Below the pieces are notes generated by a model. That model saw nothing but the letters and a program-made list of their open reading frames with translations, had not been told where the DNA came from and ran no database searches. Shown here in pieces: positions 1-64,000 of a stretch of 64,000 nucleotides of DNA. Every line of letters begins with the position of its first letter. Position 1 is the first letter of the stretch. The translations under genes were made by a program, and so were the position numbers. The stretch covers positions 11,831 to 75,830 of the forward strand of contig DATJPT010000017.1 of NCBI GenBank assembly GCA_035506275.1, read 5' to 3'. This DNA is from Bacteroidota bacterium. Its GTDB lineage: Bacteria; Bacteroidota; Ignavibacteria; UBA10030; UBA8401.

Positions 1-756
1 AGCAGCGACATGTATTTTCTGACGCTGAAACCGCTTGAAAAAATCTTCACCATGGTCTACCTGGATACCCGCGGCTGCGGCCGCTCGGAGCGCCCCGATT
101 CAAACGCCTATGCGATGAAAAATTTTGTCGACGACCTCGAAGGGCTGAGAAAACACCTCGGGGTTGAAACGGTATGGCTCATGGGACACTCCGACGGAGG
201 TCCGATGATACTGAATTATACGTTCGAATACCCTCATCGCGTGGACGGATTGATCCTCGCAGACGCCCCGGTGGGGAACACGTCTCAGAGCAATGAACGG
301 ATCGAGCGGATGCAGCTGAGAAAGAACGAGCCCTGGTTCGACAGCGCCTTCAAGGCCTTCCGGACGATGCCGACGACTCAAAAAGAATTTGAGACGATGA
401 TTCAAACCATCCTCCCTTTCTTTTTCTCGTCGATCGAAAACCTGGAAAAGAACCGGTGGGTGTTCGAGAAAACAACTGTCTCGTTCGCCGCGCAGCGGGG
501 ACGGGGAATATCCGACCAGACATCAGCGGATTTGGACACATTTCTGCCGGCAACAAAAATACCGGCCTTCATTGTCGCAGGGAGTGATGACTTCATCTGC
601 TCTCCCGCCGCCGCGCAGCGCCTGCACGACGAGATCCCCGGCTCAGCGCTCCTGATCATCAACAAGGCCGGACACTTTCCATGGCTTGAACAGCCGGAAG
701 TTTTTTTTGGAGGAATACGCGCGTTCGTCTCTTCATTGAAAAAGGGGGGCGAATAA
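1..756 (+). CDS. alpha/beta hydrolase, proline iminopeptidase-like; 5' end truncated by the window edge (the frame is open from position 1)
   Basis: GHSDGG nucleophile-elbow motif (GxSxG); alpha/beta-hydrolase length and motif order; the track ORF starts at 10 but the frame continues upstream to position 1. Confidence 0.7.
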   Translation, partial: SSDMYFLTLKPLEKIFTMVYLDTRGCGRSERPDSNAYAMKNFVDDLEGLRKHLGVETVWLMGHSDGGPMILNYTFEYPHRVDGLILADAPVGNTSQSNERIERMQLRKNEPWFDSAFKAFRTMPTTQKEFETMIQTILPFFFSSIENLEKNRWVFEKTTVSFAAQRGRGISDQTSADLDTFLPATKIPAFIVAGSDDFICSPAAAQRLHDEIPGSALLIINKAGHFPWLEQPEVFFGGIRAFVSSLKKGGE

Positions 757-918
757 TATCATCGATGGTCCTCCCCCGACCGGGAAATATTATGTGAGGT
801 ACGAAGCTCATCACACGGGCATTTTTTCACTTTGGCCGTCGTTGGAAATCGATTCAATGCCAGCACTTGGACTTGAACCGGGGGGCTCCAACGCCGGCAC
901 AGCATACTGAATAGACCG

Positions 919-2352
919 ATGAAAAAGATTTGTCTTCTCATTCTCTTCATATCCATCCTGCCCGGGCGGACGATCGCCGGCGACCTCAAGGATACGACGA
1001 ACCGGGCCGACTACATTCTTATCGCTCCTGCCTCCTCCTGCGCGGCCGCAGAAACGCTGGCTGCCTTCCGCCGCGCTAAGAACGGTCTGGCCACGATGGT
1101 CGTGGAATTGGACACGATCTATGCGCAATTCGGCGGCGGAACAACTCCTGATACCGCACTGAAAAGTTTCGTGCAGTATTCGCTCTCGAACTGGAGCGAC
1201 CCCAAGCCGCAATTCTTTGTTCTTGCGGGGAACACTGACGCGATTCCATCCCATCCGGAGCCCGAGACACTTATCAATGCCGGGGCCACAGTGTTCGACT
1301 CCACCTTGATGATCGATCAATGGTTCATTGAGCAGATGGACAGCACAGGGCTTCCGCACACCCGCGGATGCATCGCCCGCTTTCCGGCGTGGGATTCATC
1401 GGCGCTTTCGACCATGATCGCAAAAACGATCGAGTACGAGGACGACACCGCGACGGCATGGACGAAAAGAGTAATTTCTTTGGCAGATTTCGACTCTCTC
1501 GACGGCGGTTTTATTTTTGAGAGTGATGCGGCACAGCTTCGCTCTCGTTTCTGCACGGTGTGGAGCGACACGATCCCGGTCGATATCAGAGCATCCTCGC
1601 CGAACCACATCGACACAATGAGTTTCCTGAAACTCTGGGATGCGGGGGCTGCGATCGTATCGTATTGCGGCCATGCGAATCAGGTCGTCCTCTCGGCCAC
1701 AGATTATTTCACGACCGCGGACGTCGATTCTCTCACCAACGGCAACCGGCTCCCCGTCTGTCTGTTTGGAGGATGCGACCTGACATACGACACGCGCCCG
1801 CCGATCTCGATTCCGACACACCTTCTTCAAAAAAGCAATGGCGGGGCCGTGGCAGTCATCTCCTCGGAGGGATTGAATTATGAGTGGCAAACCTATATGT
1901 TTTATGCCGCGATGGTCGATTCATTGATTGCAAAGAGGGAGCAGCCGATCGGCCCGGTTTTCGAGGAGGCAAAGCCAGATGCATACTGGTATGAGATGAC
2001 AAAAAGATTTACGCTCCTTGGCGACCCCGCATTGGTCATCAAGCATCCCTCGGCAGCGACGGCTGTCCCAGTACGGCATGCGCAGCCCTCGAGTTTCGTC
2101 TTGGCGCAGAACTACCCCAACCCGTTCAATCCTTCAACAGTGATCAGTTACCAGCTGTCTGTGAACGGACGCGTAACGCTGATGGTGTATGATCTTCTCG
2201 GCAGGGAGGTAGCGAAACTGGTCGACGAAGAGAAGCGCCCCGGCTCGTATCGGGTGGTCTTTGACGGCTCGAGGTTGGCAAGCGGCGTTTATTTTTATCG
2301 CCTGACAGCTTCGGGCTTCACCGAGACAAAGAAGCTGATGCTCCTCAAATGA
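919..2352 (+). CDS. peptidase C25 (gingipain-like) family protein with a T9SS C-terminal sorting domain
   Basis: Signal peptide; N-terminal YILIAP...LAAFRRAKNGLATMVVELDTIYAQFGGG block typical of the C25 family; C-terminus NYPNPFNPSTVISYQL...YFYRL...KKLMLLK, a type-A T9SS CTD. Confidence 0.7.
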   Translation: MKKICLLILFISILPGRTIAGDLKDTTNRADYILIAPASSCAAAETLAAFRRAKNGLATMVVELDTIYAQFGGGTTPDTALKSFVQYSLSNWSDPKPQFFVLAGNTDAIPSHPEPETLINAGATVFDSTLMIDQWFIEQMDSTGLPHTRGCIARFPAWDSSALSTMIAKTIEYEDDTATAWTKRVISLADFDSLDGGFIFESDAAQLRSRFCTVWSDTIPVDIRASSPNHIDTMSFLKLWDAGAAIVSYCGHANQVVLSATDYFTTADVDSLTNGNRLPVCLFGGCDLTYDTRPPISIPTHLLQKSNGGAVAVISSEGLNYEWQTYMFYAAMVDSLIAKREQPIGPVFEEAKPDAYWYEMTKRFTLLGDPALVIKHPSAATAVPVRHAQPSSFVLAQNYPNPFNPSTVISYQLSVNGRVTLMVYDLLGREVAKLVDEEKRPGSYRVVFDGSRLASGVYFYRLTASGFTETKKLMLLK

Positions 2353-2399
2353 CCCGATGAACGGAACATTTTCGACAGCGGGAACGCTGCCGCATCCGC

Positions 2400-3599
2400 T
2401 CACGCCGTCCTGTTCAGTTTCCGGTAAATGCTGAAATAGACGAGCGCTGCGTTTGCCAGCATCAGAGCGCTCGTCGTGAAAAAGACGTACCGCATCCCGA
2501 AGATCGATGCGATCTCCCCTCCCATTGACGCCCCCGCGAACGCACCTAAGTACGCAGCCGACATGCTGAACCCGAAGACTCTTCCCGCAAGTTCGTCGGG
2601 AGTGAGGCGCTTAATGAGCGTATTGACCGACGGGTTCAAACCGGCCGTGGCAAGTCCGAGCAGGAACCGGAGAGCGAGGAGCTGCCACGGGTCGCTGACG
2701 AACGCCTGCGGAATAAAAATGATTCCCGCCGCAACGAGGGCGACGAGCATCACCTTCTGAGGACCGATTTTGTCGGAGATTTTTCCGAGACGCGGCGCCG
2801 CCAGGATATTCGCCAGCCCCGACGCGGAGAAGACGAGCCCCGATACCAGGGCAACATGCTGGGCATCGGCGGAGAGCTGGCTGACGTAGATCGTCACGAT
2901 CGGTTCGATGGAATAGAGTCCGAGCATCAGCATGAAATAGGTGGCAAAGACCGTGACCGTCAGCCTCTTGTGCGGAATGCTCTGCCACACCTGCGTTGCC
3001 CCCGGGGTCTTTTCGCTCGGGCGGACGAAGGTTTCCTTCACAAAAAAGAGGGTGGTAAGAAATGCGACCATCAGCAGTCCCCCCGTGATGAAGAAGATAT
3101 ACGGCAGACCGAGGCTCTCGGCGATGTATCCGCCGATCATCGGACCGAGGAGCGAACCGACGATGCTGGAAGTGGAGAGCGTCCCCAGCGCCCAGCCAGC
3201 GTGCTCTTTGTCCGTCTGCGTTGCGATGAGCGTAATGCAGGCGGTGGTGTAGCCGGTGATCGCTCCTTGCAGGAACCGGAGCTCAATGAGCTGGTAGACG
3301 TCCCTCACGAAGCCCATGCAGAAGAGGACGATCGCCATGCCGAGACTCGCGCGGAGGAGCATCGGCTTGCGTCCTACCCTGTCGGCGGCGTATCCCCAAA
3401 CCGGGGAAAAAACCGCCGAGACAATGAACGTGATTCCGAACGCGATCCCGGAATATTGTTCGATCAGGTCGGTTCTCCCGACGCCAAGTTGTCTGATGTA
3501 GAGAGGCAGAACGGGAGCGAGCTGGCTCATGCCGACGCTGGTGACGAACATCCCAAACCAGCAGACGATCAGATTTCTTCTCCACATCGGCATGGACAT
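2400..3599 (-). CDS. MFS transporter (multidrug-efflux type), probably 12 TM
   Basis: Hydrophobic helices with MFS-like GxxxDRxGRK loop (ADRVGRKPM); start chosen at internal ATG 3599 (MSMPMW...) because the upstream extension is non-membrane and atypical. Confidence 0.75.
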   Translation of the reverse strand: MSMPMWRRNLIVCWFGMFVTSVGMSQLAPVLPLYIRQLGVGRTDLIEQYSGIAFGITFIVSAVFSPVWGYAADRVGRKPMLLRASLGMAIVLFCMGFVRDVYQLIELRFLQGAITGYTTACITLIATQTDKEHAGWALGTLSTSSIVGSLLGPMIGGYIAESLGLPYIFFITGGLLMVAFLTTLFFVKETFVRPSEKTPGATQVWQSIPHKRLTVTVFATYFMLMLGLYSIEPIVTIYVSQLSADAQHVALVSGLVFSASGLANILAAPRLGKISDKIGPQKVMLVALVAAGIIFIPQAFVSDPWQLLALRFLLGLATAGLNPSVNTLIKRLTPDELAGRVFGFSMSAAYLGAFAGASMGGEIASIFGMRYVFFTTSALMLANAALVYFSIYRKLNRTA

Positions 3600-4011
3600 C
3601 AGGCCGTGGTTCCGGAAAACCGGAGGGAAATATCGGAGGGTATTGTACGCATTTATATTTATGGTATAACAAAAGTGTGGTTTTGTCAAACGCGAGAACA
3701 AAATTAGAACCGATTAAGGCTGCGCAAGGGTCGGTGCACCGTAAATGGCGAGTTTTTTGTTTGCGTTTGAGCCATAGAAAACGTAGCTTTCTTTTGCTGT
3801 AGGAAGCGTTCCATTCTGATTTTTCCCCGACGGACACAACTTCTGTGTCTCAAAATTAACCGAAACACCCTGGCAGAGGCGACGGGCGATTGCGTTTACG
3901 GACCCCGGCCGGTGCTGGCCTATTCGTTCGCGAGAGCGGGCAGCAGGCGCAGTCTCCGGCTTTCCGAAGGAACGTCATTGTTCTGCCGCTGCAACAAGCA
4001 ACCGGAAGACC

Positions 4012-4488
4012 ATGATGATCAACCGCAGCAAATTCGACCGGCATTTCGAAGCGCGTTACGCAGTCATAGCCTTCAGCCTCGCTTTACCGGCACTTCTTGT
4101 TATCTCCTGCTCTGCTTCTCCCCAGAGATCGAGCGAACCGCTGAGAATCGAGCTCTACTCGGGCGGCGGTTTCGTAGGACTCTACTCGGGCATTGAGATC
4201 ACTGACGATGGCTGGGCCCGCCGGTGGAAGCGTATCGGAATGGGTGAACGGGAGTATTCGGACAGCACGACCCTTTCGATCGAGACGCTCCGCTCCCTTG
4301 ACTCGCTTCTCACGAGCCGGGAATTGTTCGAGACCAAGTACGAACGGACGGGAAATATTTCCACGATTCTGGATGTTGAGAAGGGACCGAAGTCGTTGCA
4401 CGTTTCGTTTGCGGGAAAAGAAGTTCCCGCAGAATTACCTTCAAGCCTGAAAACACTCATACAAACTGTCAAGACTTCCATCAAATAA
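4012..4488 (+). CDS. hypothetical lipoprotein (lipobox LVISCSAS), function unknown, immediately upstream of the M4 protease
   Basis: Signal peptide plus lipobox cysteine; 12-18 bp upstream of the protease gene on the same strand. Confidence 0.45.
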   Translation: MMINRSKFDRHFEARYAVIAFSLALPALLVISCSASPQRSSEPLRIELYSGGGFVGLYSGIEITDDGWARRWKRIGMGEREYSDSTTLSIETLRSLDSLLTSRELFETKYERTGNISTILDVEKGPKSLHVSFAGKEVPAELPSSLKTLIQTVKTSIK

Positions 4489-4505
4489 TAGGAAAGGGTT
4501 TGACG

Positions 4506-7500
4506 ATGAAAACCCCCATTACCGGTGTTATCGGAGGTTTGGTATTCCTGATAGGGGTACACAGCGCGGACGGGCAGCAACTCGTAAAACAGTTAAAGAC
4601 CGCCGTCCCGGCACGCGAGTCAATAGGGAGTGCGCAAAGGGCATCCGTTGATGCACAAACACCGGCTGCCAAACTTAAAGCACTCCTGGGCAAGAAAGCT
4701 CTGCCGGCAATTTCACCCCGCGTCCAAAACACTGCGAAGAACTCGGCCCCGGCCGCGAATCGAATCGGCCTGACGGCGCCGAGCGCCGTCGTTGCCGCAA
4801 AGGATGAGGGAATAAGGATGATCGTCGATAAGGAATCGGGGACTCCTCTCTATCTAAAGGAAACAACCCTTCCCCGTTCGGCGACAACTTCAGTCTCATC
4901 GGCAGGAAGCGCAACCGGAGAGGCGTACCGGTTCATCAACGACAAGAAAGCCTTGCTTCAGATCGATTCTCCGAGCGCGGAATTCGAAGTCTCAAACGTC
5001 ATGCAGGATGAGCTGGGCATGACACACGTAAAAATGAAACAGACAAGCCATGGGATAGATGTCTGGGGAAAAGAAATGATCGTCCACATCGGCAGGGAGG
5101 GAACCGCCGCTTCGCTCACCGGACGCATCGCGCCAACCAGAAGCGCGGCTGTGCAGGTGAATCCGAGCATAACGAAAGAAGCGGCCGTGAATACGGTGCT
5201 CGCGGACATGCGGCGGAACCGTCCCATAAGAACGTTGCCGAATCGAATGCAATCATTGCTCGGCTATGCGGGACCTGCAGCGAAGGAGGTGATCTGGTTT
5301 GACAAGGACCAGACCGCTCACCTGACCTGGCACGTGGAGGCGCGCAACGGTATGACCGAAGACTGGTATTACTTTGTGGATGCAACCAATGGGAAAATCC
5401 TCGACCGGTACAATAACGTTTGCTCTGACGGCCCGACGACTGCCAACGGGACAGACCTGAACGGCGTCACACGGTCGTTTGGAACTGTTCTTACAAACAG
5501 CGTTTATTACATGATCGATGCATCGGAGCCGATGTTCGTCAGTGCACAGACCCATTTTCCCGACTCAGTTGCAGGGGCCCTGCAGTGCTTCGACCTGCAG
5601 AATCATGATGTCGGCATGCCGCTCTATTATGTGGCCTCTCTCAATAATGCATGGAACGATCCTGCGACCGTGTCGGCGCACTTCAATGGGATCACGACAT
5701 ACAATTTCTACAGGACAACGTTCGGCCGGAACTCGATCGACGACGCGGGAATGTCGATCTATTCGATCGTCCACGTTACCGAGGACAGCACGGCGCTCGA
5801 CAATGCCTTCTGGAACGGGCTTTTCATGTGCTACGGCGACGGGGCGACTTACTTCAAGCCACTCGCCGGCGGACTTGACGTTGCGGCACATGAGATGACG
5901 CACGGGGTCACGCAGCATACCGCGAACCTTTTGTATCAAGGACAATCGGGGGCGCTGAACGAATCGATGTCGGACGTGTTTGCTACACTGGTGGACACGT
6001 TGAATTGGACCATCGGAGAACAGATCATCAAGGATCTGAGCACATTCCCTTCCGGCGCACTGAGGGATCTCTCCAATCCGCACAACGGAGGTTCGGAGGG
6101 ATCGGCCGCCTGGCAGCCTGCGATCATGAGCGAATTCGGGAACACCGACGAGGACAATGGAGGCGTTCACCTGAACAGCGGGATCCCGAATCACGCCTTT
6201 TACCTGGTCGCCTCGTCGATCGGGAGGCACGAGGCCGGACAAATATGGTACAGGGCGTTGACGGTCTATCTGACCCGCAGCGCGCAATTTCTCGATGCGC
6301 GCATCGCCACGGCAGAAGCGGCCTCCGATCTTTTTGGAACCGGGAGCAACGAAGTGACCGTCGTGAAAAATTCATGGGATGCCGTCGGGGTCCTTGAAGG
6401 AACCCCCCCGTCCGGACCGCCGGCAACGCACCTTCAGGGGCAGGATTGGATCATCGCCGTGAACACCGACCCGGGGGATCCGAACTCGATCTATGTCGCC
6501 AAGCCCCTCCCCGGCGCATCGGGAGGTTTATCGCCGCTCACGACCACGTTGGTGCTCAACCGGCCGGCGGTGACCGATACATCGGGGCTCATCGTCTTCG
6601 TCGACTCCGATAACGACCTCCGCGCCATCACCTCCAACCCGAGTTCGCCGCAGGAAACGCTGGTCGACACCCAGCATGTCTGGTGGAGCGTAGCGATCGG
6701 CCCCGGGTCGAGCAGCCTCGCGCTGACCACCAAGTTCGTCGATACCTCGATCTATTATTTTGACCTTACCAATTCCGCCAACGACAAAAAGTTCACGATC
6801 ACTACGCCGTCGTACGACGGCACAAATACGAACACTGCCCTCTACGCCGACGCGATGTCGTTTGATCCGTCGGGGAGGTATCTGTTGTACGACGTGTTCA
6901 ACCAGGTGACGAATCAAACCGGCGCACAAATTGGATACTGGACCATCAATGTGCTGGATGTTGAATCGGGAACGATCCAGAGCATCTTCCCGCCGCTGCC
7001 GGAGGGGGTGAGCGTCGGCAATCCATCGTATTCAAAGGCTTCGCCGAACAGGTTCCTCTTCGACTATGTCGATTCCAAAGCGAACCGGTATGCGGTCATG
7101 GCGGCGGATTTCAACACCGGCGATGTGGGGATCGTCGCCGATTCGAACGGCGCCATAGGGTACCCCACATATTCGGGGGACGATAAGACGGTGGCCTACC
7201 ACACTCTCACGAATTTCGAATCCGCCGAGCATGATGCAATCCAGCTAATGCCGATGCAGGGCGACTACCTCAACGGGACACACAACCCTGAATCGTATGT
7301 GGTGGACGCCACATTTCCCGTCTGGTTTGTCGTGGGGAGCAGGGTCACCGCGGTGGAAGAACCTCCTGTCCTGATCAGAGACTTTGTATTGGAAAACAAC
7401 TTTCCGAACCCATTCAACCCAAGCACGACCATTCGTTTTGTTCTTCCTGAGCGGAGCCGCGTTCGGCTGTCAGTCTTCAACGCTCTTGGACAACAGGTTG

Positions 7501-7640
7501 CCGGATTGGTAAATGAGGAAATGAATGCCGGAACGTACGAGAGGACATGGAACGGATCGAACTGTTCAAGCGGAATCTATTTTTATCGCCTTGAAGCCGG
7601 AACCTTCGTACAGACAAAAAAACTCATCCTCCTGAAGTAG
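4506..7640 (+). CDS. thermolysin-like M4 zinc metalloprotease with propeptide, large C-terminal beta-rich region and a T9SS C-terminal domain
   Basis: HEMTHGVT (HExxH) and downstream GALNESMSDVF (ExxxD) zinc-ligand motifs of MEROPS family M4; N-terminal signal peptide; C-terminus NFPNPFNPSTTIRFVLP...YFYRLEAGTFVQTKKLILLK. The track start at 4500 is TTG; the ATG at 4506 has a GGAAAGGG RBS. Confidence 0.85.
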   Translation: MKTPITGVIGGLVFLIGVHSADGQQLVKQLKTAVPARESIGSAQRASVDAQTPAAKLKALLGKKALPAISPRVQNTAKNSAPAANRIGLTAPSAVVAAKDEGIRMIVDKESGTPLYLKETTLPRSATTSVSSAGSATGEAYRFINDKKALLQIDSPSAEFEVSNVMQDELGMTHVKMKQTSHGIDVWGKEMIVHIGREGTAASLTGRIAPTRSAAVQVNPSITKEAAVNTVLADMRRNRPIRTLPNRMQSLLGYAGPAAKEVIWFDKDQTAHLTWHVEARNGMTEDWYYFVDATNGKILDRYNNVCSDGPTTANGTDLNGVTRSFGTVLTNSVYYMIDASEPMFVSAQTHFPDSVAGALQCFDLQNHDVGMPLYYVASLNNAWNDPATVSAHFNGITTYNFYRTTFGRNSIDDAGMSIYSIVHVTEDSTALDNAFWNGLFMCYGDGATYFKPLAGGLDVAAHEMTHGVTQHTANLLYQGQSGALNESMSDVFATLVDTLNWTIGEQIIKDLSTFPSGALRDLSNPHNGGSEGSAAWQPAIMSEFGNTDEDNGGVHLNSGIPNHAFYLVASSIGRHEAGQIWYRALTVYLTRSAQFLDARIATAEAASDLFGTGSNEVTVVKNSWDAVGVLEGTPPSGPPATHLQGQDWIIAVNTDPGDPNSIYVAKPLPGASGGLSPLTTTLVLNRPAVTDTSGLIVFVDSDNDLRAITSNPSSPQETLVDTQHVWWSVAIGPGSSSLALTTKFVDTSIYYFDLTNSANDKKFTITTPSYDGTNTNTALYADAMSFDPSGRYLLYDVFNQVTNQTGAQIGYWTINVLDVESGTIQSIFPPLPEGVSVGNPSYSKASPNRFLFDYVDSKANRYAVMAADFNTGDVGIVADSNGAIGYPTYSGDDKTVAYHTLTNFESAEHDAIQLMPMQGDYLNGTHNPESYVVDATFPVWFVVGSRVTAVEEPPVLIRDFVLENNFPNPFNPSTTIRFVLPERSRVRLSVFNALGQQVAGLVNEEMNAGTYERTWNGSNCSSGIYFYRLEAGTFVQTKKLILLK

Positions 7641-7661
7641 ACGACATTCTAGTTTTTTCTC

Positions 7662-7692
7662 AAGCCCAGCCAGCAATGTCTGGGCTTTTTTA
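7662..7692 (+). terminator. rho-independent terminator after the M4 protease gene
   Basis: Hairpin agcccag-(loop)-ctgggct followed by a T-run (tgggctttttta). Confidence 0.5.
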
Positions 7693-7971
7693 TGCTCCTC
7701 TTATCTTCAATCGTTCAATCTGCATTTTTTGGCCCCGCGCGTCAATGCGTCAAAGGAACTTCATTCTTGATTTTGCAGTTATTGGAGCAGAACGCTGTTT
7801 CCTTTTCTTAAACTCTGTTGCCATAATTCCATCGCTTTTCATTCACTCCATTGACAATTCCCCTTTCGGTTTGTAAATTTTATTGTAGCCTGGAAAATTA
7901 AAGATTCTGCAGGACGAAATTTCTTTTCTGCATCGTAGCCTTCGGGAGAAGCTTAAGCGCAGCAGTCCATT

Positions 7972-9081
7972 ATGACCAAAATTCTCGTCATCGACGACGA
8001 AGATTCCCTCCGGGAAACGACCATCGCAATACTTCGCGCCAGCGGCTTTGATGCGCTCGGCGCAAAGAACGGCGCCGACGGCATTGAGATCGCGCGGACA
8101 TCCCTTCCCGACCTGATCATTTGCGACATTCGTATGGAGCTGGTGAACGGGTACCAGATGCTGACCGCCATCAGGAACGATTCGGTGACGGCGACGATCC
8201 CGTTCATCCTCATGACGAGCAACCCGGACCGCGGCGGCATGCGGCAGGGTATGGAGCTGGGAGCGGACGATTATTTGCCCAAGCCGTTTTCCCCAGCCGA
8301 GCTCGTCTCCACAGTCGCCGCGCGATTGAAAAAGCACCGGCTGATAGCCGAGCGGGCCGAAAGAAAACTCGACGAGCTCCGGTCGAGGATGAGCACCGCT
8401 ATCCCGCACGAACTCCGCACGCCCCTCAACGGCATCCTCGGATTTGCCGACATCATGCGCAAGGACTACAACAACCTGCAGCCGCAAGAGATCGCAAAGA
8501 TGTCCGAGCGGATCTACAGAAACGGCAGGCGCCTTCTTCGGCTCGTCGAAAATTATCTGATCTACGCGCAGATCGGTACGCAGCAGACCGACAAGCGTCA
8601 GCAGGAACTCCTCCTCCACAGCAGCACCGACGTCGCGAACATCATCGAGGAGCTTGCCCGGGAAAAGGCCCTCGAAAGCAACCGTGTCGACGACCTCGAC
8701 CTGCACCTTGTCCCCGGCTCGGTGGCGATTTCGTCCCAGTACTTCGCAAAGATCGTCGAAGAGATCGGCGACAACGCCTTCCGGTACTCGACGAAAGGAA
8801 CGCCGGTATACTTCGGCACCGTCACCGAGGGAAATTCGTTAATGATGGTGGTCATCGACCGCGGGCGCGGGATGACCGGCGAGCAGATCGAGAACATCGG
8901 CGCTTACGTGCAGTTCAACCGAAAGCAGTATGAACAGCAGGGCTCCGGGCTCGGCCTGACCGTCGCGAAACAGCTGATCGAGATGCATGGGGGAAGCCTC
9001 AGCATTCAGAGCGATTTTGGACACGGGACCACCGTAACCATCCGCCTCCCTCTTTCGGCATCCCAGAAACCCCGCGCCTGA
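7972..9081 (+). CDS. soluble receiver-histidine kinase fusion (REC - HisKA - HATPase_c)
   Basis: N-terminal CheY-like receiver (ILVIDDEDSLRE...DLIICDIRM); HELRTPLNGILGFADIM phospho-acceptor H-box; C-terminal GSGLGLTVAKQLIEMHGGSLSIQSDFGHGTTVTIRLP G2-box; no transmembrane segments. Confidence 0.8.
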   Translation: MTKILVIDDEDSLRETTIAILRASGFDALGAKNGADGIEIARTSLPDLIICDIRMELVNGYQMLTAIRNDSVTATIPFILMTSNPDRGGMRQGMELGADDYLPKPFSPAELVSTVAARLKKHRLIAERAERKLDELRSRMSTAIPHELRTPLNGILGFADIMRKDYNNLQPQEIAKMSERIYRNGRRLLRLVENYLIYAQIGTQQTDKRQQELLLHSSTDVANIIEELAREKALESNRVDDLDLHLVPGSVAISSQYFAKIVEEIGDNAFRYSTKGTPVYFGTVTEGNSLMMVVIDRGRGMTGEQIENIGAYVQFNRKQYEQQGSGLGLTVAKQLIEMHGGSLSIQSDFGHGTTVTIRLPLSASQKPRA

Positions 9082-9143
9082 ACGAGGCTCAGAAATTCCA
9101 TCCCCGTCTTGCCCTTCGCCTCCCCATTACTTACTTTTATTCG

Positions 9144-12100
9144 ATGAATACTTCAGATGTCTTGGCGGCGTTCCATCCCCTTGTCCGCTCCTGGTTCGTA
9201 CAATCGTTCGGCGAACCGAGCCCTCCGCAACAACTGGGCTGGCCCTCCATTGCGGCAGGAAATAACACCCTCATCGTCGCCCCGACCGGCTCCGGAAAAA
9301 CGCTCTCCGCTTTTCTCTGGTGCATCAATCACCTGGTCGAAGAAAATTTGGCCGCGGCAAAGAACGGCCACAGGGGAGAAAAAGAACGTTCCGCCGGCGT
9401 GCGCGTCCTCTATATCTCCCCCCTTAAGGCGCTCAACAACGACATCCATCGCAACCTCGAACTTCCCCTCAAAGGTATTCAGGACGCAGCGGTTTCACAA
9501 TCGGTCCAGCTCGCAAAACTTCGGAGCGCCGTCCGCACGGGAGATACGACTCAAGCGGAGCGTGCTGCGATCCTGAAAAATCCCCCCGACATTTTGATCA
9601 CGACGCCGGAGTCGCTCTATCTTATGCTCTCGTCGCAGAGGGCGAGAAAAATTTTCGCTTCCGTCCGCTACGTTATCGTGGACGAGATCCATTCCATCAG
9701 CGGGAACAAGCGCGGAGTACATTTATCATTGTCGCTGGAGCGGCTGGAACGGGCGACAGCGAATTCTTTCGTGCGGATCGGATTGTCGGCGACACAGCGG
9801 CCGTTGGAAACGATCGCCCGGTTCCTGGGGGGACAGGAATGGAAGAACGGACAACTGATCTCCCGCGCCGTAACGATCGTCGACGCCGGCTACAAGAAGA
9901 AAATGGACCTCCAGGTGAACTGCGTCGCGCAGGATTTTTCCGACCTTCCGACCGACAGCATCTGGACCCTGATCTTCCCCCGGCTCATCGATGAGATCTA
10001 CCGGCACAAAACAACGCTGATCTTTGTGAACAACAGGCGCCTCGCCGAACGGGTTGCCGCACAATTGAACGAACTACTTGAAGGCCGGGAACACACCTTC
10101 AACAATTACGCCGTTCCGTATTCTTCCGAGCCGTTATCTCCGCCGACAAAAATACCTGACATCGTCGTGCAGGCATACCATGGCAGCATGTCGCGAACGG
10201 CCAGAGAACAGATGGAGGCGGACCTGAAACAGGGAAAACTCCGCGTGCTCGTCGCAACATCCGCGCTTGAACTCGGCATCGACATCGGCAGCATCGACCT
10301 GGTCATCCAGATCCAATCGCCAAAGGGAATTGCGAGAGGATTGCAGCGGGTCGGACGGTCGGGGCACCTCGTCAGCGCGACGAGCAAAGGGAGGATCTTC
10401 ATCACGCACCGCGAGGACCTGATCGAGTCGACCGTGGTCGCGAAGGAAATGGAAGAGCATGCGATCGAAGAGACGCACGTTCCGCACGACTGTCTCGACG
10501 TCCTTGCCCAGCACATTGTTTCGATGGTAAGCGTGGAAGATTGGAACGCGGAACAGTTGTTCGACCTTGTTCGCCAATCCACCTGCTATCAAAGCCTCTC
10601 AAAAAAGGCCTTCACCAGCGTCGTCCAGTTGCTCGCCGGGCGGTACACGAACGAAGCGTTCCGCGAACTGCGGCCGCGGATCTCGTGGGACAAGGTCCGC
10701 AATACGCTCTCGGCGCTTCCCGGCTCATCGCATCTTGCGATCACGAATGCCGGTACAATTCCCGACCGGGGCTATTTTGGCGTCTACCTGGAGGATCTGA
10801 AAACAAAGATCGGCGAAGTGGACGAAGAGTTTATTTATGAAAGCCGGACGGGTGATACCTTCATTCTCGGTTCGAACGTATGGAAGATGCTCGACATCGA
10901 CGCCAACAAGATCGTCGTCGCGCCGGCTCCCGGCGAACCGGCGCGGATGCCTTTCTGGCGGGGAGAAGGAATCGGGCGGACGTTCGAGCTCGGCGAAAAG
11001 ATCGGAAAATTCCTGGACGAGCTTTCATCCGGTGAGCCCGCCCACGTCGAATGGCTTCGCGACAATTATCCCGTCGATGCACATTCGGCGCGAAACATCG
11101 TCGACTATCTCCGGCAGCAAAAGGCGGCAACGAAATTTCTTCCCACGCATTCTTCGATCGTGGTGGAAGGGTTCCGCGACGAGATCGGCGATCCGCGCAT
11201 TGTCGTGCATTCCATCTTCGGCCGAAGGGTGAACGGGCTCCTTGGGCTCGTCCTTTCGCACCAGCTCCGCGAACGTCTCGGCACCGAGATCCAGATGCTC
11301 TACAATGACGACGGAATTCTCTTCCGCTGTTCGGACGTCGAACGGCTCCCGCTCGACCTTTTCGCCGGCCTCACCGCGGCAAAAGCGCAGGAGTTGATCC
11401 TTGATGAACTGGTCATCTCTCCCCTTTTTGGCGCGCTATTCAGGCAAAATTCAGCGCGGGCCCTTCTGTTGCCGAAGACTAGGATCGGAAAACGGACCCC
11501 CCTTTGGCTGCAGCGGCTCCGCGCCGGGGATCTGCTTCAGGTCGTGCGCAAGGTCGACGATTTCCCGATCGTCATCGAAACGATCCGCGATTGCCTGAAC
11601 GACGCCCTCGATTTCGAACATTTTAAGGAAGTGATGGGGAAGGTCGAATCAGGGACGATCGGCATCCATTCGGTCCAGACAGAAATGCCGTCGCCGTTCG
11701 CATCGGCAGTTTTGTTCGATTTCATCGCGGTCTACATGTATGAAGGGGATCAGCCGAGAAACAGCTCCGCGAATCAATACCAGCATCTCAACCGGGAACT
11801 GCTTGCCGAAGTCGTGAACCTCGACGCCGTAAAAACCGTCATCAAGCACGATGCGCTCGACCGGATCGAAGAACAGCTTCAGTTCACCTCTGATACCCGC
11901 AAAGCCCGCACCGCCGAAGAATTGCTCGAGATCCTTCTGCGAATCGGTGAACTGACCCGGGAAGAGCTGGCGGAGCGTTCCGCCGGAAACGGCCCGAAGC
12001 TCAAAGACCAGCTCCAACAACAAGGGACGATCGTTCGCGTGACGATGAACGGGAAAGAATTTTTTATAGCCGCGGAGGAGGTTCCGTTCTATCTTCCGAT

Positions 12101-13721
12101 CGCCGTGGTCAGCCGCGAAACGCTTGTTGCTCTTCCCGAGGAGTTTCAAACCTCGCCGCTCAAGCGGGAAGAATGCCTCCGCTTCCTGATAACGCGAATG
12201 CTCCGCTCGCATACGCCTCTCCGGGCGGAACAGATCGCTTCGCGGTTCGGAATTCCAAACGAAGAATGCGAAGGCATCCTCCGGTCCCTCCCCGAAGAGG
12301 AACAGATCATTCACGGTTCATTCTCGACGGAACATGAGATCGTGCAATGGTGCTACAGGCCGAACCTGGAACGGATCCATCGGGCGTCGATCAACATTCT
12401 CCGGAAGGAGATCAAGCCGGCTTCGATCAGCGATTTCACGAGTTTTCTTTCTCATTGGCAGCACCGGCATCCTTCAACGCAGACAAACGGTGAAGCGGGT
12501 CTTGTGACTGTTCTCGAACAAATGGAAGGATATGCTCTTAGCTCCGAGTTATGGGAGGCTGAGATCTTCAGGAACAGGATGAAGAACTACGACCCGGCAG
12601 CGCTGCGAACATTGTCGGCGAGGGGAGAAATTATCTGCATAGGCTCCTCCCCCGGAAAATCTCAATGGCTCTTCAGCGGAGACGGGGCCTGTTTTATCGA
12701 TGAAAAGGATACGTTGCTCGAAGGGGCCTCATCCCCCGCGAAAGAGTTGTATGAGTTCCTTAAAGGCAACGGCGCATCGTTTCTTTCGGACATCCGCGAA
12801 GGAACTTCCTTTTCCCTGGCAGCGTTGAACAAGGCCGTCGCGGAATTGTTCTGGCAGAAGCTGATCACCAACGACGTTGTCGATGAAGCGTTGAACGTCA
12901 AACGGTTCAAGACCAAAGACGAATCGCCTCTTCCGGCTGAACGGATCATCTTGACGAACCCGAGGCGCAATCCGCTGAAATCGTTCGCGATGAATTCCGT
13001 CAGGAAGGCCCTGCGAAACGCCCCCGGATGGAACGGACGCTGGTCGCTCGTCCACACGCGGAGAGTTCTCGGTGAAAAGGCCTCGCTGGAAGAAAAAACG
13101 GCGCGACAGGCACAGCAGCTCCTGCTTCGTTACGGCATCGTAGCGCGGGAGATCGCAAAACGGGAAGACAACCTCCTTTCGTGGCCTTTGCTCGCACTGG
13201 AGTTCCAAAAAATGGAACTGCGCGGAGAGATCCGCCGGGGCTATTTTGTCGATGGGTTATCGGGAATGCAGTTCGCTCTGCCGGCAGCCGTTGAGATGAT
13301 GAGGTCAATCACCAGTGAACGATTAACTATGAACGACACTCCTACGATGGTGATCAATGCCTGCGACCCCGCGAATCCGTACGGCCTCGGGGTCGAGATC
13401 GCTGGGAGATCGCCGGAATCCGGCCTCCGGATTTCCCGGCTTCCTTTGAATTATTTTGTCTTTGACAAAGGAACGCCGATCTTGTGGATCGAAGGCTTCG
13501 GTGCGCGAATAACGACCGTTGCCGAGTCATCCCGGGAGACGGTCCGCGCCGGACTGGAACAATTTGTTGCCAACCTCCGGTCGTCATTCCGCGACGAGCG
13601 GGAGATCATCGTTGAATACTGCGATGGGCTCCGTCCGACGGAAGGCCCGATGGCTGAAACGCTCCGTTCCATCGGTTTTTACCGGGACAAGGCGCAGACA
13701 ATGAGATACGAATTACGATGA
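9144..13721 (+). CDS. lhr: ATP-dependent helicase Lhr (long form, 1525 aa)
   Basis: APTGSGKT Walker A, VIVDEIHS (DEIH box), helicase C motifs, long C-terminal extension of the same size class as E. coli Lhr. Confidence 0.85.
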   Translation: MNTSDVLAAFHPLVRSWFVQSFGEPSPPQQLGWPSIAAGNNTLIVAPTGSGKTLSAFLWCINHLVEENLAAAKNGHRGEKERSAGVRVLYISPLKALNNDIHRNLELPLKGIQDAAVSQSVQLAKLRSAVRTGDTTQAERAAILKNPPDILITTPESLYLMLSSQRARKIFASVRYVIVDEIHSISGNKRGVHLSLSLERLERATANSFVRIGLSATQRPLETIARFLGGQEWKNGQLISRAVTIVDAGYKKKMDLQVNCVAQDFSDLPTDSIWTLIFPRLIDEIYRHKTTLIFVNNRRLAERVAAQLNELLEGREHTFNNYAVPYSSEPLSPPTKIPDIVVQAYHGSMSRTAREQMEADLKQGKLRVLVATSALELGIDIGSIDLVIQIQSPKGIARGLQRVGRSGHLVSATSKGRIFITHREDLIESTVVAKEMEEHAIEETHVPHDCLDVLAQHIVSMVSVEDWNAEQLFDLVRQSTCYQSLSKKAFTSVVQLLAGRYTNEAFRELRPRISWDKVRNTLSALPGSSHLAITNAGTIPDRGYFGVYLEDLKTKIGEVDEEFIYESRTGDTFILGSNVWKMLDIDANKIVVAPAPGEPARMPFWRGEGIGRTFELGEKIGKFLDELSSGEPAHVEWLRDNYPVDAHSARNIVDYLRQQKAATKFLPTHSSIVVEGFRDEIGDPRIVVHSIFGRRVNGLLGLVLSHQLRERLGTEIQMLYNDDGILFRCSDVERLPLDLFAGLTAAKAQELILDELVISPLFGALFRQNSARALLLPKTRIGKRTPLWLQRLRAGDLLQVVRKVDDFPIVIETIRDCLNDALDFEHFKEVMGKVESGTIGIHSVQTEMPSPFASAVLFDFIAVYMYEGDQPRNSSANQYQHLNRELLAEVVNLDAVKTVIKHDALDRIEEQLQFTSDTRKARTAEELLEILLRIGELTREELAERSAGNGPKLKDQLQQQGTIVRVTMNGKEFFIAAEEVPFYLPIAVVSRETLVALPEEFQTSPLKREECLRFLITRMLRSHTPLRAEQIASRFGIPNEECEGILRSLPEEEQIIHGSFSTEHEIVQWCYRPNLERIHRASINILRKEIKPASISDFTSFLSHWQHRHPSTQTNGEAGLVTVLEQMEGYALSSELWEAEIFRNRMKNYDPAALRTLSARGEIICIGSSPGKSQWLFSGDGACFIDEKDTLLEGASSPAKELYEFLKGNGASFLSDIREGTSFSLAALNKAVAELFWQKLITNDVVDEALNVKRFKTKDESPLPAERIILTNPRRNPLKSFAMNSVRKALRNAPGWNGRWSLVHTRRVLGEKASLEEKTARQAQQLLLRYGIVAREIAKREDNLLSWPLLALEFQKMELRGEIRRGYFVDGLSGMQFALPAAVEMMRSITSERLTMNDTPTMVINACDPANPYGLGVEIAGRSPESGLRISRLPLNYFVFDKGTPILWIEGFGARITTVAESSRETVRAGLEQFVANLRSSFRDEREIIVEYCDGLRPTEGPMAETLRSIGFYRDKAQTMRYELR

Positions 13722-13813
13722 ATGCACGCCACAAAGGCGGAAAGACACAAAGACCCTTATGCGTCTTTGTCCCCTTGTGGTAAAAAAACCAAACACAAAT
13801 CAAAGGATCAACA

Positions 13814-14770
13814 TTGGCAGCAAGAAAAAAGAAGACTCCCCCCTCTCTGAAAGACGACGCACAGGACCTCGGCCTCGGGTCGAAGGTCACACAACAGGAA
13901 CGGACTCGATTCCTTAACCGGGACGGAAGCTTCAACGTCGAACGGACCGGACAGTCCCTCTTTAGATCGCTGAACCCGTACCATGCCCTCCTTTCGATGT
14001 CATGGGCTAAATTCCACTCGATCATTGTGGTGTCGTACTTTCTTGTCAACACGATCTTCGGGCTGCTGTATATGGCGTGCGGACTTCAGGCAATTGAGGG
14101 GTCGGCGGCCACTTCGCCCGGCGGACGTTTCTTCGACGCATTCTTCTTCAGCGTGCAAACGCTGGCGACGATCGGTTACGGCAAGATGACTCCCTCTGGA
14201 TTCGCCGCGAACGTCGTCGTCGCGTTTGAAGCGTTGACCGGTCTTTTCGGGTTTGCGCTGGCGACCGGATTATTGTTCGCGCGCTTCTCCCGGCCGAACG
14301 CGCAGATTCAATACAGCGAGAAAGCGGTGATCGCCCCTTTTCATGACATTACCGGCTTCATGTTCAGGATCGTCAACGAGAGGCGAAATCAGCTCATCGA
14401 AGTTTCGGCGACTCTTACTTACAGCCGGATCGAGCACGTCAACGGAAGGAACCTCAGGCGCTTTTACCAGCTCCCGCTGGAACGGAGCAAAGTTGTTTTT
14501 TTTCCGCTCAACTGGACCATTGTCCATCCGATCGACGAGCAGAGCCCCCTCTTCGGCGTTACACAAAAGGACCTGGAGGCGACGGATGCCGAGTTTGCGA
14601 TCCTGCTGACGGCGATCGACGAAACGTTTTCGCAGACGGTGCACAGCCGGTCATCCTATAAATTCGACGAGGTGGTTGTCGGCGCGAAGTTCAAGGATAT
14701 GTTCCTTCCCTCCAAGAACGGCATTGTGCGCGTCGACATGAGCCTCCTGAGCGAGATCGAACTGGTCTAA
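13814..14770 (+). CDS. inward-rectifier-type potassium channel (KirBac family)
   Basis: Two TM helices flanking a pore helix with the TIGYG selectivity filter (VQTLATIGYGKMTP), then a ~200 aa cytoplasmic Kir-type beta-rich domain; TTG start in the track. Confidence 0.8.
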   Translation: MAARKKKTPPSLKDDAQDLGLGSKVTQQERTRFLNRDGSFNVERTGQSLFRSLNPYHALLSMSWAKFHSIIVVSYFLVNTIFGLLYMACGLQAIEGSAATSPGGRFFDAFFFSVQTLATIGYGKMTPSGFAANVVVAFEALTGLFGFALATGLLFARFSRPNAQIQYSEKAVIAPFHDITGFMFRIVNERRNQLIEVSATLTYSRIEHVNGRNLRRFYQLPLERSKVVFFPLNWTIVHPIDEQSPLFGVTQKDLEATDAEFAILLTAIDETFSQTVHSRSSYKFDEVVVGAKFKDMFLPSKNGIVRVDMSLLSEIELV

Positions 14771-14787
14771 CGGTATTGAACGCAGCG

Positions 14788-15264
14788 ATGCTTCCCCACT
14801 ATATCATCGACGGATACAATGTCATCCACGCGATTCCAACGCTGAAGAAGCTGCTTGCGCATGATGGATCTCAGGCAAGGGAGCAGCTGATCTTTCTCGT
14901 TTCCCGGCTGACCTTCAAGCGAAAATTCCGCTGCACGATCGTTTTCGACGGAGCAAGGCCGCACGAACCCCATCCTTCGTCCACGCATTCGCCGCTCCAT
15001 ATCGTCTTCTCGGCGCCGCAATCAGCGGACGCCAGGATAAAATCGATGATCGAGCAGTCGAAAAACCGAACGCTCCTCGTCATCGTCTCTTCGGACCGGG
15101 AAATACTAAGCTATGCAAGAGAATGTTCCTGCCCGACGTACACGTCAAAATATTTCAGCAACCTTCTTTTTGAGGAACCCGATAGGGGGGAAGAAAAAGA
15201 TCCGACGGCGTTATCGAAGGGTCAGGTCGAGGAATGGCTGAAAATTTTTGGAGAGAAGAAGTAG
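14788..15264 (+). CDS. NYN-domain (YacP/Rae1-like) putative RNase
   Basis: IIDGYNVIH ... VFDG ... VSSD motif order as in B. subtilis YacP; begins 6-18 bp after the K+ channel stop. Confidence 0.7.
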   Translation: MLPHYIIDGYNVIHAIPTLKKLLAHDGSQAREQLIFLVSRLTFKRKFRCTIVFDGARPHEPHPSSTHSPLHIVFSAPQSADARIKSMIEQSKNRTLLVIVSSDREILSYARECSCPTYTSKYFSNLLFEEPDRGEEKDPTALSKGQVEEWLKIFGEKK

Positions 15265-15350
15265 GCAGCTTTCTTCATCCTCCCTCCCCCCGAAGCATCT
15301 TTTCGTAACCTTCCAGGGAGCGCTCCCATCCGGCATTTACATTTCCCGCT

Positions 15351-16091
15351 TCATCGACGGGGCTGGTTCATCCGCTTAAACATCTCGTTCAATTCATCGC
15401 GGGACGCACGGCTGGCGTTCGAAGAAAAACCGTAGGAGATCTCCAGGCTGCCGTTTTTCAATTGCTCGACCGCGGCATCGGCGAACTCATCCAATGGCGT
15501 GGCCGTTGAATGAAGCCCCTTCCCGCCGAGGTCGGTATTCACTGCCGGGGGGATGATTTCGATGACGGAGATCGGCGTCGAGGAGAGCTGGTGTCTCAGC
15601 GAAAGCGTGAACGACCGGAGGGCCGCTTTGGTGGCGCAATAGACCGGCGCCATGGCCATCGGCGCGAAGGCCAGACCGGAAGTGATGTTGATGATTGCAG
15701 GATGACCCTGTGCTGCCAGGTGCGGAATGAACAAGGTCGTGAGATGGATCGGGGCATCAAGGTTGATGGCGATCTCCTCCTCCACCTCATCCCAGCGGGA
15801 GGCCTGAGCAAGCTGAAACCGCCGCTGGATGCCTGCATTGTTGATGAGAACGTTGGTGTTCGGGAATTCCTTCGCCGTCCACTGGAACAACGAGATTCTC
15901 TCGGAAGACCGCGAGGCATCGCATGCGCGGGTATGGATCTTCGGAAATTTTGCTTTGATTTCGCGAAGCTTATCCTCGCGGCGTCCACAGACAATCACCT
16001 CGCTGCCGGCGTTGAGAAACCGCTCGGCGAGCGCAGATCCGATGCCCGAAGCGCCGCCGGTAATAAGAACGGTCTGTGATCCTAAATCCAT
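15351..16091 (-). CDS. SDR family NAD(P)-dependent oxidoreductase
   Basis: TGGASGIGSALA Rossmann motif and YCATKAAL (YxxxK) catalytic motif. Confidence 0.85.
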   Translation of the reverse strand: MDLGSQTVLITGGASGIGSALAERFLNAGSEVIVCGRREDKLREIKAKFPKIHTRACDASRSSERISLFQWTAKEFPNTNVLINNAGIQRRFQLAQASRWDEVEEEIAINLDAPIHLTTLFIPHLAAQGHPAIINITSGLAFAPMAMAPVYCATKAALRSFTLSLRHQLSSTPISVIEIIPPAVNTDLGGKGLHSTATPLDEFADAAVEQLKNGSLEISYGFSSNASRASRDELNEMFKRMNQPRR

Positions 16092-16182
16092 GAAATCCTC
16101 CTATCGTCTCGCAGAAGTCTTTTTCTATCGTTATAGAAGAGCAAATGGTGAATGGTAAACAGCGAAGATGTTACGAAAGCGG

Positions 16183-17373
16183 TCAGACGGCGGTTTTCTT
16201 CTTCTCGGTCTTTGTTCCGGCGTTTTCCATCAGCGCAATGAACTTTGCGAAAAGATAATCGCTGTCGTGCGGACCGGGGGAAGCTTCCGGATGATACTGG
16301 ACGCAGAAAAGGGGGAGATGCTTATGCTGGAACCCTTCGACAGTGCTGTCGTTGAGGTTGAGGTGCGTCAGTTCGACGTTCTTTTCGTCCATCGTTTTCC
16401 AGTCGACGGCGAAACCGTGGTTCTGCGACGTGATCTCGATGTCGCCGGTCTGGAGGTTTTTCACCGGATGGTTGGCGCCCCGGTGCCCGAACTTCAGTTT
16501 GTACGTTTTTCCCCCGAGCGCAAGCGCGAGGAGCTGATGGCCGAGGCAGATGCCGAACATCGGCTTCGTGCCGATCAACTTCTTCAAGTTCATGATCGCA
16601 TATTTCACGGCATCGGGATCGCCCGGACCGTTGGAAAGAAAAATTCCGTCGGGATTCATCGCCAGCACCTGCTCGGCCGGATACGATGCGGGGACGACGG
16701 TCAGCGCGCAGCCGTACCGCGCAAGCCGGCGGAGGATATTTTGCTTCACGCCGTAATCATACACCACGACCTTGAACCGTTCGCCGTTGCGGTGAGTGTC
16801 GCGAGTCCGCGGTGCGAGCGCGAACATCGTCCTGTCGATCTCATCCCACGAATACGGCGCGCTGCACGTCACATTTTTGGCCAGGTCGAGTCCGTTCATC
16901 TCCGGCGACGCTTTCGCCTTCTTCACCAAACTCGCATCGTCAAGGTCGATCGTCGAGAGAACGCCGCGCAAAGCGCCGAGTGTGCGGATCATCTTCGTCA
17001 GCATCCTTGTGTCGATGCCCTGGATGGCAATAATGTTGTTCTTTTTCAACCAATCGCCGAGACTGGATGCTGCCCGCCAGTTGCTGTAAAAGTCAAAATA
17101 CTCCCGCACGATGAAGCCGGCAACCTGGGGCTTGACCGATTCCACATCGGCAGCATTGACGCCGTAATTTCCGATGAGCGGATACGTCATCGTGACGATC
17201 TGCCCGGCGTAGGACGGGTCTGTAAGGATCTCCTGGTAGCCGGTAATGCTCGTATTAAAGACGACTTCGCCGGTGATTTCTCCTTCGGCGCCGAAATTTT
17301 CACCGGTGAACACCGCACCGTTCTCGAGGGCTAGCTTAACGATCATTGAGAAAAGTCTTCCTTTTTTCAGCAT
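16183..17373 (-). CDS. carA: carbamoyl-phosphate synthase small subunit (glutamine amidotransferase)
   Basis: CarA N-terminal domain plus class-I GATase [12 protein letters not shown] catalytic Cys-His region; about 395 aa. Confidence 0.9.
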
Positions 17374-17578
17374 TTAAAATACAAAAATTGCCGCGGAGAG
17401 TCAACGAAAGCGCGGGAAAGGGAGCATGCATGAGGGTCCGTAGAAAATCTTCGGGGCGCGTTGTAAACGTTCATTACTCTGATTATCTTAAACACTGCGG
17501 CAGGGAACTTCTCCCGCCGCACTTCAGTCAAATCTGTACCCCGCTCAACATGAATAACATTTTTCGACAGGATTCCCG

Positions 17579-18934
17579 ATGAAGAACTTGATTTCCCTGC
17601 TTTTTCTTGGCGCGACCGTCCTGACATCCGCTGCACTCGGGCAGACCGACGAAGCGGCGGTCGCGCAAAAGACCGACTCGCTGATGACCGATGCCGCAAA
17701 AAAAGGAATATTCTCCGGCATCGTCATAATATCCCATAACGGAAAAGAGATCTATCACAAGAGCTCCGGCTTTGCCGATTGGGAGACCCAGCGAGCCGTT
17801 GACGACGGAACGCTGTTCAACATCGGCTCCTTGAACAAGCAGTTCACAGAAGAGCTCATCCACCAGCTCGTGAAGGAAAAGAAGGTCTCGTATGACGCGC
17901 CGTTGAGCAAGTATCTCGATGTTTTTCCTCCCAAAACGGGGGATAAAATCACCATCAGGCAGCTGCTCAATATGAGAGCGGGATTGGGGGACTTTCTGCG
18001 GGACCCGCGCTTCAGGGGCATTGAGTTTTCCGATTACACTTTGGCACAGCTTGTGGACATTATAAAGGACGAACCGCTGCTCTTTGAGCCCGGATCAAGC
18101 CAACAATATTCGAACTCCGGATATGCAGTCCTCGGAATGGTCATCGAGAAGGTGACCGGGAAAAGTTTCGAGAAAAATATTCAGGACCGAATTGCGGAGC
18201 CGCTCGGACTCAAAAATATCTATTACACCAAGGAGGAAAAAAAGCAGCAGGTGCGGCGTGCGAATGGCACCACCATCGAATTCGACGGGAACAAGAAGAG
18301 CATCGACGATATTTCCAACAGCTCACCTGCCGGAGGAATCTACACTACCGCGTCGGATCTTCTTACTTTTACCGAAGCAAAACTCCGCAACACGCTGCCG
18401 TCCGGGACCAAGTATGGGAACGGAATGTTCGGCGGAGGAACGCCGTTCTGGAATGCCGCGATCTACTACAACAAGGAAGACGGATACGCGTATGTGATCC
18501 TCGCCAACATGGGGGAAATTGCCGACGAGCTTTCGCGCCGGATCGTTTCGATCATCAGGGGAGATCCGTTTCCGCCCCTCGAATCTCCCTTTATCACAAA
18601 GCTTTATCGCCTTATCACCGAAAAGGGATATGACTATATTCACGCCAATGCCGCTTCGCTTGCAGCGCAGGCTCATCGGCCGTACGACGATCGCTTCCTG
18701 AATTTTTTTGGCTATCAATTCCTGGAGGCCGGCAAGGACGACATTGCCATCTCGCTTTTTAAGATCAATGTCGACCTTTTTCCAAACACTCCGAATACTT
18801 ATGACAGTTTGGCCGAAGCGTATCTGAAGACGGGGGACAAGAAGAATGCGGCAACCTTCTATAAGAAAGAACTGGAGCTTGACCCGGATAACTCAAGGGT
18901 CAGGCGGGCACTTTCGGACCTGGGCGCACAATGA
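17579..18934 (+). CDS. serine hydrolase of the beta-lactamase/PBP (class C-like) family with a C-terminal TPR region
   Basis: Signal peptide; SxxK motif (FNIGSLNKQF); YxN-like and later motifs; TPR-like C-terminus (AEAYLKTGDKKNAATFYKKELELDPDN). Confidence 0.75.
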   Translation: MKNLISLLFLGATVLTSAALGQTDEAAVAQKTDSLMTDAAKKGIFSGIVIISHNGKEIYHKSSGFADWETQRAVDDGTLFNIGSLNKQFTEELIHQLVKEKKVSYDAPLSKYLDVFPPKTGDKITIRQLLNMRAGLGDFLRDPRFRGIEFSDYTLAQLVDIIKDEPLLFEPGSSQQYSNSGYAVLGMVIEKVTGKSFEKNIQDRIAEPLGLKNIYYTKEEKKQQVRRANGTTIEFDGNKKSIDDISNSSPAGGIYTTASDLLTFTEAKLRNTLPSGTKYGNGMFGGGTPFWNAAIYYNKEDGYAYVILANMGEIADELSRRIVSIIRGDPFPPLESPFITKLYRLITEKGYDYIHANAASLAAQAHRPYDDRFLNFFGYQFLEAGKDDIAISLFKINVDLFPNTPNTYDSLAEAYLKTGDKKNAATFYKKELELDPDNSRVRRALSDLGAQ

Positions 18935-18955
18935 TCCACATCAACGAGGAGAGGA

Positions 18956-19285
18956 ATGAAAACGATCGGACTGCTGACGGTTTCAAACATTTTTATGACC
19001 ATCGCTTGGTACGGCCATTTGAAGTTCAAAGAAGTGGCGCTGTGGAAAGTCATCCTCGTCAGCTGGCTCATCGCTTTTGTTGAATATTGCTTTCAGGTCC
19101 CCGCAAACCGGATCGGGTCGTACCAGTTCTCGGGAGCCCAGCTAAAGACGATTCAGGAAGTGATCACCCTTGTCGTCTTCAGCGTTTTCTCCGTCGTGTA
19201 TCTTAAGGAGGAATTGCGCTGGAATTATGTCGTCGGCTTTGTGCTTCTCATCGCCGCCGCATTCTTCGTTTTCAAGAAATGGTAG
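18956..19285 (+). CDS. small DMT-superfamily membrane protein (DUF486-like)
   Basis: About 109 aa with 4 predicted TM helices, typical size and hydropathy of DUF486. Confidence 0.55.
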
Positions 19286-19292
19286 CGATACA

Positions 19293-19820
19293 ATGATCGA
19301 AAGAATTTCCATCACCGAAGGAGATGTTACCCGTCAAAAGACCGATGCGATCGTGAATGCGGCCAACACTTCGCTCCTCGGCGGAGGAGGCGTTGACGGC
19401 GCGATCCACCGCGCTGCGGGGCCCGAGCTGCTCGAAGAATGCCGCAGTTTACACGGATGCAACACCGGCGAAGCAAAGATAACAAAGGGGTATAAACTTC
19501 CGGCTGCATGGGTCATCCACACCGTCGGACCGGTTTGGCGCGGCGGGAACAACCGGGAGGACGAAAACTTGCGCGATTGTTACAACAACAGTTTGACACT
19601 CGCAGCGCAGCATCGGATAGAAACGATCGCATTCCCTTCCATCAGCACGGGGGTGTACGGATTTCCCATCGAGCGGGCATCACGCGTTGCTTTGAAGACC
19701 ATTGCATCGTATCTTACGTCTGCCGATTACCCAAAACAAGTCACGGTGGTCTGTTACTCGCATCATGACTACCTCATCTACACCGCTGCGCTGAAAGAAT
19801 TGACCGATGACGCCAAATGA
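19293..19820 (+). CDS. macro-domain protein (O-acetyl-ADP-ribose deacetylase, YmdB-like)
   Basis: [26 protein letters not shown] ... ITKGYKLPA ... HTVGPVW macro-domain signature; start moved to ATG 19293 because the track ORF (19170) overlaps the preceding gene in another frame. Confidence 0.8.
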
Positions 19821-20238
19821 AGGAAAGCCCCTCTTTATTCAGTTGCCGTTTGAGCCGAAAACGTACGATATCGATTTCGCGGCGCATGTCAGCAACATCG
19901 TTTACATCAGATGGCTCGAAGACCTGCGGATGAAGCTGCTCGACACGTATCTCCCTCTTGCGGTCCTGATGGAACGGGGGATTTCTCCCGTCGTCACGCA
20001 GACGGTCATCAATTACAAGAGACCCGTGAAAATATTCGACGCGGTGAGCGGCGCCATGTGGGGCAAGGAGGCGGGGAACGTGAAATGGGCGCTTTCCGCT
20101 GAATTTTCTGTCCGGGGAACTATCGTCACAACAGCGGAACAGCTCGGAGTGTTTGTACGAATTGACAACGGAAGGCCTGCGCCGTTCCCGGAAGAACTCC
20201 GCCGGGAATTCACAGGACTTCAAAAAACAGATCGCTAA
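19807..20238 (+). CDS. acyl-CoA thioesterase, hotdog fold (4HBT/YbgC-like)
   Basis: About 140 aa hotdog-fold pattern (DxDxxxHVSN...); overlaps the macro-domain gene stop by 14 nt. Confidence 0.6.
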
Positions 20239-20259
20239 AAACTTGACGGAGAACGAACG

Positions 20260-20724
20260 TTGAAAAAGATCCTTCGCTGGGTGATCATCATTGTCGCCGG
20301 AGCTTTCATCCTCATTCAATTCGGACAGCCCGACAGGTCGACTCCGCCGACCGATCCGGCGATGACCATCGCCGCGGACTCGGGGTTCAGAATGCCCGCC
20401 GCCGGATTGCTCAGGACATCGTGTTTTGACTGTCATTCTAACGAGACGCGATGGCCATGGTACAGTTACGTTGCGCCGGTGTCATGGCTTGTAGCGAGCG
20501 ACATCGAGAACGGGCGCCTTCATCTTAACTTTTCCGAATGGGGAAAATACCCGAAAAGCAAAAAAGTCCTGAAGTTGGGGCAGATCTATGAGCAGGTGTC
20601 AAAGGGGGACATGCCACTGCACAATTATCTTTATATACATGCCGGTGCTAGGCTTACCGCCGCAGAGAGAGATTCAATTACCAGTTGGACCGAGCAAGAG
20701 CAAGAAAAGCTGACAGGCAATTGA
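20260..20724 (+). CDS. haem-binding-domain protein (Haem_bd-like, single CxxCH)
   Basis: N-terminal TM/signal; CFDCHSNETRWPWYSYVAPVSWLVASDIENGRLHLNFSEW block typical of PF14376-type proteins. Confidence 0.6.
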   Translation: MKKILRWVIIIVAGAFILIQFGQPDRSTPPTDPAMTIAADSGFRMPAAGLLRTSCFDCHSNETRWPWYSYVAPVSWLVASDIENGRLHLNFSEWGKYPKSKKVLKLGQIYEQVSKGDMPLHNYLYIHAGARLTAAERDSITSWTEQEQEKLTGN

Positions 20725-20766
20725 TCCCGGAATTCACAGCGCAGCCTTTTTCCCATCCTTAAAGAT

Positions 20767-21354
20767 TTACTTCAATTCTTTGAGCACTTCAACGGCATTT
20801 GTCACTGCCATTGCGCGGTGGCTCAGCTTATTTTTTTCTTCCATCGTCATTTCAGCGTAGGTCCTTCTTGAACCGGCGGGAATGAACAGGGGATCGTATC
20901 CAAATCCCCCCGATCCGCGCGGTGCCTCGGCGATATCCCCTTCAACCTTCCCTTCCACCACTTTTTGGATCCCTTTCCCCACGATCGCGATGACCGTGCG
21001 GAACCGGGCATTGCGGCGCCGCGGCGGGACTCCTTTTAACGCGTTCAACAATTTTACATTATTTTCGGCATACGTCGCGTTCTCGCCAGCATAGCGGGCA
21101 GATATGACCCCCGGTTTCAATTCGAGGTAATAACATTCCAATCCGGTATCGTCGGCAAAAGACAATACTCCGGTCGCGGCGAACGCTTCGCTTGCTTTCT
21201 TCAATGCGTTTCCTTCCAGTGTGGGCTGGTCTTCGATCGTTTTGGCCACATTGGGAAAATCGACAAGGCTTTTCACCGTGAATCCATGAGGGGCCAGAAT
21301 GCCGGTTATTTCTTCAACTTTGTGGCGATTGTTTGTCGCGAGAAGAATGTCCAT
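20767..21354 (-). CDS. rdgB: non-canonical purine NTP pyrophosphatase (RdgB/HAM1)
   Basis: [16 protein letters not shown] start and FGYDPLF motif, about 195 aa. Confidence 0.85.
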
Positions 21355-21381
21355 AAGGTCAAGAATTGTTGTTGAGTGAGA

Positions 21382-21852
21382 TCAATAGTGGATCTTATCC
21401 TGCAGCTCCTGCCATTCCCTGAACGCAACCAACGCATCCTTACGCATCATTTGCTCCATGGGAATCCGCCGCCCGGCGATCGGAAGCGCTATTTCCTTGT
21501 AAATAAAGAAATCGTCAAACCCGATTCCAGCGGCATCGATATGCGTGTTCGCATAGTAAATTCTCTCCGGGCGCGCCCAATAAATTGCGCCGAGACACAT
21601 GGGGCACGGTTCGCAGGATGTGTAGATATCGCAGCCGGTCAGTTGAAATGTTCCAAGCGCCCTGCACGCTTCCCTGATCGCGACGATTTCCGCATGGGCC
21701 GTGGGGTCATTGGTCGATGTCACCAAATTCGTCCCCCGTGCTATGACGGCCCCGTCTCTCACGACCACCGCCGCAAACGGCCCCCCTTTTCCGTCGCGGA
21801 TATTCTGCCGCGAAAGCTCGATCGCCTCGGCCATGAACGGATTATCAGACAC
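21382..21852 (-). CDS. nucleoside (guanine/tRNA-adenosine-type) deaminase, CDA fold
   Basis: HAEIVAIREA ... CEPCPMCLGAI zinc-binding motifs. Confidence 0.8.
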   Translation of the reverse strand: MSDNPFMAEAIELSRQNIRDGKGGPFAAVVVRDGAVIARGTNLVTSTNDPTAHAEIVAIREACRALGTFQLTGCDIYTSCEPCPMCLGAIYWARPERIYYANTHIDAAGIGFDDFFIYKEIALPIAGRRIPMEQMMRKDALVAFREWQELQDKIHY

Positions 21853-21971
21853 GTTGAAAGATCAAAAATAAAAAATGAAGAATTAAAGATTATGAATAAA
21901 GATTAAGGGCCAATGATGAGAAGTCAGAATATAGAATTCAGATTACAAGACTAACCAAGGCGAGCTGGTAA

Positions 21972-23330
21972 CTAACCAACAAGTTCTTTGATCGCCTGTG
22001 TGATCGATTCGACGCCGACGATGGAAATTCCGTTCGCATTTTTCAGATGTTTAAGATTATTCTGGGGGACGACGATTTTTTTGAACCCCAGCTTCGCCGC
22101 TTCCTGCACGCGTTTTTCGCTGTGAGCGATCGTCCGGATCTCTCCTCCCAATCCTATTTCCCCAATGGCGACAGCCTGCGAATCGACCGGGACGTCGCGC
22201 AGCGACGAAACGATCGATGACGCAATACCAAGGTCCGCGGCGGGTTCGTCCACACGAATTCCTCCGGCAACGTTGACGAAAACGTCGTGCGTACCGAGAT
22301 CAAGCCCGACCCTCTTTTCAAGGACTGCGAGGAGCATTTGCAAACGCCGGAGGTCGAACCCCGTTGCCGTCCGCTGCGGAAGCCCGTAGCTGGTCGAACT
22401 GACCAGCGCCTGAACCTCGATCAGGATCGGCCGGGTCCCTTCAAGGGTGGCGACGATCGTCGCACCGGATGCGCCGTAGGTCCTCTCCGAAAGAAAAACT
22501 TCGGACGGATTCTTCACTTCGTGCATCCCGTCGTCGTGCATCTCGAATATCCCGATCTCGTTCGTCGAGCCGAATCGGTTCTTCGTCGCCCGCAGGATGC
22601 GGTAAGAATAATGGCGTTCTCCTTCAAACTGCAGAACGGTGTCGACCATGTGTTCGATCACCCGCGGACCGGCGAGGATCCCCTCCTTGGTCACGTGCCC
22701 GATCAAGATCACCGGGATGCTCTTGGACTTGGCGATGCGCGTGAGCAAGGCGGCGGATTCGCGGACCTGTCCGACGCTTCCCGGCGCGCTCTCAAGGTCC
22801 GGGCGGAACATCGTTTGAATAGAGTCCACGATCACAATGTCCGGGTCTCCCCGCTCGATCACGTCGCCGATCATTTCCAGGTTTGTCTCCGGGAGAAGCA
22901 GGACAGAACCCGACTGCGCGCCAAGACGCTCTGCACGGAGCTTAATTTGTTTGAGTGATTCTTCTCCGGTGATGTACAGCGTCGCTTTATCGCGCAATTT
23001 TAATGCGACCTGCATCATCAGCGTCGATTTGCCGATGCCCGGATCGCCGCCGAGGAGGACGACCGAACCGGATACGATCCCTCCGCCGAGAACCCGGTCG
23101 AATTCCGCGATCCCCGTTTTGAAGCGGACGTCCTCAAAGCCGTTGACGTCCTTCAGTGCGATCGGTTCGATCTTCGATGGGAGTCCCCCCGACTTGCGCG
23201 CGATCTTTGCCGGCGTCGGCGCCTCTTCGACGAACGTATTCCATTCATTGCAGTTGGGACATTTGCCGGTCCACCGCGGGGACATGTACCCGCACGACTG
23301 ACAGACATATTTTGAAATTACTTTCGACAT
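21972..23330 (-). CDS. radA: DNA repair protein RadA/Sms
   Basis: N-terminal C4 zinc finger (CQSCGY...CPNCNEW), Walker A GGDPGIGKSTL, KNRFG motif, Lon-protease-like C-terminal domain. Confidence 0.9.
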   Translation of the reverse strand: MSKVISKYVCQSCGYMSPRWTGKCPNCNEWNTFVEEAPTPAKIARKSGGLPSKIEPIALKDVNGFEDVRFKTGIAEFDRVLGGGIVSGSVVLLGGDPGIGKSTLMMQVALKLRDKATLYITGEESLKQIKLRAERLGAQSGSVLLLPETNLEMIGDVIERGDPDIVIVDSIQTMFRPDLESAPGSVGQVRESAALLTRIAKSKSIPVILIGHVTKEGILAGPRVIEHMVDTVLQFEGERHYSYRILRATKNRFGSTNEIGIFEMHDDGMHEVKNPSEVFLSERTYGASGATIVATLEGTRPILIEVQALVSSTSYGLPQRTATGFDLRRLQMLLAVLEKRVGLDLGTHDVFVNVAGGIRVDEPAADLGIASSIVSSLRDVPVDSQAVAIGEIGLGGEIRTIAHSEKRVQEAAKLGFKKIVVPQNNLKHLKNANGISIVGVESITQAIKELVG

Positions 23331-23440
23331 CGATTAAATATAGAAGATTCGCAGGGGAGATTCAATGAACGATCCGGAAAAACCCGGTACACCGGACATC
23401 TCCCTGGTCACTATGGATTCACCCCCTTATCCATTCAACC

Positions 23441-23953
23441 TTAGAATCCGATCGGCCGTTTCGGTTTTTCCGGGGGAGTCATCAACTGTCGTATCGCCTC
23501 GAAGATTGCCGTAATTGTTTCATCATGCTTATCTATTCTCATTTCCAATTCTTTGAGCCTCAGTGCAAGCTTTTTATGACTAGCGAGAATCTCGCGCAAC
23601 TTGAGGAATACTTTGATGATGAGGATGTTTATGCGAATTGCCCGTTTACCATGAAGAACTGACGAGAGCATCGCAACTCCGTGCTCGGTGAATGCATACG
23701 GAAGAACGTTTGAGTGCTTCAAAGATCCGAACCGGTGCCAATTTGTCACCAGTTCATATTTCTCCTTCGTCGTCACCTGAAACATGAACTCCTGTGGGAA
23801 TCGCTCCCGGTTTCTCCTCACCTGCCGATTGAGATATTTCGTTTCTACACCATACAGTTCTGCAAGATCTCTATCGAACATCACTCTTTGCCCTCTTAGC
23901 AAAAAGATCCGTTGTTCGATTAGATCGAACGGGACCAATTGAGTTTGTTTCAT
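23441..23953 (-). CDS. ORF6N-domain protein (phage-associated DNA-binding domain)
   Basis: LVPFDLIEQRIFLLRGQRVMFDRDLAELYGVETKYLNRQVRRNRERFPQEF matches the ORF6N consensus; gene GC noticeably lower (about 46%) than its flanks. Confidence 0.6.
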   Translation of the reverse strand: MKQTQLVPFDLIEQRIFLLRGQRVMFDRDLAELYGVETKYLNRQVRRNRERFPQEFMFQVTTKEKYELVTNWHRFGSLKHSNVLPYAFTEHGVAMLSSVLHGKRAIRINILIIKVFLKLREILASHKKLALRLKELEMRIDKHDETITAIFEAIRQLMTPPEKPKRPIGF

Positions 23954-24041
23954 AGATTCCCCCCTAAGGAATGTTTAAGCGATATCAATCACGAATACCA
24001 AAACCCCTGACATATCGGATCAAGCTTTTCTTTACACTGAT

Positions 24042-25304
24042 TTACTTCACCAGCCACAGGCTGAGTTGGGGGATGTACGTGATGATCAGTAATCCCGCCA
24101 GGAGTACAAGAATGAACGGGAGCGTCGCGACGGTCACTTTGCCGATCGATTTCTTGAATCGAAAGCTCGACATGAACAGGTTCATCCCGACCGGAGGCAT
24201 CAGGTATGCGATCTCCAGGTTGGCAAGGAAGATGATGCCGAGATGGATCGGGTCGACGCCGTACTGCTTCGCGATCGGAACGATGAGAGGGACAACGACG
24301 ATCGCCGAAAAAATTTCCATCATCATGCCGATGACCAGGAGGAAAAGGTTCAGGATCATCAGGAAAACGATCTTGCTTTCGACCACTTGACGGATCAGCT
24401 CGAAGAGTCTTTGCGGTATTTGCTGATCGATCAAAAAGCTGGTGAGCCCCATCGCCATCGCGAGGATCATCAAGATCGCGCCGACAAGGACCATGCTCTC
24501 CTTCATCACCCGCGGTACGTCGGTCGTGATCTTCAGGTCCTTGTAGATGAACACTTCCACGATGAAGACGTAAAACGCCGTGACGGCGGCTGCTTCGGTC
24601 GCCGTGAAATACCCACCGTAGATCCCTCCGATGATGAAAAAGGGAAGCGGGATCTCCCAAATAACATTTTTCAGCGCAGCCCATAATTTTTTCGCGTCGA
24701 ACGGATGCCGCTCGATCTTTGACGCGATCCCCTGCCGGATGCTGTAAACGGCCAGGACGGTCACCAGCACAATTCCCGGCACAATGCCGGCCCGGAACAA
24801 CTGATCGATCGAAACCTCCGCGACGGTCCCGTATAAAATGATCGGAAGGCTCGGCGGGAAGAGCAGGCCGAGGCTGCCGGACGTTGTCACGAGGCCGAGG
24901 ACGAATTTTTCGCTGTATTTTTCGGCGATCAGGATCGGAAAGACGAGGCCGCCAAGCGCGACGATGGTGATCCCCGACCCGCCGGTGAACGCCGTGAAGA
25001 TCGCACAGCTCGCGAGGACAACGATCGCCAATCCTCCGGGCATCCAACCGATGAGCGCCTGTGCGAGCGCGACAATGCGCTGCGGCGCCTTGCTTTCAGC
25101 GAGAAAATATCCCGAAACAGTGAACAGCGGAATCGCAAGCAGGACCGGCTGGCTGGCAAGACGGTACATTTCAACGATGATCGCTGCCGTGTCGATCCCT
25201 TGCGAAGAAAACCCCAGGAGCGATATGGTCCCGATGATCGAAAAGAGCGGCGCTCCGAAAAGGACAAGGACGGCGAGTGCGAGAACAACATAGACGAGAG
25301 GCAT
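24042..25304 (-). CDS. dctM: TRAP transporter large permease subunit
   Basis: About 420 aa polytopic DctM-type membrane protein; start ATG overlaps the dctQ stop (TGATG). Confidence 0.85.
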   Translation of the reverse strand: MPLVYVVLALAVLVLFGAPLFSIIGTISLLGFSSQGIDTAAIIVEMYRLASQPVLLAIPLFTVSGYFLAESKAPQRIVALAQALIGWMPGGLAIVVLASCAIFTAFTGGSGITIVALGGLVFPILIAEKYSEKFVLGLVTTSGSLGLLFPPSLPIILYGTVAEVSIDQLFRAGIVPGIVLVTVLAVYSIRQGIASKIERHPFDAKKLWAALKNVIWEIPLPFFIIGGIYGGYFTATEAAAVTAFYVFIVEVFIYKDLKITTDVPRVMKESMVLVGAILMILAMAMGLTSFLIDQQIPQRLFELIRQVVESKIVFLMILNLFLLVIGMMMEIFSAIVVVPLIVPIAKQYGVDPIHLGIIFLANLEIAYLMPPVGMNLFMSSFRFKKSIGKVTVATLPFILVLLAGLLIITYIPQLSLWLVK

Positions 25305-25816
25305 CAGTGCTGCTCCTCCTGGAGATGCCAGTTCCCGTGAACGATCTCCGCGAGCCACGCCGCGGAGCGCACGATAAAGCGAAATGAAATGATGCCGTAT
25401 CCGGCAGGGATGATGATGATGAAGTACGTTATCGGGAGGTTGAGGATAAGCGTGTCCCCGGCCTGTCCTTCCATCTGGACGAACGCGATCGCCGCTTCCA
25501 TGAGCAGGAAGCAGATGCCCGCAGCGAAGAGGTTCGTTACGACGTAGATGATTTTTCTGAACCGCTCGGGGGCAAGCTTGTTGATGAATTCAATTTTCAG
25601 GTGGCGGCCTTCGCCGGTCGCGATCACCGCGCCGAGGAACCCCAGCCAGAGCACCAGGTGCCGGAGGAACACGTCCCCCCATTCGATGCTCGTATGGAAA
25701 AAATTCCTGAGCACGACCTGGCCGAACGCCATAAGGATCATGACGCTGAGAAAAAAAATGATCAGCCAGCCGGTGATGCGGGCAAGCCAGCGGTCGACGA
25801 ACAACAGCAGTTTCAT
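25304..25816 (-). CDS. dctQ: TRAP transporter small permease subunit
   Basis: 170 aa, 4 TM, operon position between the P and M subunits. Confidence 0.75.
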   Translation of the reverse strand: MKLLLFVDRWLARITGWLIIFFLSVMILMAFGQVVLRNFFHTSIEWGDVFLRHLVLWLGFLGAVIATGEGRHLKIEFINKLAPERFRKIIYVVTNLFAAGICFLLMEAAIAFVQMEGQAGDTLILNLPITYFIIIIPAGYGIISFRFIVRSAAWLAEIVHGNWHLQEEQH

Positions 25817-26805
25817 TTCTTCTCCTTCGCGCGGAAATCCATGACCGACTTTTCCACGCGGTTCAGCAGATCTTCCGAATAGAGCTTCCCGACCATCAGC
25901 CGGCGCGCGTTCTTTCCGATCTCCTCATAACGGCTGATCTCGCTCGGGTCCGGTTTTGTGAATATGATCTTGTTCTTTTTCAGCACGTCGAGCGATTTCA
26001 AATTGTCTGTGCGGCTCAACTCCGTCAGCTTTCGCATCAGCTGCTTCCCGTTCCGGAGCAGAATTTCCTGAAGGTCCGGCGGCATTTTGTCGAATTCTCT
26101 CTTCGCGATGACGACGGCGCCGGAAGCGTTCGTGAGCGGATAGTCGAGCATATATTTTGTTGCGGTGTACCATTGAAGCGATACGCCCGCAAGCGGCGAC
26201 GTATACATACCGTTGATCAGGCCGGTTTGGAGCGACGTCAGCACGTCGGTGATGGAGAGTTGAATCGGATTGATCCCGAAGGCTTTGAACGTCGCTTCCG
26301 CAACGGGGTCTCCTTCCCATTGCCACATTTTCACGTTGCGCATGTCCTCAACTTTCGTGACCGGGGTATTGGTGAAGACATACACAAACCCGACTTCGGC
26401 CCATCCAAGCAAGACATATCCGCCGTTTTCAAATTCCTTCCGGAGCTCGGCGTCATATTGATTAACGATGTAATCGACCTCGTCATGGTTCTTGAAAAGG
26501 AACGGAGCATCCAGAATTCGGGCCGATTTTGCGATCTCGCCGATGCCCACGCCGGTGATCCCCGCGCTTTGGAATTGTCCCAGACGGATCTTGCGAAGAA
26601 CGTCCTTTTCGTCGCCGGCAACTCCCCCGGGGTAGATCTTGAACCCAAGCCGGCCGTTGCTTTCTTTCCGGATGGCCTGGTCATATTCCTTCATGACGTT
26701 GATCCAGGTGCTCCCTTCGGGGGCGAGGGTCGCAAACTTGATGGTGAATTCCTGGGCAAAAGTCTGCGTTGCGAGAAAAAGAACCGCGGTGAAAAGATAT
26801 TTCAT
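25813..26805 (-). CDS. dctP: TRAP transporter substrate-binding protein (DctP/TatP-type)
   Basis: Signal peptide (MKYLFTAVLFLATQTFAQE) then DctP-family periplasmic binding protein; start set at ATG 26805 rather than the upstream extension. Confidence 0.8.
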   Translation of the reverse strand: MKYLFTAVLFLATQTFAQEFTIKFATLAPEGSTWINVMKEYDQAIRKESNGRLGFKIYPGGVAGDEKDVLRKIRLGQFQSAGITGVGIGEIAKSARILDAPFLFKNHDEVDYIVNQYDAELRKEFENGGYVLLGWAEVGFVYVFTNTPVTKVEDMRNVKMWQWEGDPVAEATFKAFGINPIQLSITDVLTSLQTGLINGMYTSPLAGVSLQWYTATKYMLDYPLTNASGAVVIAKREFDKMPPDLQEILLRNGKQLMRKLTELSRTDNLKSLDVLKKNKIIFTKPDPSEISRYEEIGKNARRLMVGKLYSEDLLNRVEKSVMDFRAKEKK

Positions 26806-26851
26806 GGAGAATGTTCCTGATAATTCTGATCGATGAGTGGGATATGCTGGC

Positions 26852-27730
26852 CTAGAAGAACAGGTCGCCTTCTTTAGCGAGCAATGCTTTCGCTTTTTGC
26901 TTGGCAACAGCGTTGACGAGACGCTGTTCCGGGAGGATGTCGATGGACGCATCTTCCACTGTCTTCAGCAAGGATTCAAAGAGCGCTTTATCCTGGATCT
27001 GGACCGTATAGCTCTGCGCCATATAAACGTAGGGAAGAAGAAATTTTCCTTCCCCGATCTGCAGACACTTGTCAAAATGAGCTTTTGCGCTGTCGGGCTT
27101 GCCGCCGAGATTCTTTGGTATCGTCGCCAGAATCGTTCCGAAATAGAGGTGAGCGCTGCCATAGTAGAAGCGTTCATCGTTTCGGAGGACAAATTCCATC
27201 AGCGAATTGACTTTTTGAAGTTCGGCCACGGCCGAAGGGTCTGCGATGCTGAGCTTGATCAGATTTCCCCAGGCATTTGCCGTCCAGAAAATCATCGGGA
27301 CATCGTCGTTCGAGAACGAACCGACCCCTGACTTGAATTCTTCCGGCGTGCCGTCGAACGCTGCGCTGAATTTTTTGTTCTTCTTCAGCACGGACAGTCC
27401 GTAGTCGCGTGCGCGGCTGTAGAGCGCTTTCGCCCGCACGGGGTCTGTGTCTTCCACAAAACCAAGAGCGTATCCGGTGAAGCCCTGCGTTAACAGCAAT
27501 GCAAGGTGGTCATCGTCGTTGTCTTTCGACCGATAGAGCGCTTCGAGGAGGGTGAGATTTGCAGGTATCGATTGCTCGGCGAGCGTGAGGTCGGATTCTT
27601 CAAAAATCGCGCTGAGGCCGTTGTCGACGATGCCCGTGGTGGAATTCACCGCGACCGTTTGAAGAAGACCGCACGACCAATTGGTAAAACCGAGGAGGAC
27701 GATAAACGCCGCTGCGAGTTTATTCATCAT
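26852..27730 (-). CDS. TPR-repeat lipoprotein of the TatT type (T-component of TPR-protein-associated TRAP transporters)
   Basis: Signal/lipobox (FTNWSCG), about 290 aa helical-repeat protein, directly upstream of and co-oriented with dctPQM; start uncertain (27730, 27727 or 27769). Confidence 0.45.
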   Translation of the reverse strand: MMNKLAAAFIVLLGFTNWSCGLLQTVAVNSTTGIVDNGLSAIFEESDLTLAEQSIPANLTLLEALYRSKDNDDDHLALLLTQGFTGYALGFVEDTDPVRAKALYSRARDYGLSVLKKNKKFSAAFDGTPEEFKSGVGSFSNDDVPMIFWTANAWGNLIKLSIADPSAVAELQKVNSLMEFVLRNDERFYYGSAHLYFGTILATIPKNLGGKPDSAKAHFDKCLQIGEGKFLLPYVYMAQSYTVQIQDKALFESLLKTVEDASIDILPEQRLVNAVAKQKAKALLAKEGDLFF

Positions 27731-27840
27731 TTCGACGTTGAATATAGAGAAAACGGACCACTTTTCCAAAACAATATTGCAAATCGACTCAAAGTGTTTT
27801 AATATAGTACCGGAATTCCCAGCGCAAAAAGGAAGTTTTA

Positions 27841-28512
27841 ATGAAAATATTGGTTGTCGAAGACGAAAAAAAAGTCGGCGCGTTCATAAAAAAGGGATTG
27901 GAAGAGGATCGTTACACCGTCGAAGTGGCCTTGGACGGCGACAAGGGAGGGGAACTCGCCGCGGAAGGATCGTTCGACCTGATCATTCTTGACATCCTGA
28001 TGCCCAAGAAAGACGGGTTAACGATGTTGAAAGAACTCCGGGCAAAACATGTATCGACGCCCGTGCTCATGATCACGGCAAAAGGCTCCGTCGAGGATAA
28101 AGTGAAAGGCCTCGATACGGGGGCGGACGATTATTTGGTGAAGCCGTTTGCCATCGCTGAGCTGTTGGCGCGCGTTCGGTCCCTCCTCCGGCGCGGCGGA
28201 CCGGAAAAATCGACGGCGCTCACCGTTGCTGACCTGACGCTCGACCTCGTTTCGCACAAGGCGACACGGGGGAAAAATACCATCGAGTTGACCGGAAAAG
28301 AATACACCCTCCTGGAATATTTCATGCGGAACACCAACAAAGTGCTGAGCCGTACGATCATCTCCGAGCACATTTGGAACTATAACTTCGATACCGGCAC
28401 GAACATCATCGACGTGTATATCAACCATTTGCGCAACAAGATCGACGGCGAATTTGAAAGAAAGCTGATCCACACCGTGCGCGGTGTCGGCTACATGATG
28501 AAAGCATCCTGA
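27841..28512 (+). CDS. OmpR-family response regulator (CusR/CopR-like)
   Basis: Receiver domain (KILVVEDE...DLIILDILMP...K) and winged-helix output (TIELTGKEYTLLEYFMRN...VRGVGY). Confidence 0.85.
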   Translation: MKILVVEDEKKVGAFIKKGLEEDRYTVEVALDGDKGGELAAEGSFDLIILDILMPKKDGLTMLKELRAKHVSTPVLMITAKGSVEDKVKGLDTGADDYLVKPFAIAELLARVRSLLRRGGPEKSTALTVADLTLDLVSHKATRGKNTIELTGKEYTLLEYFMRNTNKVLSRTIISEHIWNYNFDTGTNIIDVYINHLRNKIDGEFERKLIHTVRGVGYMMKAS

Positions 28513-28513
28513 A

Positions 28514-29998
28514 ATGAAATACCTTCATTCGATACGGCTGAAACTGACGGCATGGTATACGCTGATCCTCGGCGTCACGCTGTTCGGGTTCGGCGCTACG
28601 GCGTATCTCTTTACGCAAGAGAACCTCCTTGCCAGCCTTGACTATTCGCTCCGCAACGAGGTCGTCTGGCTGAAGAACTTCATTGAACCACAGGCGCGCA
28701 AAGTGAAGCTCAAACAGCAGCGGTCAAAGCCGTCGGCGCAGCCGAAAAAGCAGGAGAAAAAGGTCAAACGTTCGCACGAAGTGGAAGTGACCGAGGCCGA
28801 TTCCGTCGAGTTCGACCAGATCTGGAACCAGATCTACGAGCACACGCTGCTGAGCCCCAAGAAGCAGATCATTCAGATCCGCGACCGCAACGGGGACATC
28901 CTCTACAAATCATACAGCCTGGGAAAAGAGGATATTATCTTCGAGGACATCCCGTACAACACGACGAAGCTGGTGACGATCTACGATGCACAGGGGCAGC
29001 CCTTGCGTCTTGCCGTCACTCAGAACGCCTACGTGAAGATCTTCGTCGCCTATCCCGAGGCGGAGATCAGCGAAGTGCTGGGAAACCTCTTTTCGATTTT
29101 TGTCATCCTCGTGCCGGTCGCGCTGATCCTCTCGGTGCTAGGAGGATGGTTCCTCGCGAACAAATCGCTGAAGCCGGTCGACAAGATCACGAGAACGGCG
29201 CGCGACATCACAGCGCAGAATCTGGACCAGCGCATTCTTTCGGTGGACGTGGACGACGAGATCGGAAGGCTGATCTCCACGTTCAACGACATGATCGGGC
29301 GTCTGCAAAGTTCGTTCGACCAGACAAAGCAATTTTCCATCGATGCGTCGCATGAGCTTCGCACACCGCTCACGATCATGCGGGGCGAACTTGAGCTCGC
29401 CCTCCGTTCGAAACAGACGAACGAAGGGTACCGGCGCATTCTCTCCAGCACGCTCGACGAGATCCTCCGCATGTCTTCCATCATCGAAAATCTCCTGATG
29501 CTTGCCAAGGGGGACATCGGAAAATCGGCATTCACGTTCGAAAAAGTAGCGCTCGCGCCGATCATCCGGGAATTGCACGAGGACAGCGAAATGCTTGCCG
29601 AGAAAAAGCACATCCGCGTTACCCTCGAACAGGTCGACAATCTGACTGTGTCCGGCGACACAGTACGGCTTCGCCAGCTGGTGTTGAATCTGCTCGACAA
29701 CGCCATCAAATACACCCCCAAAAAAGGGACGATCGAATTATCGCTGGTCCGGGAGAACGGTTCCGCCAAGATAATTGTTAAAGATAACGGCATCGGCATA
29801 CCCGCCGACGAGCAATCGAAGATTTTCGACAGGTTTTACAGGGTCGATAAGGGACGTTCCCGCGACATGGGGGGGACCGGATTGGGGCTCTCGATCGCCC
29901 GGTGGATTACCGAGATTCATGGGGGAACAATATACGTCCAAAGTGAGGTCAATAAGGGGAGCGAATTCACCGTGCTCCTCCCGCTCTTGCGCAACTGA
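28514..29998 (+). CDS. sensor histidine kinase (2 TM, HAMP, HisKA, HATPase_c; CusS-like)
   Basis: ASHELRTPLT H-box, N/G1/G2 boxes (DNGIGIP..., GGTGLGLSIARWITEIHGG), two TM segments; start 2 nt after the regulator stop. Confidence 0.85.
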   Translation: MKYLHSIRLKLTAWYTLILGVTLFGFGATAYLFTQENLLASLDYSLRNEVVWLKNFIEPQARKVKLKQQRSKPSAQPKKQEKKVKRSHEVEVTEADSVEFDQIWNQIYEHTLLSPKKQIIQIRDRNGDILYKSYSLGKEDIIFEDIPYNTTKLVTIYDAQGQPLRLAVTQNAYVKIFVAYPEAEISEVLGNLFSIFVILVPVALILSVLGGWFLANKSLKPVDKITRTARDITAQNLDQRILSVDVDDEIGRLISTFNDMIGRLQSSFDQTKQFSIDASHELRTPLTIMRGELELALRSKQTNEGYRRILSSTLDEILRMSSIIENLLMLAKGDIGKSAFTFEKVALAPIIRELHEDSEMLAEKKHIRVTLEQVDNLTVSGDTVRLRQLVLNLLDNAIKYTPKKGTIELSLVRENGSAKIIVKDNGIGIPADEQSKIFDRFYRVDKGRSRDMGGTGLGLSIARWITEIHGGTIYVQSEVNKGSEFTVLLPLLRN

Positions 29999-30116
29999 CC
30001 GCTTTTCACTTGACAATGAAATGACAATATCCTAAGTTGAGCCACAGAGAAATCAAGCCTAAGTACATTAACCCACATCAATCTAATCTACATTTTTTGA
30101 AAGGAGCGGTTGTTGA

Positions 30117-30398
30117 ATGAAACGTCTCTGTAGTATGTTGCTGGCAGTAGTGTTTGCTTTCTCGCTGTCCTTTGCACAGGATGCGATGAAGCCGCAGGAT
30201 AATTCGCAGACTCCGCCTGCAAAAAGTACCATGATGAAGAAGGATAAGAAAAAGATGGCCAAGGACAAGAAGAAGATGGCGAAAGACAAGAAGAAGATGG
30301 CCAAGGACAAGAAGAAAATGTCAAAAGACAAGAAGAAGATGGCCAAGGACAAGAAGAAGATGAAGAGCAATATGATGAAAGCAGATTCCACGAAGTAA
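30117..30398 (+). CDS. small secreted lysine-rich heptad-repeat protein (6-7 copies of KDKKKMA)
   Basis: Signal peptide MKRLCSMLLAVVFAFSLSFAQDA; mature part MKKDKKKMAKDKKKMAKDKKKMAKDKKKMSKDKKKMAKDKKKMKSNMMK; repeats differ at synonymous positions (gcc/gcg, aag/aaa), which argues for protein-level selection. Confidence 0.5.
   Translation: MKRLCSMLLAVVFAFSLSFAQDAMKPQDNSQTPPAKSTMMKKDKKKMAKDKKKMAKDKKKMAKDKKKMSKDKKKMAKDKKKMKSNMMKADSTK
30234..30380 (+). repeat. 7 tandem copies of a 21 bp unit (atggccaaggacaagaagaag and variants), in-frame coding repeat
   Basis: Direct inspection of 30234-30380. Confidence 0.85.
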
Positions 30399-30423
30399 TT
30401 CTTTGGATCTTTGCTGAGAATAT

Positions 30424-30458
30424 AAAACCCCGTTTTTTTATCGAAGCGGGGTTTTTTA
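30424..30458 (+). terminator. rho-independent terminator
   Basis: aaaaccccg ... cggggtttttta hairpin plus T-run directly after the repeat-protein gene. Confidence 0.55.
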
Positions 30459-30523
30459 TTAACATTCGTCCTTCATGCGTTGTCGAACGAGTTCTCTCTA
30501 CGTTCCAATCACCGTCAACTCCC

Positions 30524-31789
30524 ATGGCATTCATTCAGCGCCTTCAGAGCTTGAGGCTTCCGCGATTCCTCGTGCGGCTTCTTCGCTTTCAAATGGCTCC
30601 TCCCGCAGGCGTGTACAACGTCCATGTCATCTCGCTGGAAGAAGAACTGGAATTTCCTGACCTCCTTCCGAAAGAACTCCGCTACGCGCTGCAAAAAGAT
30701 CCCTCGCTGAAAAACCGGATCGTGAAAGTATTCAAAAGCGGGAAAGCGATCGGCATCCGCACTGTAGAAAAGACACCCGAACGGGTGTTGACCGCCATCA
30801 ACAACATCGCGGTCATCAGCCAGCACCGGACGATCATCACCTGGCTGCCTCGATTGCTGTTGACCCAAACGCGGCCGTCGTTTCTTCCTGCCGACCACGA
30901 AGCGGCCGCAAGAAACGGCGTCGACCTCGACGAAGAGATCGCCGTCATCCTTTCGCACCGGCTCGACTTCAAAAAATTTGTTCTGGTGGATGAGGGGAAT
31001 CTGGGCGCGACATCGATCGACCGGAGGATTGTCGACGAATTGAACGAAGCGATCTCCCCCATCATCATCCGGCACGTCACCAACCGAATGACCTTCGACA
31101 ACGCCGACACAAGGACGGCGACGGGGCAGGCGATCATCAAGGCGCTGTTGTTCATTGGACCGGTCGCCCAGGTTTTCGAAATGTACACTCGCGGCATCGG
31201 CAAGCTCGTCGCGGCGTCGACCGACGACGTGCTTGCCGAAACCGCAGAGCTGTTCGCCTTGCGGGGGTCGGGGTTCACCTGGAAGCAGCTGATCGTCCGT
31301 TCACGCCTCCTCATTCCGGTCTTCCTGCTCGCCACATACGGGGCGTTTGAGGTCGACCATTTGCTTGACCTCGGAAACCTTGCACTGGCGGGGTTTCTCT
31401 TCGGCGTCACCTCGGTCGCGTTATCGCTCACCACTGCGCTTCAGAGCATTCGCATGTACAAAGAATGCGTTGACGACCTCGTGAACGAAAAGAAGCTCCC
31501 GCCGCAGAAGCAACGTTCCCGCTGGGTTCTCGCCGTGATACAGGACTTCACGAACCCTGCACGACTCGGGCTTTTCATCGGCGGAATGGTCTCGCCGGTC
31601 GCTTCGATGATCATCTTCGTGTGGTTCCCGCAATTCGTGCACAACGGGTGGGTTCTCGCCGTGCTCGGCACGGCGGAAACCGTGACCGCCGGAACCGTCG
31701 TCGTTCTCGCGCGGAGGTTGAACCTGCTGAAATTCCAGCTCGACCTGAATCGACTGCTGAGGAAACAACACCGCCTGCGTCGGAGTTGA
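30524..31789 (+). CDS. hypothetical protein, soluble N-terminal domain plus C-terminal hydrophobic helices; no recognisable family
   Basis: Balanced amino-acid composition on + strand, whereas the antisense ORF is S/R/T-rich; 3-4 predicted TM helices in the last 150 aa. Confidence 0.4.
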   Translation: MAFIQRLQSLRLPRFLVRLLRFQMAPPAGVYNVHVISLEEELEFPDLLPKELRYALQKDPSLKNRIVKVFKSGKAIGIRTVEKTPERVLTAINNIAVISQHRTIITWLPRLLLTQTRPSFLPADHEAAARNGVDLDEEIAVILSHRLDFKKFVLVDEGNLGATSIDRRIVDELNEAISPIIIRHVTNRMTFDNADTRTATGQAIIKALLFIGPVAQVFEMYTRGIGKLVAASTDDVLAETAELFALRGSGFTWKQLIVRSRLLIPVFLLATYGAFEVDHLLDLGNLALAGFLFGVTSVALSLTTALQSIRMYKECVDDLVNEKKLPPQKQRSRWVLAVIQDFTNPARLGLFIGGMVSPVASMIIFVWFPQFVHNGWVLAVLGTAETVTAGTVVVLARRLNLLKFQLDLNRLLRKQHRLRRS

Positions 31790-31964
31790 ACGGCGCCGAG
31801 TTCCGCGATTTGCATTTCCATTCACCAATGCTTATTTTATCTTGTCGAAAGAAGCCCATCGATCAACCGCCTCCATCGTTTTTGCCGACTCACAATGATG
31901 TAGGTTTTCTTGTTTCTAAACCCAAGGTCCCTCTCAGTCATGTTCGACATTTTCAGGGAAAACC

Positions 31965-33383
31965 ATGACAACGAATGACACAAGCGACACCGAACCGACC
32001 CTAGCCCGCCGCCTCGGTCTCATTTCGGCCGTCATGGTTGTCATCGGCTCCGTCGTCGGTTCCGGAATTTTTCTGACGCCGCAGAGCATCGCAGCCACGG
32101 TTCAGGTGCCGGGAGTGATGATCTTCGTCTGGATTCTCACCGGGTTGCTGACGCTTGCCGGCGCGCTGACGAATGCGGAGATCGCCGGCATGATCCCGGA
32201 AGCCGGCGGGCAGTACGTCTTTTTTCGCGTGACGTACGGCGACCTGACCGCCTTTTTGTATGGGTGGACGACGTTCATCGTCTACCAAACCGGCTCCATC
32301 GCCGCGATCGCCGTTGCCTTTGCCCGTTATTTCGGGTACTTCGTCGACCTTCCCCATTTCAGCCCCGCCCTCGAAGCATGGAAACTTCCTCTCATCGGAA
32401 ATATTTATCCTCTCAAGGACATCGGCGTCAGTCTTATCGCGATCAGCGCCATCGTGCTCCTTGCTGTCGTGAATTATTTCGGTGTTCACATCGGCGGGTT
32501 TGTGCAGGACTTTTTCACCTTCCTGAAAGTTCTGGCGATCGGCGGGATCGTCGTGCTGGCGTTCACCGTGGGCCACGGCAGCACGGCAAATTTTTTCCCG
32601 TTGTGGGGAGCGCCCGCATCGGGCGCCCTGCTGAGCGCGATCGGCGTCGCAATGATCGCCACGCTCTGGTCCTACGACGGCTGGAATAGTCTCACGTACC
32701 TGGCGGGGGAGGTGAAGGAGCCGAAGAAGAACATCCCGCTGGCACTCGTCCTCGGCACGATCATCATCATCGCGATCTATGTCGCCACAAACCTTGCGTA
32801 TCTTTACATCCTTCCGATCGGAGAGATCGCGAACTCGAAGCTCGTTGCAGCGGATGTGATGGAAAGAATTTTTCGCGGTTACGGCGGCGCGATCATTTCG
32901 GCCATGGTGATGGTCTCAACATTCGGCACGGTCAACGCCACCTCGATGACGACGGCTCGCGTCTATTTTGCGATGGCAAAAGACAGACTCTTCTTCAAAA
33001 GCCTCGGAACGATCCATCCTAAATACCGGACACCGGGAACGTCCCTTCTTGTCCAAGGGGTGTGGGCTTCCATTCTTACCTTGACCGGAACATACGACCA
33101 GATCTTTACGTACGTCATCTTTGCCGGATGGATCTTTTACGCGCTCGGCGCTTCGGCGGTGTTTGTCTTGAGGAAGAAAATGCCGGATACACCGCGTCCC
33201 TACAAAGTGCCGGGATATCCCTATATTCCGATCGCTTTCATTGTGGTTGCGACCTGGTTCGTCTATAACACGATCGTCCAGCAAACAGCGGATTCGATGG
33301 TGGGGCTCTTTTTGCTTTTGGCGGGACTCCCGTTCTATTATTATTGGAGCAGGCAGATCAAAAGATCAGAAACCGCACGCTGA
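31965..33383 (+). CDS. amino acid permease (APC superfamily)
   Basis: 12-TM APC-type pattern with GSGIF motif near the N-terminus (VVGSGIFLTP). Confidence 0.85.
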   Translation: MTTNDTSDTEPTLARRLGLISAVMVVIGSVVGSGIFLTPQSIAATVQVPGVMIFVWILTGLLTLAGALTNAEIAGMIPEAGGQYVFFRVTYGDLTAFLYGWTTFIVYQTGSIAAIAVAFARYFGYFVDLPHFSPALEAWKLPLIGNIYPLKDIGVSLIAISAIVLLAVVNYFGVHIGGFVQDFFTFLKVLAIGGIVVLAFTVGHGSTANFFPLWGAPASGALLSAIGVAMIATLWSYDGWNSLTYLAGEVKEPKKNIPLALVLGTIIIIAIYVATNLAYLYILPIGEIANSKLVAADVMERIFRGYGGAIISAMVMVSTFGTVNATSMTTARVYFAMAKDRLFFKSLGTIHPKYRTPGTSLLVQGVWASILTLTGTYDQIFTYVIFAGWIFYALGASAVFVLRKKMPDTPRPYKVPGYPYIPIAFIVVATWFVYNTIVQQTADSMVGLFLLLAGLPFYYYWSRQIKRSETAR

Positions 33384-33406
33384 TCCCTTCGTTCCTTTAA
33401 AAGACC

Positions 33407-33441
33407 AAGGGCGATGAGAATATCATCGCCCTTTCTTTTTT
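33407..33441. terminator. bidirectional-looking hairpin terminator between convergent genes
   Basis: gggcgatga-gaata-tcatcgccc followed by tttctttttt. Confidence 0.5.
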
Positions 33442-33459
33442 CAACACGTCAATCGAGCG

Positions 33460-36400
33460 CTAGAAATCTCCTCCGAGCGAGATATAATACAACGGGACGG
33501 AGAACGATTGTCCGTCAAACGCCCAGGCAACGTCGAACTTCAGCGGAAGTCCGAACAAGATGACCCGCACTCCGTACCCGGTGCCCATGAGCAGATCTTC
33601 CGCAATTTCATTCCCCTGGTCGTTCTTAGCAAAGAACCTGTATGCCTTGTCGTCCGTCCAGGACGAACCGATATCGGCGAAGAGCGCTCCGGTAATGTTC
33701 TGCGCGGCGATCGGAAGTCCGCCGGTCACCAGATAACGGATGAGCGGAAAACGGAGTTCGTAGTTCATCAGGGCATATTTCGTGCCGTTCTTCGCATTAT
33801 AGTCAAACCCGCGCATCGGCAGTGCCGGCGACAGGAAGGCGTAATCCTCGACGTTGTTGATCGGAATGCCGCCGTTCGCAAATTCCCGGTTGATCCACCC
33901 GTCCGTCCCGCCGATGAAAAATCTCTGCGCGTTCCTTCCCTCGCTGACCCCTCCGGCCCATCGGATGACGAATGAATAATCTCTCCAGAATTTTTGATAC
34001 GTCCGGTAGTCCAGCGTATAGGTCTGAAAATCGAGCGAGTGGTCCCCGGCTGTCAGCGCCGGGCTGAACATCGCGGTGATATTATAGCGGGTCCCGTTAT
34101 CCGGGGCGGTGATGCCCCACAGCGAGTTATCGTGAACGTAGCTGATCGAGGGCATGATGAGGTTCCGCTCGTCGGTCGGGGCGTTCAGTTCCGGGTCGTC
34201 GAGATTCTGTCTGGAGAGGTTGAGCCATGCCAGGTTGAAATCGAACCGGTTGAATCTATCCAGCGGATATGACGCTGAACTGCCTATTCCCCACGTCTGA
34301 AAGCGGTACAACGAAACGTTTCCCGTCTGATCGTACAGATAGAGGAACCGCGCGCTGTGGAATCCTTCGACCCCGTAATCAACCTTCGTCTTGAGGTAAT
34401 TGTAGGCGATCACGTAATCGCTGTTCTCCAGATCGAGCATCAGGTTCGTGAGAAAATAGATCTGATGGTCGCCGAGCATGTCGCTGAACGCCATCTCGGT
34501 CGTCCCCTCCACTCCATAAAATGTGCTGTACCCGGCGTTGCCGTAAATGATGTCCGGCGAAAAATTAAGCTTGTACTTGTTCACCTTGTAGTTCCCCTGT
34601 TCGTCCACGTTGTCGCTCGGCTCAAGCTGTTTGCCGTTGGATTCCAGGTCGGCCGACGGCATCTTTTCCCTTGGCTGCTCGTCGGAGAAAACGTAATTCT
34701 GGAAGTCGATGTGGACACGGTCGCCGTACACTCCCGCGGTATCCTTGGGGGCCGCGTTTGCCGCTACGTTCGTCGAGTCCTTTGCGCCCTGACCGGTTCC
34801 TTTCTGCGCCAGCTTCATTTTTCTTTTGATGAACTCGGCAGGCTCAAGCTCCGAGACCGCCAATTTCTTGTCAAACGGCGCCTTCATTAAGTAGATGTCG
34901 AATCCCGCTTCGTTCAACGCGGCGAATGAAAGCTTATTGCCGTCCGCCGACAGCGAAAGCTGGAAAAGGCCGCTGATCGAGTTGGTCACAGGACGGTCCG
35001 CGCCGGTGACAAGGTTGCGTTCATAAATATTGCCGATGCCGTTCCGGTCGGAGACATAGAGCAACTTCGTTCCGTCCGGCGAGACGACCGGCGATGTCGC
35101 ATCGCTTCCGTCGTAGTGGATGATACGCTTGATCTCCATCGTCTCGAGGCTCAGCGAATAGATATCCGACTCGGAGAAGTCGTATTTCGACATCTTGAAG
35201 TTCGCCGGAATCGCGTTCCGGTCCAGGTTGTCCCGCCTGTCGGACACGAAATAGATCGTCTTCCCGTCAGGCGACCAGTGCGGGTCGGAATCCGAAAAAA
35301 TATCGTCGGTCAGGTTCGTCAGGTTCTTCGTCGCGAGGTCGTAGAGGTAGATGTCCGATTCCTTGGCATCGTCCCCGACAAAGGCGAGTTTGTCCCCTTT
35401 CGGCGACCAGTCGACGGAAAAAATCCCTTCCAGCTGAAATTGGATCTTTTCCTGATTCCCCGTCGCAGCGTCCACGATGAAAATGGCATCGCTCTCCCCG
35501 CTCTTCACGGCAAGAGCGATCTTCTTCCCGTCGGGAGACCAGGTGATGCCCGGCGTGAGCAGATGCAGTTCCTCAAAATTCTTCGTCCGCTGGCCGTCGA
35601 CGATCTTTGTGACCTTATTGTCGATCGTGGACATAATGTAGACATCGAAATAATCGTCGCGGTCCGAGATGAATGCAACTTTATCCCCTTGCGGCGAAAT
35701 GGAAGGGCTGGTGTTATAGAAGTCGGCTTCCTTCACGTGGTTCGTGAGCCGCGTTGCGAAGTCGGCCGGGTCTTCCCGTTTCGCAATATCGGGCCAATAG
35801 AGAACCTTTTGCTCCTTCTGCCAGCGGTCGTTGAGTTCGGAGACGCTCAGCCCGAGTGCATTCTTAAAGCCCTGGTCGATGCTGCGCGATCCCTTGATCC
35901 GGTTCAGGATCTCCGCGATCTTTTGGTCGCCGTACTTGTTCGCGATGTAATACCAGACCGACTGGCCGCCCCGGTAGGCAAAGTATCCGCTCAAATAATC
36001 GATCGGCGGGAGGTACGTGTGGATCGTCGCATCGCGCATGAACATATCCGAATTCGTATCCCAATGGAGCGATTGGTATTCCGCCATTCCTTCGTTGAAC
36101 CACATGGGCAACTGGAGGCGGATGTTGTTGGAGATGATCGATTGGATCGACCCGCCGTAGAACATATCGTTGAAGACGGCATGAACGAGCTCGTGGTGGA
36201 TCACATGCCGAAACATTTTATAATTGCCTTCGAACGGGACCACCACCCTGTTCTTGAACAGCTCCGTCACACCGCCGATCCCTTCCTCCAGATATTCCCC
36301 CAGGACATTGGTCTGCTGAAAGTCGTTGTGGGAATTATAGACCATGATCGGGATGCGGTTGTTGATCTCGTAATGGAAGCTCTTGCTGATGAGGGTGTAT

Positions 36401-36603
36401 GCCGATTCGGCGGCGGCCGCCGTGAAGTTGGCGAGATATTCTCCGTTGTCGTTGAAATAAATGTCGAAGTGGTTCGATTGGATGTACCACCAGTTGAATT
36501 TTTTGTACTTCACCTTATTTTTACCGAAAACGGCTTCCTGGGCTGTCGACGTTACGGCCCCGACAGCCAGAAGCAGTGCGATGATCAAAAGGCGCAATTT
36601 CAT
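33460..36603 (-). CDS. large outer-membrane protein: N-terminal zincin-like (HExxH) domain, PD40/TolB-type beta-propeller repeats, C-terminal Omp85/BamA-like beta-barrel
   Basis: Signal peptide; HVIHHELVHAV ... NEGMAEY (HExxH+E); repeated SPDG(K/T)K(I/L) ... VSDR PD40 motifs; C-terminal RGFDYN ... ELRFPL ... GALFADIGS ... VAWAFDG ... ISLGGDF (terminal Phe) resembling the Omp85 barrel. Confidence 0.65.
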   Translation of the reverse strand: MKLRLLIIALLLAVGAVTSTAQEAVFGKNKVKYKKFNWWYIQSNHFDIYFNDNGEYLANFTAAAAESAYTLISKSFHYEINNRIPIMVYNSHNDFQQTNVLGEYLEEGIGGVTELFKNRVVVPFEGNYKMFRHVIHHELVHAVFNDMFYGGSIQSIISNNIRLQLPMWFNEGMAEYQSLHWDTNSDMFMRDATIHTYLPPIDYLSGYFAYRGGQSVWYYIANKYGDQKIAEILNRIKGSRSIDQGFKNALGLSVSELNDRWQKEQKVLYWPDIAKREDPADFATRLTNHVKEADFYNTSPSISPQGDKVAFISDRDDYFDVYIMSTIDNKVTKIVDGQRTKNFEELHLLTPGITWSPDGKKIALAVKSGESDAIFIVDAATGNQEKIQFQLEGIFSVDWSPKGDKLAFVGDDAKESDIYLYDLATKNLTNLTDDIFSDSDPHWSPDGKTIYFVSDRRDNLDRNAIPANFKMSKYDFSESDIYSLSLETMEIKRIIHYDGSDATSPVVSPDGTKLLYVSDRNGIGNIYERNLVTGADRPVTNSISGLFQLSLSADGNKLSFAALNEAGFDIYLMKAPFDKKLAVSELEPAEFIKRKMKLAQKGTGQGAKDSTNVAANAAPKDTAGVYGDRVHIDFQNYVFSDEQPREKMPSADLESNGKQLEPSDNVDEQGNYKVNKYKLNFSPDIIYGNAGYSTFYGVEGTTEMAFSDMLGDHQIYFLTNLMLDLENSDYVIAYNYLKTKVDYGVEGFHSARFLYLYDQTGNVSLYRFQTWGIGSSASYPLDRFNRFDFNLAWLNLSRQNLDDPELNAPTDERNLIMPSISYVHDNSLWGITAPDNGTRYNITAMFSPALTAGDHSLDFQTYTLDYRTYQKFWRDYSFVIRWAGGVSEGRNAQRFFIGGTDGWINREFANGGIPINNVEDYAFLSPALPMRGFDYNAKNGTKYALMNYELRFPLIRYLVTGGLPIAAQNITGALFADIGSSWTDDKAYRFFAKNDQGNEIAEDLLMGTGYGVRVILFGLPLKFDVAWAFDGQSFSVPLYYISLGGDF

Positions 36604-36694
36604 GCGGACCTCAACGAGTGTAGGATAACGATGCGCTTCCCCCTACCGTCGCGCACCGCCTACCACTACAACGATGCGCGCCGTAAGAAAATTC

Positions 36695-38866
36695 CTATTT
36701 GTGCTTTCGTCTCTTCTTAGGCTGCGAGGAACGCGCCGGTTCCACGCAGGCAAAATCGATTTCTTTGTTCTCGACGTTTACACTGACAACTTTCACGGCG
36801 ATGCTGTCCCCCAGGCGGAATGTCCGTCCCGTGCGCCGCCCGACCAGCGAATAATGCTTTTCATCGTGTTCATAGTAGTCGTCGCCGATGTTGCGGACAT
36901 GGATCATCCCCTCGACGAGGAGATCGTTGATCTCGACATACATCCCGTAGTTGGTGACGCCCGAGATCACCCCTTCGAATTCGTCGCCAAGATGCTGTTT
37001 CATATATTCCGCCTGCATCACCTTCACGGAGGCCCGCTCGGCTTCCATCGCAACACGCTCCCGGTCGGACGACCACTTGCAGACCCGCGGAAGCGTTTCG
37101 ATGAAATGCTTCCGCCGCGCGTGCGGCATTCCTTTGGCGTATTCATCCAGCATCCTGTGGACAACCAGGTCCGGGTAGCGGCGGATCGGCGAAGTAAAAT
37201 GCGTGTAGTAGTCGAACGCCAGACCGAAATGCCCGATGTTTCTCTCCGAGTATACGGCCTTCGCCATGGCGCGCAGCGAGACTTCGTTGATCACATTCTC
37301 TTCCGGAGTGCCTCTCACGCGGTCCAGGAGTTTCTGCAGATCTTTTGACGAGACAGACTCGCTCACGTTTAATGAATAGCCGAATTTTTCGACGAAGACG
37401 GACAGTTCCCGGATTTTTTCCCTGTCGGGGGAATCATGGATCCGGTAGACGAACGGCGACACATCCTCTTCCTTCTTTTTCTTGCCGACGTGCGCGGCGA
37501 CGGTGTAGTTCGCAAGGAGCATGCATTCTTCGACGAGCTGATGGCTCTTGAGGCGCTGCTTGATACGCACTTCAACGGGCTTCCCCCGGTCGTCATACCG
37601 GAACTTGGCTTCAGGGGAATCGAAGTCGATGCTGCCGTTTTTCATCCTCTTCTCTTTCAACGCGCGCGCCAGAGACCAGAGCGCCTTCAACGCGTCGGCG
37701 TGCTCTCCTTTGCCGGCATCCAATATGTGTTCCACGTCTTCGTACGTAAACCGGCGTTTTGAATTAATCACGCTCTTGACGATCTCATAGTCTTTGACCT
37801 TTCCCTTTTCGCTGACATCCATGATGCACGAATAGGCCAGCCGGTCGACGTTCGGTTTCAGGCTGCACAGGTCGTTGGAGAGTTTTTCGGGAAGCATCGG
37901 CACCACCTGATTCGCGAGGTAAACGCTCGTCCCTCTGTTGAAGGCCTCGGCATCGAGGGCCGTTCCCTCCTTCACATACGCGCTCACATCGGCGATATGA
38001 ACGCCAAGCCGGTACGCCCCCGGCCCCAGCGGTTCGATCGACACAGCATCGTCAAAATCTTTGGCATCGTCCGGGTCGATCGTAAAACACGTCACAGCGC
38101 GGAGGTCGCGGCGGCGTGCGATCTCCTCCTCCGCGATGGTTTCAGCAATGTCCTTTACGAACGATTCGACATCGCGGGGAAAAGAGGTCGGCAGCCGGAA
38201 TGCCTTGATCACCGATGCAACTTCGGCGCCCGAATCCCCCGAACGGCCGATGACCTCGACGATCCGCCCTTCGGGATTCTGAAGATCGCTCTCCCACGAC
38301 TCGAACGCGACAACGACCTTGTCCCCCGGCCGTGCGCCGTTGAGCGCGTCGGGAGCGACATAAATGTCACGCGGAATTTTCCGGTCGTCGATAACGACGA
38401 AATAAAAATTCTTGCTCTGCTCAAGCGTGCCGACGAACTCATCATGGGCGCGAGAGATAACGCGGACAATTTCCCCTTCGATTTTCTCGTCGGCTCTTTT
38501 TTTATTCCGATCAGGCGCAAACAGCGAGACATCGACGGTGTCGCCGTCCAGCGCGGTACCGAGAGATTTCGGCCCGATATAGATTTCGCCGAAGGCGGAC
38601 CCGGGAACCGTGACAAAGCCGTACTTCTGCTTGCTCATCGAGAGCATTCCCCTGACCGTCTGTTCCAACGGCCTGCGGGAATAACCTTTCCCGCGTGAAT
38701 GCGAAAGAACCTTTCTGTCCACCATGGCATGAAGCGCTTCGCGGACCTCCTGGAAACCGCCGTCGTCCCGGATGCTCAGCCTGCGCGCGACCTGGCGGGA
38801 CTTAAATGCTTCGCGCGGATGCGCATCAAAAAAATCGATGACCCGCTGCTCTATGCTGCTCTTCAT
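36695..38866 (-). CDS. rnr: ribonuclease R
   Basis: Cold-shock/OB domains, RNB catalytic domain, C-terminal S1 domain and basic tail; start at ATG 38866 (MKSSIEQRVIDFF). Confidence 0.9.
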   Translation of the reverse strand: MKSSIEQRVIDFFDAHPREAFKSRQVARRLSIRDDGGFQEVREALHAMVDRKVLSHSRGKGYSRRPLEQTVRGMLSMSKQKYGFVTVPGSAFGEIYIGPKSLGTALDGDTVDVSLFAPDRNKKRADEKIEGEIVRVISRAHDEFVGTLEQSKNFYFVVIDDRKIPRDIYVAPDALNGARPGDKVVVAFESWESDLQNPEGRIVEVIGRSGDSGAEVASVIKAFRLPTSFPRDVESFVKDIAETIAEEEIARRRDLRAVTCFTIDPDDAKDFDDAVSIEPLGPGAYRLGVHIADVSAYVKEGTALDAEAFNRGTSVYLANQVVPMLPEKLSNDLCSLKPNVDRLAYSCIMDVSEKGKVKDYEIVKSVINSKRRFTYEDVEHILDAGKGEHADALKALWSLARALKEKRMKNGSIDFDSPEAKFRYDDRGKPVEVRIKQRLKSHQLVEECMLLANYTVAAHVGKKKKEEDVSPFVYRIHDSPDREKIRELSVFVEKFGYSLNVSESVSSKDLQKLLDRVRGTPEENVINEVSLRAMAKAVYSERNIGHFGLAFDYYTHFTSPIRRYPDLVVHRMLDEYAKGMPHARRKHFIETLPRVCKWSSDRERVAMEAERASVKVMQAEYMKQHLGDEFEGVISGVTNYGMYVEINDLLVEGMIHVRNIGDDYYEHDEKHYSLVGRRTGRTFRLGDSIAVKVVSVNVENKEIDFACVEPARSSQPKKRRKHK

Positions 38867-38889
38867 ATTCTCTCTTTCAAAACTCCTGA

Positions 38890-41800
38890 TTAAAAGGCGA
38901 ACTTGTAATACACGCGTGCGCCGTTCGTCGGCCGGCGATAATCCACCGTTTCCAGTGGATCGCTTTTCCGGTCGACCTCGAACATAAAATTCCGCAAATT
39001 GTCGTCCTGGATGATCGAACCGAGCGACCATTGGACGCTGACGTTGGCGTTGTTGATGTCGTTAAAGACCTTCCCTCCGAACGACCAGTACGCGTTCCCG
39101 ACCACACCGCTCAGGCGGAGGTCCGGCGACGTCCCCGAGTACAAAATCTCGACATTGCTCAGCGCCGTGAAGTTGTTGGCGCGGAGGAAGTCCTGCATCA
39201 TCCTTGAGAGCAGTGTATTGGTGAAGCCGGAGATGAGCGACCCGCCGATCGAGCCCCCCAAAGAGTTCGCGATCCCCTGTTTGTCGTTGGACGTCAGGTC
39301 GTCGCGGAATTTTCCGGGGCTTCCCGGCGTCGAGGTCAGCAGGAACGAGATGGCGTCGGACTCGATATCGCCGGTGCGTTCCGTCGGATTGTTGTTGTCG
39401 TCGTACGTTGTCAGCCCGATCTTTATCTTCGGGTCGTACCGTGTGCCGGTAATGGCCAGCGACACGACCACTTTTTCCGTCGCCGGTGCGGCCGCCTCTT
39501 TTTGTTGCTGCTGCGTCGCCGTTTCCGGCTTCAGATGGCTGCCGGTATACGTTGCGGTAATGTCCAACTCCGGGTTATCGGGCCTGCCGGTAAACTTCAG
39601 CGAACCCGATGCATCGAATTGTTTATAGAACTTATAGTTTGACTTATCCGACAGGTTGATCGTTCCCGTCAGCCGCACGTTGCTCTTTTCTTTGCTCAAT
39701 TCCAGCTTACCGTTCAGGTCCGCGAACAGCTCTTCGTTCGTCGACGGGTTGAAGATCATCCTGATCTGCACGATCCCCTGCGTCTGAATCACGATATTGT
39801 AGCCGAGCCCGTCCAAAAAGGACGGGTCGTTGGACGTGTGCACATCTTTTTTGGAACGCAAATACGCGAAGAGCCGTGAACCGACGAGAGAATCGGCCGT
39901 CTGCCTTGACGTATCGTCGACGCTGACAACGTTCACATACCGGGCGGACACAAGGTTTGCCGACTCGCGTGTTGAAGGGAACGTGAGCGCCGCCTGCTTG
40001 ATGTAGATCGCCCCGCTGACCCGTGAATTTTCTGACGTTCCGTCGAACGAAAGACCTTCGTCGCCGGTCGATGCGATGAGGTCGCCGTACACCCCCTGGT
40101 CGCTGCTGCGCGAAGTTTCCTGCAGAACTTTCAATTCTCCCTTGGCCCTCAGATGGTACTCATCGGGAATGAACCCGCGAAGCGAAATGAAGCCGCCGAA
40201 ATCGATCTTGCCGGATGAATAGTCGCCGCTGATATTCTTCGCCGTGAAATTCGTCAGCGAAATTTTACTCCCGTCGAAATCGACCTTCCCCGCGGCCTGG
40301 TACTTCATATTGTTCATGGGAAAGAGGAATTTTGCGTCGCGGAATTCCATCCCCCCGTTGAACGACGGTGCGTCGAGCGACCCGGTGCAGTGCACCGAGC
40401 CCTCCATCGTCCCCTCCATCTCATCGAGCTGGTCGATGAAAGGGTCGATGACGCTGATGTCAAAATTGTGCGCCTTCAGGTACACATCCAGGCCCGTCGC
40501 GGAAAAACGATCGTCGACCGATGCGAACGCAAGGTCAACAGGGATCGACCCGCTGCAGAGCAATTGGAAGTTGTCGCGCCCCTCCGGAGCCTTGGAAAGC
40601 TGGACGGTGCAATCGGCGACCTTGTTTTCGTAGCGGACAGCGCTGTTCACAAACCCGAACTCCGCTCCCCGGTATGCAAAATTCGAAACCCCCAGCTCGC
40701 AGGTGAGAATCGGGTTCTGCATCGGCCCGTTCACCCTGCCGCTGGCGTTCACTGTCCCGCCGAACGCGATCGCGTTGGACTTGAAATTCTGAGATCTTCC
40801 GAAGTGATAGATATTCGACAGCGTAAAATTCTGGAGACGGACAAACGCCGTGATGTCCCCCCCGTAACCGATCGAGCCGCCGAAAGCGAGCTGCTCGTCC
40901 TGATGAGTAAACAGCGTCGAATCGACATCGATGCCGGACCTGCTCACCCGTGCGGAAAACTGCTGCGCGTTGTCGAGCTCGTACCCCTGATAACTGAAAG
41001 AAAAAGTGTCGAACGTAAAATCGTACTGGTCCGGAGCAACCTGCGCGCGCCCTTCGACAGCGAATTTCATGGTGCTGTCGATGTCGCTTTGGACGGAATA
41101 TTCCGCATGGCGGTCGTGGAGACTGACGTCGACCGCTGCATTCCGGAAATACGAATCGCCGACAAAGAGGTTCCCCGCGTTCGCCCGCACATGGACTGCG
41201 GGGCTGTTGACAGGAGCGAGAAGATTATCCGCCGCCGCGTGTTCAACGCTGAAGTCCAACGATCCGTTTTCCACGATCAGGTAGCCGCCGGCCGTCGAGT
41301 ACTTCGCCGACGCGATCGCGACCGTTCCTTCCGCCGAAAGAGTGTCCGCGCTGCCGCGGAGCGATCCGCTGACATTGCCGGCGGCGTTAAAGATATTGGT
41401 CCCGAAAAATACCGCCACGGGCTCCAGATTCTTCAGATGGAACGAATACTGAAGAGCGCACTCGCGGGAAGGAGGATCGGCAACGGCTGGGTCCAGGTTC
41501 TCACCGCCGCTCGTTTCCGCAGCGGCAAAGGAGGTATCGAAAAGCGCCCGCTGCTTCTCATATTCCCGCTGGAAATGCCGGGCATGCGACCTCACTAAAT
41601 CGACGACGCCAGCGTACGTGAAGCTGCCGTCGACGGACGCATCGGCGATCGGCGATGCAAAGCGAATAGATTTCTTCCCCGTCGAATCGACTCCGACATG
41701 GAGTTCGGCCCGGACACTGTCAAACGCGTATGACTCGAACCGGGAGCCTGAAAAGCTGATGAGCAGATCGCCGGCCATATCTTCGCGCAGAAAATTCCTT

Positions 41801-43443
41801 CCGTCGGCCTTCAATGAGAATGAACAGTCGGAATCATAGTGATCGTCATGCAGGAGCGTCGAAAAATCAAAATGAGAGAAGGTTCCCGCAAGTGCGTACG
41901 ACGGCGCGGAGGCAGAGTTGTAATCCAATCCGGCCTGGAGGTCGGCAGTCCCTCTCGGGAATTGAATCAGGGCAGAGCAGGCAATGTTCCGGTCCGAAGC
42001 GGTGATATCCATCCGAAGGTGAGAGAATGAGATCTTGTTGAACGTTGACGAATCGACGGTCACCGACGCTTTCGAGTTCAATTCTTCGACCGAAGTTCCT
42101 TCCCCTTCCACTGTCCCCGAAAAATCGAGATGAGAAGAGAGCGATGGATCAGAGAAGAATTTCCCCAGGTTGACGCCGCTTCCGCCGAACGCCGCTTTGT
42201 ATTTCATCGTTGCGCCCGTAAGGTCCAGGCCGCCGTCCACCGAAACTCGCCCGGCGTCCATCGACGCGGCGGCGGTGACTTGGAAATCGAGCGGCTTACC
42301 GACATAATGAAAATCGACCGCGAGCTGCCCCGCACCGCCGAAGTCGGGAATATGAAAGAACGGAAGAAGCTCGGGAACATCAGAGGGGAAGATCGACGTC
42401 CCCTTCGACTCAATATTCAACGTGAGGTCGCCGGGGCGATGAAGGTTGAAGACCCCTCCCTCCAGGTTAATGACCGAGCGGCTGAATGCGGCGTGGAGTT
42501 TTTTCACTTTCAGGCTCCCGAATTCTCCTTCGGTCCTGCATTCCACCTGGACCGTACCACGGAGAAAATCGAGCGACGGAAGAAACCGCTGCAGGTCCTC
42601 GGCGGCCACGGTGCTCGGCAGCAGAGAACATTCAACCGGAACGAACTGAAGGGCGGCGATATCATTGATCTTCAGCGCATCGGCGGAACTCATCCTTGCC
42701 GAGAGTTCAACGCGCGAACGGGGCGTAACGATGAGAAGATTTTTGACCTCTGAAAGAACTGCGTTATGCCGGATGTCGGCCGAAAAATGAGCAAGCGTAA
42801 AGCCTTCGCGCGGCGCGGTGAATGAAATATTCTTGATGGATGCGCTCTGTTCCTTTTCTGCGACCGACGCCGAGAGTTCAACATTGAGCTTGTCGATATC
42901 CAGGTTGGAAAAATTGAACGTCCGCCGGGCTATCGAATCCGGAAGGCTCCCCGCCGCAAGGGATGTTGAATCGATAAGTCGAAAATGCGCGTTGTTGATG
43001 CGGAGGTTTTTAACGGTCACCAGCCAAGGAGAAGGAGCCGTGTCGGGCTCCGCTTTCTTCTTGGCGAGTTTGTCGACGTTCCAGGTCCCGTCGGAAAAAC
43101 GGACGAGAGAAATGGACGGGTTATCAATTTCTATGCTTCCGAGAGAAATGTGCTTATTCCACAGGGGGATCGGGTCGTAGCGGACCACTGCTTTGCTTGC
43201 TTCGACGAACGGAGCGTTATCGATGTAGACGGCAACCGTGTCGATAGAAATCCCCGTAAAAAGATTCCCCTTGATTTCTCCGAGATAAACCGACGCGTTG
43301 AGGTTTGCATCGAGCACCTTATAGATCGTCGAGCGCAGCGTCTGCTTGAAGAGCGGAGTCTGCGTAAAGCCGGCCGCAGCAAACAAGAGGGCCACAACGG
43401 AAATTCCGGCGTAGGTCAATATTTTCGATGTTGTACGGATCAC
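38890..43443 (-). CDS. tamB: translocation and assembly module subunit TamB (AsmA-like/DUF490)
   Basis: About 1500 aa, single N-terminal TM anchor, beta-rich repetitive body, C-terminal DUF490-like end ...GARVYYKFAF; GTG start at 43443 overlapping the upstream stop. Confidence 0.8.
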   Translation of the reverse strand: MIRTTSKILTYAGISVVALLFAAAGFTQTPLFKQTLRSTIYKVLDANLNASVYLGEIKGNLFTGISIDTVAVYIDNAPFVEASKAVVRYDPIPLWNKHISLGSIEIDNPSISLVRFSDGTWNVDKLAKKKAEPDTAPSPWLVTVKNLRINNAHFRLIDSTSLAAGSLPDSIARRTFNFSNLDIDKLNVELSASVAEKEQSASIKNISFTAPREGFTLAHFSADIRHNAVLSEVKNLLIVTPRSRVELSARMSSADALKINDIAALQFVPVECSLLPSTVAAEDLQRFLPSLDFLRGTVQVECRTEGEFGSLKVKKLHAAFSRSVINLEGGVFNLHRPGDLTLNIESKGTSIFPSDVPELLPFFHIPDFGGAGQLAVDFHYVGKPLDFQVTAAASMDAGRVSVDGGLDLTGATMKYKAAFGGSGVNLGKFFSDPSLSSHLDFSGTVEGEGTSVEELNSKASVTVDSSTFNKISFSHLRMDITASDRNIACSALIQFPRGTADLQAGLDYNSASAPSYALAGTFSHFDFSTLLHDDHYDSDCSFSLKADGRNFLREDMAGDLLISFSGSRFESYAFDSVRAELHVGVDSTGKKSIRFASPIADASVDGSFTYAGVVDLVRSHARHFQREYEKQRALFDTSFAAAETSGGENLDPAVADPPSRECALQYSFHLKNLEPVAVFFGTNIFNAAGNVSGSLRGSADTLSAEGTVAIASAKYSTAGGYLIVENGSLDFSVEHAAADNLLAPVNSPAVHVRANAGNLFVGDSYFRNAAVDVSLHDRHAEYSVQSDIDSTMKFAVEGRAQVAPDQYDFTFDTFSFSYQGYELDNAQQFSARVSRSGIDVDSTLFTHQDEQLAFGGSIGYGGDITAFVRLQNFTLSNIYHFGRSQNFKSNAIAFGGTVNASGRVNGPMQNPILTCELGVSNFAYRGAEFGFVNSAVRYENKVADCTVQLSKAPEGRDNFQLLCSGSIPVDLAFASVDDRFSATGLDVYLKAHNFDISVIDPFIDQLDEMEGTMEGSVHCTGSLDAPSFNGGMEFRDAKFLFPMNNMKYQAAGKVDFDGSKISLTNFTAKNISGDYSSGKIDFGGFISLRGFIPDEYHLRAKGELKVLQETSRSSDQGVYGDLIASTGDEGLSFDGTSENSRVSGAIYIKQAALTFPSTRESANLVSARYVNVVSVDDTSRQTADSLVGSRLFAYLRSKKDVHTSNDPSFLDGLGYNIVIQTQGIVQIRMIFNPSTNEELFADLNGKLELSKEKSNVRLTGTINLSDKSNYKFYKQFDASGSLKFTGRPDNPELDITATYTGSHLKPETATQQQQKEAAAPATEKVVVSLAITGTRYDPKIKIGLTTYDDNNNPTERTGDIESDAISFLLTSTPGSPGKFRDDLTSNDKQGIANSLGGSIGGSLISGFTNTLLSRMMQDFLRANNFTALSNVEILYSGTSPDLRLSGVVGNAYWSFGGKVFNDINNANVSVQWSLGSIIQDDNLRNFMFEVDRKSDPLETVDYRRPTNGARVYYKFAF

Positions 43444-43934
43444 GTGGTTTTTCCGCTGACCGAGTATAGTTCCTTGATTCGTTCGATCACCAGGGTCGTT
43501 GAACGATCCGGGATGAACGGAATGGTGAGGACTTTTCCCCCCGATCTTTCGACAACATCTTTTCCCACAACGTCGTCGATCTTCCAATCGGCCCCTTTGA
43601 CCAGAATGTCGGGGACCAGAGCGCTGATCGTTTCATACGGAGTTTCCTGGCCGAAGATGCATACGGCGTCCACGGCCTTCAACTGAGACACGAGATATGC
43701 GCGGTCCTCTTCGCCGACGACGGGACGGCGCGGTCCCTTGATTTTTTTGACCGACGCGTCGCTGTTGACCCCGACGATCAGCGCATCGCCGAGAGAACGC
43801 GAAGCGGCGAGATACTCGACATGGCCGCGGTGCAAAATATCGAAGACCCCGTTCGTAAAGACGACCTTCTTCCCCTCCTTTTTCCAACGAAGACGAACGT
43901 CGATCAATTCAGCGAGTGAGAAGACTGTTCCCAT
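43440..43934 (-). CDS. hldE: D-glycero-beta-D-manno-heptose 1-phosphate adenylyltransferase (RfaE/HldE domain II, stand-alone)
   Basis: Cytidylyltransferase-fold motif VVFTNGVFDILHRGHVEYL (HxGH); 164 aa. Confidence 0.8.
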   Translation of the reverse strand: MGTVFSLAELIDVRLRWKKEGKKVVFTNGVFDILHRGHVEYLAASRSLGDALIVGVNSDASVKKIKGPRRPVVGEEDRAYLVSQLKAVDAVCIFGQETPYETISALVPDILVKGADWKIDDVVGKDVVERSGGKVLTIPFIPDRSTTLVIERIKELYSVSGKTT

Positions 43935-43961
43935 GGCAATTTCGAAAAATCTATTCGAACG

Positions 43962-44957
43962 TTAAGACTGGAAGGAAAGAACTCTTGCGAGCAGCGCATC
44001 AGGAAGTATTGGGACGATGCCGACCTCGCCGCACACGACGCCGCCGGCAAAATTGGCAAGGCTTGCCGATTCGTAGATTGACGCGCCCGACGCCATCGCC
44101 ATCGTGAGCGTGGCGATCACCGTATCGCCGGCGCCGGAGACGTCGGCGACATGCTGCGCCCGCGTCGGCAAATGGAGCAGGGAGCCCTTATCATCCAGCA
44201 AACTCATCCCTTGTTCTCCGCGCGTGATCAGGATATTTTCTGCATTCAATTTTTCCTTCAACGCGCCGATGGCTTCGCGAAGGCTCTCGTCGGTGGCCAA
44301 CTTCATGCCCAGCGCTTCCTCGACCTCTTTTCTGTTCGGCTTAAACACCGAGGCATTTTTGTATTCGAAGAAGTTTTGGAACTTGGGGTCGACGGTGACA
44401 ATTTTCCTCTGACCGCGCGCCATCTCAATGATGTGATGGATCAAGGAGGCGGTGATGACCCCTTTGTTGTAGTCTTCGAGGATGATGCCGTCCAAGCTGG
44501 CAATGCTGTTCCGCAGAATCGAGAGGATCTGCTCCTGCACCGACGGGGAAATATCCCGTTTTTGTTCGTTATCGATCCTGACGACATGCTGGCCATGAGC
44601 AATGACGCGTGTTTTCACCGTCGTAGGCCGTGAAGGATCTTTTACGATCCCGCTTATTGGACAATTCTGCCCGGCGAGAAGTTTTGTCAGCAAATCGCCG
44701 TCGGCATCATCGCCGACAACGCCGACGAGGACCGGCTCCCCCCCCAGGGATTTGATATTATTGGCCACATTGGCGGCCCCGCCAAGCCGTTCGGTTTCCT
44801 TCTCCACCTCCACGATAGGAACCGGAGCCTCGGGGGAAATCCGGCCGACGGATCCCCAGAGATACTTGTCCACCATGACATCGCCGATAACGGCAATGCG
44901 CTTGTTTTTGAATTTTGAAAGAAGCTCTTTAAGCCGCGTTTCGGAAAACGTGACCAC
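43962..44957 (-). CDS. hldE: D-glycero-beta-D-manno-heptose 7-phosphate kinase (RfaE/HldE domain I, stand-alone; PfkB family)
   Basis: RIAVIGDVMVDKYLWG ... GGAANVA ... DVSGAGDT PfkB motifs; no ATG upstream of the domain, so GTG 44957 is proposed as start. Confidence 0.7.
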   Translation of the reverse strand: MVTFSETRLKELLSKFKNKRIAVIGDVMVDKYLWGSVGRISPEAPVPIVEVEKETERLGGAANVANNIKSLGGEPVLVGVVGDDADGDLLTKLLAGQNCPISGIVKDPSRPTTVKTRVIAHGQHVVRIDNEQKRDISPSVQEQILSILRNSIASLDGIILEDYNKGVITASLIHHIIEMARGQRKIVTVDPKFQNFFEYKNASVFKPNRKEVEEALGMKLATDESLREAIGALKEKLNAENILITRGEQGMSLLDDKGSLLHLPTRAQHVADVSGAGDTVIATLTMAMASGASIYESASLANFAGGVVCGEVGIVPILPDALLARVLSFQS

Positions 44958-45029
44958 GTTGACTTTTACGTAAGTAATTGAAACAGTTATAGATAGCGAA
45001 ATATAGCACTTTGGTGGGCGACAATCAAT

Positions 45030-45068
45030 AAAAAAGGCTGCCTCGGAGGTCCGAAGCAGCCTTTTTTG
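45030..45068 (-). terminator. rho-independent terminator downstream of the cytochrome gene
   Basis: aaaaaaggctgcctcggaggtccgaagcagcctttttt, a hairpin flanked by A- and T-runs. Confidence 0.5.
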
Positions 45069-45091
45069 GCCAGTGTACGCTGAATCCGATC

Positions 45092-47218
45092 TTACTTCAT
45101 CATTAACATCTTCTTCGTCACGATGTAATTTGGCGCTCCGTTGGATTGGGCAACCAGTCTGTAGAAGTAAATGCCGCTCGAGACTGTTGCACCGTGATTG
45201 TTCGTTCCGTTCCACGTCACTTTGTAATGGCCGGAGACGATGTCGCCGCTGACGAGGGTCTTGACAAGTTCGCCAAGAATATTGTAGACGTTCAACTGAA
45301 TCGTCGCAGAACGCGGAACAGAGAACTCGATGTTCGTCGACGGGTTGAACGGGTTCGGATAGTTCTGGCTGATCTCGTACGACGTCGGAGTCTTTTGGCT
45401 CACAACCTCAACGCCGGTCGGATAGAATCCGAGGGCCTTTTGCAGAAGGGCGACGGCGTACTTCGCATTGTGGACGCCCATGCTGCCGTCGTTCGTTACA
45501 AACGAATAGGTGTAAATACCCTGAACGAGATCGGGCCGGTTCTTTACCTTAAGGCTGTCCTTGATCGCCAGGGTCGGCTCGCCTGTCAGGCTGTCGATTG
45601 GCAGTCTGGCTTTGAGAAGAGCCAGGAGGCCGGCGACTTCGGTCTGCACGCCTTCGATTTTTCCGTTGCGGTCGTAGTCGTAGCTCGCTTTGACGTCGTC
45701 AAACGATTGGATTCCGGACCCATGGCAGGTCTGGCATGCTTCGGTATGGTCGTGCATAACGCCTGTACCGACCGTGTCCGACATCGATAATTGATGCTGT
45801 CCGCTGCCGTGCATATGGCATGTAACGCAGGCATCCGGAACGCCGGCATGAGTCATTAATCCGGTGAGGCTGCTGTCGCCGTACTGGTACGCATTCTGAC
45901 CGAAGAACATATCGGCTTGCGGATTACCGTGCGGGCCATAATGGTCAGCGAAACCGTAATACGGAGCTTTGGTCGTCACTTTTGTTGCAACGTTGTACCG
46001 CGACCGGTGGCAGTTCATGCAAAGCTGGCCAAGGCCGCCGATTCCAGCCGGGACGACATAACCGTTCCGCAGTGTATCGACGCTGACCGTTCTCAACTGA
46101 TTCGGGTTCGCTGCGCTGTGCGGATCATGGCAGACTGCGCAAGTGATAGGATAGCTAGCATCGCTTGAACTCCACGTGGACGCTGATGCCGGCTTTCCAG
46201 CAACAACCCATTTCTCGAATGCGCTTCCGCTGTGGCAGGGGAAGCAGCTCGTAGACGTTGCGACCTTGCCGGCAAGCGGCATTGTCGCATGATCCGATAG
46301 TGACCAATACGTGCCGGAGACATGGTGGGGGGGCGCATCGTGACATGACTGACACAAGCCTGCATCAAGAGAGAGGCCGATTTTTGAGATGTCGCCGTTG
46401 TGATCTTTGCCCGGGCCGTGGCAGCTTTCGCAGCCGATGCTCGCCAGCGGGAGCAGCGACGAATAATTCGCCGCCATGTTTTTATAGATTGAAGAATCGC
46501 CGTTGAAGATCAGATAACTGCTGCCGGATTTTGTCTTTCCCTTAAACGCCGTCGTGTCCCATCCAAGCGAATGGGCCATGTATCCGAAATTTCCGTCATT
46601 TGCCGAGAGGTCGTAGCCCGTCGTATGGCATTTCCAGCAACTGGCGGAGTACGATCCTTGACCGTATGCGTTGACTTCCAACTCTCCCATTATTCCCTGT
46701 GTGTAGATCTTAGCATGCCCCGTTCCCTGCCAATCGCTGTAATTCGCCGCGTGGCATTCACCGCAATACAAACCTGATGTATTCGGGTTCCCAAGGAACG
46801 TGCTCACAAAGAAAGTGTCCTGGTCGGTGCTTGTGCCGCCGTTCACAGACACATTCACTATGTATTGACCGGCCGAGTCTGCCGTGAAACTCTGACGCGG
46901 ATTGTTCCCGGCGCTGTCGAATGACGCGTTCGATCCTGTCGGCTTCGCGGCAAACGTCCACGTGAACGACGTTACAACCGTTGTTCCGGATCCGGTGGTA
47001 TCGGCAAATAAATATGCGCGCGCTCCTTTGCCGATCACCTTAAGGCCTGTTGTGGCAGTGTAGCTGCTCTTTCCGATCGCCGCCAGCTTTCCCGGGGACA
47101 TTGGTACAACCGTGAGCTTCACCGTCTGCGCCACCGCTCCTGAATATACGAGGCCAAGTAGGCATCCGGCAAGCAACCCTCTCAAAATATTAGCAAATCT
47201 GTTCATTGTATTCTCCAT
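45092..47218 (-). CDS. nonaheme c-type cytochrome with N-terminal Ig/FN3-like domain and a T9SS C-terminal sorting domain
   Basis: Signal peptide; nine CxxCH motifs (CGECH, CWKCH, CESCH, CQSCH, CFPCH, CAVCH, CMNCH, CVTCH, CQTCH); C-terminus NYPNPFNPSTNIEFSVP ... YFYRL ... TKKMLMMK. Confidence 0.8.
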   Translation of the reverse strand: MENTMNRFANILRGLLAGCLLGLVYSGAVAQTVKLTVVPMSPGKLAAIGKSSYTATTGLKVIGKGARAYLFADTTGSGTTVVTSFTWTFAAKPTGSNASFDSAGNNPRQSFTADSAGQYIVNVSVNGGTSTDQDTFFVSTFLGNPNTSGLYCGECHAANYSDWQGTGHAKIYTQGIMGELEVNAYGQGSYSASCWKCHTTGYDLSANDGNFGYMAHSLGWDTTAFKGKTKSGSSYLIFNGDSSIYKNMAANYSSLLPLASIGCESCHGPGKDHNGDISKIGLSLDAGLCQSCHDAPPHHVSGTYWSLSDHATMPLAGKVATSTSCFPCHSGSAFEKWVVAGKPASASTWSSSDASYPITCAVCHDPHSAANPNQLRTVSVDTLRNGYVVPAGIGGLGQLCMNCHRSRYNVATKVTTKAPYYGFADHYGPHGNPQADMFFGQNAYQYGDSSLTGLMTHAGVPDACVTCHMHGSGQHQLSMSDTVGTGVMHDHTEACQTCHGSGIQSFDDVKASYDYDRNGKIEGVQTEVAGLLALLKARLPIDSLTGEPTLAIKDSLKVKNRPDLVQGIYTYSFVTNDGSMGVHNAKYAVALLQKALGFYPTGVEVVSQKTPTSYEISQNYPNPFNPSTNIEFSVPRSATIQLNVYNILGELVKTLVSGDIVSGHYKVTWNGTNNHGATVSSGIYFYRLVAQSNGAPNYIVTKKMLMMK

Positions 47219-47484
47219 GTGTCAACGTTTTAGAAATCCACCAGGCTTCTGGTGCATCTAGTCGGATTTGCTATATCTTCCGCAACATTTGTGCCATACA
47301 AAACGCGTTGGAAGGTCGAAATTTGTTCAAAAATTAACTGTTTATTATTTCAACAATCAATATTTCCCAAAAGTAAAGCTTTTCTTTTCCAAAAAAATGG
47401 AAAAAATATGATAATTGGATAAGATTTCGCAATATGAAAGGCTGCTGACAACTGAGCTCAATGATTTTCTAATCGCAGAAACGA

Positions 47485-47521
47485 CAAAAAAAAGGCGTGA
47501 AATTGTAATTTTTCACGCCTT
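47485..47521 (-). terminator. rho-independent terminator after the FadL-like outer-membrane protein (OMP) gene
   Basis: aaaaaaaaggcgtgaaa-ttgtaa-tttttcacgcct; on the minus strand the hairpin is followed by a T-run. Confidence 0.55.
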
Positions 47522-47592
47522 CAAAATTTACAGCTACCGTTGATACCTGAACTCACGACCCCCAATAACCCTGCCCCCCCGCCCCAGAAGAA

Positions 47593-49050
47593 TCAGAACC
47601 TGTACGAAATAGTGAAGTCGACGTTCGTTGTCGAAACGGTCTCGTCTGTCCGCGAGAGGTTAAGCGATTCATCGCCGTAGTTGTTATGGAAGTTCTTGAA
47701 CGATCCGAACATCGCCGCTGCATCGATCATCACATTATCCTCGATCAAAATCCCGGCGCCGGCAGTAATGGTGGTCAGACCGAACGTCGACGGATCGCCG
47801 GCATACGGCGAGGGCTTGAAGGAATAGCCCGCCCGCAGCCGCACATCTGTTTTGGGGATCTCGAACTCGCCGCCAACAGCATAATTAAGCGTCGAACGAA
47901 ACTGCTGTTTTAACGCAATGTTTTCGTTCTCCAGATCGGCGTTGTCGGTCCACTGAAGCTGCGTCCAATCGGTATATTCAACTTGCCCGGAGAGAAGAAG
48001 ACCGCGCACCGGCGAATACGAAGCACCGGCCCCGAACACCCAGGGAGTTGTTATGCCATAGTCGTTGTTCGCGTCGTATGAATAGTAGTACCCTGTCGTA
48101 TCATCGAACGCGCTTTGTCCGGCGTTCGTATATGTTTCATGAACGGTGAACGCCGTCGGAGTTTTGATCGTGATGCCGAAACGGGCAATATCTTCGTACC
48201 GGTACATAAACCCGAACATCGCGTTGACGCCGTTCAAATCGCTCGTCAGCGTGCTGTTGTAGTTGAACGCATTGAATTCCCGGTAGAGGGAATCGGGAAG
48301 AACATATCCGTCCGCATCGTAGAAACGGGTCGGATCATTGTAGACGTTATTGACGTCCGATTCGTTGTAGTTCCTGACATAATTGTATGTTCCGTTGAGG
48401 AGGTTGATCGTCACACCGAAAGAAAAATCCTTCGCGAGATCGACGGCCCCGGAGAATGCCCACGTGCCCATGCTGCCGCTTTCGCTGACATTTCCTTGCT
48501 GCTGGACATTTTTCTGGATCGGAGTGTAGCCGTCCGAATTTTCAAGATACGTTTGAAAGGGGATGTCAAAATTTGCATCCGCATCGTACAGCCACGGGAT
48601 GATCGAGCTCTTCGCGTTGAAGCCGTTGAACGAAAGCGCGGTTGCATAATTATTCACTCTGTTGTAACCGACGGCAAAGACCAGGCTCCCGCGCGAGGTC
48701 GGAACGGGGAACACGAGCCCCAGATCGTCAAGGTTGGTGGCGCTGTTGCTGGCCGACGACGACGTTCCCAAAAACGTTGCGCTGTTCGAATAGTTGGTAT
48801 TGACAATGCCGCCGGTGAACTCTAGTCTCCTCATCTGAGCCAGGCCTGCCGGGTTCCAGAACGTTGCGCTGTAATCATCGGCTACGCCGATGTATGCGCC
48901 GCCCATGCCTTCCGCCCGTGCACCGACTCCGAATCCCGTGGATGAAAAACGGTATGCATCCTCAGCAGACTGGGCACGAAGATAAGAGATATTCAGCATG
49001 ATCAGTCCGAACAATAAAATGAACAAAGTGACACAGCGATTATTTTTCAT
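47593..49050 (-). CDS. FadL/TodX-family-like outer-membrane beta-barrel protein (possibly PorV-type)
   Basis: Signal peptide; N-terminal GFGVGARAEGMGGAYIGVADDYSATFWNPAGLA block resembling the FadL N-terminal hatch motif (G.GRA.SG.GA.ADDAS..NPA); alternating beta-strand pattern; C-terminal ...FTISYRF; GGAGG RBS at the 49050 start. Confidence 0.6.
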   Translation of the reverse strand: MKNNRCVTLFILLFGLIMLNISYLRAQSAEDAYRFSSTGFGVGARAEGMGGAYIGVADDYSATFWNPAGLAQMRRLEFTGGIVNTNYSNSATFLGTSSSASNSATNLDDLGLVFPVPTSRGSLVFAVGYNRVNNYATALSFNGFNAKSSIIPWLYDADANFDIPFQTYLENSDGYTPIQKNVQQQGNVSESGSMGTWAFSGAVDLAKDFSFGVTINLLNGTYNYVRNYNESDVNNVYNDPTRFYDADGYVLPDSLYREFNAFNYNSTLTSDLNGVNAMFGFMYRYEDIARFGITIKTPTAFTVHETYTNAGQSAFDDTTGYYYSYDANNDYGITTPWVFGAGASYSPVRGLLLSGQVEYTDWTQLQWTDNADLENENIALKQQFRSTLNYAVGGEFEIPKTDVRLRAGYSFKPSPYAGDPSTFGLTTITAGAGILIEDNVMIDAAAMFGSFKNFHNNYGDESLNLSRTDETVSTTNVDFTISYRF

Positions 49051-49285
49051 AGGTATCCTCCGCTTCCACTCCCATCCGTCTCCGCGATTCGGCCGGTTAT
49101 CCGTTCGGCAGGTTATCGATACAACTGAGGTTCGACCCGTTGCCCTGCTGCAGCCGGCAGACACACCGTTTGCTTTAACAATCGAGCAGCCGGAGGGGGG
49201 GTGCAGGTGTTGTCGTGATTATGGTGAATGTTAGACAATTAATATGCTAAAAACTTCTTGACCGTAGTGTCGGGAGAAATCTCTC

Positions 49286-50164
49286 CTATCTGCCTCTATT
49301 CCTGCCGCCTCCGCCTCCCCGGCTTCCGCTGCCACCGCTCGATGCTCTGCCGCTCGAACGCTGCGGTGCCGAATAACCCTGATGAACCATTTGTCTTGAT
49401 TGCGGCTGCGCGTACCTTGCCGAAGGCTGAACTCGTCCACGATGTTGGTACATCTGCCGGACGTTGGAGTTTCTCGAGCCATAGCTGGAATATCTTCCGC
49501 GGCTGGCCACCGTCGCCTGCCGCGAAGCGACCGTCGATCTATTCGCCCTTTGCCACCAGGGAATTTCCTGGCGCGTTCGTGAGGCAGACGGGCTTGTCGC
49601 TACTGCTCCCGGCGCATTAGGAGTCCTCCCCCTTGATGGGGTGACTCCGTTGGCAGGGATCACCCGGCCGGGAGAGTTCGGCGCAACACGACCGGCGAAG
49701 TATCCGAAACTTCCGCGCCCGCTGCCAATGGTGCGCTGCCTCGTCGCAAAATTCCTCCCTCCGTACCAGCCATGGTATGCGTGTCCATAATACCCGCCGT
49801 AACCGTAGCCGTATCCGTAGCCATAACCCCATCCGAATCCGAACCCGTATGGATACCACAGCCCCCACGGGTAGTAGTTGTAATCGAACCACGGGTCGTA
49901 GCCAACTGCCGACGCGTAATACTCCGGCGGCGGATAATAGTAATCGAAGGCCATATGGTATTGCGCGTCGCGATAGCTGTCATCATCGAAATAGCTCGCG
50001 CTCGTCGAGTCGCTCGACGACGTCGTATCGGTGTAAGCATAATCATCGTCCCCTCCCGCCCATCGTTCGCTCACCGTTTCCGTGTGAGTATAACAGCCGG
50101 CGAACAAAAGCCCGGCTGCCGAAAGAGGGATCAATCCATTGAGAAAGCTTCGCAGTGTTTTCAT
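49286..50164 (-). CDS. Gly/Tyr/Trp-rich low-complexity lipoprotein with Arg/Ser/Gly-rich (RGG-like) C-terminal tail
   Basis: Signal peptide plus LFAGC lipobox; acidic Tyr-rich segment, then GFGFGWGYGYGYGYGYGGYYGHAYHGWYGG, then RS/RG-rich tail ending SGGSGSRGGGGGRNRGR; GY codons vary at wobble positions. Confidence 0.45.
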   Translation of the reverse strand: MKTLRSFLNGLIPLSAAGLLFAGCYTHTETVSERWAGGDDDYAYTDTTSSSDSTSASYFDDDSYRDAQYHMAFDYYYPPPEYYASAVGYDPWFDYNYYPWGLWYPYGFGFGWGYGYGYGYGYGGYYGHAYHGWYGGRNFATRQRTIGSGRGSFGYFAGRVAPNSPGRVIPANGVTPSRGRTPNAPGAVATSPSASRTRQEIPWWQRANRSTVASRQATVASRGRYSSYGSRNSNVRQMYQHRGRVQPSARYAQPQSRQMVHQGYSAPQRSSGRASSGGSGSRGGGGGRNRGR

Positions 50165-50239
50165 ACCAGGTTCCTTCCTCCTTCCGATGTCAATACTAAC
50201 ACTAACAGCGGAAAGGAATCGTTCATTCCCGTTCCGGAA

Positions 50240-51016
50240 TTACAGCACTCTGACGTATTCTACTTTAATAGTTCTGTTTCCTATCGTGACGTTGTTCTGA
50301 TTTCTTACAAGATTCTTCAAATCGCATCCGATCGTAAAACCATTCCCCCACGACCATCGCAGGCCGCTATTCAAATATCCCTTCCCTTTGCCCACCACGC
50401 CGATATTGTCATTCAAGCCAAAATCATATTCTGCAAGCAGCGATATGTCCGATCCGAGGGACTTTTCAGCGCCGACAAAAAAATCGAGGCTTTTGTTGCC
50501 GTCCTTGTTCTCGAGGCTGTAATTCGTCCCGCCGTGGAGGCTCAGGTTGCCCATCAGAGAATAGTTCTTGCTGGCTGCGGCGTAAAAACCGCGGGACTTG
50601 ATCGTGAAGCGCTGCAGGCTGTCGATGTAGGTCTCTTTACCCTGCGAATCGAACCCGAGGGCGATCGCGGGCATCGCCATTGTCTCATCGAATAAGCGAA
50701 ATTTCACGTTGACTCCCGGAAGTCTTTGCATCGTAATATCGTCGTGGCCGATAATTCCGGTTCCGCCGTACGAGACGCCGAAGTTCAACCGGTCGAGCGC
50801 TCCGGCCGTCAATCCGACCGTCATTCCCCCCTCCTGAAAGAAGTCGACATCCATCGCGAAAGCTCCTCGTTTTAAGAGCCCGCCTGTCGGCGTATCGATG
50901 ATATATCTTGGTTCGATGTTTGCTGCATCGCCGGCCGTGTTCTGCGCTAAAGACAAGCTGTAAATAAAGAACGAAGAAAAGATGAATAACAGTTTCTTCA
51001 CTGATATTCCTTCCAT
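50240..51016 (-). CDS. small outer-membrane beta-barrel protein (about 258 aa), family unknown
   Basis: Signal peptide MEGISVKKLLFIFSSFFIYSLSLAQ; alternating hydrophobic beta-strand pattern; TTGACA-like element and GGAGGAAGG RBS upstream. Confidence 0.5.
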   Translation of the reverse strand: MEGISVKKLLFIFSSFFIYSLSLAQNTAGDAANIEPRYIIDTPTGGLLKRGAFAMDVDFFQEGGMTVGLTAGALDRLNFGVSYGGTGIIGHDDITMQRLPGVNVKFRLFDETMAMPAIALGFDSQGKETYIDSLQRFTIKSRGFYAAASKNYSLMGNLSLHGGTNYSLENKDGNKSLDFFVGAEKSLGSDISLLAEYDFGLNDNIGVVGKGKGYLNSGLRWSWGNGFTIGCDLKNLVRNQNNVTIGNRTIKVEYVRVL

Positions 51017-51089
51017 TAGATTAGACGAACCATCGCGCAAGAAGTTTACCCATACCACGCCCTATTCTGCCCGATAATGTATGAAGATT

Positions 51090-52538
51090 TCACTCCTTTT
51101 TCCACGTGGTGCCGGTTTTCGTATCCTCGAGCACGATGCCGAGCGCTTTGACAGCATCGCGGATCTTATCCGATAATGCCCATAATTTCTGATTCCGAAT
51201 TTCTTTTCGTACGGCGATGATGAGATCCATCAAACCGGCCTCCGTGGAGCCCCCCCCCGATGCGTTGGATGATGCGGGGGCCAAAGAAATTCCGAGGACT
51301 CCTGAACAGAGATCCTCAAACATCTTCTCCGTTGTTCGAAGTGCCTTTTCCGTCGGGAGTGATCCCGGCCTCAACCAGTCATTAACTTGGGATGAAAGGT
51401 CGAAGAGAACAGCGATCGCTTTCGGGGTATTGAAATCGTCGTTCATCGCTTCGAGAAATGCAGTCCGGAACGGCGTTACGTCTTTCTCGGTCATGCCGAA
51501 AGAGGAAGTTCGGCTGGCGAAATCGATCGTCTCCCGAAGCCTCCGTAGCGTACTCTGCAGCTTTGCAAGTCCTGTCCCCGATGCCTCCAGCGCCTGTTCG
51601 CTGAAATCGAGCGTGCTCCGGTAATGGCTTTGCAGGATAAAAAAGCGGATAACGGCAGGGTCGAATTTTTTATAGAGGTCCTTGAGCGTGACAAAGTTGC
51701 CGAGGGACTTCGACATCTTTTGGCCGTTCACGGTCACCAGGTTGTTATGGATCCAGTATCTCACGAACGGCTTGCCGGTTGCAGATTCGCTTTGCGCGAT
51801 CTCGCATTCGTGGTGAGGGAATTGGTTGTCCAATCCCCCTCCATGGATATCGAACGTCTCGCCGAGGTACTTCATCGACATCGCCGAACACTCCACGTGC
51901 CATCCGGGGAAACCCTCGCCCCATGGACTCTGCCATCGCATGATGTGTTCCGGTTCCGCTTTTTTCCAAAGGGCAAAATCTTCCGGATTCCGTTTTTCGG
52001 ATTTCACTTCAACCCGGGTTCCCTCTTTCATCTCATCGATCGTCCGTCCGGAGAGCTTCCCGTAGGCCTTGAATTTCCGGACATCAAAATAGACGGAACC
52101 GTTCACTTCGTACGCATGCCCGTTCGCAAGAAGCACCTTCACGATCTCGATCTGCTCGATGATATGCCCCGATGCTCTCGGGGAAATATCGGGACGAATC
52201 ACGTTGAGAGCGTCCATGTCCTCGAAATAACTCCGTGTGACCGCCTCCGCGATCTGCATTGGATGAACTTTTTCGATCCGCGATTGCTTCAGCATTCTGT
52301 CCTCGCCGTCGTCGAGCAAGTGCCCCACATCGGTGATGTTCTGCACATACAATACTTTGTTGCCGAGGTAACGAAGGTAGCGGACGATCACATCGAACGA
52401 AACGTAGCTCTTGCCGTGGCCGATGTGCGAATCGCTGTAGACCGTCGGACCGCAGACATACATCCCTACGTAGCCCGCATGAAGCGGTTTGAATTCTTCC
52501 TTCGTCCGGGTAAGCGTGTTATAGAAAGTTAATGGCAT
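51090..52538 (-). CDS. cysS: cysteine--tRNA ligase
   Basis: CGPTVYSDSHIGHGKSY (HIGH) and KMSKSLGN (KMSKS) class-I motifs. Confidence 0.92.
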   Translation of the reverse strand: MPLTFYNTLTRTKEEFKPLHAGYVGMYVCGPTVYSDSHIGHGKSYVSFDVIVRYLRYLGNKVLYVQNITDVGHLLDDGEDRMLKQSRIEKVHPMQIAEAVTRSYFEDMDALNVIRPDISPRASGHIIEQIEIVKVLLANGHAYEVNGSVYFDVRKFKAYGKLSGRTIDEMKEGTRVEVKSEKRNPEDFALWKKAEPEHIMRWQSPWGEGFPGWHVECSAMSMKYLGETFDIHGGGLDNQFPHHECEIAQSESATGKPFVRYWIHNNLVTVNGQKMSKSLGNFVTLKDLYKKFDPAVIRFFILQSHYRSTLDFSEQALEASGTGLAKLQSTLRRLRETIDFASRTSSFGMTEKDVTPFRTAFLEAMNDDFNTPKAIAVLFDLSSQVNDWLRPGSLPTEKALRTTEKMFEDLCSGVLGISLAPASSNASGGGSTEAGLMDLIIAVRKEIRNQKLWALSDKIRDAVKALGIVLEDTKTGTTWKKE

Positions 52539-52755
52539 TTTTTTCGGATGCAGAGGTGTTGGGTGTTCGGTATTGGATCATCGTGATTGAAGTGCTGAGA
52601 TGAAACTGTTAGATGCCGGCTCAAAATATGCCGTTGTATCTTTCTCCCGAAGGGACGGCTGAAATTCATTTTTGCTTCTCTGTCAACAGATGGAGAACGG
52701 GTTCGCCCTTCTTTTGGGGGATTGGGCTGCGCTGACGGGAGACCGTCAACATGCA

Positions 52756-54465
52756 TCATTTTCGCCCCATCAACTCCCGCGCGCTCTTCAACCCGGCCTC
52801 AGTGATCTTCTCTCCGCTCATCAGCTTCGCAACTTCCCGTATCCGTTCTTCAATGCCGAGCTTGCGCAAGCTGGTCGTCGTCCGTTTCCCGTCTTCAATT
52901 TTCTCGACCGCAAAATGCGTGTCTGCTAGTCCCGCGATCTGAGGAAGGTGAGTGATCGTGATGATCTGATGAAGCGAAGCGAGTTTCTTCAAGCTTACGC
53001 CGACCGCCTGCCCGATGCGTCCGCTTACGCCGACATCGATCTCATCGAAGATAAGAAGCGGGACTTTGTCAGAGGCGGCGAGGGCAGATTTCAACCCGAG
53101 CATGACGCGCGAAATTTCCCCTCCCGACGCTACTTTTGCGAGCGGCTTGAGGTCCTCGCCGACGTTCGTCGAAATAAAGAACTCGACCAGATCGACCCCT
53201 TTTGGCGTTGCCTCGAAGGACTCTTTCCCTAGCTGAACATAGGCATCGGCGGCGCCGGCCTTCCCCGCCACATTCGCGATGCTCACCCAGAATTTTGCGT
53301 TCATAATGCCAAGCTCGGCAAGCGAAGCAACGATTTCTTTCTCGATCTTTTTCGCTGATTCCCGCCGCTTTTTTGTCAATTGCTGGGCAGCAGCCGAGCA
53401 GACCCGGCGTTCCTCAAGGATGGCTGCGTCGAGCGATGCGAGCTCTTTTTCAAAATTCTCTGCCAGAGAAAATTCGCTGCCGATCTTCCGGCGGTGTTCA
53501 AGCAGCGACTCGAGCGTGCCGCCGTATTTCTTTTTCAGAAGCGAGAACTGTCCGAGCCGTTCCCGGATCTGTTCCAGCTTCTCAGGGTTGAACTCTATTT
53601 TTGCGTTATAGGATTGAATGAACTTCGACAATTCTTCGACGATGATCTCTGCCGATTTCGCCTCCCCGGCAGCGTCGGCAAACACAGGATCGATCTCCCG
53701 CAGGGTTTCGATCTGCTTCCAGGCCTGAACAAGATGATCGTGGACCGAGGACTCGCCGTCATAGAGAAGCTGGCTGAGCTGCGAGGTCAGCTCATGAAGC
53801 TTTTCCGCATTTTCCAGAAGCTTCAGCTCCGATTCCATGGATTCTTCTTCTCCGGCCTGCGGATCTACAGCATCGATCTCCTTCATTTGAAATTCGTAGA
53901 GGTCCTTCTTCTCCTTCAAACGTAATTCTTGCTCCTGCAGGTCGCGTTTCTTCGAAAAGAGATCGGAGAGCTTCTTGTAGGATCGGCGATATTCTGCGAG
54001 GAGGCGCTCATCGCCGCCAAATTCATCCAGAAAATCGATATGCGTTTCCGGACGGAGCAGGGCCTGGTGGTCGTGCTGGCCGTGCAGGTCGACGAGGATG
54101 TCCCCGGCCTCTTTGAGGAGTGAGAGCGGAACGGGAGAATCGTTGATGAAGCAGCGGCTCTGCCCTTTCACCGAAATTTCCCGCCGGACGATCATTTCGT
54201 CCGACGGGTCGATGTCGTTTTCCGTGAGAAGCATTTGAAGTTTCGGCGAACCGGCAATCACGAAGGTCCCTTCGACAATGGCTTTCTCGGCCCCCTTGCG
54301 TACAACATCCGAACTGGCCCGCTCGCCGAGAAGCAAGCTTAGTGCGTCGATGAGGATTGATTTTCCCGCCCCCGTTTCGCCGGTGATAATGTTCAATCCG
54401 CGCTCAAAATCAACGTTGATTTCTTCGATGAGGGCATAGTGTTTGACGTAGAGGGAACGCAGCAT
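52756..54465 (-). CDS. recN: DNA repair protein RecN
   Basis: N-terminal Walker A GETGAGKS, long coiled coil, C-terminal signature/Walker B. Confidence 0.9.
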   Translation of the reverse strand: MLRSLYVKHYALIEEINVDFERGLNIITGETGAGKSILIDALSLLLGERASSDVVRKGAEKAIVEGTFVIAGSPKLQMLLTENDIDPSDEMIVRREISVKGQSRCFINDSPVPLSLLKEAGDILVDLHGQHDHQALLRPETHIDFLDEFGGDERLLAEYRRSYKKLSDLFSKKRDLQEQELRLKEKKDLYEFQMKEIDAVDPQAGEEESMESELKLLENAEKLHELTSQLSQLLYDGESSVHDHLVQAWKQIETLREIDPVFADAAGEAKSAEIIVEELSKFIQSYNAKIEFNPEKLEQIRERLGQFSLLKKKYGGTLESLLEHRRKIGSEFSLAENFEKELASLDAAILEERRVCSAAAQQLTKKRRESAKKIEKEIVASLAELGIMNAKFWVSIANVAGKAGAADAYVQLGKESFEATPKGVDLVEFFISTNVGEDLKPLAKVASGGEISRVMLGLKSALAASDKVPLLIFDEIDVGVSGRIGQAVGVSLKKLASLHQIITITHLPQIAGLADTHFAVEKIEDGKRTTTSLRKLGIEERIREVAKLMSGEKITEAGLKSARELMGRK

Positions 54466-54495
54466 GGAAGAAGTTACGCGGAATTTCGGAGAGTT

Positions 54496-55314
54496 TCAAC
54501 CGTTGTCCGATTGTTCCCCGCCGAACACTTCTATCTCCGGCACATCGGGAAAGATGCCGAGGTAAAAAGCATAGCGAAAGAATTCACCGAGAGCTTCCCT
54601 GGCCTCGTGGTCGAACCCGTAGGTAAAATGCTCAAGCTGACGTTCAAATTCGTCAACCGGATATGGCAGCGTTTTCGACTGCTGCAGTGCGATCGAGGGG
54701 ATCGAGGCAGCCCCTTTTTCCTGGGAAGCAAGAAGCATTGCCGCAATCTCTTTTTTGTACTTCTCCTTGCGGCCGGCACAGACGAGATGGACATACGGCA
54801 GGTCCGTCATGTCCGACCATTCATCGACGAGGTCGAGCGTTGGCCCCTCCCATGCCGAGGTCAACGAGGCGTTCCCCGTCACGAGAGCCGCATCGGCCTT
54901 CGACAGCATTTCCGGCACCGTGCCGAGTACAGGAACGACAACGACCTGCTGCTCGAATTTTTCGGAGAGAATGATCTTGGCGAGAACGATATCGGAGGAT
55001 GAGACGGCGCCCACGGCGATGGAACCGATCGCACGCGAACTTCGATTGACGCACAGGACGCTCGTCCGGCTTTCACCGCGTGAAGCGACGCCGATCGAAG
55101 GATAGAGCGAAAAGTCCGAGCTGTTGCGCGCAAACTCGACGGGGCCGATCAGCGCGGCATCGCACTCGCCGCCGAGGATTCGTTCGGCGTTGATGCCGGC
55201 GCTTTCAAAGAAAAGTCCCGCCGAAGCGGGACTCTCAGGCTGCTGCAATCCGGCAAGCACCGGCCGGCAGTAAAAATCGGGGATCGCTCCGATGCGGAGC
55301 GGGTCTTCGGCCAC
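54496..55314 (-). CDS. MqnA/MqnD-family protein (menaquinone via futalosine; chorismate dehydratase-like)
   Basis: LRIGAIPDFYCRPV ... LVDEWSDMTDLPYVHLVCA pattern of the PF02621 family. Confidence 0.6.
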   Translation of the reverse strand: MAEDPLRIGAIPDFYCRPVLAGLQQPESPASAGLFFESAGINAERILGGECDAALIGPVEFARNSSDFSLYPSIGVASRGESRTSVLCVNRSSRAIGSIAVGAVSSSDIVLAKIILSEKFEQQVVVVPVLGTVPEMLSKADAALVTGNASLTSAWEGPTLDLVDEWSDMTDLPYVHLVCAGRKEKYKKEIAAMLLASQEKGAASIPSIALQQSKTLPYPVDEFERQLEHFTYGFDHEAREALGEFFRYAFYLGIFPDVPEIEVFGGEQSDNG

Positions 55315-55319
55315 GGGGT

Positions 55320-55661
55320 TCAGCTGCTGGTTTTTTGGCGGATCTGTTTCGCCGCAAGGTCGCGGAGATAATACAGTTTCGCCCGGCGCACTTTGCTCGA
55401 CTTCATTTTTTCGATCTTCGCGATGCGCGGCGAGTGTGTCGGGAAAATCCTTTCCACGCCGACGCCGTCGGAAACTTTTCTGATCGTGAATGTGGCCCCC
55501 ATGCCGCTTCCGCGCTTGCCGATGACGACCCCCTGGAACTGCTGAATGCGCTCTTTATCCCCTTCGATAACGCGCACGTGGACGTTCAGCGTGTCCCCCG
55601 GTGCAAAGTCGGGGATATTCGTTTTCAGCTGGGTGGCTTCTACTAATTTGATCTTGCTCAT
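55320..55661 (-). CDS. rplS: 50S ribosomal protein L19
   Basis: Conserved L19 sequence ([29 protein letters not shown]). Confidence 0.92.
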
Positions 55662-55685
55662 TGGTGTACTCCGTTCATTAACCTG

Positions 55686-56372
55686 TTATTTTTTATGAAT
55701 CAAATCCTTGCGCCGTTCCTCCGTCCGCTTCGTTCTCTCTTCATCGCGCCATGCGGCAATTTCTTTGTGATTCCCCGACAACAGAACATCCGGCACCTTC
55801 ATTCCGCGGTATTCCGGGGGCCGGGTGTAATGCGGGCTGTCCAGCAATCCATCCTGGAACGAATCGGTCAACGCCGATTCTCCGTCTCCGATCACGCCCG
55901 GTATCACCCTTACCACCGCGTCGGTGATGACCAGCGCGGCCAATTCTCCGCCGGTGAGCACATAGTCGCCGATCGAGATCTCCCGCGTGATGACCGATTG
56001 CCTGACGCGGTCGTCGACTCCTTTATAATGACCGCAGAGGATCATGATGTTCGATTTCAACGAGAGTTCGTTCGCGGTCCTTTGCGTGAACGGCTCGCCG
56101 TCGGCGGTAACGTACACGATTTCATCGTACGTCCGCTCTGCGTTCAACGACTCAACGCACTCGACGATCGGCTCCGGCTTCAGGATCATCCCCGCGCCGC
56201 CGCCGTACGGGGGTTCGTCGAGCGTATGGTGCTTATCGTGCGTGAATTTCCGCAAATCATGCACGACGATCTCAGCCAGCTTCTTCTCCTGAGCGATCCT
56301 GAGCATGCTTTCGTTCAGCGGACTCGCGAGCAATTTCGGAACCGCAGAAAGAATATCGATGCGGATACTCAT
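55686..56372 (-). CDS. trmD: tRNA (guanine37-N1)-methyltransferase
   Basis: SPOUT-fold TrmD motifs (DEPPYGGGAGMILKPEP, GHYKGVDDR). Confidence 0.92.
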   Translation of the reverse strand: MSIRIDILSAVPKLLASPLNESMLRIAQEKKLAEIVVHDLRKFTHDKHHTLDEPPYGGGAGMILKPEPIVECVESLNAERTYDEIVYVTADGEPFTQRTANELSLKSNIMILCGHYKGVDDRVRQSVITREISIGDYVLTGGELAALVITDAVVRVIPGVIGDGESALTDSFQDGLLDSPHYTRPPEYRGMKVPDVLLSGNHKEIAAWRDEERTKRTEERRKDLIHKK

Positions 56373-56381
56373 ACCATCTCC

Positions 56382-56963
56382 TTACTCACGCCCGCCGAAA
56401 AGTCCTTCGGGAGGATCGACCTCGATCGTACGATTTTTCACATCCACGCGGCGGACAATGCCTTTCACGGCCGGAACCATCACATCGCCCCCTTCGGTCT
56501 TCACAACGTAGACGTCCTGCGCAGGATACCTGACGACATCGCGCACAACGCCGAGCGTTTTTTCCCGTGAATCGTGCACCGACATCCCGATGATGTCGTC
56601 GATGAAAAATTCACCGGGCGCCAAATGCTTGCGCGCCTTCTCTTCAACGAATAAGAAATGGCCGACGAGCGCCTCCGACCCGTTCCGGTCATTGACATCC
56701 TGAAACTTCAGATAAATATCGGCTCCCCGCGTAGCGACGTTCTCGATCTTCATCGCAACGGCGGCGGCCTCCTTTTTTCCCGTCAGCACGGTCCCGAGCT
56801 TCTCGAACTCCTGGGACGATCGTGAATAGGAATGCACCTTCACTTCGCCTTTCACGCCGAACACTTTTGCGATCACGCCTATCGCCAGCAGATGGGAACG
56901 GTCCTCATGGTTCGATTTCACAGCGACCTGCGCATTCAGAATGACGGCTGCATGCTGCCTCAA
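56382..56963 (-). CDS. rimM: ribosome maturation factor RimM
   Basis: LAIGVIAKVFGVKGEVKV PRC-barrel protein in the canonical rpsP-rimM-trmD-rplS position; exact start uncertain. Confidence 0.8.
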   Translation of the reverse strand: MRQHAAVILNAQVAVKSNHEDRSHLLAIGVIAKVFGVKGEVKVHSYSRSSQEFEKLGTVLTGKKEAAAVAMKIENVATRGADIYLKFQDVNDRNGSEALVGHFLFVEEKARKHLAPGEFFIDDIIGMSVHDSREKTLGVVRDVVRYPAQDVYVVKTEGGDVMVPAVKGIVRRVDVKNRTIEVDPPEGLFGGRE

Positions 56964-57046
56964 AGGCGCCGAGACACAACGGAGAAAAAAAAGGAGATCT
57001 TCTATTGACAGCCATTGCGCCTGGCACCTCAGTGGTTCGCCTGAAC

Positions 57047-57283
57047 TTAGTCCACAACCTCGAGCATCGCCCGTTTGCCGTTCTTCGCGGCGACGGCGCT
57101 CAACAGCACCCGCATCGCCTGCGCCGTGCGCCCTTTGCGGCCGATGATTTTTCCGACGTCGGCCTCGCCGACTTTAAGCTTGAAGACCACCTTCCCATCC
57201 TTCTCCTCATCGCTGAGAGATACTGCGCCAGGGTTGTCGACAAGCTGCTTTGCGATGTATTCAATGAACTCTCGCATGTGCAC
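57047..57283 (-). CDS. KH-domain RNA-binding protein (UPF0109/YlqC-like)
   Basis: 78 aa, GKIIGRKGRTAQAMR KH GxxG-type loop, located between rpsP and rimM. Confidence 0.8.
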   Translation of the reverse strand: MHMREFIEYIAKQLVDNPGAVSLSDEEKDGKVVFKLKVGEADVGKIIGRKGRTAQAMRVLLSAVAAKNGKRAMLEVVD

Positions 57284-57396
57284 CTCCAGTCAAGCTCCTC
57301 AAAAAAATTCCGAACACTGAAGCAGGCAGGCTGCAGGAGTGTTCGAATGTTCATCCCTACGTCGGAGAGACAAATGCTAGCGGGAAGAAACCGCCG

Positions 57397-57822
57397 CTAC
57401 GGCTGTGCAGGGGCTGCCGGGGCCGGGGCTTCAGCGGGTTGGGCCGGAGCTTCCTGAGCGGCAGCTTTCTTTTTCTTCTTCGCGGCGTTGCGGCGGGCGT
57501 TCCGTTCATTTTCCTTCTGCAGTTTCAGCCCTTGCATCATCTGCCATTTCTCAAACTCGGCAGCGATCGTCGCATCGTCCGCTTTCTTCTTTTTCAAGCC
57601 CCATTTCAGCCACACACCCTTACGACTGAGCAGGTTTTTCACCGTATCGGTCGGCTGGGCTCCACGCTCAAGCCAGTGAAAAACGCGGTCTTCTTTTAGC
57701 GTGATCGTCATAGGATTGGTGGCCGGGTTATAGGCCCCCACAGCGTCGATGAACCGCCCGTCGCGCTTTGTGCGCGAATCCACCGCGACGATCTTGTACA
57801 TGGGCTGCTTCTTCTTACCCAT
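57397..57822 (-). CDS. rpsP: 30S ribosomal protein S16 with Lys/Ala/Pro-rich C-terminal extension
   Basis: MYKIVAVDSRTKRDGRFIDAVGAYNP core; C-terminal KKKKADD ... AAKKKKKAAAQEAPAQPAEAPAPAAPAQP. Confidence 0.9.
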   Translation of the reverse strand: MGKKKQPMYKIVAVDSRTKRDGRFIDAVGAYNPATNPMTITLKEDRVFHWLERGAQPTDTVKNLLSRKGVWLKWGLKKKKADDATIAAEFEKWQMMQGLKLQKENERNARRNAAKKKKKAAAQEAPAQPAEAPAPAAPAQP

Positions 57823-57901
57823 TCGTTGTAGCCTTAATTTTACTGCCAAAGATGATTCTCCTTTTTCTGTAAATATGAATAGATGCCGATTAATATGCAA
57901 C

Positions 57902-59224
57902 TCAGTGGAATCGCTGCGCCATCATGCGCCCGAAATTCTTTCCTTTTGAGAAATTCTTCATCATTTTCTGCATCTCGAAAAACTGTTTGAGAAGCTTGTT
58001 CACTTCCTGCACCGAAGTCCCGCTCCCCGACGCGATACGCTTCCGACGCGATCCGTTGATAATGGCAGGATGCTGGCGCTCTTCCACCGTCATCGAGAGG
58101 ATGATCGCTTCGACATACTTCATCTCCTTGTCGTCGACCTCGTTGATATTGCCCAGCTTGTTCGCCCCGGGGATCATCGAGAGAACCTGGCTCAGCGGCC
58201 CCATTTTTTTGACCTCCTGAAGCTGGCCGTAAAAATCTTCCAGCGTGAACTGCGCCTTGCGGATCTTCTGTTCGAGCTGCTCGGCCTTTTCCTTGTCGAA
58301 AGATTGCTGCGCTTTCTCGACGAGCGTCACGATGTCCCCCATGCCGAGGATCCGCGACGCCATTCGGTCGGGATAAAACTGCTCGAGCGCGTCAAGTTTT
58401 TCGCCGGTGCCGACGAACTTGATCGGCCTTTCAACCACAGAGCGGATCGACAGGGCAGCCCCGCCGCGCGTGTCGCCGTCGAGCTTCGTCAGCACCACGC
58501 CGTCGAAGTTAAGCCGGTCGTGGAATGCTTTCGCCGTGTTGACGGCATCCTGTCCGGTCATCGCATCCACCACGAAGAGGATCTCGTGCGGTTGGACGGA
58601 TGTTTTGATGCTTTCGGCTTCGCGCATCATCTCTTCATCGACATGCAGCCGTCCGGCCGTGTCGATGATCACCGTGTCTCGTGCGTTCTTCCTCGCGTGG
58701 TCGATGCTGTTCTTCGCGATGTCGACCGCCGTATCCGTGCGGCTCGAGAAGACCGGCACCCCGATCTGTCCGCCCAATGCGATCAACTGATCAACGGCAG
58801 CGGGACGATAGACGTCCGCGGCGACGAGCAGCGGACTGCGCCCTTTCGACTTCAACAGGTTCGCGAGTTTCGCCGCGAACGTTGTCTTGCCCGAGCCCTG
58901 CAGCCCCGCGATCATGATCACCGACGGCGGCGTCTGGGAGATCGTGATGTCCCCCTTCGTTGAGCCCAACAAGGCCACCAGTTCGTCGCGGATGATCTTG
59001 ACGATGAGCTGGCCCGGGGCAACGCTTCCGACGACCTCCTTGCCGAGCGACTTCTGTTGGACGTTGTCGATGAACTGTTTGACGACCTTGTAATTGACGT
59101 CCGCGTCGAGCAGCACTTTACGGACTTCGCGCAGCATCTCCGCGATGTTGGCCTCGGAGATCCTTCCTTCGCCGCGAAGGCGCTTAAGGACGGAATCTAA
59201 TTTTTGCGTAAGGGTATCGAACAC
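57902..59224 (-). CDS. ffh: signal recognition particle protein Ffh
   Basis: N domain, GTPase G domain (GLQGSGKTT, DTAGR, TKLD), Met-rich M domain. Confidence 0.92.
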   Translation of the reverse strand: MFDTLTQKLDSVLKRLRGEGRISEANIAEMLREVRKVLLDADVNYKVVKQFIDNVQQKSLGKEVVGSVAPGQLIVKIIRDELVALLGSTKGDITISQTPPSVIMIAGLQGSGKTTFAAKLANLLKSKGRSPLLVAADVYRPAAVDQLIALGGQIGVPVFSSRTDTAVDIAKNSIDHARKNARDTVIIDTAGRLHVDEEMMREAESIKTSVQPHEILFVVDAMTGQDAVNTAKAFHDRLNFDGVVLTKLDGDTRGGAALSIRSVVERPIKFVGTGEKLDALEQFYPDRMASRILGMGDIVTLVEKAQQSFDKEKAEQLEQKIRKAQFTLEDFYGQLQEVKKMGPLSQVLSMIPGANKLGNINEVDDKEMKYVEAIILSMTVEERQHPAIINGSRRKRIASGSGTSVQEVNKLLKQFFEMQKMMKNFSKGKNFGRMMAQRFH

Positions 59225-59229
59225 GGTAA

Positions 59230-59330
59230 CGCAATTAAGAATTAAGAATGAAAAAGTAAAAATTAAGAATTGAAAACACCGATGAAAATCTCGTGTATCA
59301 ACTCTTAATTTTTAATTGTTAATCTATGAT
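59230..59330. promoter_or_regulatory. AT-rich intergenic region (atpG-ffh) with repeated palindromic AATTAAGAATT motifs; putative ffh promoter/operator
   Basis: aattaagaattaagaat ... aaattaagaattg ... aactcttaatttttaattgttaat; GC far below the genome average. Confidence 0.3.
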
Positions 59331-59335
59331 CTTTC

Positions 59336-60232
59336 TCACCCTGCTTTTTTCAGCGCCTCTGCACCGCTGACGATTTCGAGCAGTTCTTTTGTGATGGATG
59401 CTTGGCGAGCCTTGTTGTAAGAAAGTTCAAGCGTGCTGATCATCTCTTTGGCGTTCGTCGACGCATTCTCCATCGCCGTCATGCGGGCTCCCTGCTCGGC
59501 GGCGTTCGATTCGAGCAGCACGCGCCACATCTGGAAATTCAGGTGCTTCGGCACCAGAGCAGAGACGATCTGGTCGCAGGACGGTTCATAAATATAGTCG
59601 ACGAGCGAATGAGGCTTCTTCTCGCCCCCTTTTTCAACCGTCTCGGGGGGGATCGGGAGAAACAGCTCCATGGCAATCCGCTGCTGAGCCGCATTCTTAA
59701 ACTCGTTGTACACGAGAACAACCTTATCGAATTTTCCGGCCGTGTAGCCGTCCACAATTTCCTTCACGATCGCCCGGGCGTTTCCGAAATTCAGGGAGTT
59801 GAAAATGCCTGTCTGTTTGAAAAGGATCTCGTAATTTCGTTTGCCGAAAAAGTCCGCCCCTTTCCGGCCGACGCAGAAGAGCTTCACTTTTCCCGCCGCG
59901 TACAGCTCTTTATAGTGAGTGTCGATATGGTTGACGGCCGCACGGATGATATTGGTGTTGAAGGCGCCGCACAGGCCGCGGTCCGCCGTGACGACCACGA
60001 CGGCGACATTCTCCACAGGACGCTGAGCCAGGGCCGGATAATTGGTGACGTCCACTTTTCCCGATAGATGACGAAGCATCTCCGCCATCTTTCTCGCGTA
60101 AGGCCGGGCTTGAAGAATTGATTCCTGGGCGCGCCGCAGCTTTGCGGCGGCGACCATTTTCATCGCCTTGGTGATTTTCTGCGTGCTCTTAACTCCGGCG
60201 ATCCGCCGGCGTATGTCTCGCAACGTTGCCAT
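59336..60232 (-). CDS. atpG: F0F1 ATP synthase subunit gamma
   Basis: MATLRDIRRRIAGVKSTQKITKAMKMVAAAKLRRAQ start, about 298 aa. Confidence 0.9.
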   Translation of the reverse strand: MATLRDIRRRIAGVKSTQKITKAMKMVAAAKLRRAQESILQARPYARKMAEMLRHLSGKVDVTNYPALAQRPVENVAVVVVTADRGLCGAFNTNIIRAAVNHIDTHYKELYAAGKVKLFCVGRKGADFFGKRNYEILFKQTGIFNSLNFGNARAIVKEIVDGYTAGKFDKVVLVYNEFKNAAQQRIAMELFLPIPPETVEKGGEKKPHSLVDYIYEPSCDQIVSALVPKHLNFQMWRVLLESNAAEQGARMTAMENASTNAKEMISTLELSYNKARQASITKELLEIVSGAEALKKAG

Positions 60233-60234
60233 GA

Positions 60235-61785
<1,551 letters not shown>

Positions 61786-61812
61786 TGTCGTGTCCTTGTT
61801 TGATTCAACATG

Positions 61813-62367
61813 CTAATTCTTTGATGCGGAGCCATTCTTCAGCCGGGATCTGAGCAGCTCAAGCTGACGGCTAATGCTTCCGTCGAGGGTCGTATCTCCG
61901 ACTCTTGCAACAAACCCCCCTTTCAACACTTTATCGAGACTGAAGGAAACGCGCACCTTCTTTTGCGTGAACGATTCCAATTGCTGTACCAGCTTTTTTT
62001 CCTGGTCGCCGGAGAATTTCACCGCCGTCCGGACATCCACCGCAACGATGCCGAGCTGTTCATCCCGTAAAAGGAAATACTGCTCGAGCACTTCGGCAAG
62101 CACGTCCTCGCGCCGCTTCTCTATAATGGAGGCGAGATACTGCTGGACGACATCGCCGATCTTCTTGTTGAAAAGTTCGGCGACGACCGCTTTTTTCTTC
62201 TCTTTCGAGATGACGGGACTGACGAGAAGCGAGCGAAGCTCCCGCGAGGCTTTGATCGCCGTTTGGACCGTCATCAGATCGTCCGCGACCGCTTCGGGTT
62301 TCTTCGCCTCTCCGGTCAATGCCATGAGCGCGGAGGCGTACCGTTTTGCTACTCTGGTATTACTCAT
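61813..62367 (-). CDS. atpH: F0F1 ATP synthase subunit delta
   Basis: OSCP-like, about 184 aa, operon position. Confidence 0.8.
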   Translation of the reverse strand: MSNTRVAKRYASALMALTGEAKKPEAVADDLMTVQTAIKASRELRSLLVSPVISKEKKKAVVAELFNKKIGDVVQQYLASIIEKRREDVLAEVLEQYFLLRDEQLGIVAVDVRTAVKFSGDQEKKLVQQLESFTQKKVRVSFSLDKVLKGGFVARVGDTTLDGSISRQLELLRSRLKNGSASKN

Positions 62368-62852
62368 TAATTTTTCGGGAGCGTTTGGAGGACCTTATCG
62401 ACGATCTTTTTCTGTCTTGGTTCGTCAAGCACTTCGTCGATGATCTTTTCAGCCGCGTTCACCGCAAGGTCGGCGACCTCGTTCTTCAACTGAAGAAGCG
62501 CCGTCTCCTTTTCGCGCTGAATATCGCCTTTCGCCTGTTCCATCATCGTTTTGGCGCCTGCCTGAGCCTTCGCAACGATTTCGTTCTTCATCTGTTCGGC
62601 CAGCTCGCGCCCCTCCTTTAAGATGCGCGACGTCTCTTCGTTCGCCCGCTTCATCGCTTCTTTATTCTGCTCGAGCAGGCGTTCGGATTCTTTTCGCGCT
62701 TCCTCGGCCTTGAGCAGCGCATCGCGAATGCCCTGTTCGCGGGCCTGCAGCGCACTCACCAGCGGCTTCCATGCAAACTTGCCGAGGATGAACAGAAGAA
62801 TGATAAAGGTGATGATCGTCCAGAGGATGAGTCCCGGATTGATGTCTAACAT
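62367..62852 (-). CDS. atpF: F0F1 ATP synthase subunit b
   Basis: Single N-terminal TM then long charged helix, operon position. Confidence 0.8.
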   Translation of the reverse strand: MLDINPGLILWTIITFIILLFILGKFAWKPLVSALQAREQGIRDALLKAEEARKESERLLEQNKEAMKRANEETSRILKEGRELAEQMKNEIVAKAQAGAKTMMEQAKGDIQREKETALLQLKNEVADLAVNAAEKIIDEVLDEPRQKKIVDKVLQTLPKN

Positions 62853-62870
62853 ATCGATCCTTGTAGAGTT

Positions 62871-63128
62871 TTACTTCGTTGCAAGAATGATGCAAATAGC
62901 GAGCGCAAAAAAAGTGACGCCTTCGATGAGCGCCGCGGCGATCAACATCGATGTACGCACTTGTCCCGCCACTTCCGGCTGGCGGCCGCTGGCTTCCATT
63001 GCCGCCGCTGCGAGTTTTCCGATTCCAAGACCCGCCCCAACGACGGTGATGGCGGCGCCGAACCCGGCTGCCAAGTATCCCCATTGTGTTGCAACGGCTT
63101 TCGCGACCTCAATTGGATTTGCTTCCAT
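62871..63128 (-). CDS. atpE: F0F1 ATP synthase subunit c
   Basis: 85 aa two-helix hairpin with GxGxGxG packing motif and conserved carboxylate (IEGVTF region). Confidence 0.85.
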   Translation of the reverse strand: MEANPIEVAKAVATQWGYLAAGFGAAITVVGAGLGIGKLAAAAMEASGRQPEVAGQVRTSMLIAAALIEGVTFFALAICIILATK

Positions 63129-63186
63129 TATTTTTCTCCTGTATGTGTTGATGTTATCATAATAGTGTACGATAGTTTTTCAAAGG

Positions 63187-64000
63187 TTAATGCGCATGTT
63201 CTTCATGTGCCTCATGGTTTTCCGTCTCCATACCGAGCCCCATAAAAAGCGACGTCAGCATTGTAAAAATGTACGCCTGGAGGAATGCGACAAAAAGTTC
63301 AAGAAGATCTATTCCGAGCGTGAAAAGGACGGACGGTACCGAAACCGTGTATCCCAGCGCCGGAGATAATCTTCCAAACACAAAGATCAATCCAAGCAGC
63401 GAGACGATGACGATGTGCCCAGCGGTCATGTTCGCAAACAAACGCACGCACAATGCAAACGCTTTGGTGAAAGTTCCGAGAATCTCGATCGGGACCATGA
63501 TGGGCCATAAGATCCAATGAACGCCGCCGGTGAAATGTGCGAAATAGTGGCCGAGCCCTTGCGCCCTGATGGCGGAGGCCTGAATCATGATATATGCGAT
63601 GACCGCAAGCCCGGCGGTAACGCTGACGTTTCCCGTTGCCGATGCACCGTACGGGACGAGCCCGAATAAATTCATTAAAAGGATGAAGAAAAAGGTCGTC
63701 AGCAAATAGGGGAGGTATTTGATTCCCCCTTCGCCCATGTTCGGGATCGCGATCTCGTCGCGTACGAAGACGACGAAAATTTCCACGAGGTTGCCGAATC
63801 CGGTCGGCACGGTTTGCCGCCTGTTTTTCCGCGCGGCGGCCGCCAGCGCAATGATCAAGAGAACCGCGGCGAGCCACAAAAAAACGACATGCTTCGTGAT
63901 CGACATATCGACGCCGAAAAAATGCAGATGGGGGAGGTCGAACCGGCCGAAGGGAGTCTCGATCTCGTGGGCATCCTGGACGTGGCGTAGGAGGTGCGTA
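63187..64000 (-). CDS. atpB: F0F1 ATP synthase subunit a; the 5' end probably extends past the window edge
   Basis: Conserved Arg in LCVRLFANMTAGH helix; the in-frame sequence upstream of the annotated ATG (63906) stays open to position 64000 (...AHEIETPFGRFDLPHLHFFGVD-M...), resembling the His-rich N-terminal segment of FCB-group a-subunits. Confidence 0.75.
   Translation of the reverse strand, partial: THLLRHVQDAHEIETPFGRFDLPHLHFFGVDMSITKHVVFLWLAAVLLIIALAAAARKNRRQTVPTGFGNLVEIFVVFVRDEIAIPNMGEGGIKYLPYLLTTFFFILLMNLFGLVPYGASATGNVSVTAGLAVIAYIMIQASAIRAQGLGHYFAHFTGGVHWILWPIMVPIEILGTFTKAFALCVRLFANMTAGHIVIVSLLGLIFVFGRLSPALGYTVSVPSVLFTLGIDLLELFVAFLQAYIFTMLTSLFMGLGMETENHEAHEEHAH

Follow-up and report, generated by a model that had tools for sequence, protein, structure and literature searches.

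What might a lipoprotein built almost entirely from low-complexity sequence do in a bacterial envelope, and why should its gene stand between two genes for outer-membrane proteins (OMPs)? The question is raised by one locus in the window, meaning the whole 64,000-nucleotide stretch of DNA analysed here. An earlier note, made from the letters alone, had described the product as a lipoprotein with the sequence grammar of FUS and had linked it to a neighbouring surface cytochrome. The gene proves to be real and conserved, and the evidence from its relatives points away from the cytochrome and towards the two barrels that flank it.

The lipoprotein gene and its product

The gene and the parts of its product are listed below.

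50171..50185, minus strand: putative Shine-Dalgarno-like, purine-rich stretch GGAGGAAGGAA (GGAGG/AAGGAA), read from the sequence, 7-21 nt 5' of the ATG
49286..50164, minus strand: coding sequence of the lipoprotein precursor, 292 aa, from the list of open reading frames (ORFs) and the sequence; ATG start, stop codon at 49286..49288
50096..50164, minus strand: signal peptide, residues 1-23, MKTLRSFLNGLIPLSAAGLL, with a Lys/Arg n-region, a hydrophobic core and the lipobox L-F-A-G at its end, followed in the pattern [LF][FL][AS]G-C by the cysteine
50084..50095, minus strand: predicted lipidated Cys24 and the invariant Cys-Tyr-Thr-(His/Gln) of the family alignment, a proposed docking element by analogy
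49949..50083, minus strand: acidic Asp/Ser/Thr/Tyr stretch, residues 28-72, with a conserved Y-F-x-D-D-x-Y-R (composition and invariant columns)
49754..49948, minus strand: aromatic Gly/Tyr/Trp/Pro block, residues 73-137 (FDYYYPP ... DPWFDY ... YPYGFGFGWGYGYGYGYGYGG ... WYGG; composition and invariant columns)
49712..49741, minus strand: conserved short linear motif R-x-R-T-I-G-S-x-R-G, residues 142-151
49289..49711, minus strand: basic disordered Arg/Ser/Thr/Gly/Pro/Gln tail, residues 152-292, ending SRGGGGGRNRGR (composition, pLDDT <50)
49547..49567, minus strand: subfamily motif E-I-P-W-W-Q-R, residues 200-206, within the tail (conserved columns)

A repetitive ORF of this kind could be spurious, with a repeat that is a slippage artefact and the true gene in an overlapping frame. 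Long stop-free stretches are indeed present in the other two frames, and two of them (49617..49892 and 49660..50046) had been singled out in the earlier note. However, from one orthologue to the next these open stretches range without pattern between 27 and 232 codons in length, and they are therefore by-products of composition and not genes. In the annotated frame, by comparison, signal peptide, lipobox and motifs are retained by every relative, across 220 clusters. Against the orthologue at locus L025 (81% identical), its overall dN/dS is 0.137, with 0.060 for residues 1-140 and 0.229 for the tail; the comparators are the adjacent OMP gene at 0.044 and cysS at 0.073, with equal dS (about 0.85-0.92). 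GC3, which had been suggested as a further check, is 0.62 in the lipoprotein gene and 0.63-0.66 in its neighbours. The codons of the GY dipeptides are a mixture of GGT, GGC, GGA and GGG with TAT and TAC, and the sole repeat found by Tandem Repeats Finder is an imperfect 6/12-nt array of 27-33 nt with 80-85% matches. Selection at the protein level rather than slippage, as first proposed from the varied codons, is thus upheld. The ORF is genuine and evolves under purifying selection, and with selection on the annotated frame and conservation across the family, a spurious origin is next to inconceivable. No RNA genes came up when the window was scanned with Rfam and for tRNAs.

The segments that had been described in the 292-aa product are confirmed by its sequence and composition. 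Lipoproteins were recognised by a signal peptide (positive n-region, hydrophobic h-region) followed by [LVI][ASTVI][GAS]-C; here an n-region starting MKTLR and a hydrophobic core lead into the lipobox L-F-A-G-C24, and lipidation is predicted. Residues 24-72 contain 11 D+E as against 2 R+K, along with 15 S/T. In the aromatic block (residues 73-137), 29 of the 65 residues are aromatic (45%) and 16 are Gly, with a GYGYGYGYG core. The balance of charge is reversed in residues 138-292, with 26 R+K as against 1 D+E, as well as 31 S/T and 23 Gly. The charge-segregation z is an extreme -16.8, and the family median is -7.5. Both GFGFGWGYGYGYGYGYGGYYGHAYHGWYGG and the terminal ...RGGGGGRNRGR are present. 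Set beside a prion-like domain of the [G/S]Y[G/S]Q type, the chain has nine GY and nine YG dipeptides, but its aromatic block is rich in Trp, Pro and Phe and poor in Ser and Gln. RG occurs six times and GR ten times. Because there is only one strict RGG, 'RG/GR/SR-rich' describes the tail more accurately than 'RGG-rich', the label under which it was first presented.

Almost nothing in the chain looks globular, again as originally claimed. An AF2 model built on a 23-sequence alignment has a mean pLDDT of 39.8, a pTM of 0.13 and no fold; its only secondary structure is the signal helix (residues 4-21), and outside the signal peptide pLDDT rises above 50 only at residues 200-206. The whole mature chain is accordingly modelled as intrinsically disordered, with the build of a block copolymer. 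Within it, particular positions are fixed. In alignment A1, the invariant columns are Y42, D46, Y58, D61, D62, Y64 and R65 in the acidic stretch, F73, Y75, Y76, P78, Y104 and P105 in the aromatic block, and R142, R144, G147, R150 and G151 in the motif that follows, which distant members and short paralogues repeat as R-x-R-x-x-G-S/T-T-R-G. Around the tail motif, R198, W203 and W204 are invariant and E200 and R206 reach a conservation of 90% or more; PWW is found in the short paralogues too. A chain that is disordered yet under purifying selection (dN/dS 0.06 in the aromatic half) is a rare natural case for the study of disorder in the bacterial envelope, where the functions in view include self-association, adhesion and the binding of polyanions or minerals.

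The family and its partner genes

Word searches recovered 26 close homologues, and a profile search recovered 220 cluster representatives at E<=1e-3, nearly all of them full-length (290-370 aa, about 300 aa being typical). The repeat architecture is conserved in these relatives, a point on which the earlier note had made its reading depend. Every member is unnamed or annotated 'hypothetical'. Pfam and NCBIfam gave no match, even at E<=1, to the window lipoprotein or to up to 10 distant members, and a search of the PDB with the family profile returned only linker or low-complexity noise (E>=0.035) and no PDB relative. By sequence comparison, these proteins form a previously unnamed family in uncultured Ignavibacteria-like bacteria. 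It numbers 220 or more sequence clusters and defines a new domain-of-unknown-function model.

At the mature N-terminus the family has Gly-Cys-Tyr-Thr. C-Y-T, including the Cys itself, is found in 162/162 members, the lipobox position -1 is Gly in 158/162, and Gln occupies position +3, counted from the Cys, in 113/162 (His in the window protein). Short paralogues share G-C-Y-T. As judged from the alignment, this invariance far exceeds the demands of a lipobox. Elsewhere in the DNA examined there are only two candidate lipoproteins, starting C-S-A and C-P-V, so that a check on whether Cys-Tyr-Thr is general to the lipoproteins of this organism is underpowered (n=2).

Beyond this start, it is composition that characterises the family. 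Its median net charge is -6 in the N half and +17 in the C half; the N half is 27% aromatic; Arg stands at 10.9% vs 0.7% for Lys. The last 10 residues are mostly G, R and S, and the aromatic block differs between lineages in length and sequence. In low-GC members, Lys partly takes the place of Arg. The Arg bias is thus partly compositional, and the conserved property is therefore a 'basic disordered tail' and not RGG.

The lipoprotein gene lies between two OMP genes, with the surface cytochrome gene next to these, as the earlier note had placed it. The neighbouring features are as follows.

50240..51016, minus strand: upstream 12-stranded outer-membrane barrel ('YjbH domain'/FapF-like), small and highly conserved; start at GTG 51001 or ATG 51016
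47593..49053, minus strand: downstream FadL-family barrel, 14-strand-type, 486 aa from ATG 49053 (Pfam Toluene_X)
47491..47522, minus strand: terminator-like hairpin with a 12-bp stem and a T-run, a putative terminator found by consensus scan

This order, with the 12-stranded barrel 5' of the lipoprotein gene and the FadL-family barrel 3' of it, recurs as a cassette at 11 distinct close loci. At every locus, the lipoprotein gene or its short paralogue is followed directly on the 3' side by a FadL-like barrel gene, and a 12-stranded barrel gene lies almost always 5'. Three contigs that were chosen through the barrel and not the lipoprotein each have a family member adjoining. Distant members (L018, L019 and L024) keep the cassette between different flanks. 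In a metagenome-assembled genome (MAG) labelled Marinimicrobia, the lipoprotein and FadL-like pair is kept without a 12-stranded barrel upstream, and this barrel is therefore not universally required. The 232-nt spacer between the lipoprotein and FadL-like genes folds no better than shuffled sequences (z -0.35), and no remnant of a short paralogue was seen in it. Because the lipoprotein gene always adjoins one or two barrel genes, the lipoprotein and barrels look, from gene order, like an undescribed envelope module. The invariant Cys-Tyr-Thr and the obligate pairing with FadL-like and FapF/YjbH-like barrels are the most informative features to be added to the earlier note.

The upstream barrel is 253 aa long from GTG 51001, which is the length of most homologues, or 258 aa from ATG 51016. 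FapF is the top fold match of its model, which has the 12-stranded beta-barrel of FapF. However, it lacks the plug helix and coiled coil of FapF: only about 25 residues separate the signal peptide from the first strand, no helix is modelled there, and the barrel has no plug of its own. No match to the FapF sequence family was found for it, and Fap genes are absent at all loci examined. Against the YjbH family of Pfam (PF06082) it reaches 18.6 bits, below the gathering cut-off of 24, and only over profile positions 11-101 of 658. Some of its homologues have precomputed PF06082 matches and the NCBI name 'YjbH domain-containing protein', but a 253-aa single barrel scoring below the cut-off is not a YjbH/GfcD protein. 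A profile of the 12-stranded barrel matched OmpA weakly in the PDB, and phmmer searches of the PDB with both barrels were uninformative.

The downstream barrel belongs to the FadL/TodX family, with 56.3 bits against Pfam Toluene_X (PF03349; cut-off 29.7). Two more specific identities were rejected. At 74 bits against a cut-off of 250, it is not an equivalog of BamG (NF053685). PorV and PorQ, which were tested with NF033709 and NF052325, are excluded by scores of 37.8 bits against PorV_fam (cut-off 90) and 40.1 bits against PorV2 (cut-off 325), both over an N-terminal segment only. A profile of this barrel matched a Pseudomonas aeruginosa FadL homologue (3dwo, 8.6e-4) and Porphyromonas gingivalis BamG (9hjm_F, 0.036) in the PDB.

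The other neighbour is a T9SS-sorted, MtrC-like multihaem cytochrome, which adjoins the cassette in the window and in close relatives. This proximity had suggested that the lipoprotein might be a redox or cross-linking partner of the cytochrome in extracellular electron transfer, through Tyr electron hopping or dityrosine, and a short paralogue with a C-L-(N/S)-C-H motif in five lineages fits such a role. However, the lipoprotein itself has no haem motif, and the cytochrome comes and goes while the cassette stays: it is swapped for a GH10-like protein at L005, L009 and L021, is absent at L018-L020, L023 and L024, and is replaced by a penicillin amidase in some lineages where lipoprotein and barrels remain together. 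In addition, the terminator-like hairpin, which is a strong one, follows only the third cassette gene, before the cytochrome gene, and so lies between the two units. Synteny and hairpin together indicate that the cytochrome is a separate transcription unit that is not conserved with the lipoprotein; the proposed link is rejected, and a partnership of this kind is very improbable.

Topology and possible function

The best explanation of these observations, put forward tentatively and by analogy, is that of a disordered lipoprotein which is docked on a barrel and displayed at the surface as a self-associating Tyr/Arg brush. The lipidated Cys-Tyr-Thr-Gln/His N-terminus and its acyl chains would dock on the co-encoded FadL-like barrel, as in known barrel-lipoprotein pairs. 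The unfolded chain might reach the cell surface with help from the narrow 12-stranded barrel, in a manner resembling FapF or autotransporters. Once outside, contacts of Tyr and Trp with Arg, and of the acidic with the basic block, could drive self-association into a sticky brush or gel. Such a layer would bind anionic or hydrophobic material (LPS, exopolymers, eDNA, minerals or humics) and may serve in attachment or matrix formation. Self-association, condensates and ligand binding are predicted here from composition.

A more elaborate version is distinctly doubtful. It supposes a two-barrel machine, in which the FapF-like barrel would thread the chain and the FadL-like barrel would clamp Cys-Tyr-Thr, with the disordered lipoprotein forming a condensate or gel coat on the surface. 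If true, this would be a new route of surface lipoprotein display in Ignavibacteria-like Bacteroidota, and bacteria would have their first natural example of a surface coat that is anchored in the membrane and phase-separates, a 'living glue'. A self-anchoring, sticky polypeptide could also be of use in engineered living materials.

Whether the chain faces outwards at all is the first point on which other readings differ. It may instead be anchored in the inner leaflet of the outer membrane and act as a tether, spacer or plug on the periplasmic side, with the basic tail binding peptidoglycan or anionic phospholipids or entering and gating one or both co-encoded barrels at their periplasmic mouth; the linkers of LpoB and the LptE plug in LptD are comparable. 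The canonical signal for surface export in Bacteroidota (LES) is absent, which counts for a periplasmic protein and against the surface-displayed brush: the window protein has a mature start of C-Y-T-H-T-E-T-V-S-E, with one acidic residue (Glu +5) in +1..+6, and the family has Y-T-Q at +1 to +3 and clustered acidic residues only at +8..+13. The rule (PMC5080379) was derived from Bacteroidia and Flavobacteriia, and may not apply in Ignavibacteria. The small 12-stranded barrel without its own plug would suit a plugging chain, and the motifs RxRTIGSTRG and PWW could be barrel-binding elements. At many loci, the cassette also sits in envelope-biogenesis surroundings, with hldE and then a TamB/AsmA-like giant protein. 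However, these surroundings are lost in distant members, and no peptidoglycan-binding domain was found. In the periplasm, a 270-residue chain would be hazardous, given its aggregation-prone block in which 45% of residues are aromatic. Furthermore, BamG, PorV and PorQ, which are all the characterised protein-binding FadL-like barrels of Bacteroidota, hold their partners on the surface side (PMC12611786, PMC12578637). A periplasmic location is thus unlikely.

The FadL-family partner also invites a reading in terms of uptake, in which the aromatic lipoprotein would be the substrate-capture arm of a hydrophobic transporter. It would adsorb fatty acids, aromatics or humics, or elemental sulphur and feed them to the FadL-family barrel, in loose analogy to SusD on SusC, while the 12-stranded barrel would form another hydrophobic channel, of the COG4313 type. 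Yet no catabolic or activating genes (e.g. fadD) travel with the cassette, whose flanks vary, and the long basic tail has no obvious part in hydrophobic capture. The sulphur version finds no family match to Pfam SGP (PF17228): the window protein and 10 distant members are unmatched at E<=1, with only E=0.11 to one short paralogue, and a literature search found nothing relevant on a link between sulphur globules and the lipoprotein. Identity as a sulphur globule protein was rejected, and a role in uptake is unlikely.

Finally, the chain could be the precursor of a functional amyloid like those of Fap or curli, exported through the FapF-like barrel and assembled through its Gly/Tyr block into extracellular fibres, perhaps once a protease has freed the chain from its lipid anchor. 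In favour of this reading, segments of the GYGYGY type are well known to form steric zippers, and FapF is the top structural match of the upstream barrel. The chain is modelled as unfolded before export, and unfolded subunits are what FapF exports (PMC5557850). However, subunits of curli and Fap fibres have repeats of about 20-40 residues with Q/N/G/A positions and come with accessory genes. Imperfect Q/N-rich units like those of CsgA and FapC are missing from the lipoprotein, in which the only repeat is the short DNA array of 27-33 nt, and no chaperone, nucleator or protease genes (FapA/B/D/E, CsgB/E/F) were found in the loci. A lipid anchor would be unusual on a fibre subunit, and the aromatic block varies between lineages. 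An amyloid precursor is therefore a poor candidate, with less to commend it than the surface-displayed brush.

Comparison with known systems

The comparison with FUS, from which the earlier note started, holds in part. Like FUS, EWS and TAF15, the lipoprotein carries a Gly/Tyr-rich region and, apart from it, an Arg/Gly/Ser-rich one in a single disordered chain where Arg greatly outnumbers Lys, and both its Tyr/Arg composition and its charge segregation agree with such a 'sticker' grammar. Grammar of the FUS type predicts self-association driven by Tyr and Arg. However, there is no homology to these proteins and no RRM or zinc finger, and the lipoprotein is predicted to be extracytoplasmic and lipid-anchored. 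Its aromatic block is also rich in Trp and Pro and is preceded by an acidic block. With one RGG, no Pfam domain and a secretory signal, it was rejected as an RGG RNA-binding protein of the FUS family.

Another lead is offered by the sulphur globule proteins SgpA/B/C, which are secreted, Gly/Tyr-rich structural proteins that coat an extracytoplasmic surface. They differ in being small, in not being lipoproteins, in having no basic tail and in having no link to barrels of these types. CsgF, a curli assembly factor of E. coli, is a further parallel. It is a partly disordered envelope protein which, at the surface of the cell, is seated on a channel of the outer membrane; for the lipoprotein, such a topology is a proposal. 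CsgF forms surface-localised condensates through a functionally important phase separation that depends on aromatic residues, and is thus a precedent for phase-separating bacterial surface proteins (PMC10133297). It is not a lipoprotein, however, and is much smaller, binding the CsgG nonamer and taking part in the nucleation of curli. The two are not similar in sequence, and no curli genes are found here.

For the upstream barrel, the relevant systems are those in which a 12-stranded barrel is associated with an unfolded protein. FapF has a plug helix and a periplasmic coiled coil, and is encoded in the fapABCDEF operon (PMC5557850). The N-terminal barrel of YjbH/GfcD is classed in the FapF family, and the operon partner GfcA is natively unstructured (PMC8346858). 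Unlike FapF, the upstream barrel has no plug helix, coiled coil or trimerisation region. The similarity to YjbH covers the N-terminal barrel only, with the peptidoglycan-binding domain and second barrel missing. Neither FapA-E nor GfcB/C/E genes are found at the cassette, and the candidate substrate is lipid-anchored (as predicted) and Tyr/Arg-rich, where those of Fap are built from Q/N/A/G repeats and GfcA is Thr-rich. The cassette also extends a recurring association of FapF/YjbH-type 12-stranded barrels with natively unfolded secreted proteins.

For the downstream barrel, the nearest parallel is BamG. It holds the surface lipoprotein BamH by the latter's conserved, lipidated N-terminus, and there is also a BamG2-BamH2 operon (PMC12611786, PMC12578637). 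PorV-PorU and PorQ-PorZ of the T9SS are looser parallels, and the downstream barrel scores below threshold to both BamG and PorV. The lipoprotein shares no sequence or fold with BamH, which is folded into an arch-shaped scaffold and has a carbohydrate-binding-like domain. BamH is also acidic right after its Cys, which this family is not, and no link to BamA was seen here. The export of lipoproteins to the surface of Bacteroidota and their relatives is still largely open, and the barrel-held N-termini of BamG-BamH were described only in 2025. In both systems, which belong to Bacteroidota/FCB, a FadL-family barrel stands beside a lipoprotein, and a hold through the conserved lipidated N-terminus is proposed here as for BamG-BamH (PMC12611786, PMC12578637). 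The FadL-like barrel, hard-wired to a Cys-Tyr-Thr lipoprotein, provides a second case in which barrel and lipoprotein are paired, one that is compact and open to testing.

A disordered lipoprotein gene under purifying selection

The low-complexity lipoprotein described in the earlier note has its signal peptide, lipobox and three compositional blocks, as had been observed.

49286..50164, minus strand: lipoprotein coding sequence, 292 aa, ATG start
Residues 24-72: acidic Ser/Thr/Tyr-rich block, 11 D+E against 2 R+K
Residues 73-137: aromatic block, 29 of 65 residues aromatic (45%), 16 Gly; contains GFGFGWGYGYGYGYGYGG
Residues 138-292: basic block, 26 R+K against 1 D+E, 31 S/T, 23 Gly; ends SRGGGGGRNRGR

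A purine-rich stretch with GGAGG can be read 7-21 nt 5' of the ATG, and the signal is typical, running from MKTLR through a hydrophobic core to L-F-A-G-C24. A word-indexed search found 26 homologues. When 1.84 billion cluster representatives were searched with a profile built from the window protein and its 22 best homologues, there were 220 matches at E<=1e-3 (76 of them at E<=1e-10), in nearly all cases full-length at 290-370 aa. In a comparison with the L025 orthologue, which comes from a metagenome contig and is 81% identical, dN/dS was 0.137 for the whole lipoprotein, 0.060 for residues 1-140 and 0.229 for the basic tail, compared with 0.044 for the adjacent small barrel and 0.073 for cysS; dS was about equal across the three genes (0.85-0.92). 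The lipoprotein gene is genuine and evolves under purifying selection. There is next to no probability that its reading frame is spurious, because it has these homologues and this dN/dS, and because the stop-free lengths of overlapping alternative frames vary erratically between orthologues, from 27 to 232 codons. Those frames, raised in the earlier note as possible better genes, are open only as an effect of composition. Its view that protein-level selection rather than slippage shaped the repeats is borne out by mixed Gly and Tyr codons, by dN/dS, and by a DNA repeat limited to a 27-33-nt imperfect 6/12-nt array (Tandem Repeats Finder). GC3, which it proposed comparing with the neighbours, is 0.62 against 0.63-0.66 in adjoining genes.

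The lipoprotein and ten distant members have no Pfam or NCBIfam match even at E<=1, no meaningful PDB sequence match was found for the lipoprotein, and its homologues are all named 'hypothetical protein' at source. AlphaFold2 with the family alignment gave a mean pLDDT of 39.8 and a pTM of 0.13, with the signal helix as the sole secondary structure. This prediction makes intrinsic disorder the best description of the mature chain, in agreement with the claim of almost no globular sequence.

Nevertheless, short linear motifs are conserved. Gly-Cys-Tyr-Thr is invariant across the 162 members with a recognisable start, followed by Gln in 113 of them, then a hydrophobic residue and then Thr/Ser; this conservation exceeds what a lipobox needs. 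Further family motifs are Y-F-x-D-D-x-Y-R, F-x-Y-Y-Y-P, D-P-W-Y, R-x-R-T-x-G-S-T-R-G and a Y-S-x-P ahead of the Gly/Arg/Ser C-terminus, with S-R-x-E-(V/I)-P-W-W-(Q/E)-R added in the window's subfamily. The N half has a median net charge of -6 and is 27% aromatic, the C half has a median net charge of +17, and Arg makes up 10.9% of residues against 0.7% Lys. Homologues keep the architecture: sequence-charge-decoration lies 16.8 sd below shuffles in the window protein and at a median of -7.5 sd in the family, with 83% of members below -3 sd. The description of the tail as RGG-rich does not hold, as strict RGG occurs once, beside 6 RG and 10 GR dipeptides. Because two low-GC members carry many Lys and Asn (ending ...GRRR or ...SRTRK), the conserved property is a basic disordered tail, not RGG as such.

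The barrel-lipoprotein cassette and its neighbourhood

50240..51001/51016, minus strand: small outer-membrane barrel gene upstream of the lipoprotein, 75-nt gap
47593..49053, minus strand: FadL-family outer-membrane protein gene downstream, 232-nt gap
47491..47522, minus strand: strong terminator-like hairpin just 3' of the FadL-like gene, 12-bp stem then T-run
45092..47218, minus strand: multihaem c-type cytochrome, 708 aa; Pfam MtrC/MtrF domains II/IV, c7, c554
43962..45215, minus strand: ORF aligning with the hldE-type sugar kinase of related loci, whose counterparts have PfkB and CTP_transf_like
38890..43587, minus strand: 1565-aa ORF just past the cytochrome gene; counterparts match AsmA/TamB/DUF748

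Since the one strong hairpin follows the FadL-like gene and nothing comparable separates the cassette's three genes from each other, the layout suggests one transcription unit, apart from the cytochrome gene. Several independent samples show this gene order. It is found in the close relatives among loci L001-L016, except for the stand-alone paralogue L014; compared with the window, their barrels have 57-86% identity and their lipoprotein only 32-48%, in line with a fast-evolving disordered chain. It also occurs in an Ignavibacteriaceae MAG (L017) and in three distant loci (L018, L019, L024) with flanks unrelated to the window's. On three contigs picked via the small barrel, not the lipoprotein, a family member lay directly downstream in all three, with G-C-Y-T, aromatic block, R-x-x-G-S-T-R-G and basic tail. 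In a Marinimicrobia-labelled MAG the lipoprotein and FadL-like pair persists without the small barrel. Most matches bear the labels Ignavibacteria, Ignavibacteriae, Bacteroidota or Bacteroidetes, and a few read 'uncultured Chitinophagaceae'. Marinimicrobia and Acidoferrales appear once each; Gemmatimonadales and Hymenobacter are the labels of two matches at the weak end (E about 1e-6). With few exceptions these are MAGs, and none was identified as a cultured carrier of the cassette.

The cytochrome has a C-terminal T9SS type-A sorting domain (TIGR04183, 33 bits, cut-off 23), which makes it a candidate for T9SS export and extracellular electron transfer. Close relatives have it at 69-77% identity, but it lies outside the module: L005, L009 and L021 have a GH10-like T9SS protein in its place, and L018-L020, L023 and L024 lack it. 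This synteny contradicts a role for the lipoprotein as redox partner of the cytochrome, which is scarcely credible. Of the earlier interpretation, the disordered lipoprotein with a Tyr/Arg grammar stands and the link to the adjacent surface cytochrome is not supported. The AsmA/TamB/DUF748 and hldE-type counterparts point to an envelope-biogenesis neighbourhood in the window's lineage, not in distant ones. No tRNA gene or Rfam family reached threshold in the 64-kb window (1..64000).

In many loci a further lipoprotein, shorter at 159-211 aa, is encoded after the long one and ahead of the FadL-like gene; the window has none, only a spacer (49054..49285).

L005 6582..7217: short paralogue
L006 10936..11562: short paralogue
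L009 5576..6211: short paralogue
L012 10951..11577: short paralogue
L015 10975..11607: short paralogue

It shares G-C-Y-T, P-W-W, R-x-R-x-x-G-x-T-R-G and a basic end with the long form, and has no significant Pfam or NCBIfam match. Hhalign relates it to the long family with a probability of 97.4%, confined to the signal peptide and N-terminus. In five lineages it contains C-L-(N/S)-C-H-S-Q, which resembles a haem-c binding CXXCH motif; L010 and L013 have a degenerate version of it, and L017 and L024 have none. A 301-aa paralogue of the long lipoprotein (L014 9929..10834, OY970334.1) stands alone, lacking the two barrels. The cassette copy in the same genome (L013) is some 2.47 Mb away, and genes for an ECF-type sigma factor and further small lipoproteins lie within a few kb of the paralogue.

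Proposed surface display and known systems

The downstream barrel matches Pfam Toluene_X (FadL/TodX) at 56.3 bits against a gathering score of 29.7. Similarity to NCBIfam BamG (74 bits, cut-off 250) and to the PorV/PorQ models is subthreshold, and its profile weakly matches a FadL homologue (3dwo, 8.6e-4) and P. gingivalis BamG (9hjm_F, 0.036) in the PDB. By these scores it is classed as a FadL-family member, neither BamG nor PorV. FadL-like barrels of Bacteroidota serve as surface-side platforms that hold proteins: BamG grips the lipidated, highly conserved N-terminus of the surface lipoprotein BamH, the BamG2-BamH2 pair is operonic, and PorV, a FadL homologue, binds secreted proteins (PMC12611786, PMC12578637). 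Unfolded polypeptides pass via FapF-type and autotransporter-type 12-stranded barrels (PMC5557850).

Given the invariant Cys-Tyr-Thr, the obligate gene linkage and these precedents, we infer a model of three steps as the most likely. The lipid anchor and Cys-Tyr-Thr N-terminus would dock onto the FadL-like barrel; the unfolded chain would reach the cell surface, aided by the cassette's small 12-stranded barrel; and the Tyr/Trp-rich acidic and Arg-rich basic halves would associate multivalently into a brush, gel or condensate, a layer that could bind anionic or hydrophobic material. For condensation of this kind on bacterial surfaces, CsgF condensates localised there are a precedent (PMC10133297). 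Gene reality, predicted disorder, conservation pattern and linkage are observed for the cassette; its function and topology are inferred, and its hosts are uncultured.

The canonical lipoprotein export signal needs acidic residues within +2..+6 (PMC5080379). Those of the family start at about +8 after the Cys, and this absence is the main point against surface exposure, and it favours a periplasm-facing tether or plug. The rule may not hold in Ignavibacteria, and a dedicated export route would make the signal unnecessary. A periplasmic position is rather unlikely, as a 45% aromatic disordered block would be hazardous there and the BamG, PorV and PorQ precedents are all surface-side. In Bacteroidota BamA, extracellular loop 3 is also disordered; it is rich in Tyr, Gly and Asn and does not show in cryo-EM (PMC12578637, Extended Data Fig. 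6). This surface-side Tyr/Gly-rich element of the phylum may bear on the behaviour of such sequences there.

The N-terminal barrel of YjbH/GfcD has been placed in the FapF family, and GfcA, operon partner of a YjbH/GfcD-type barrel, is natively unstructured (PMC8346858). Unlike FapF, the window's small barrel lacks a plug helix and coiled coil. A Fap-like amyloid precursor is quite improbable, since the lipoprotein has no repeat units and the locus no accessory genes.

The lipoprotein is a member of no described family. It would resemble BamH-type barrel-docked lipoproteins in its proposed anchoring and Fap/Gfc-type unfolded secreted proteins in its proposed handling, and it resembles FUS-type Tyr/Arg low-complexity proteins in chemistry, but it belongs to none of the three. 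The general kind, an outer-membrane barrel with a cognate lipoprotein, is already known; a fully disordered, strongly selected lipoprotein with an invariant N-terminus, tied to two barrels, would be surprising to specialists in envelopes and disordered proteins, and is directly testable.
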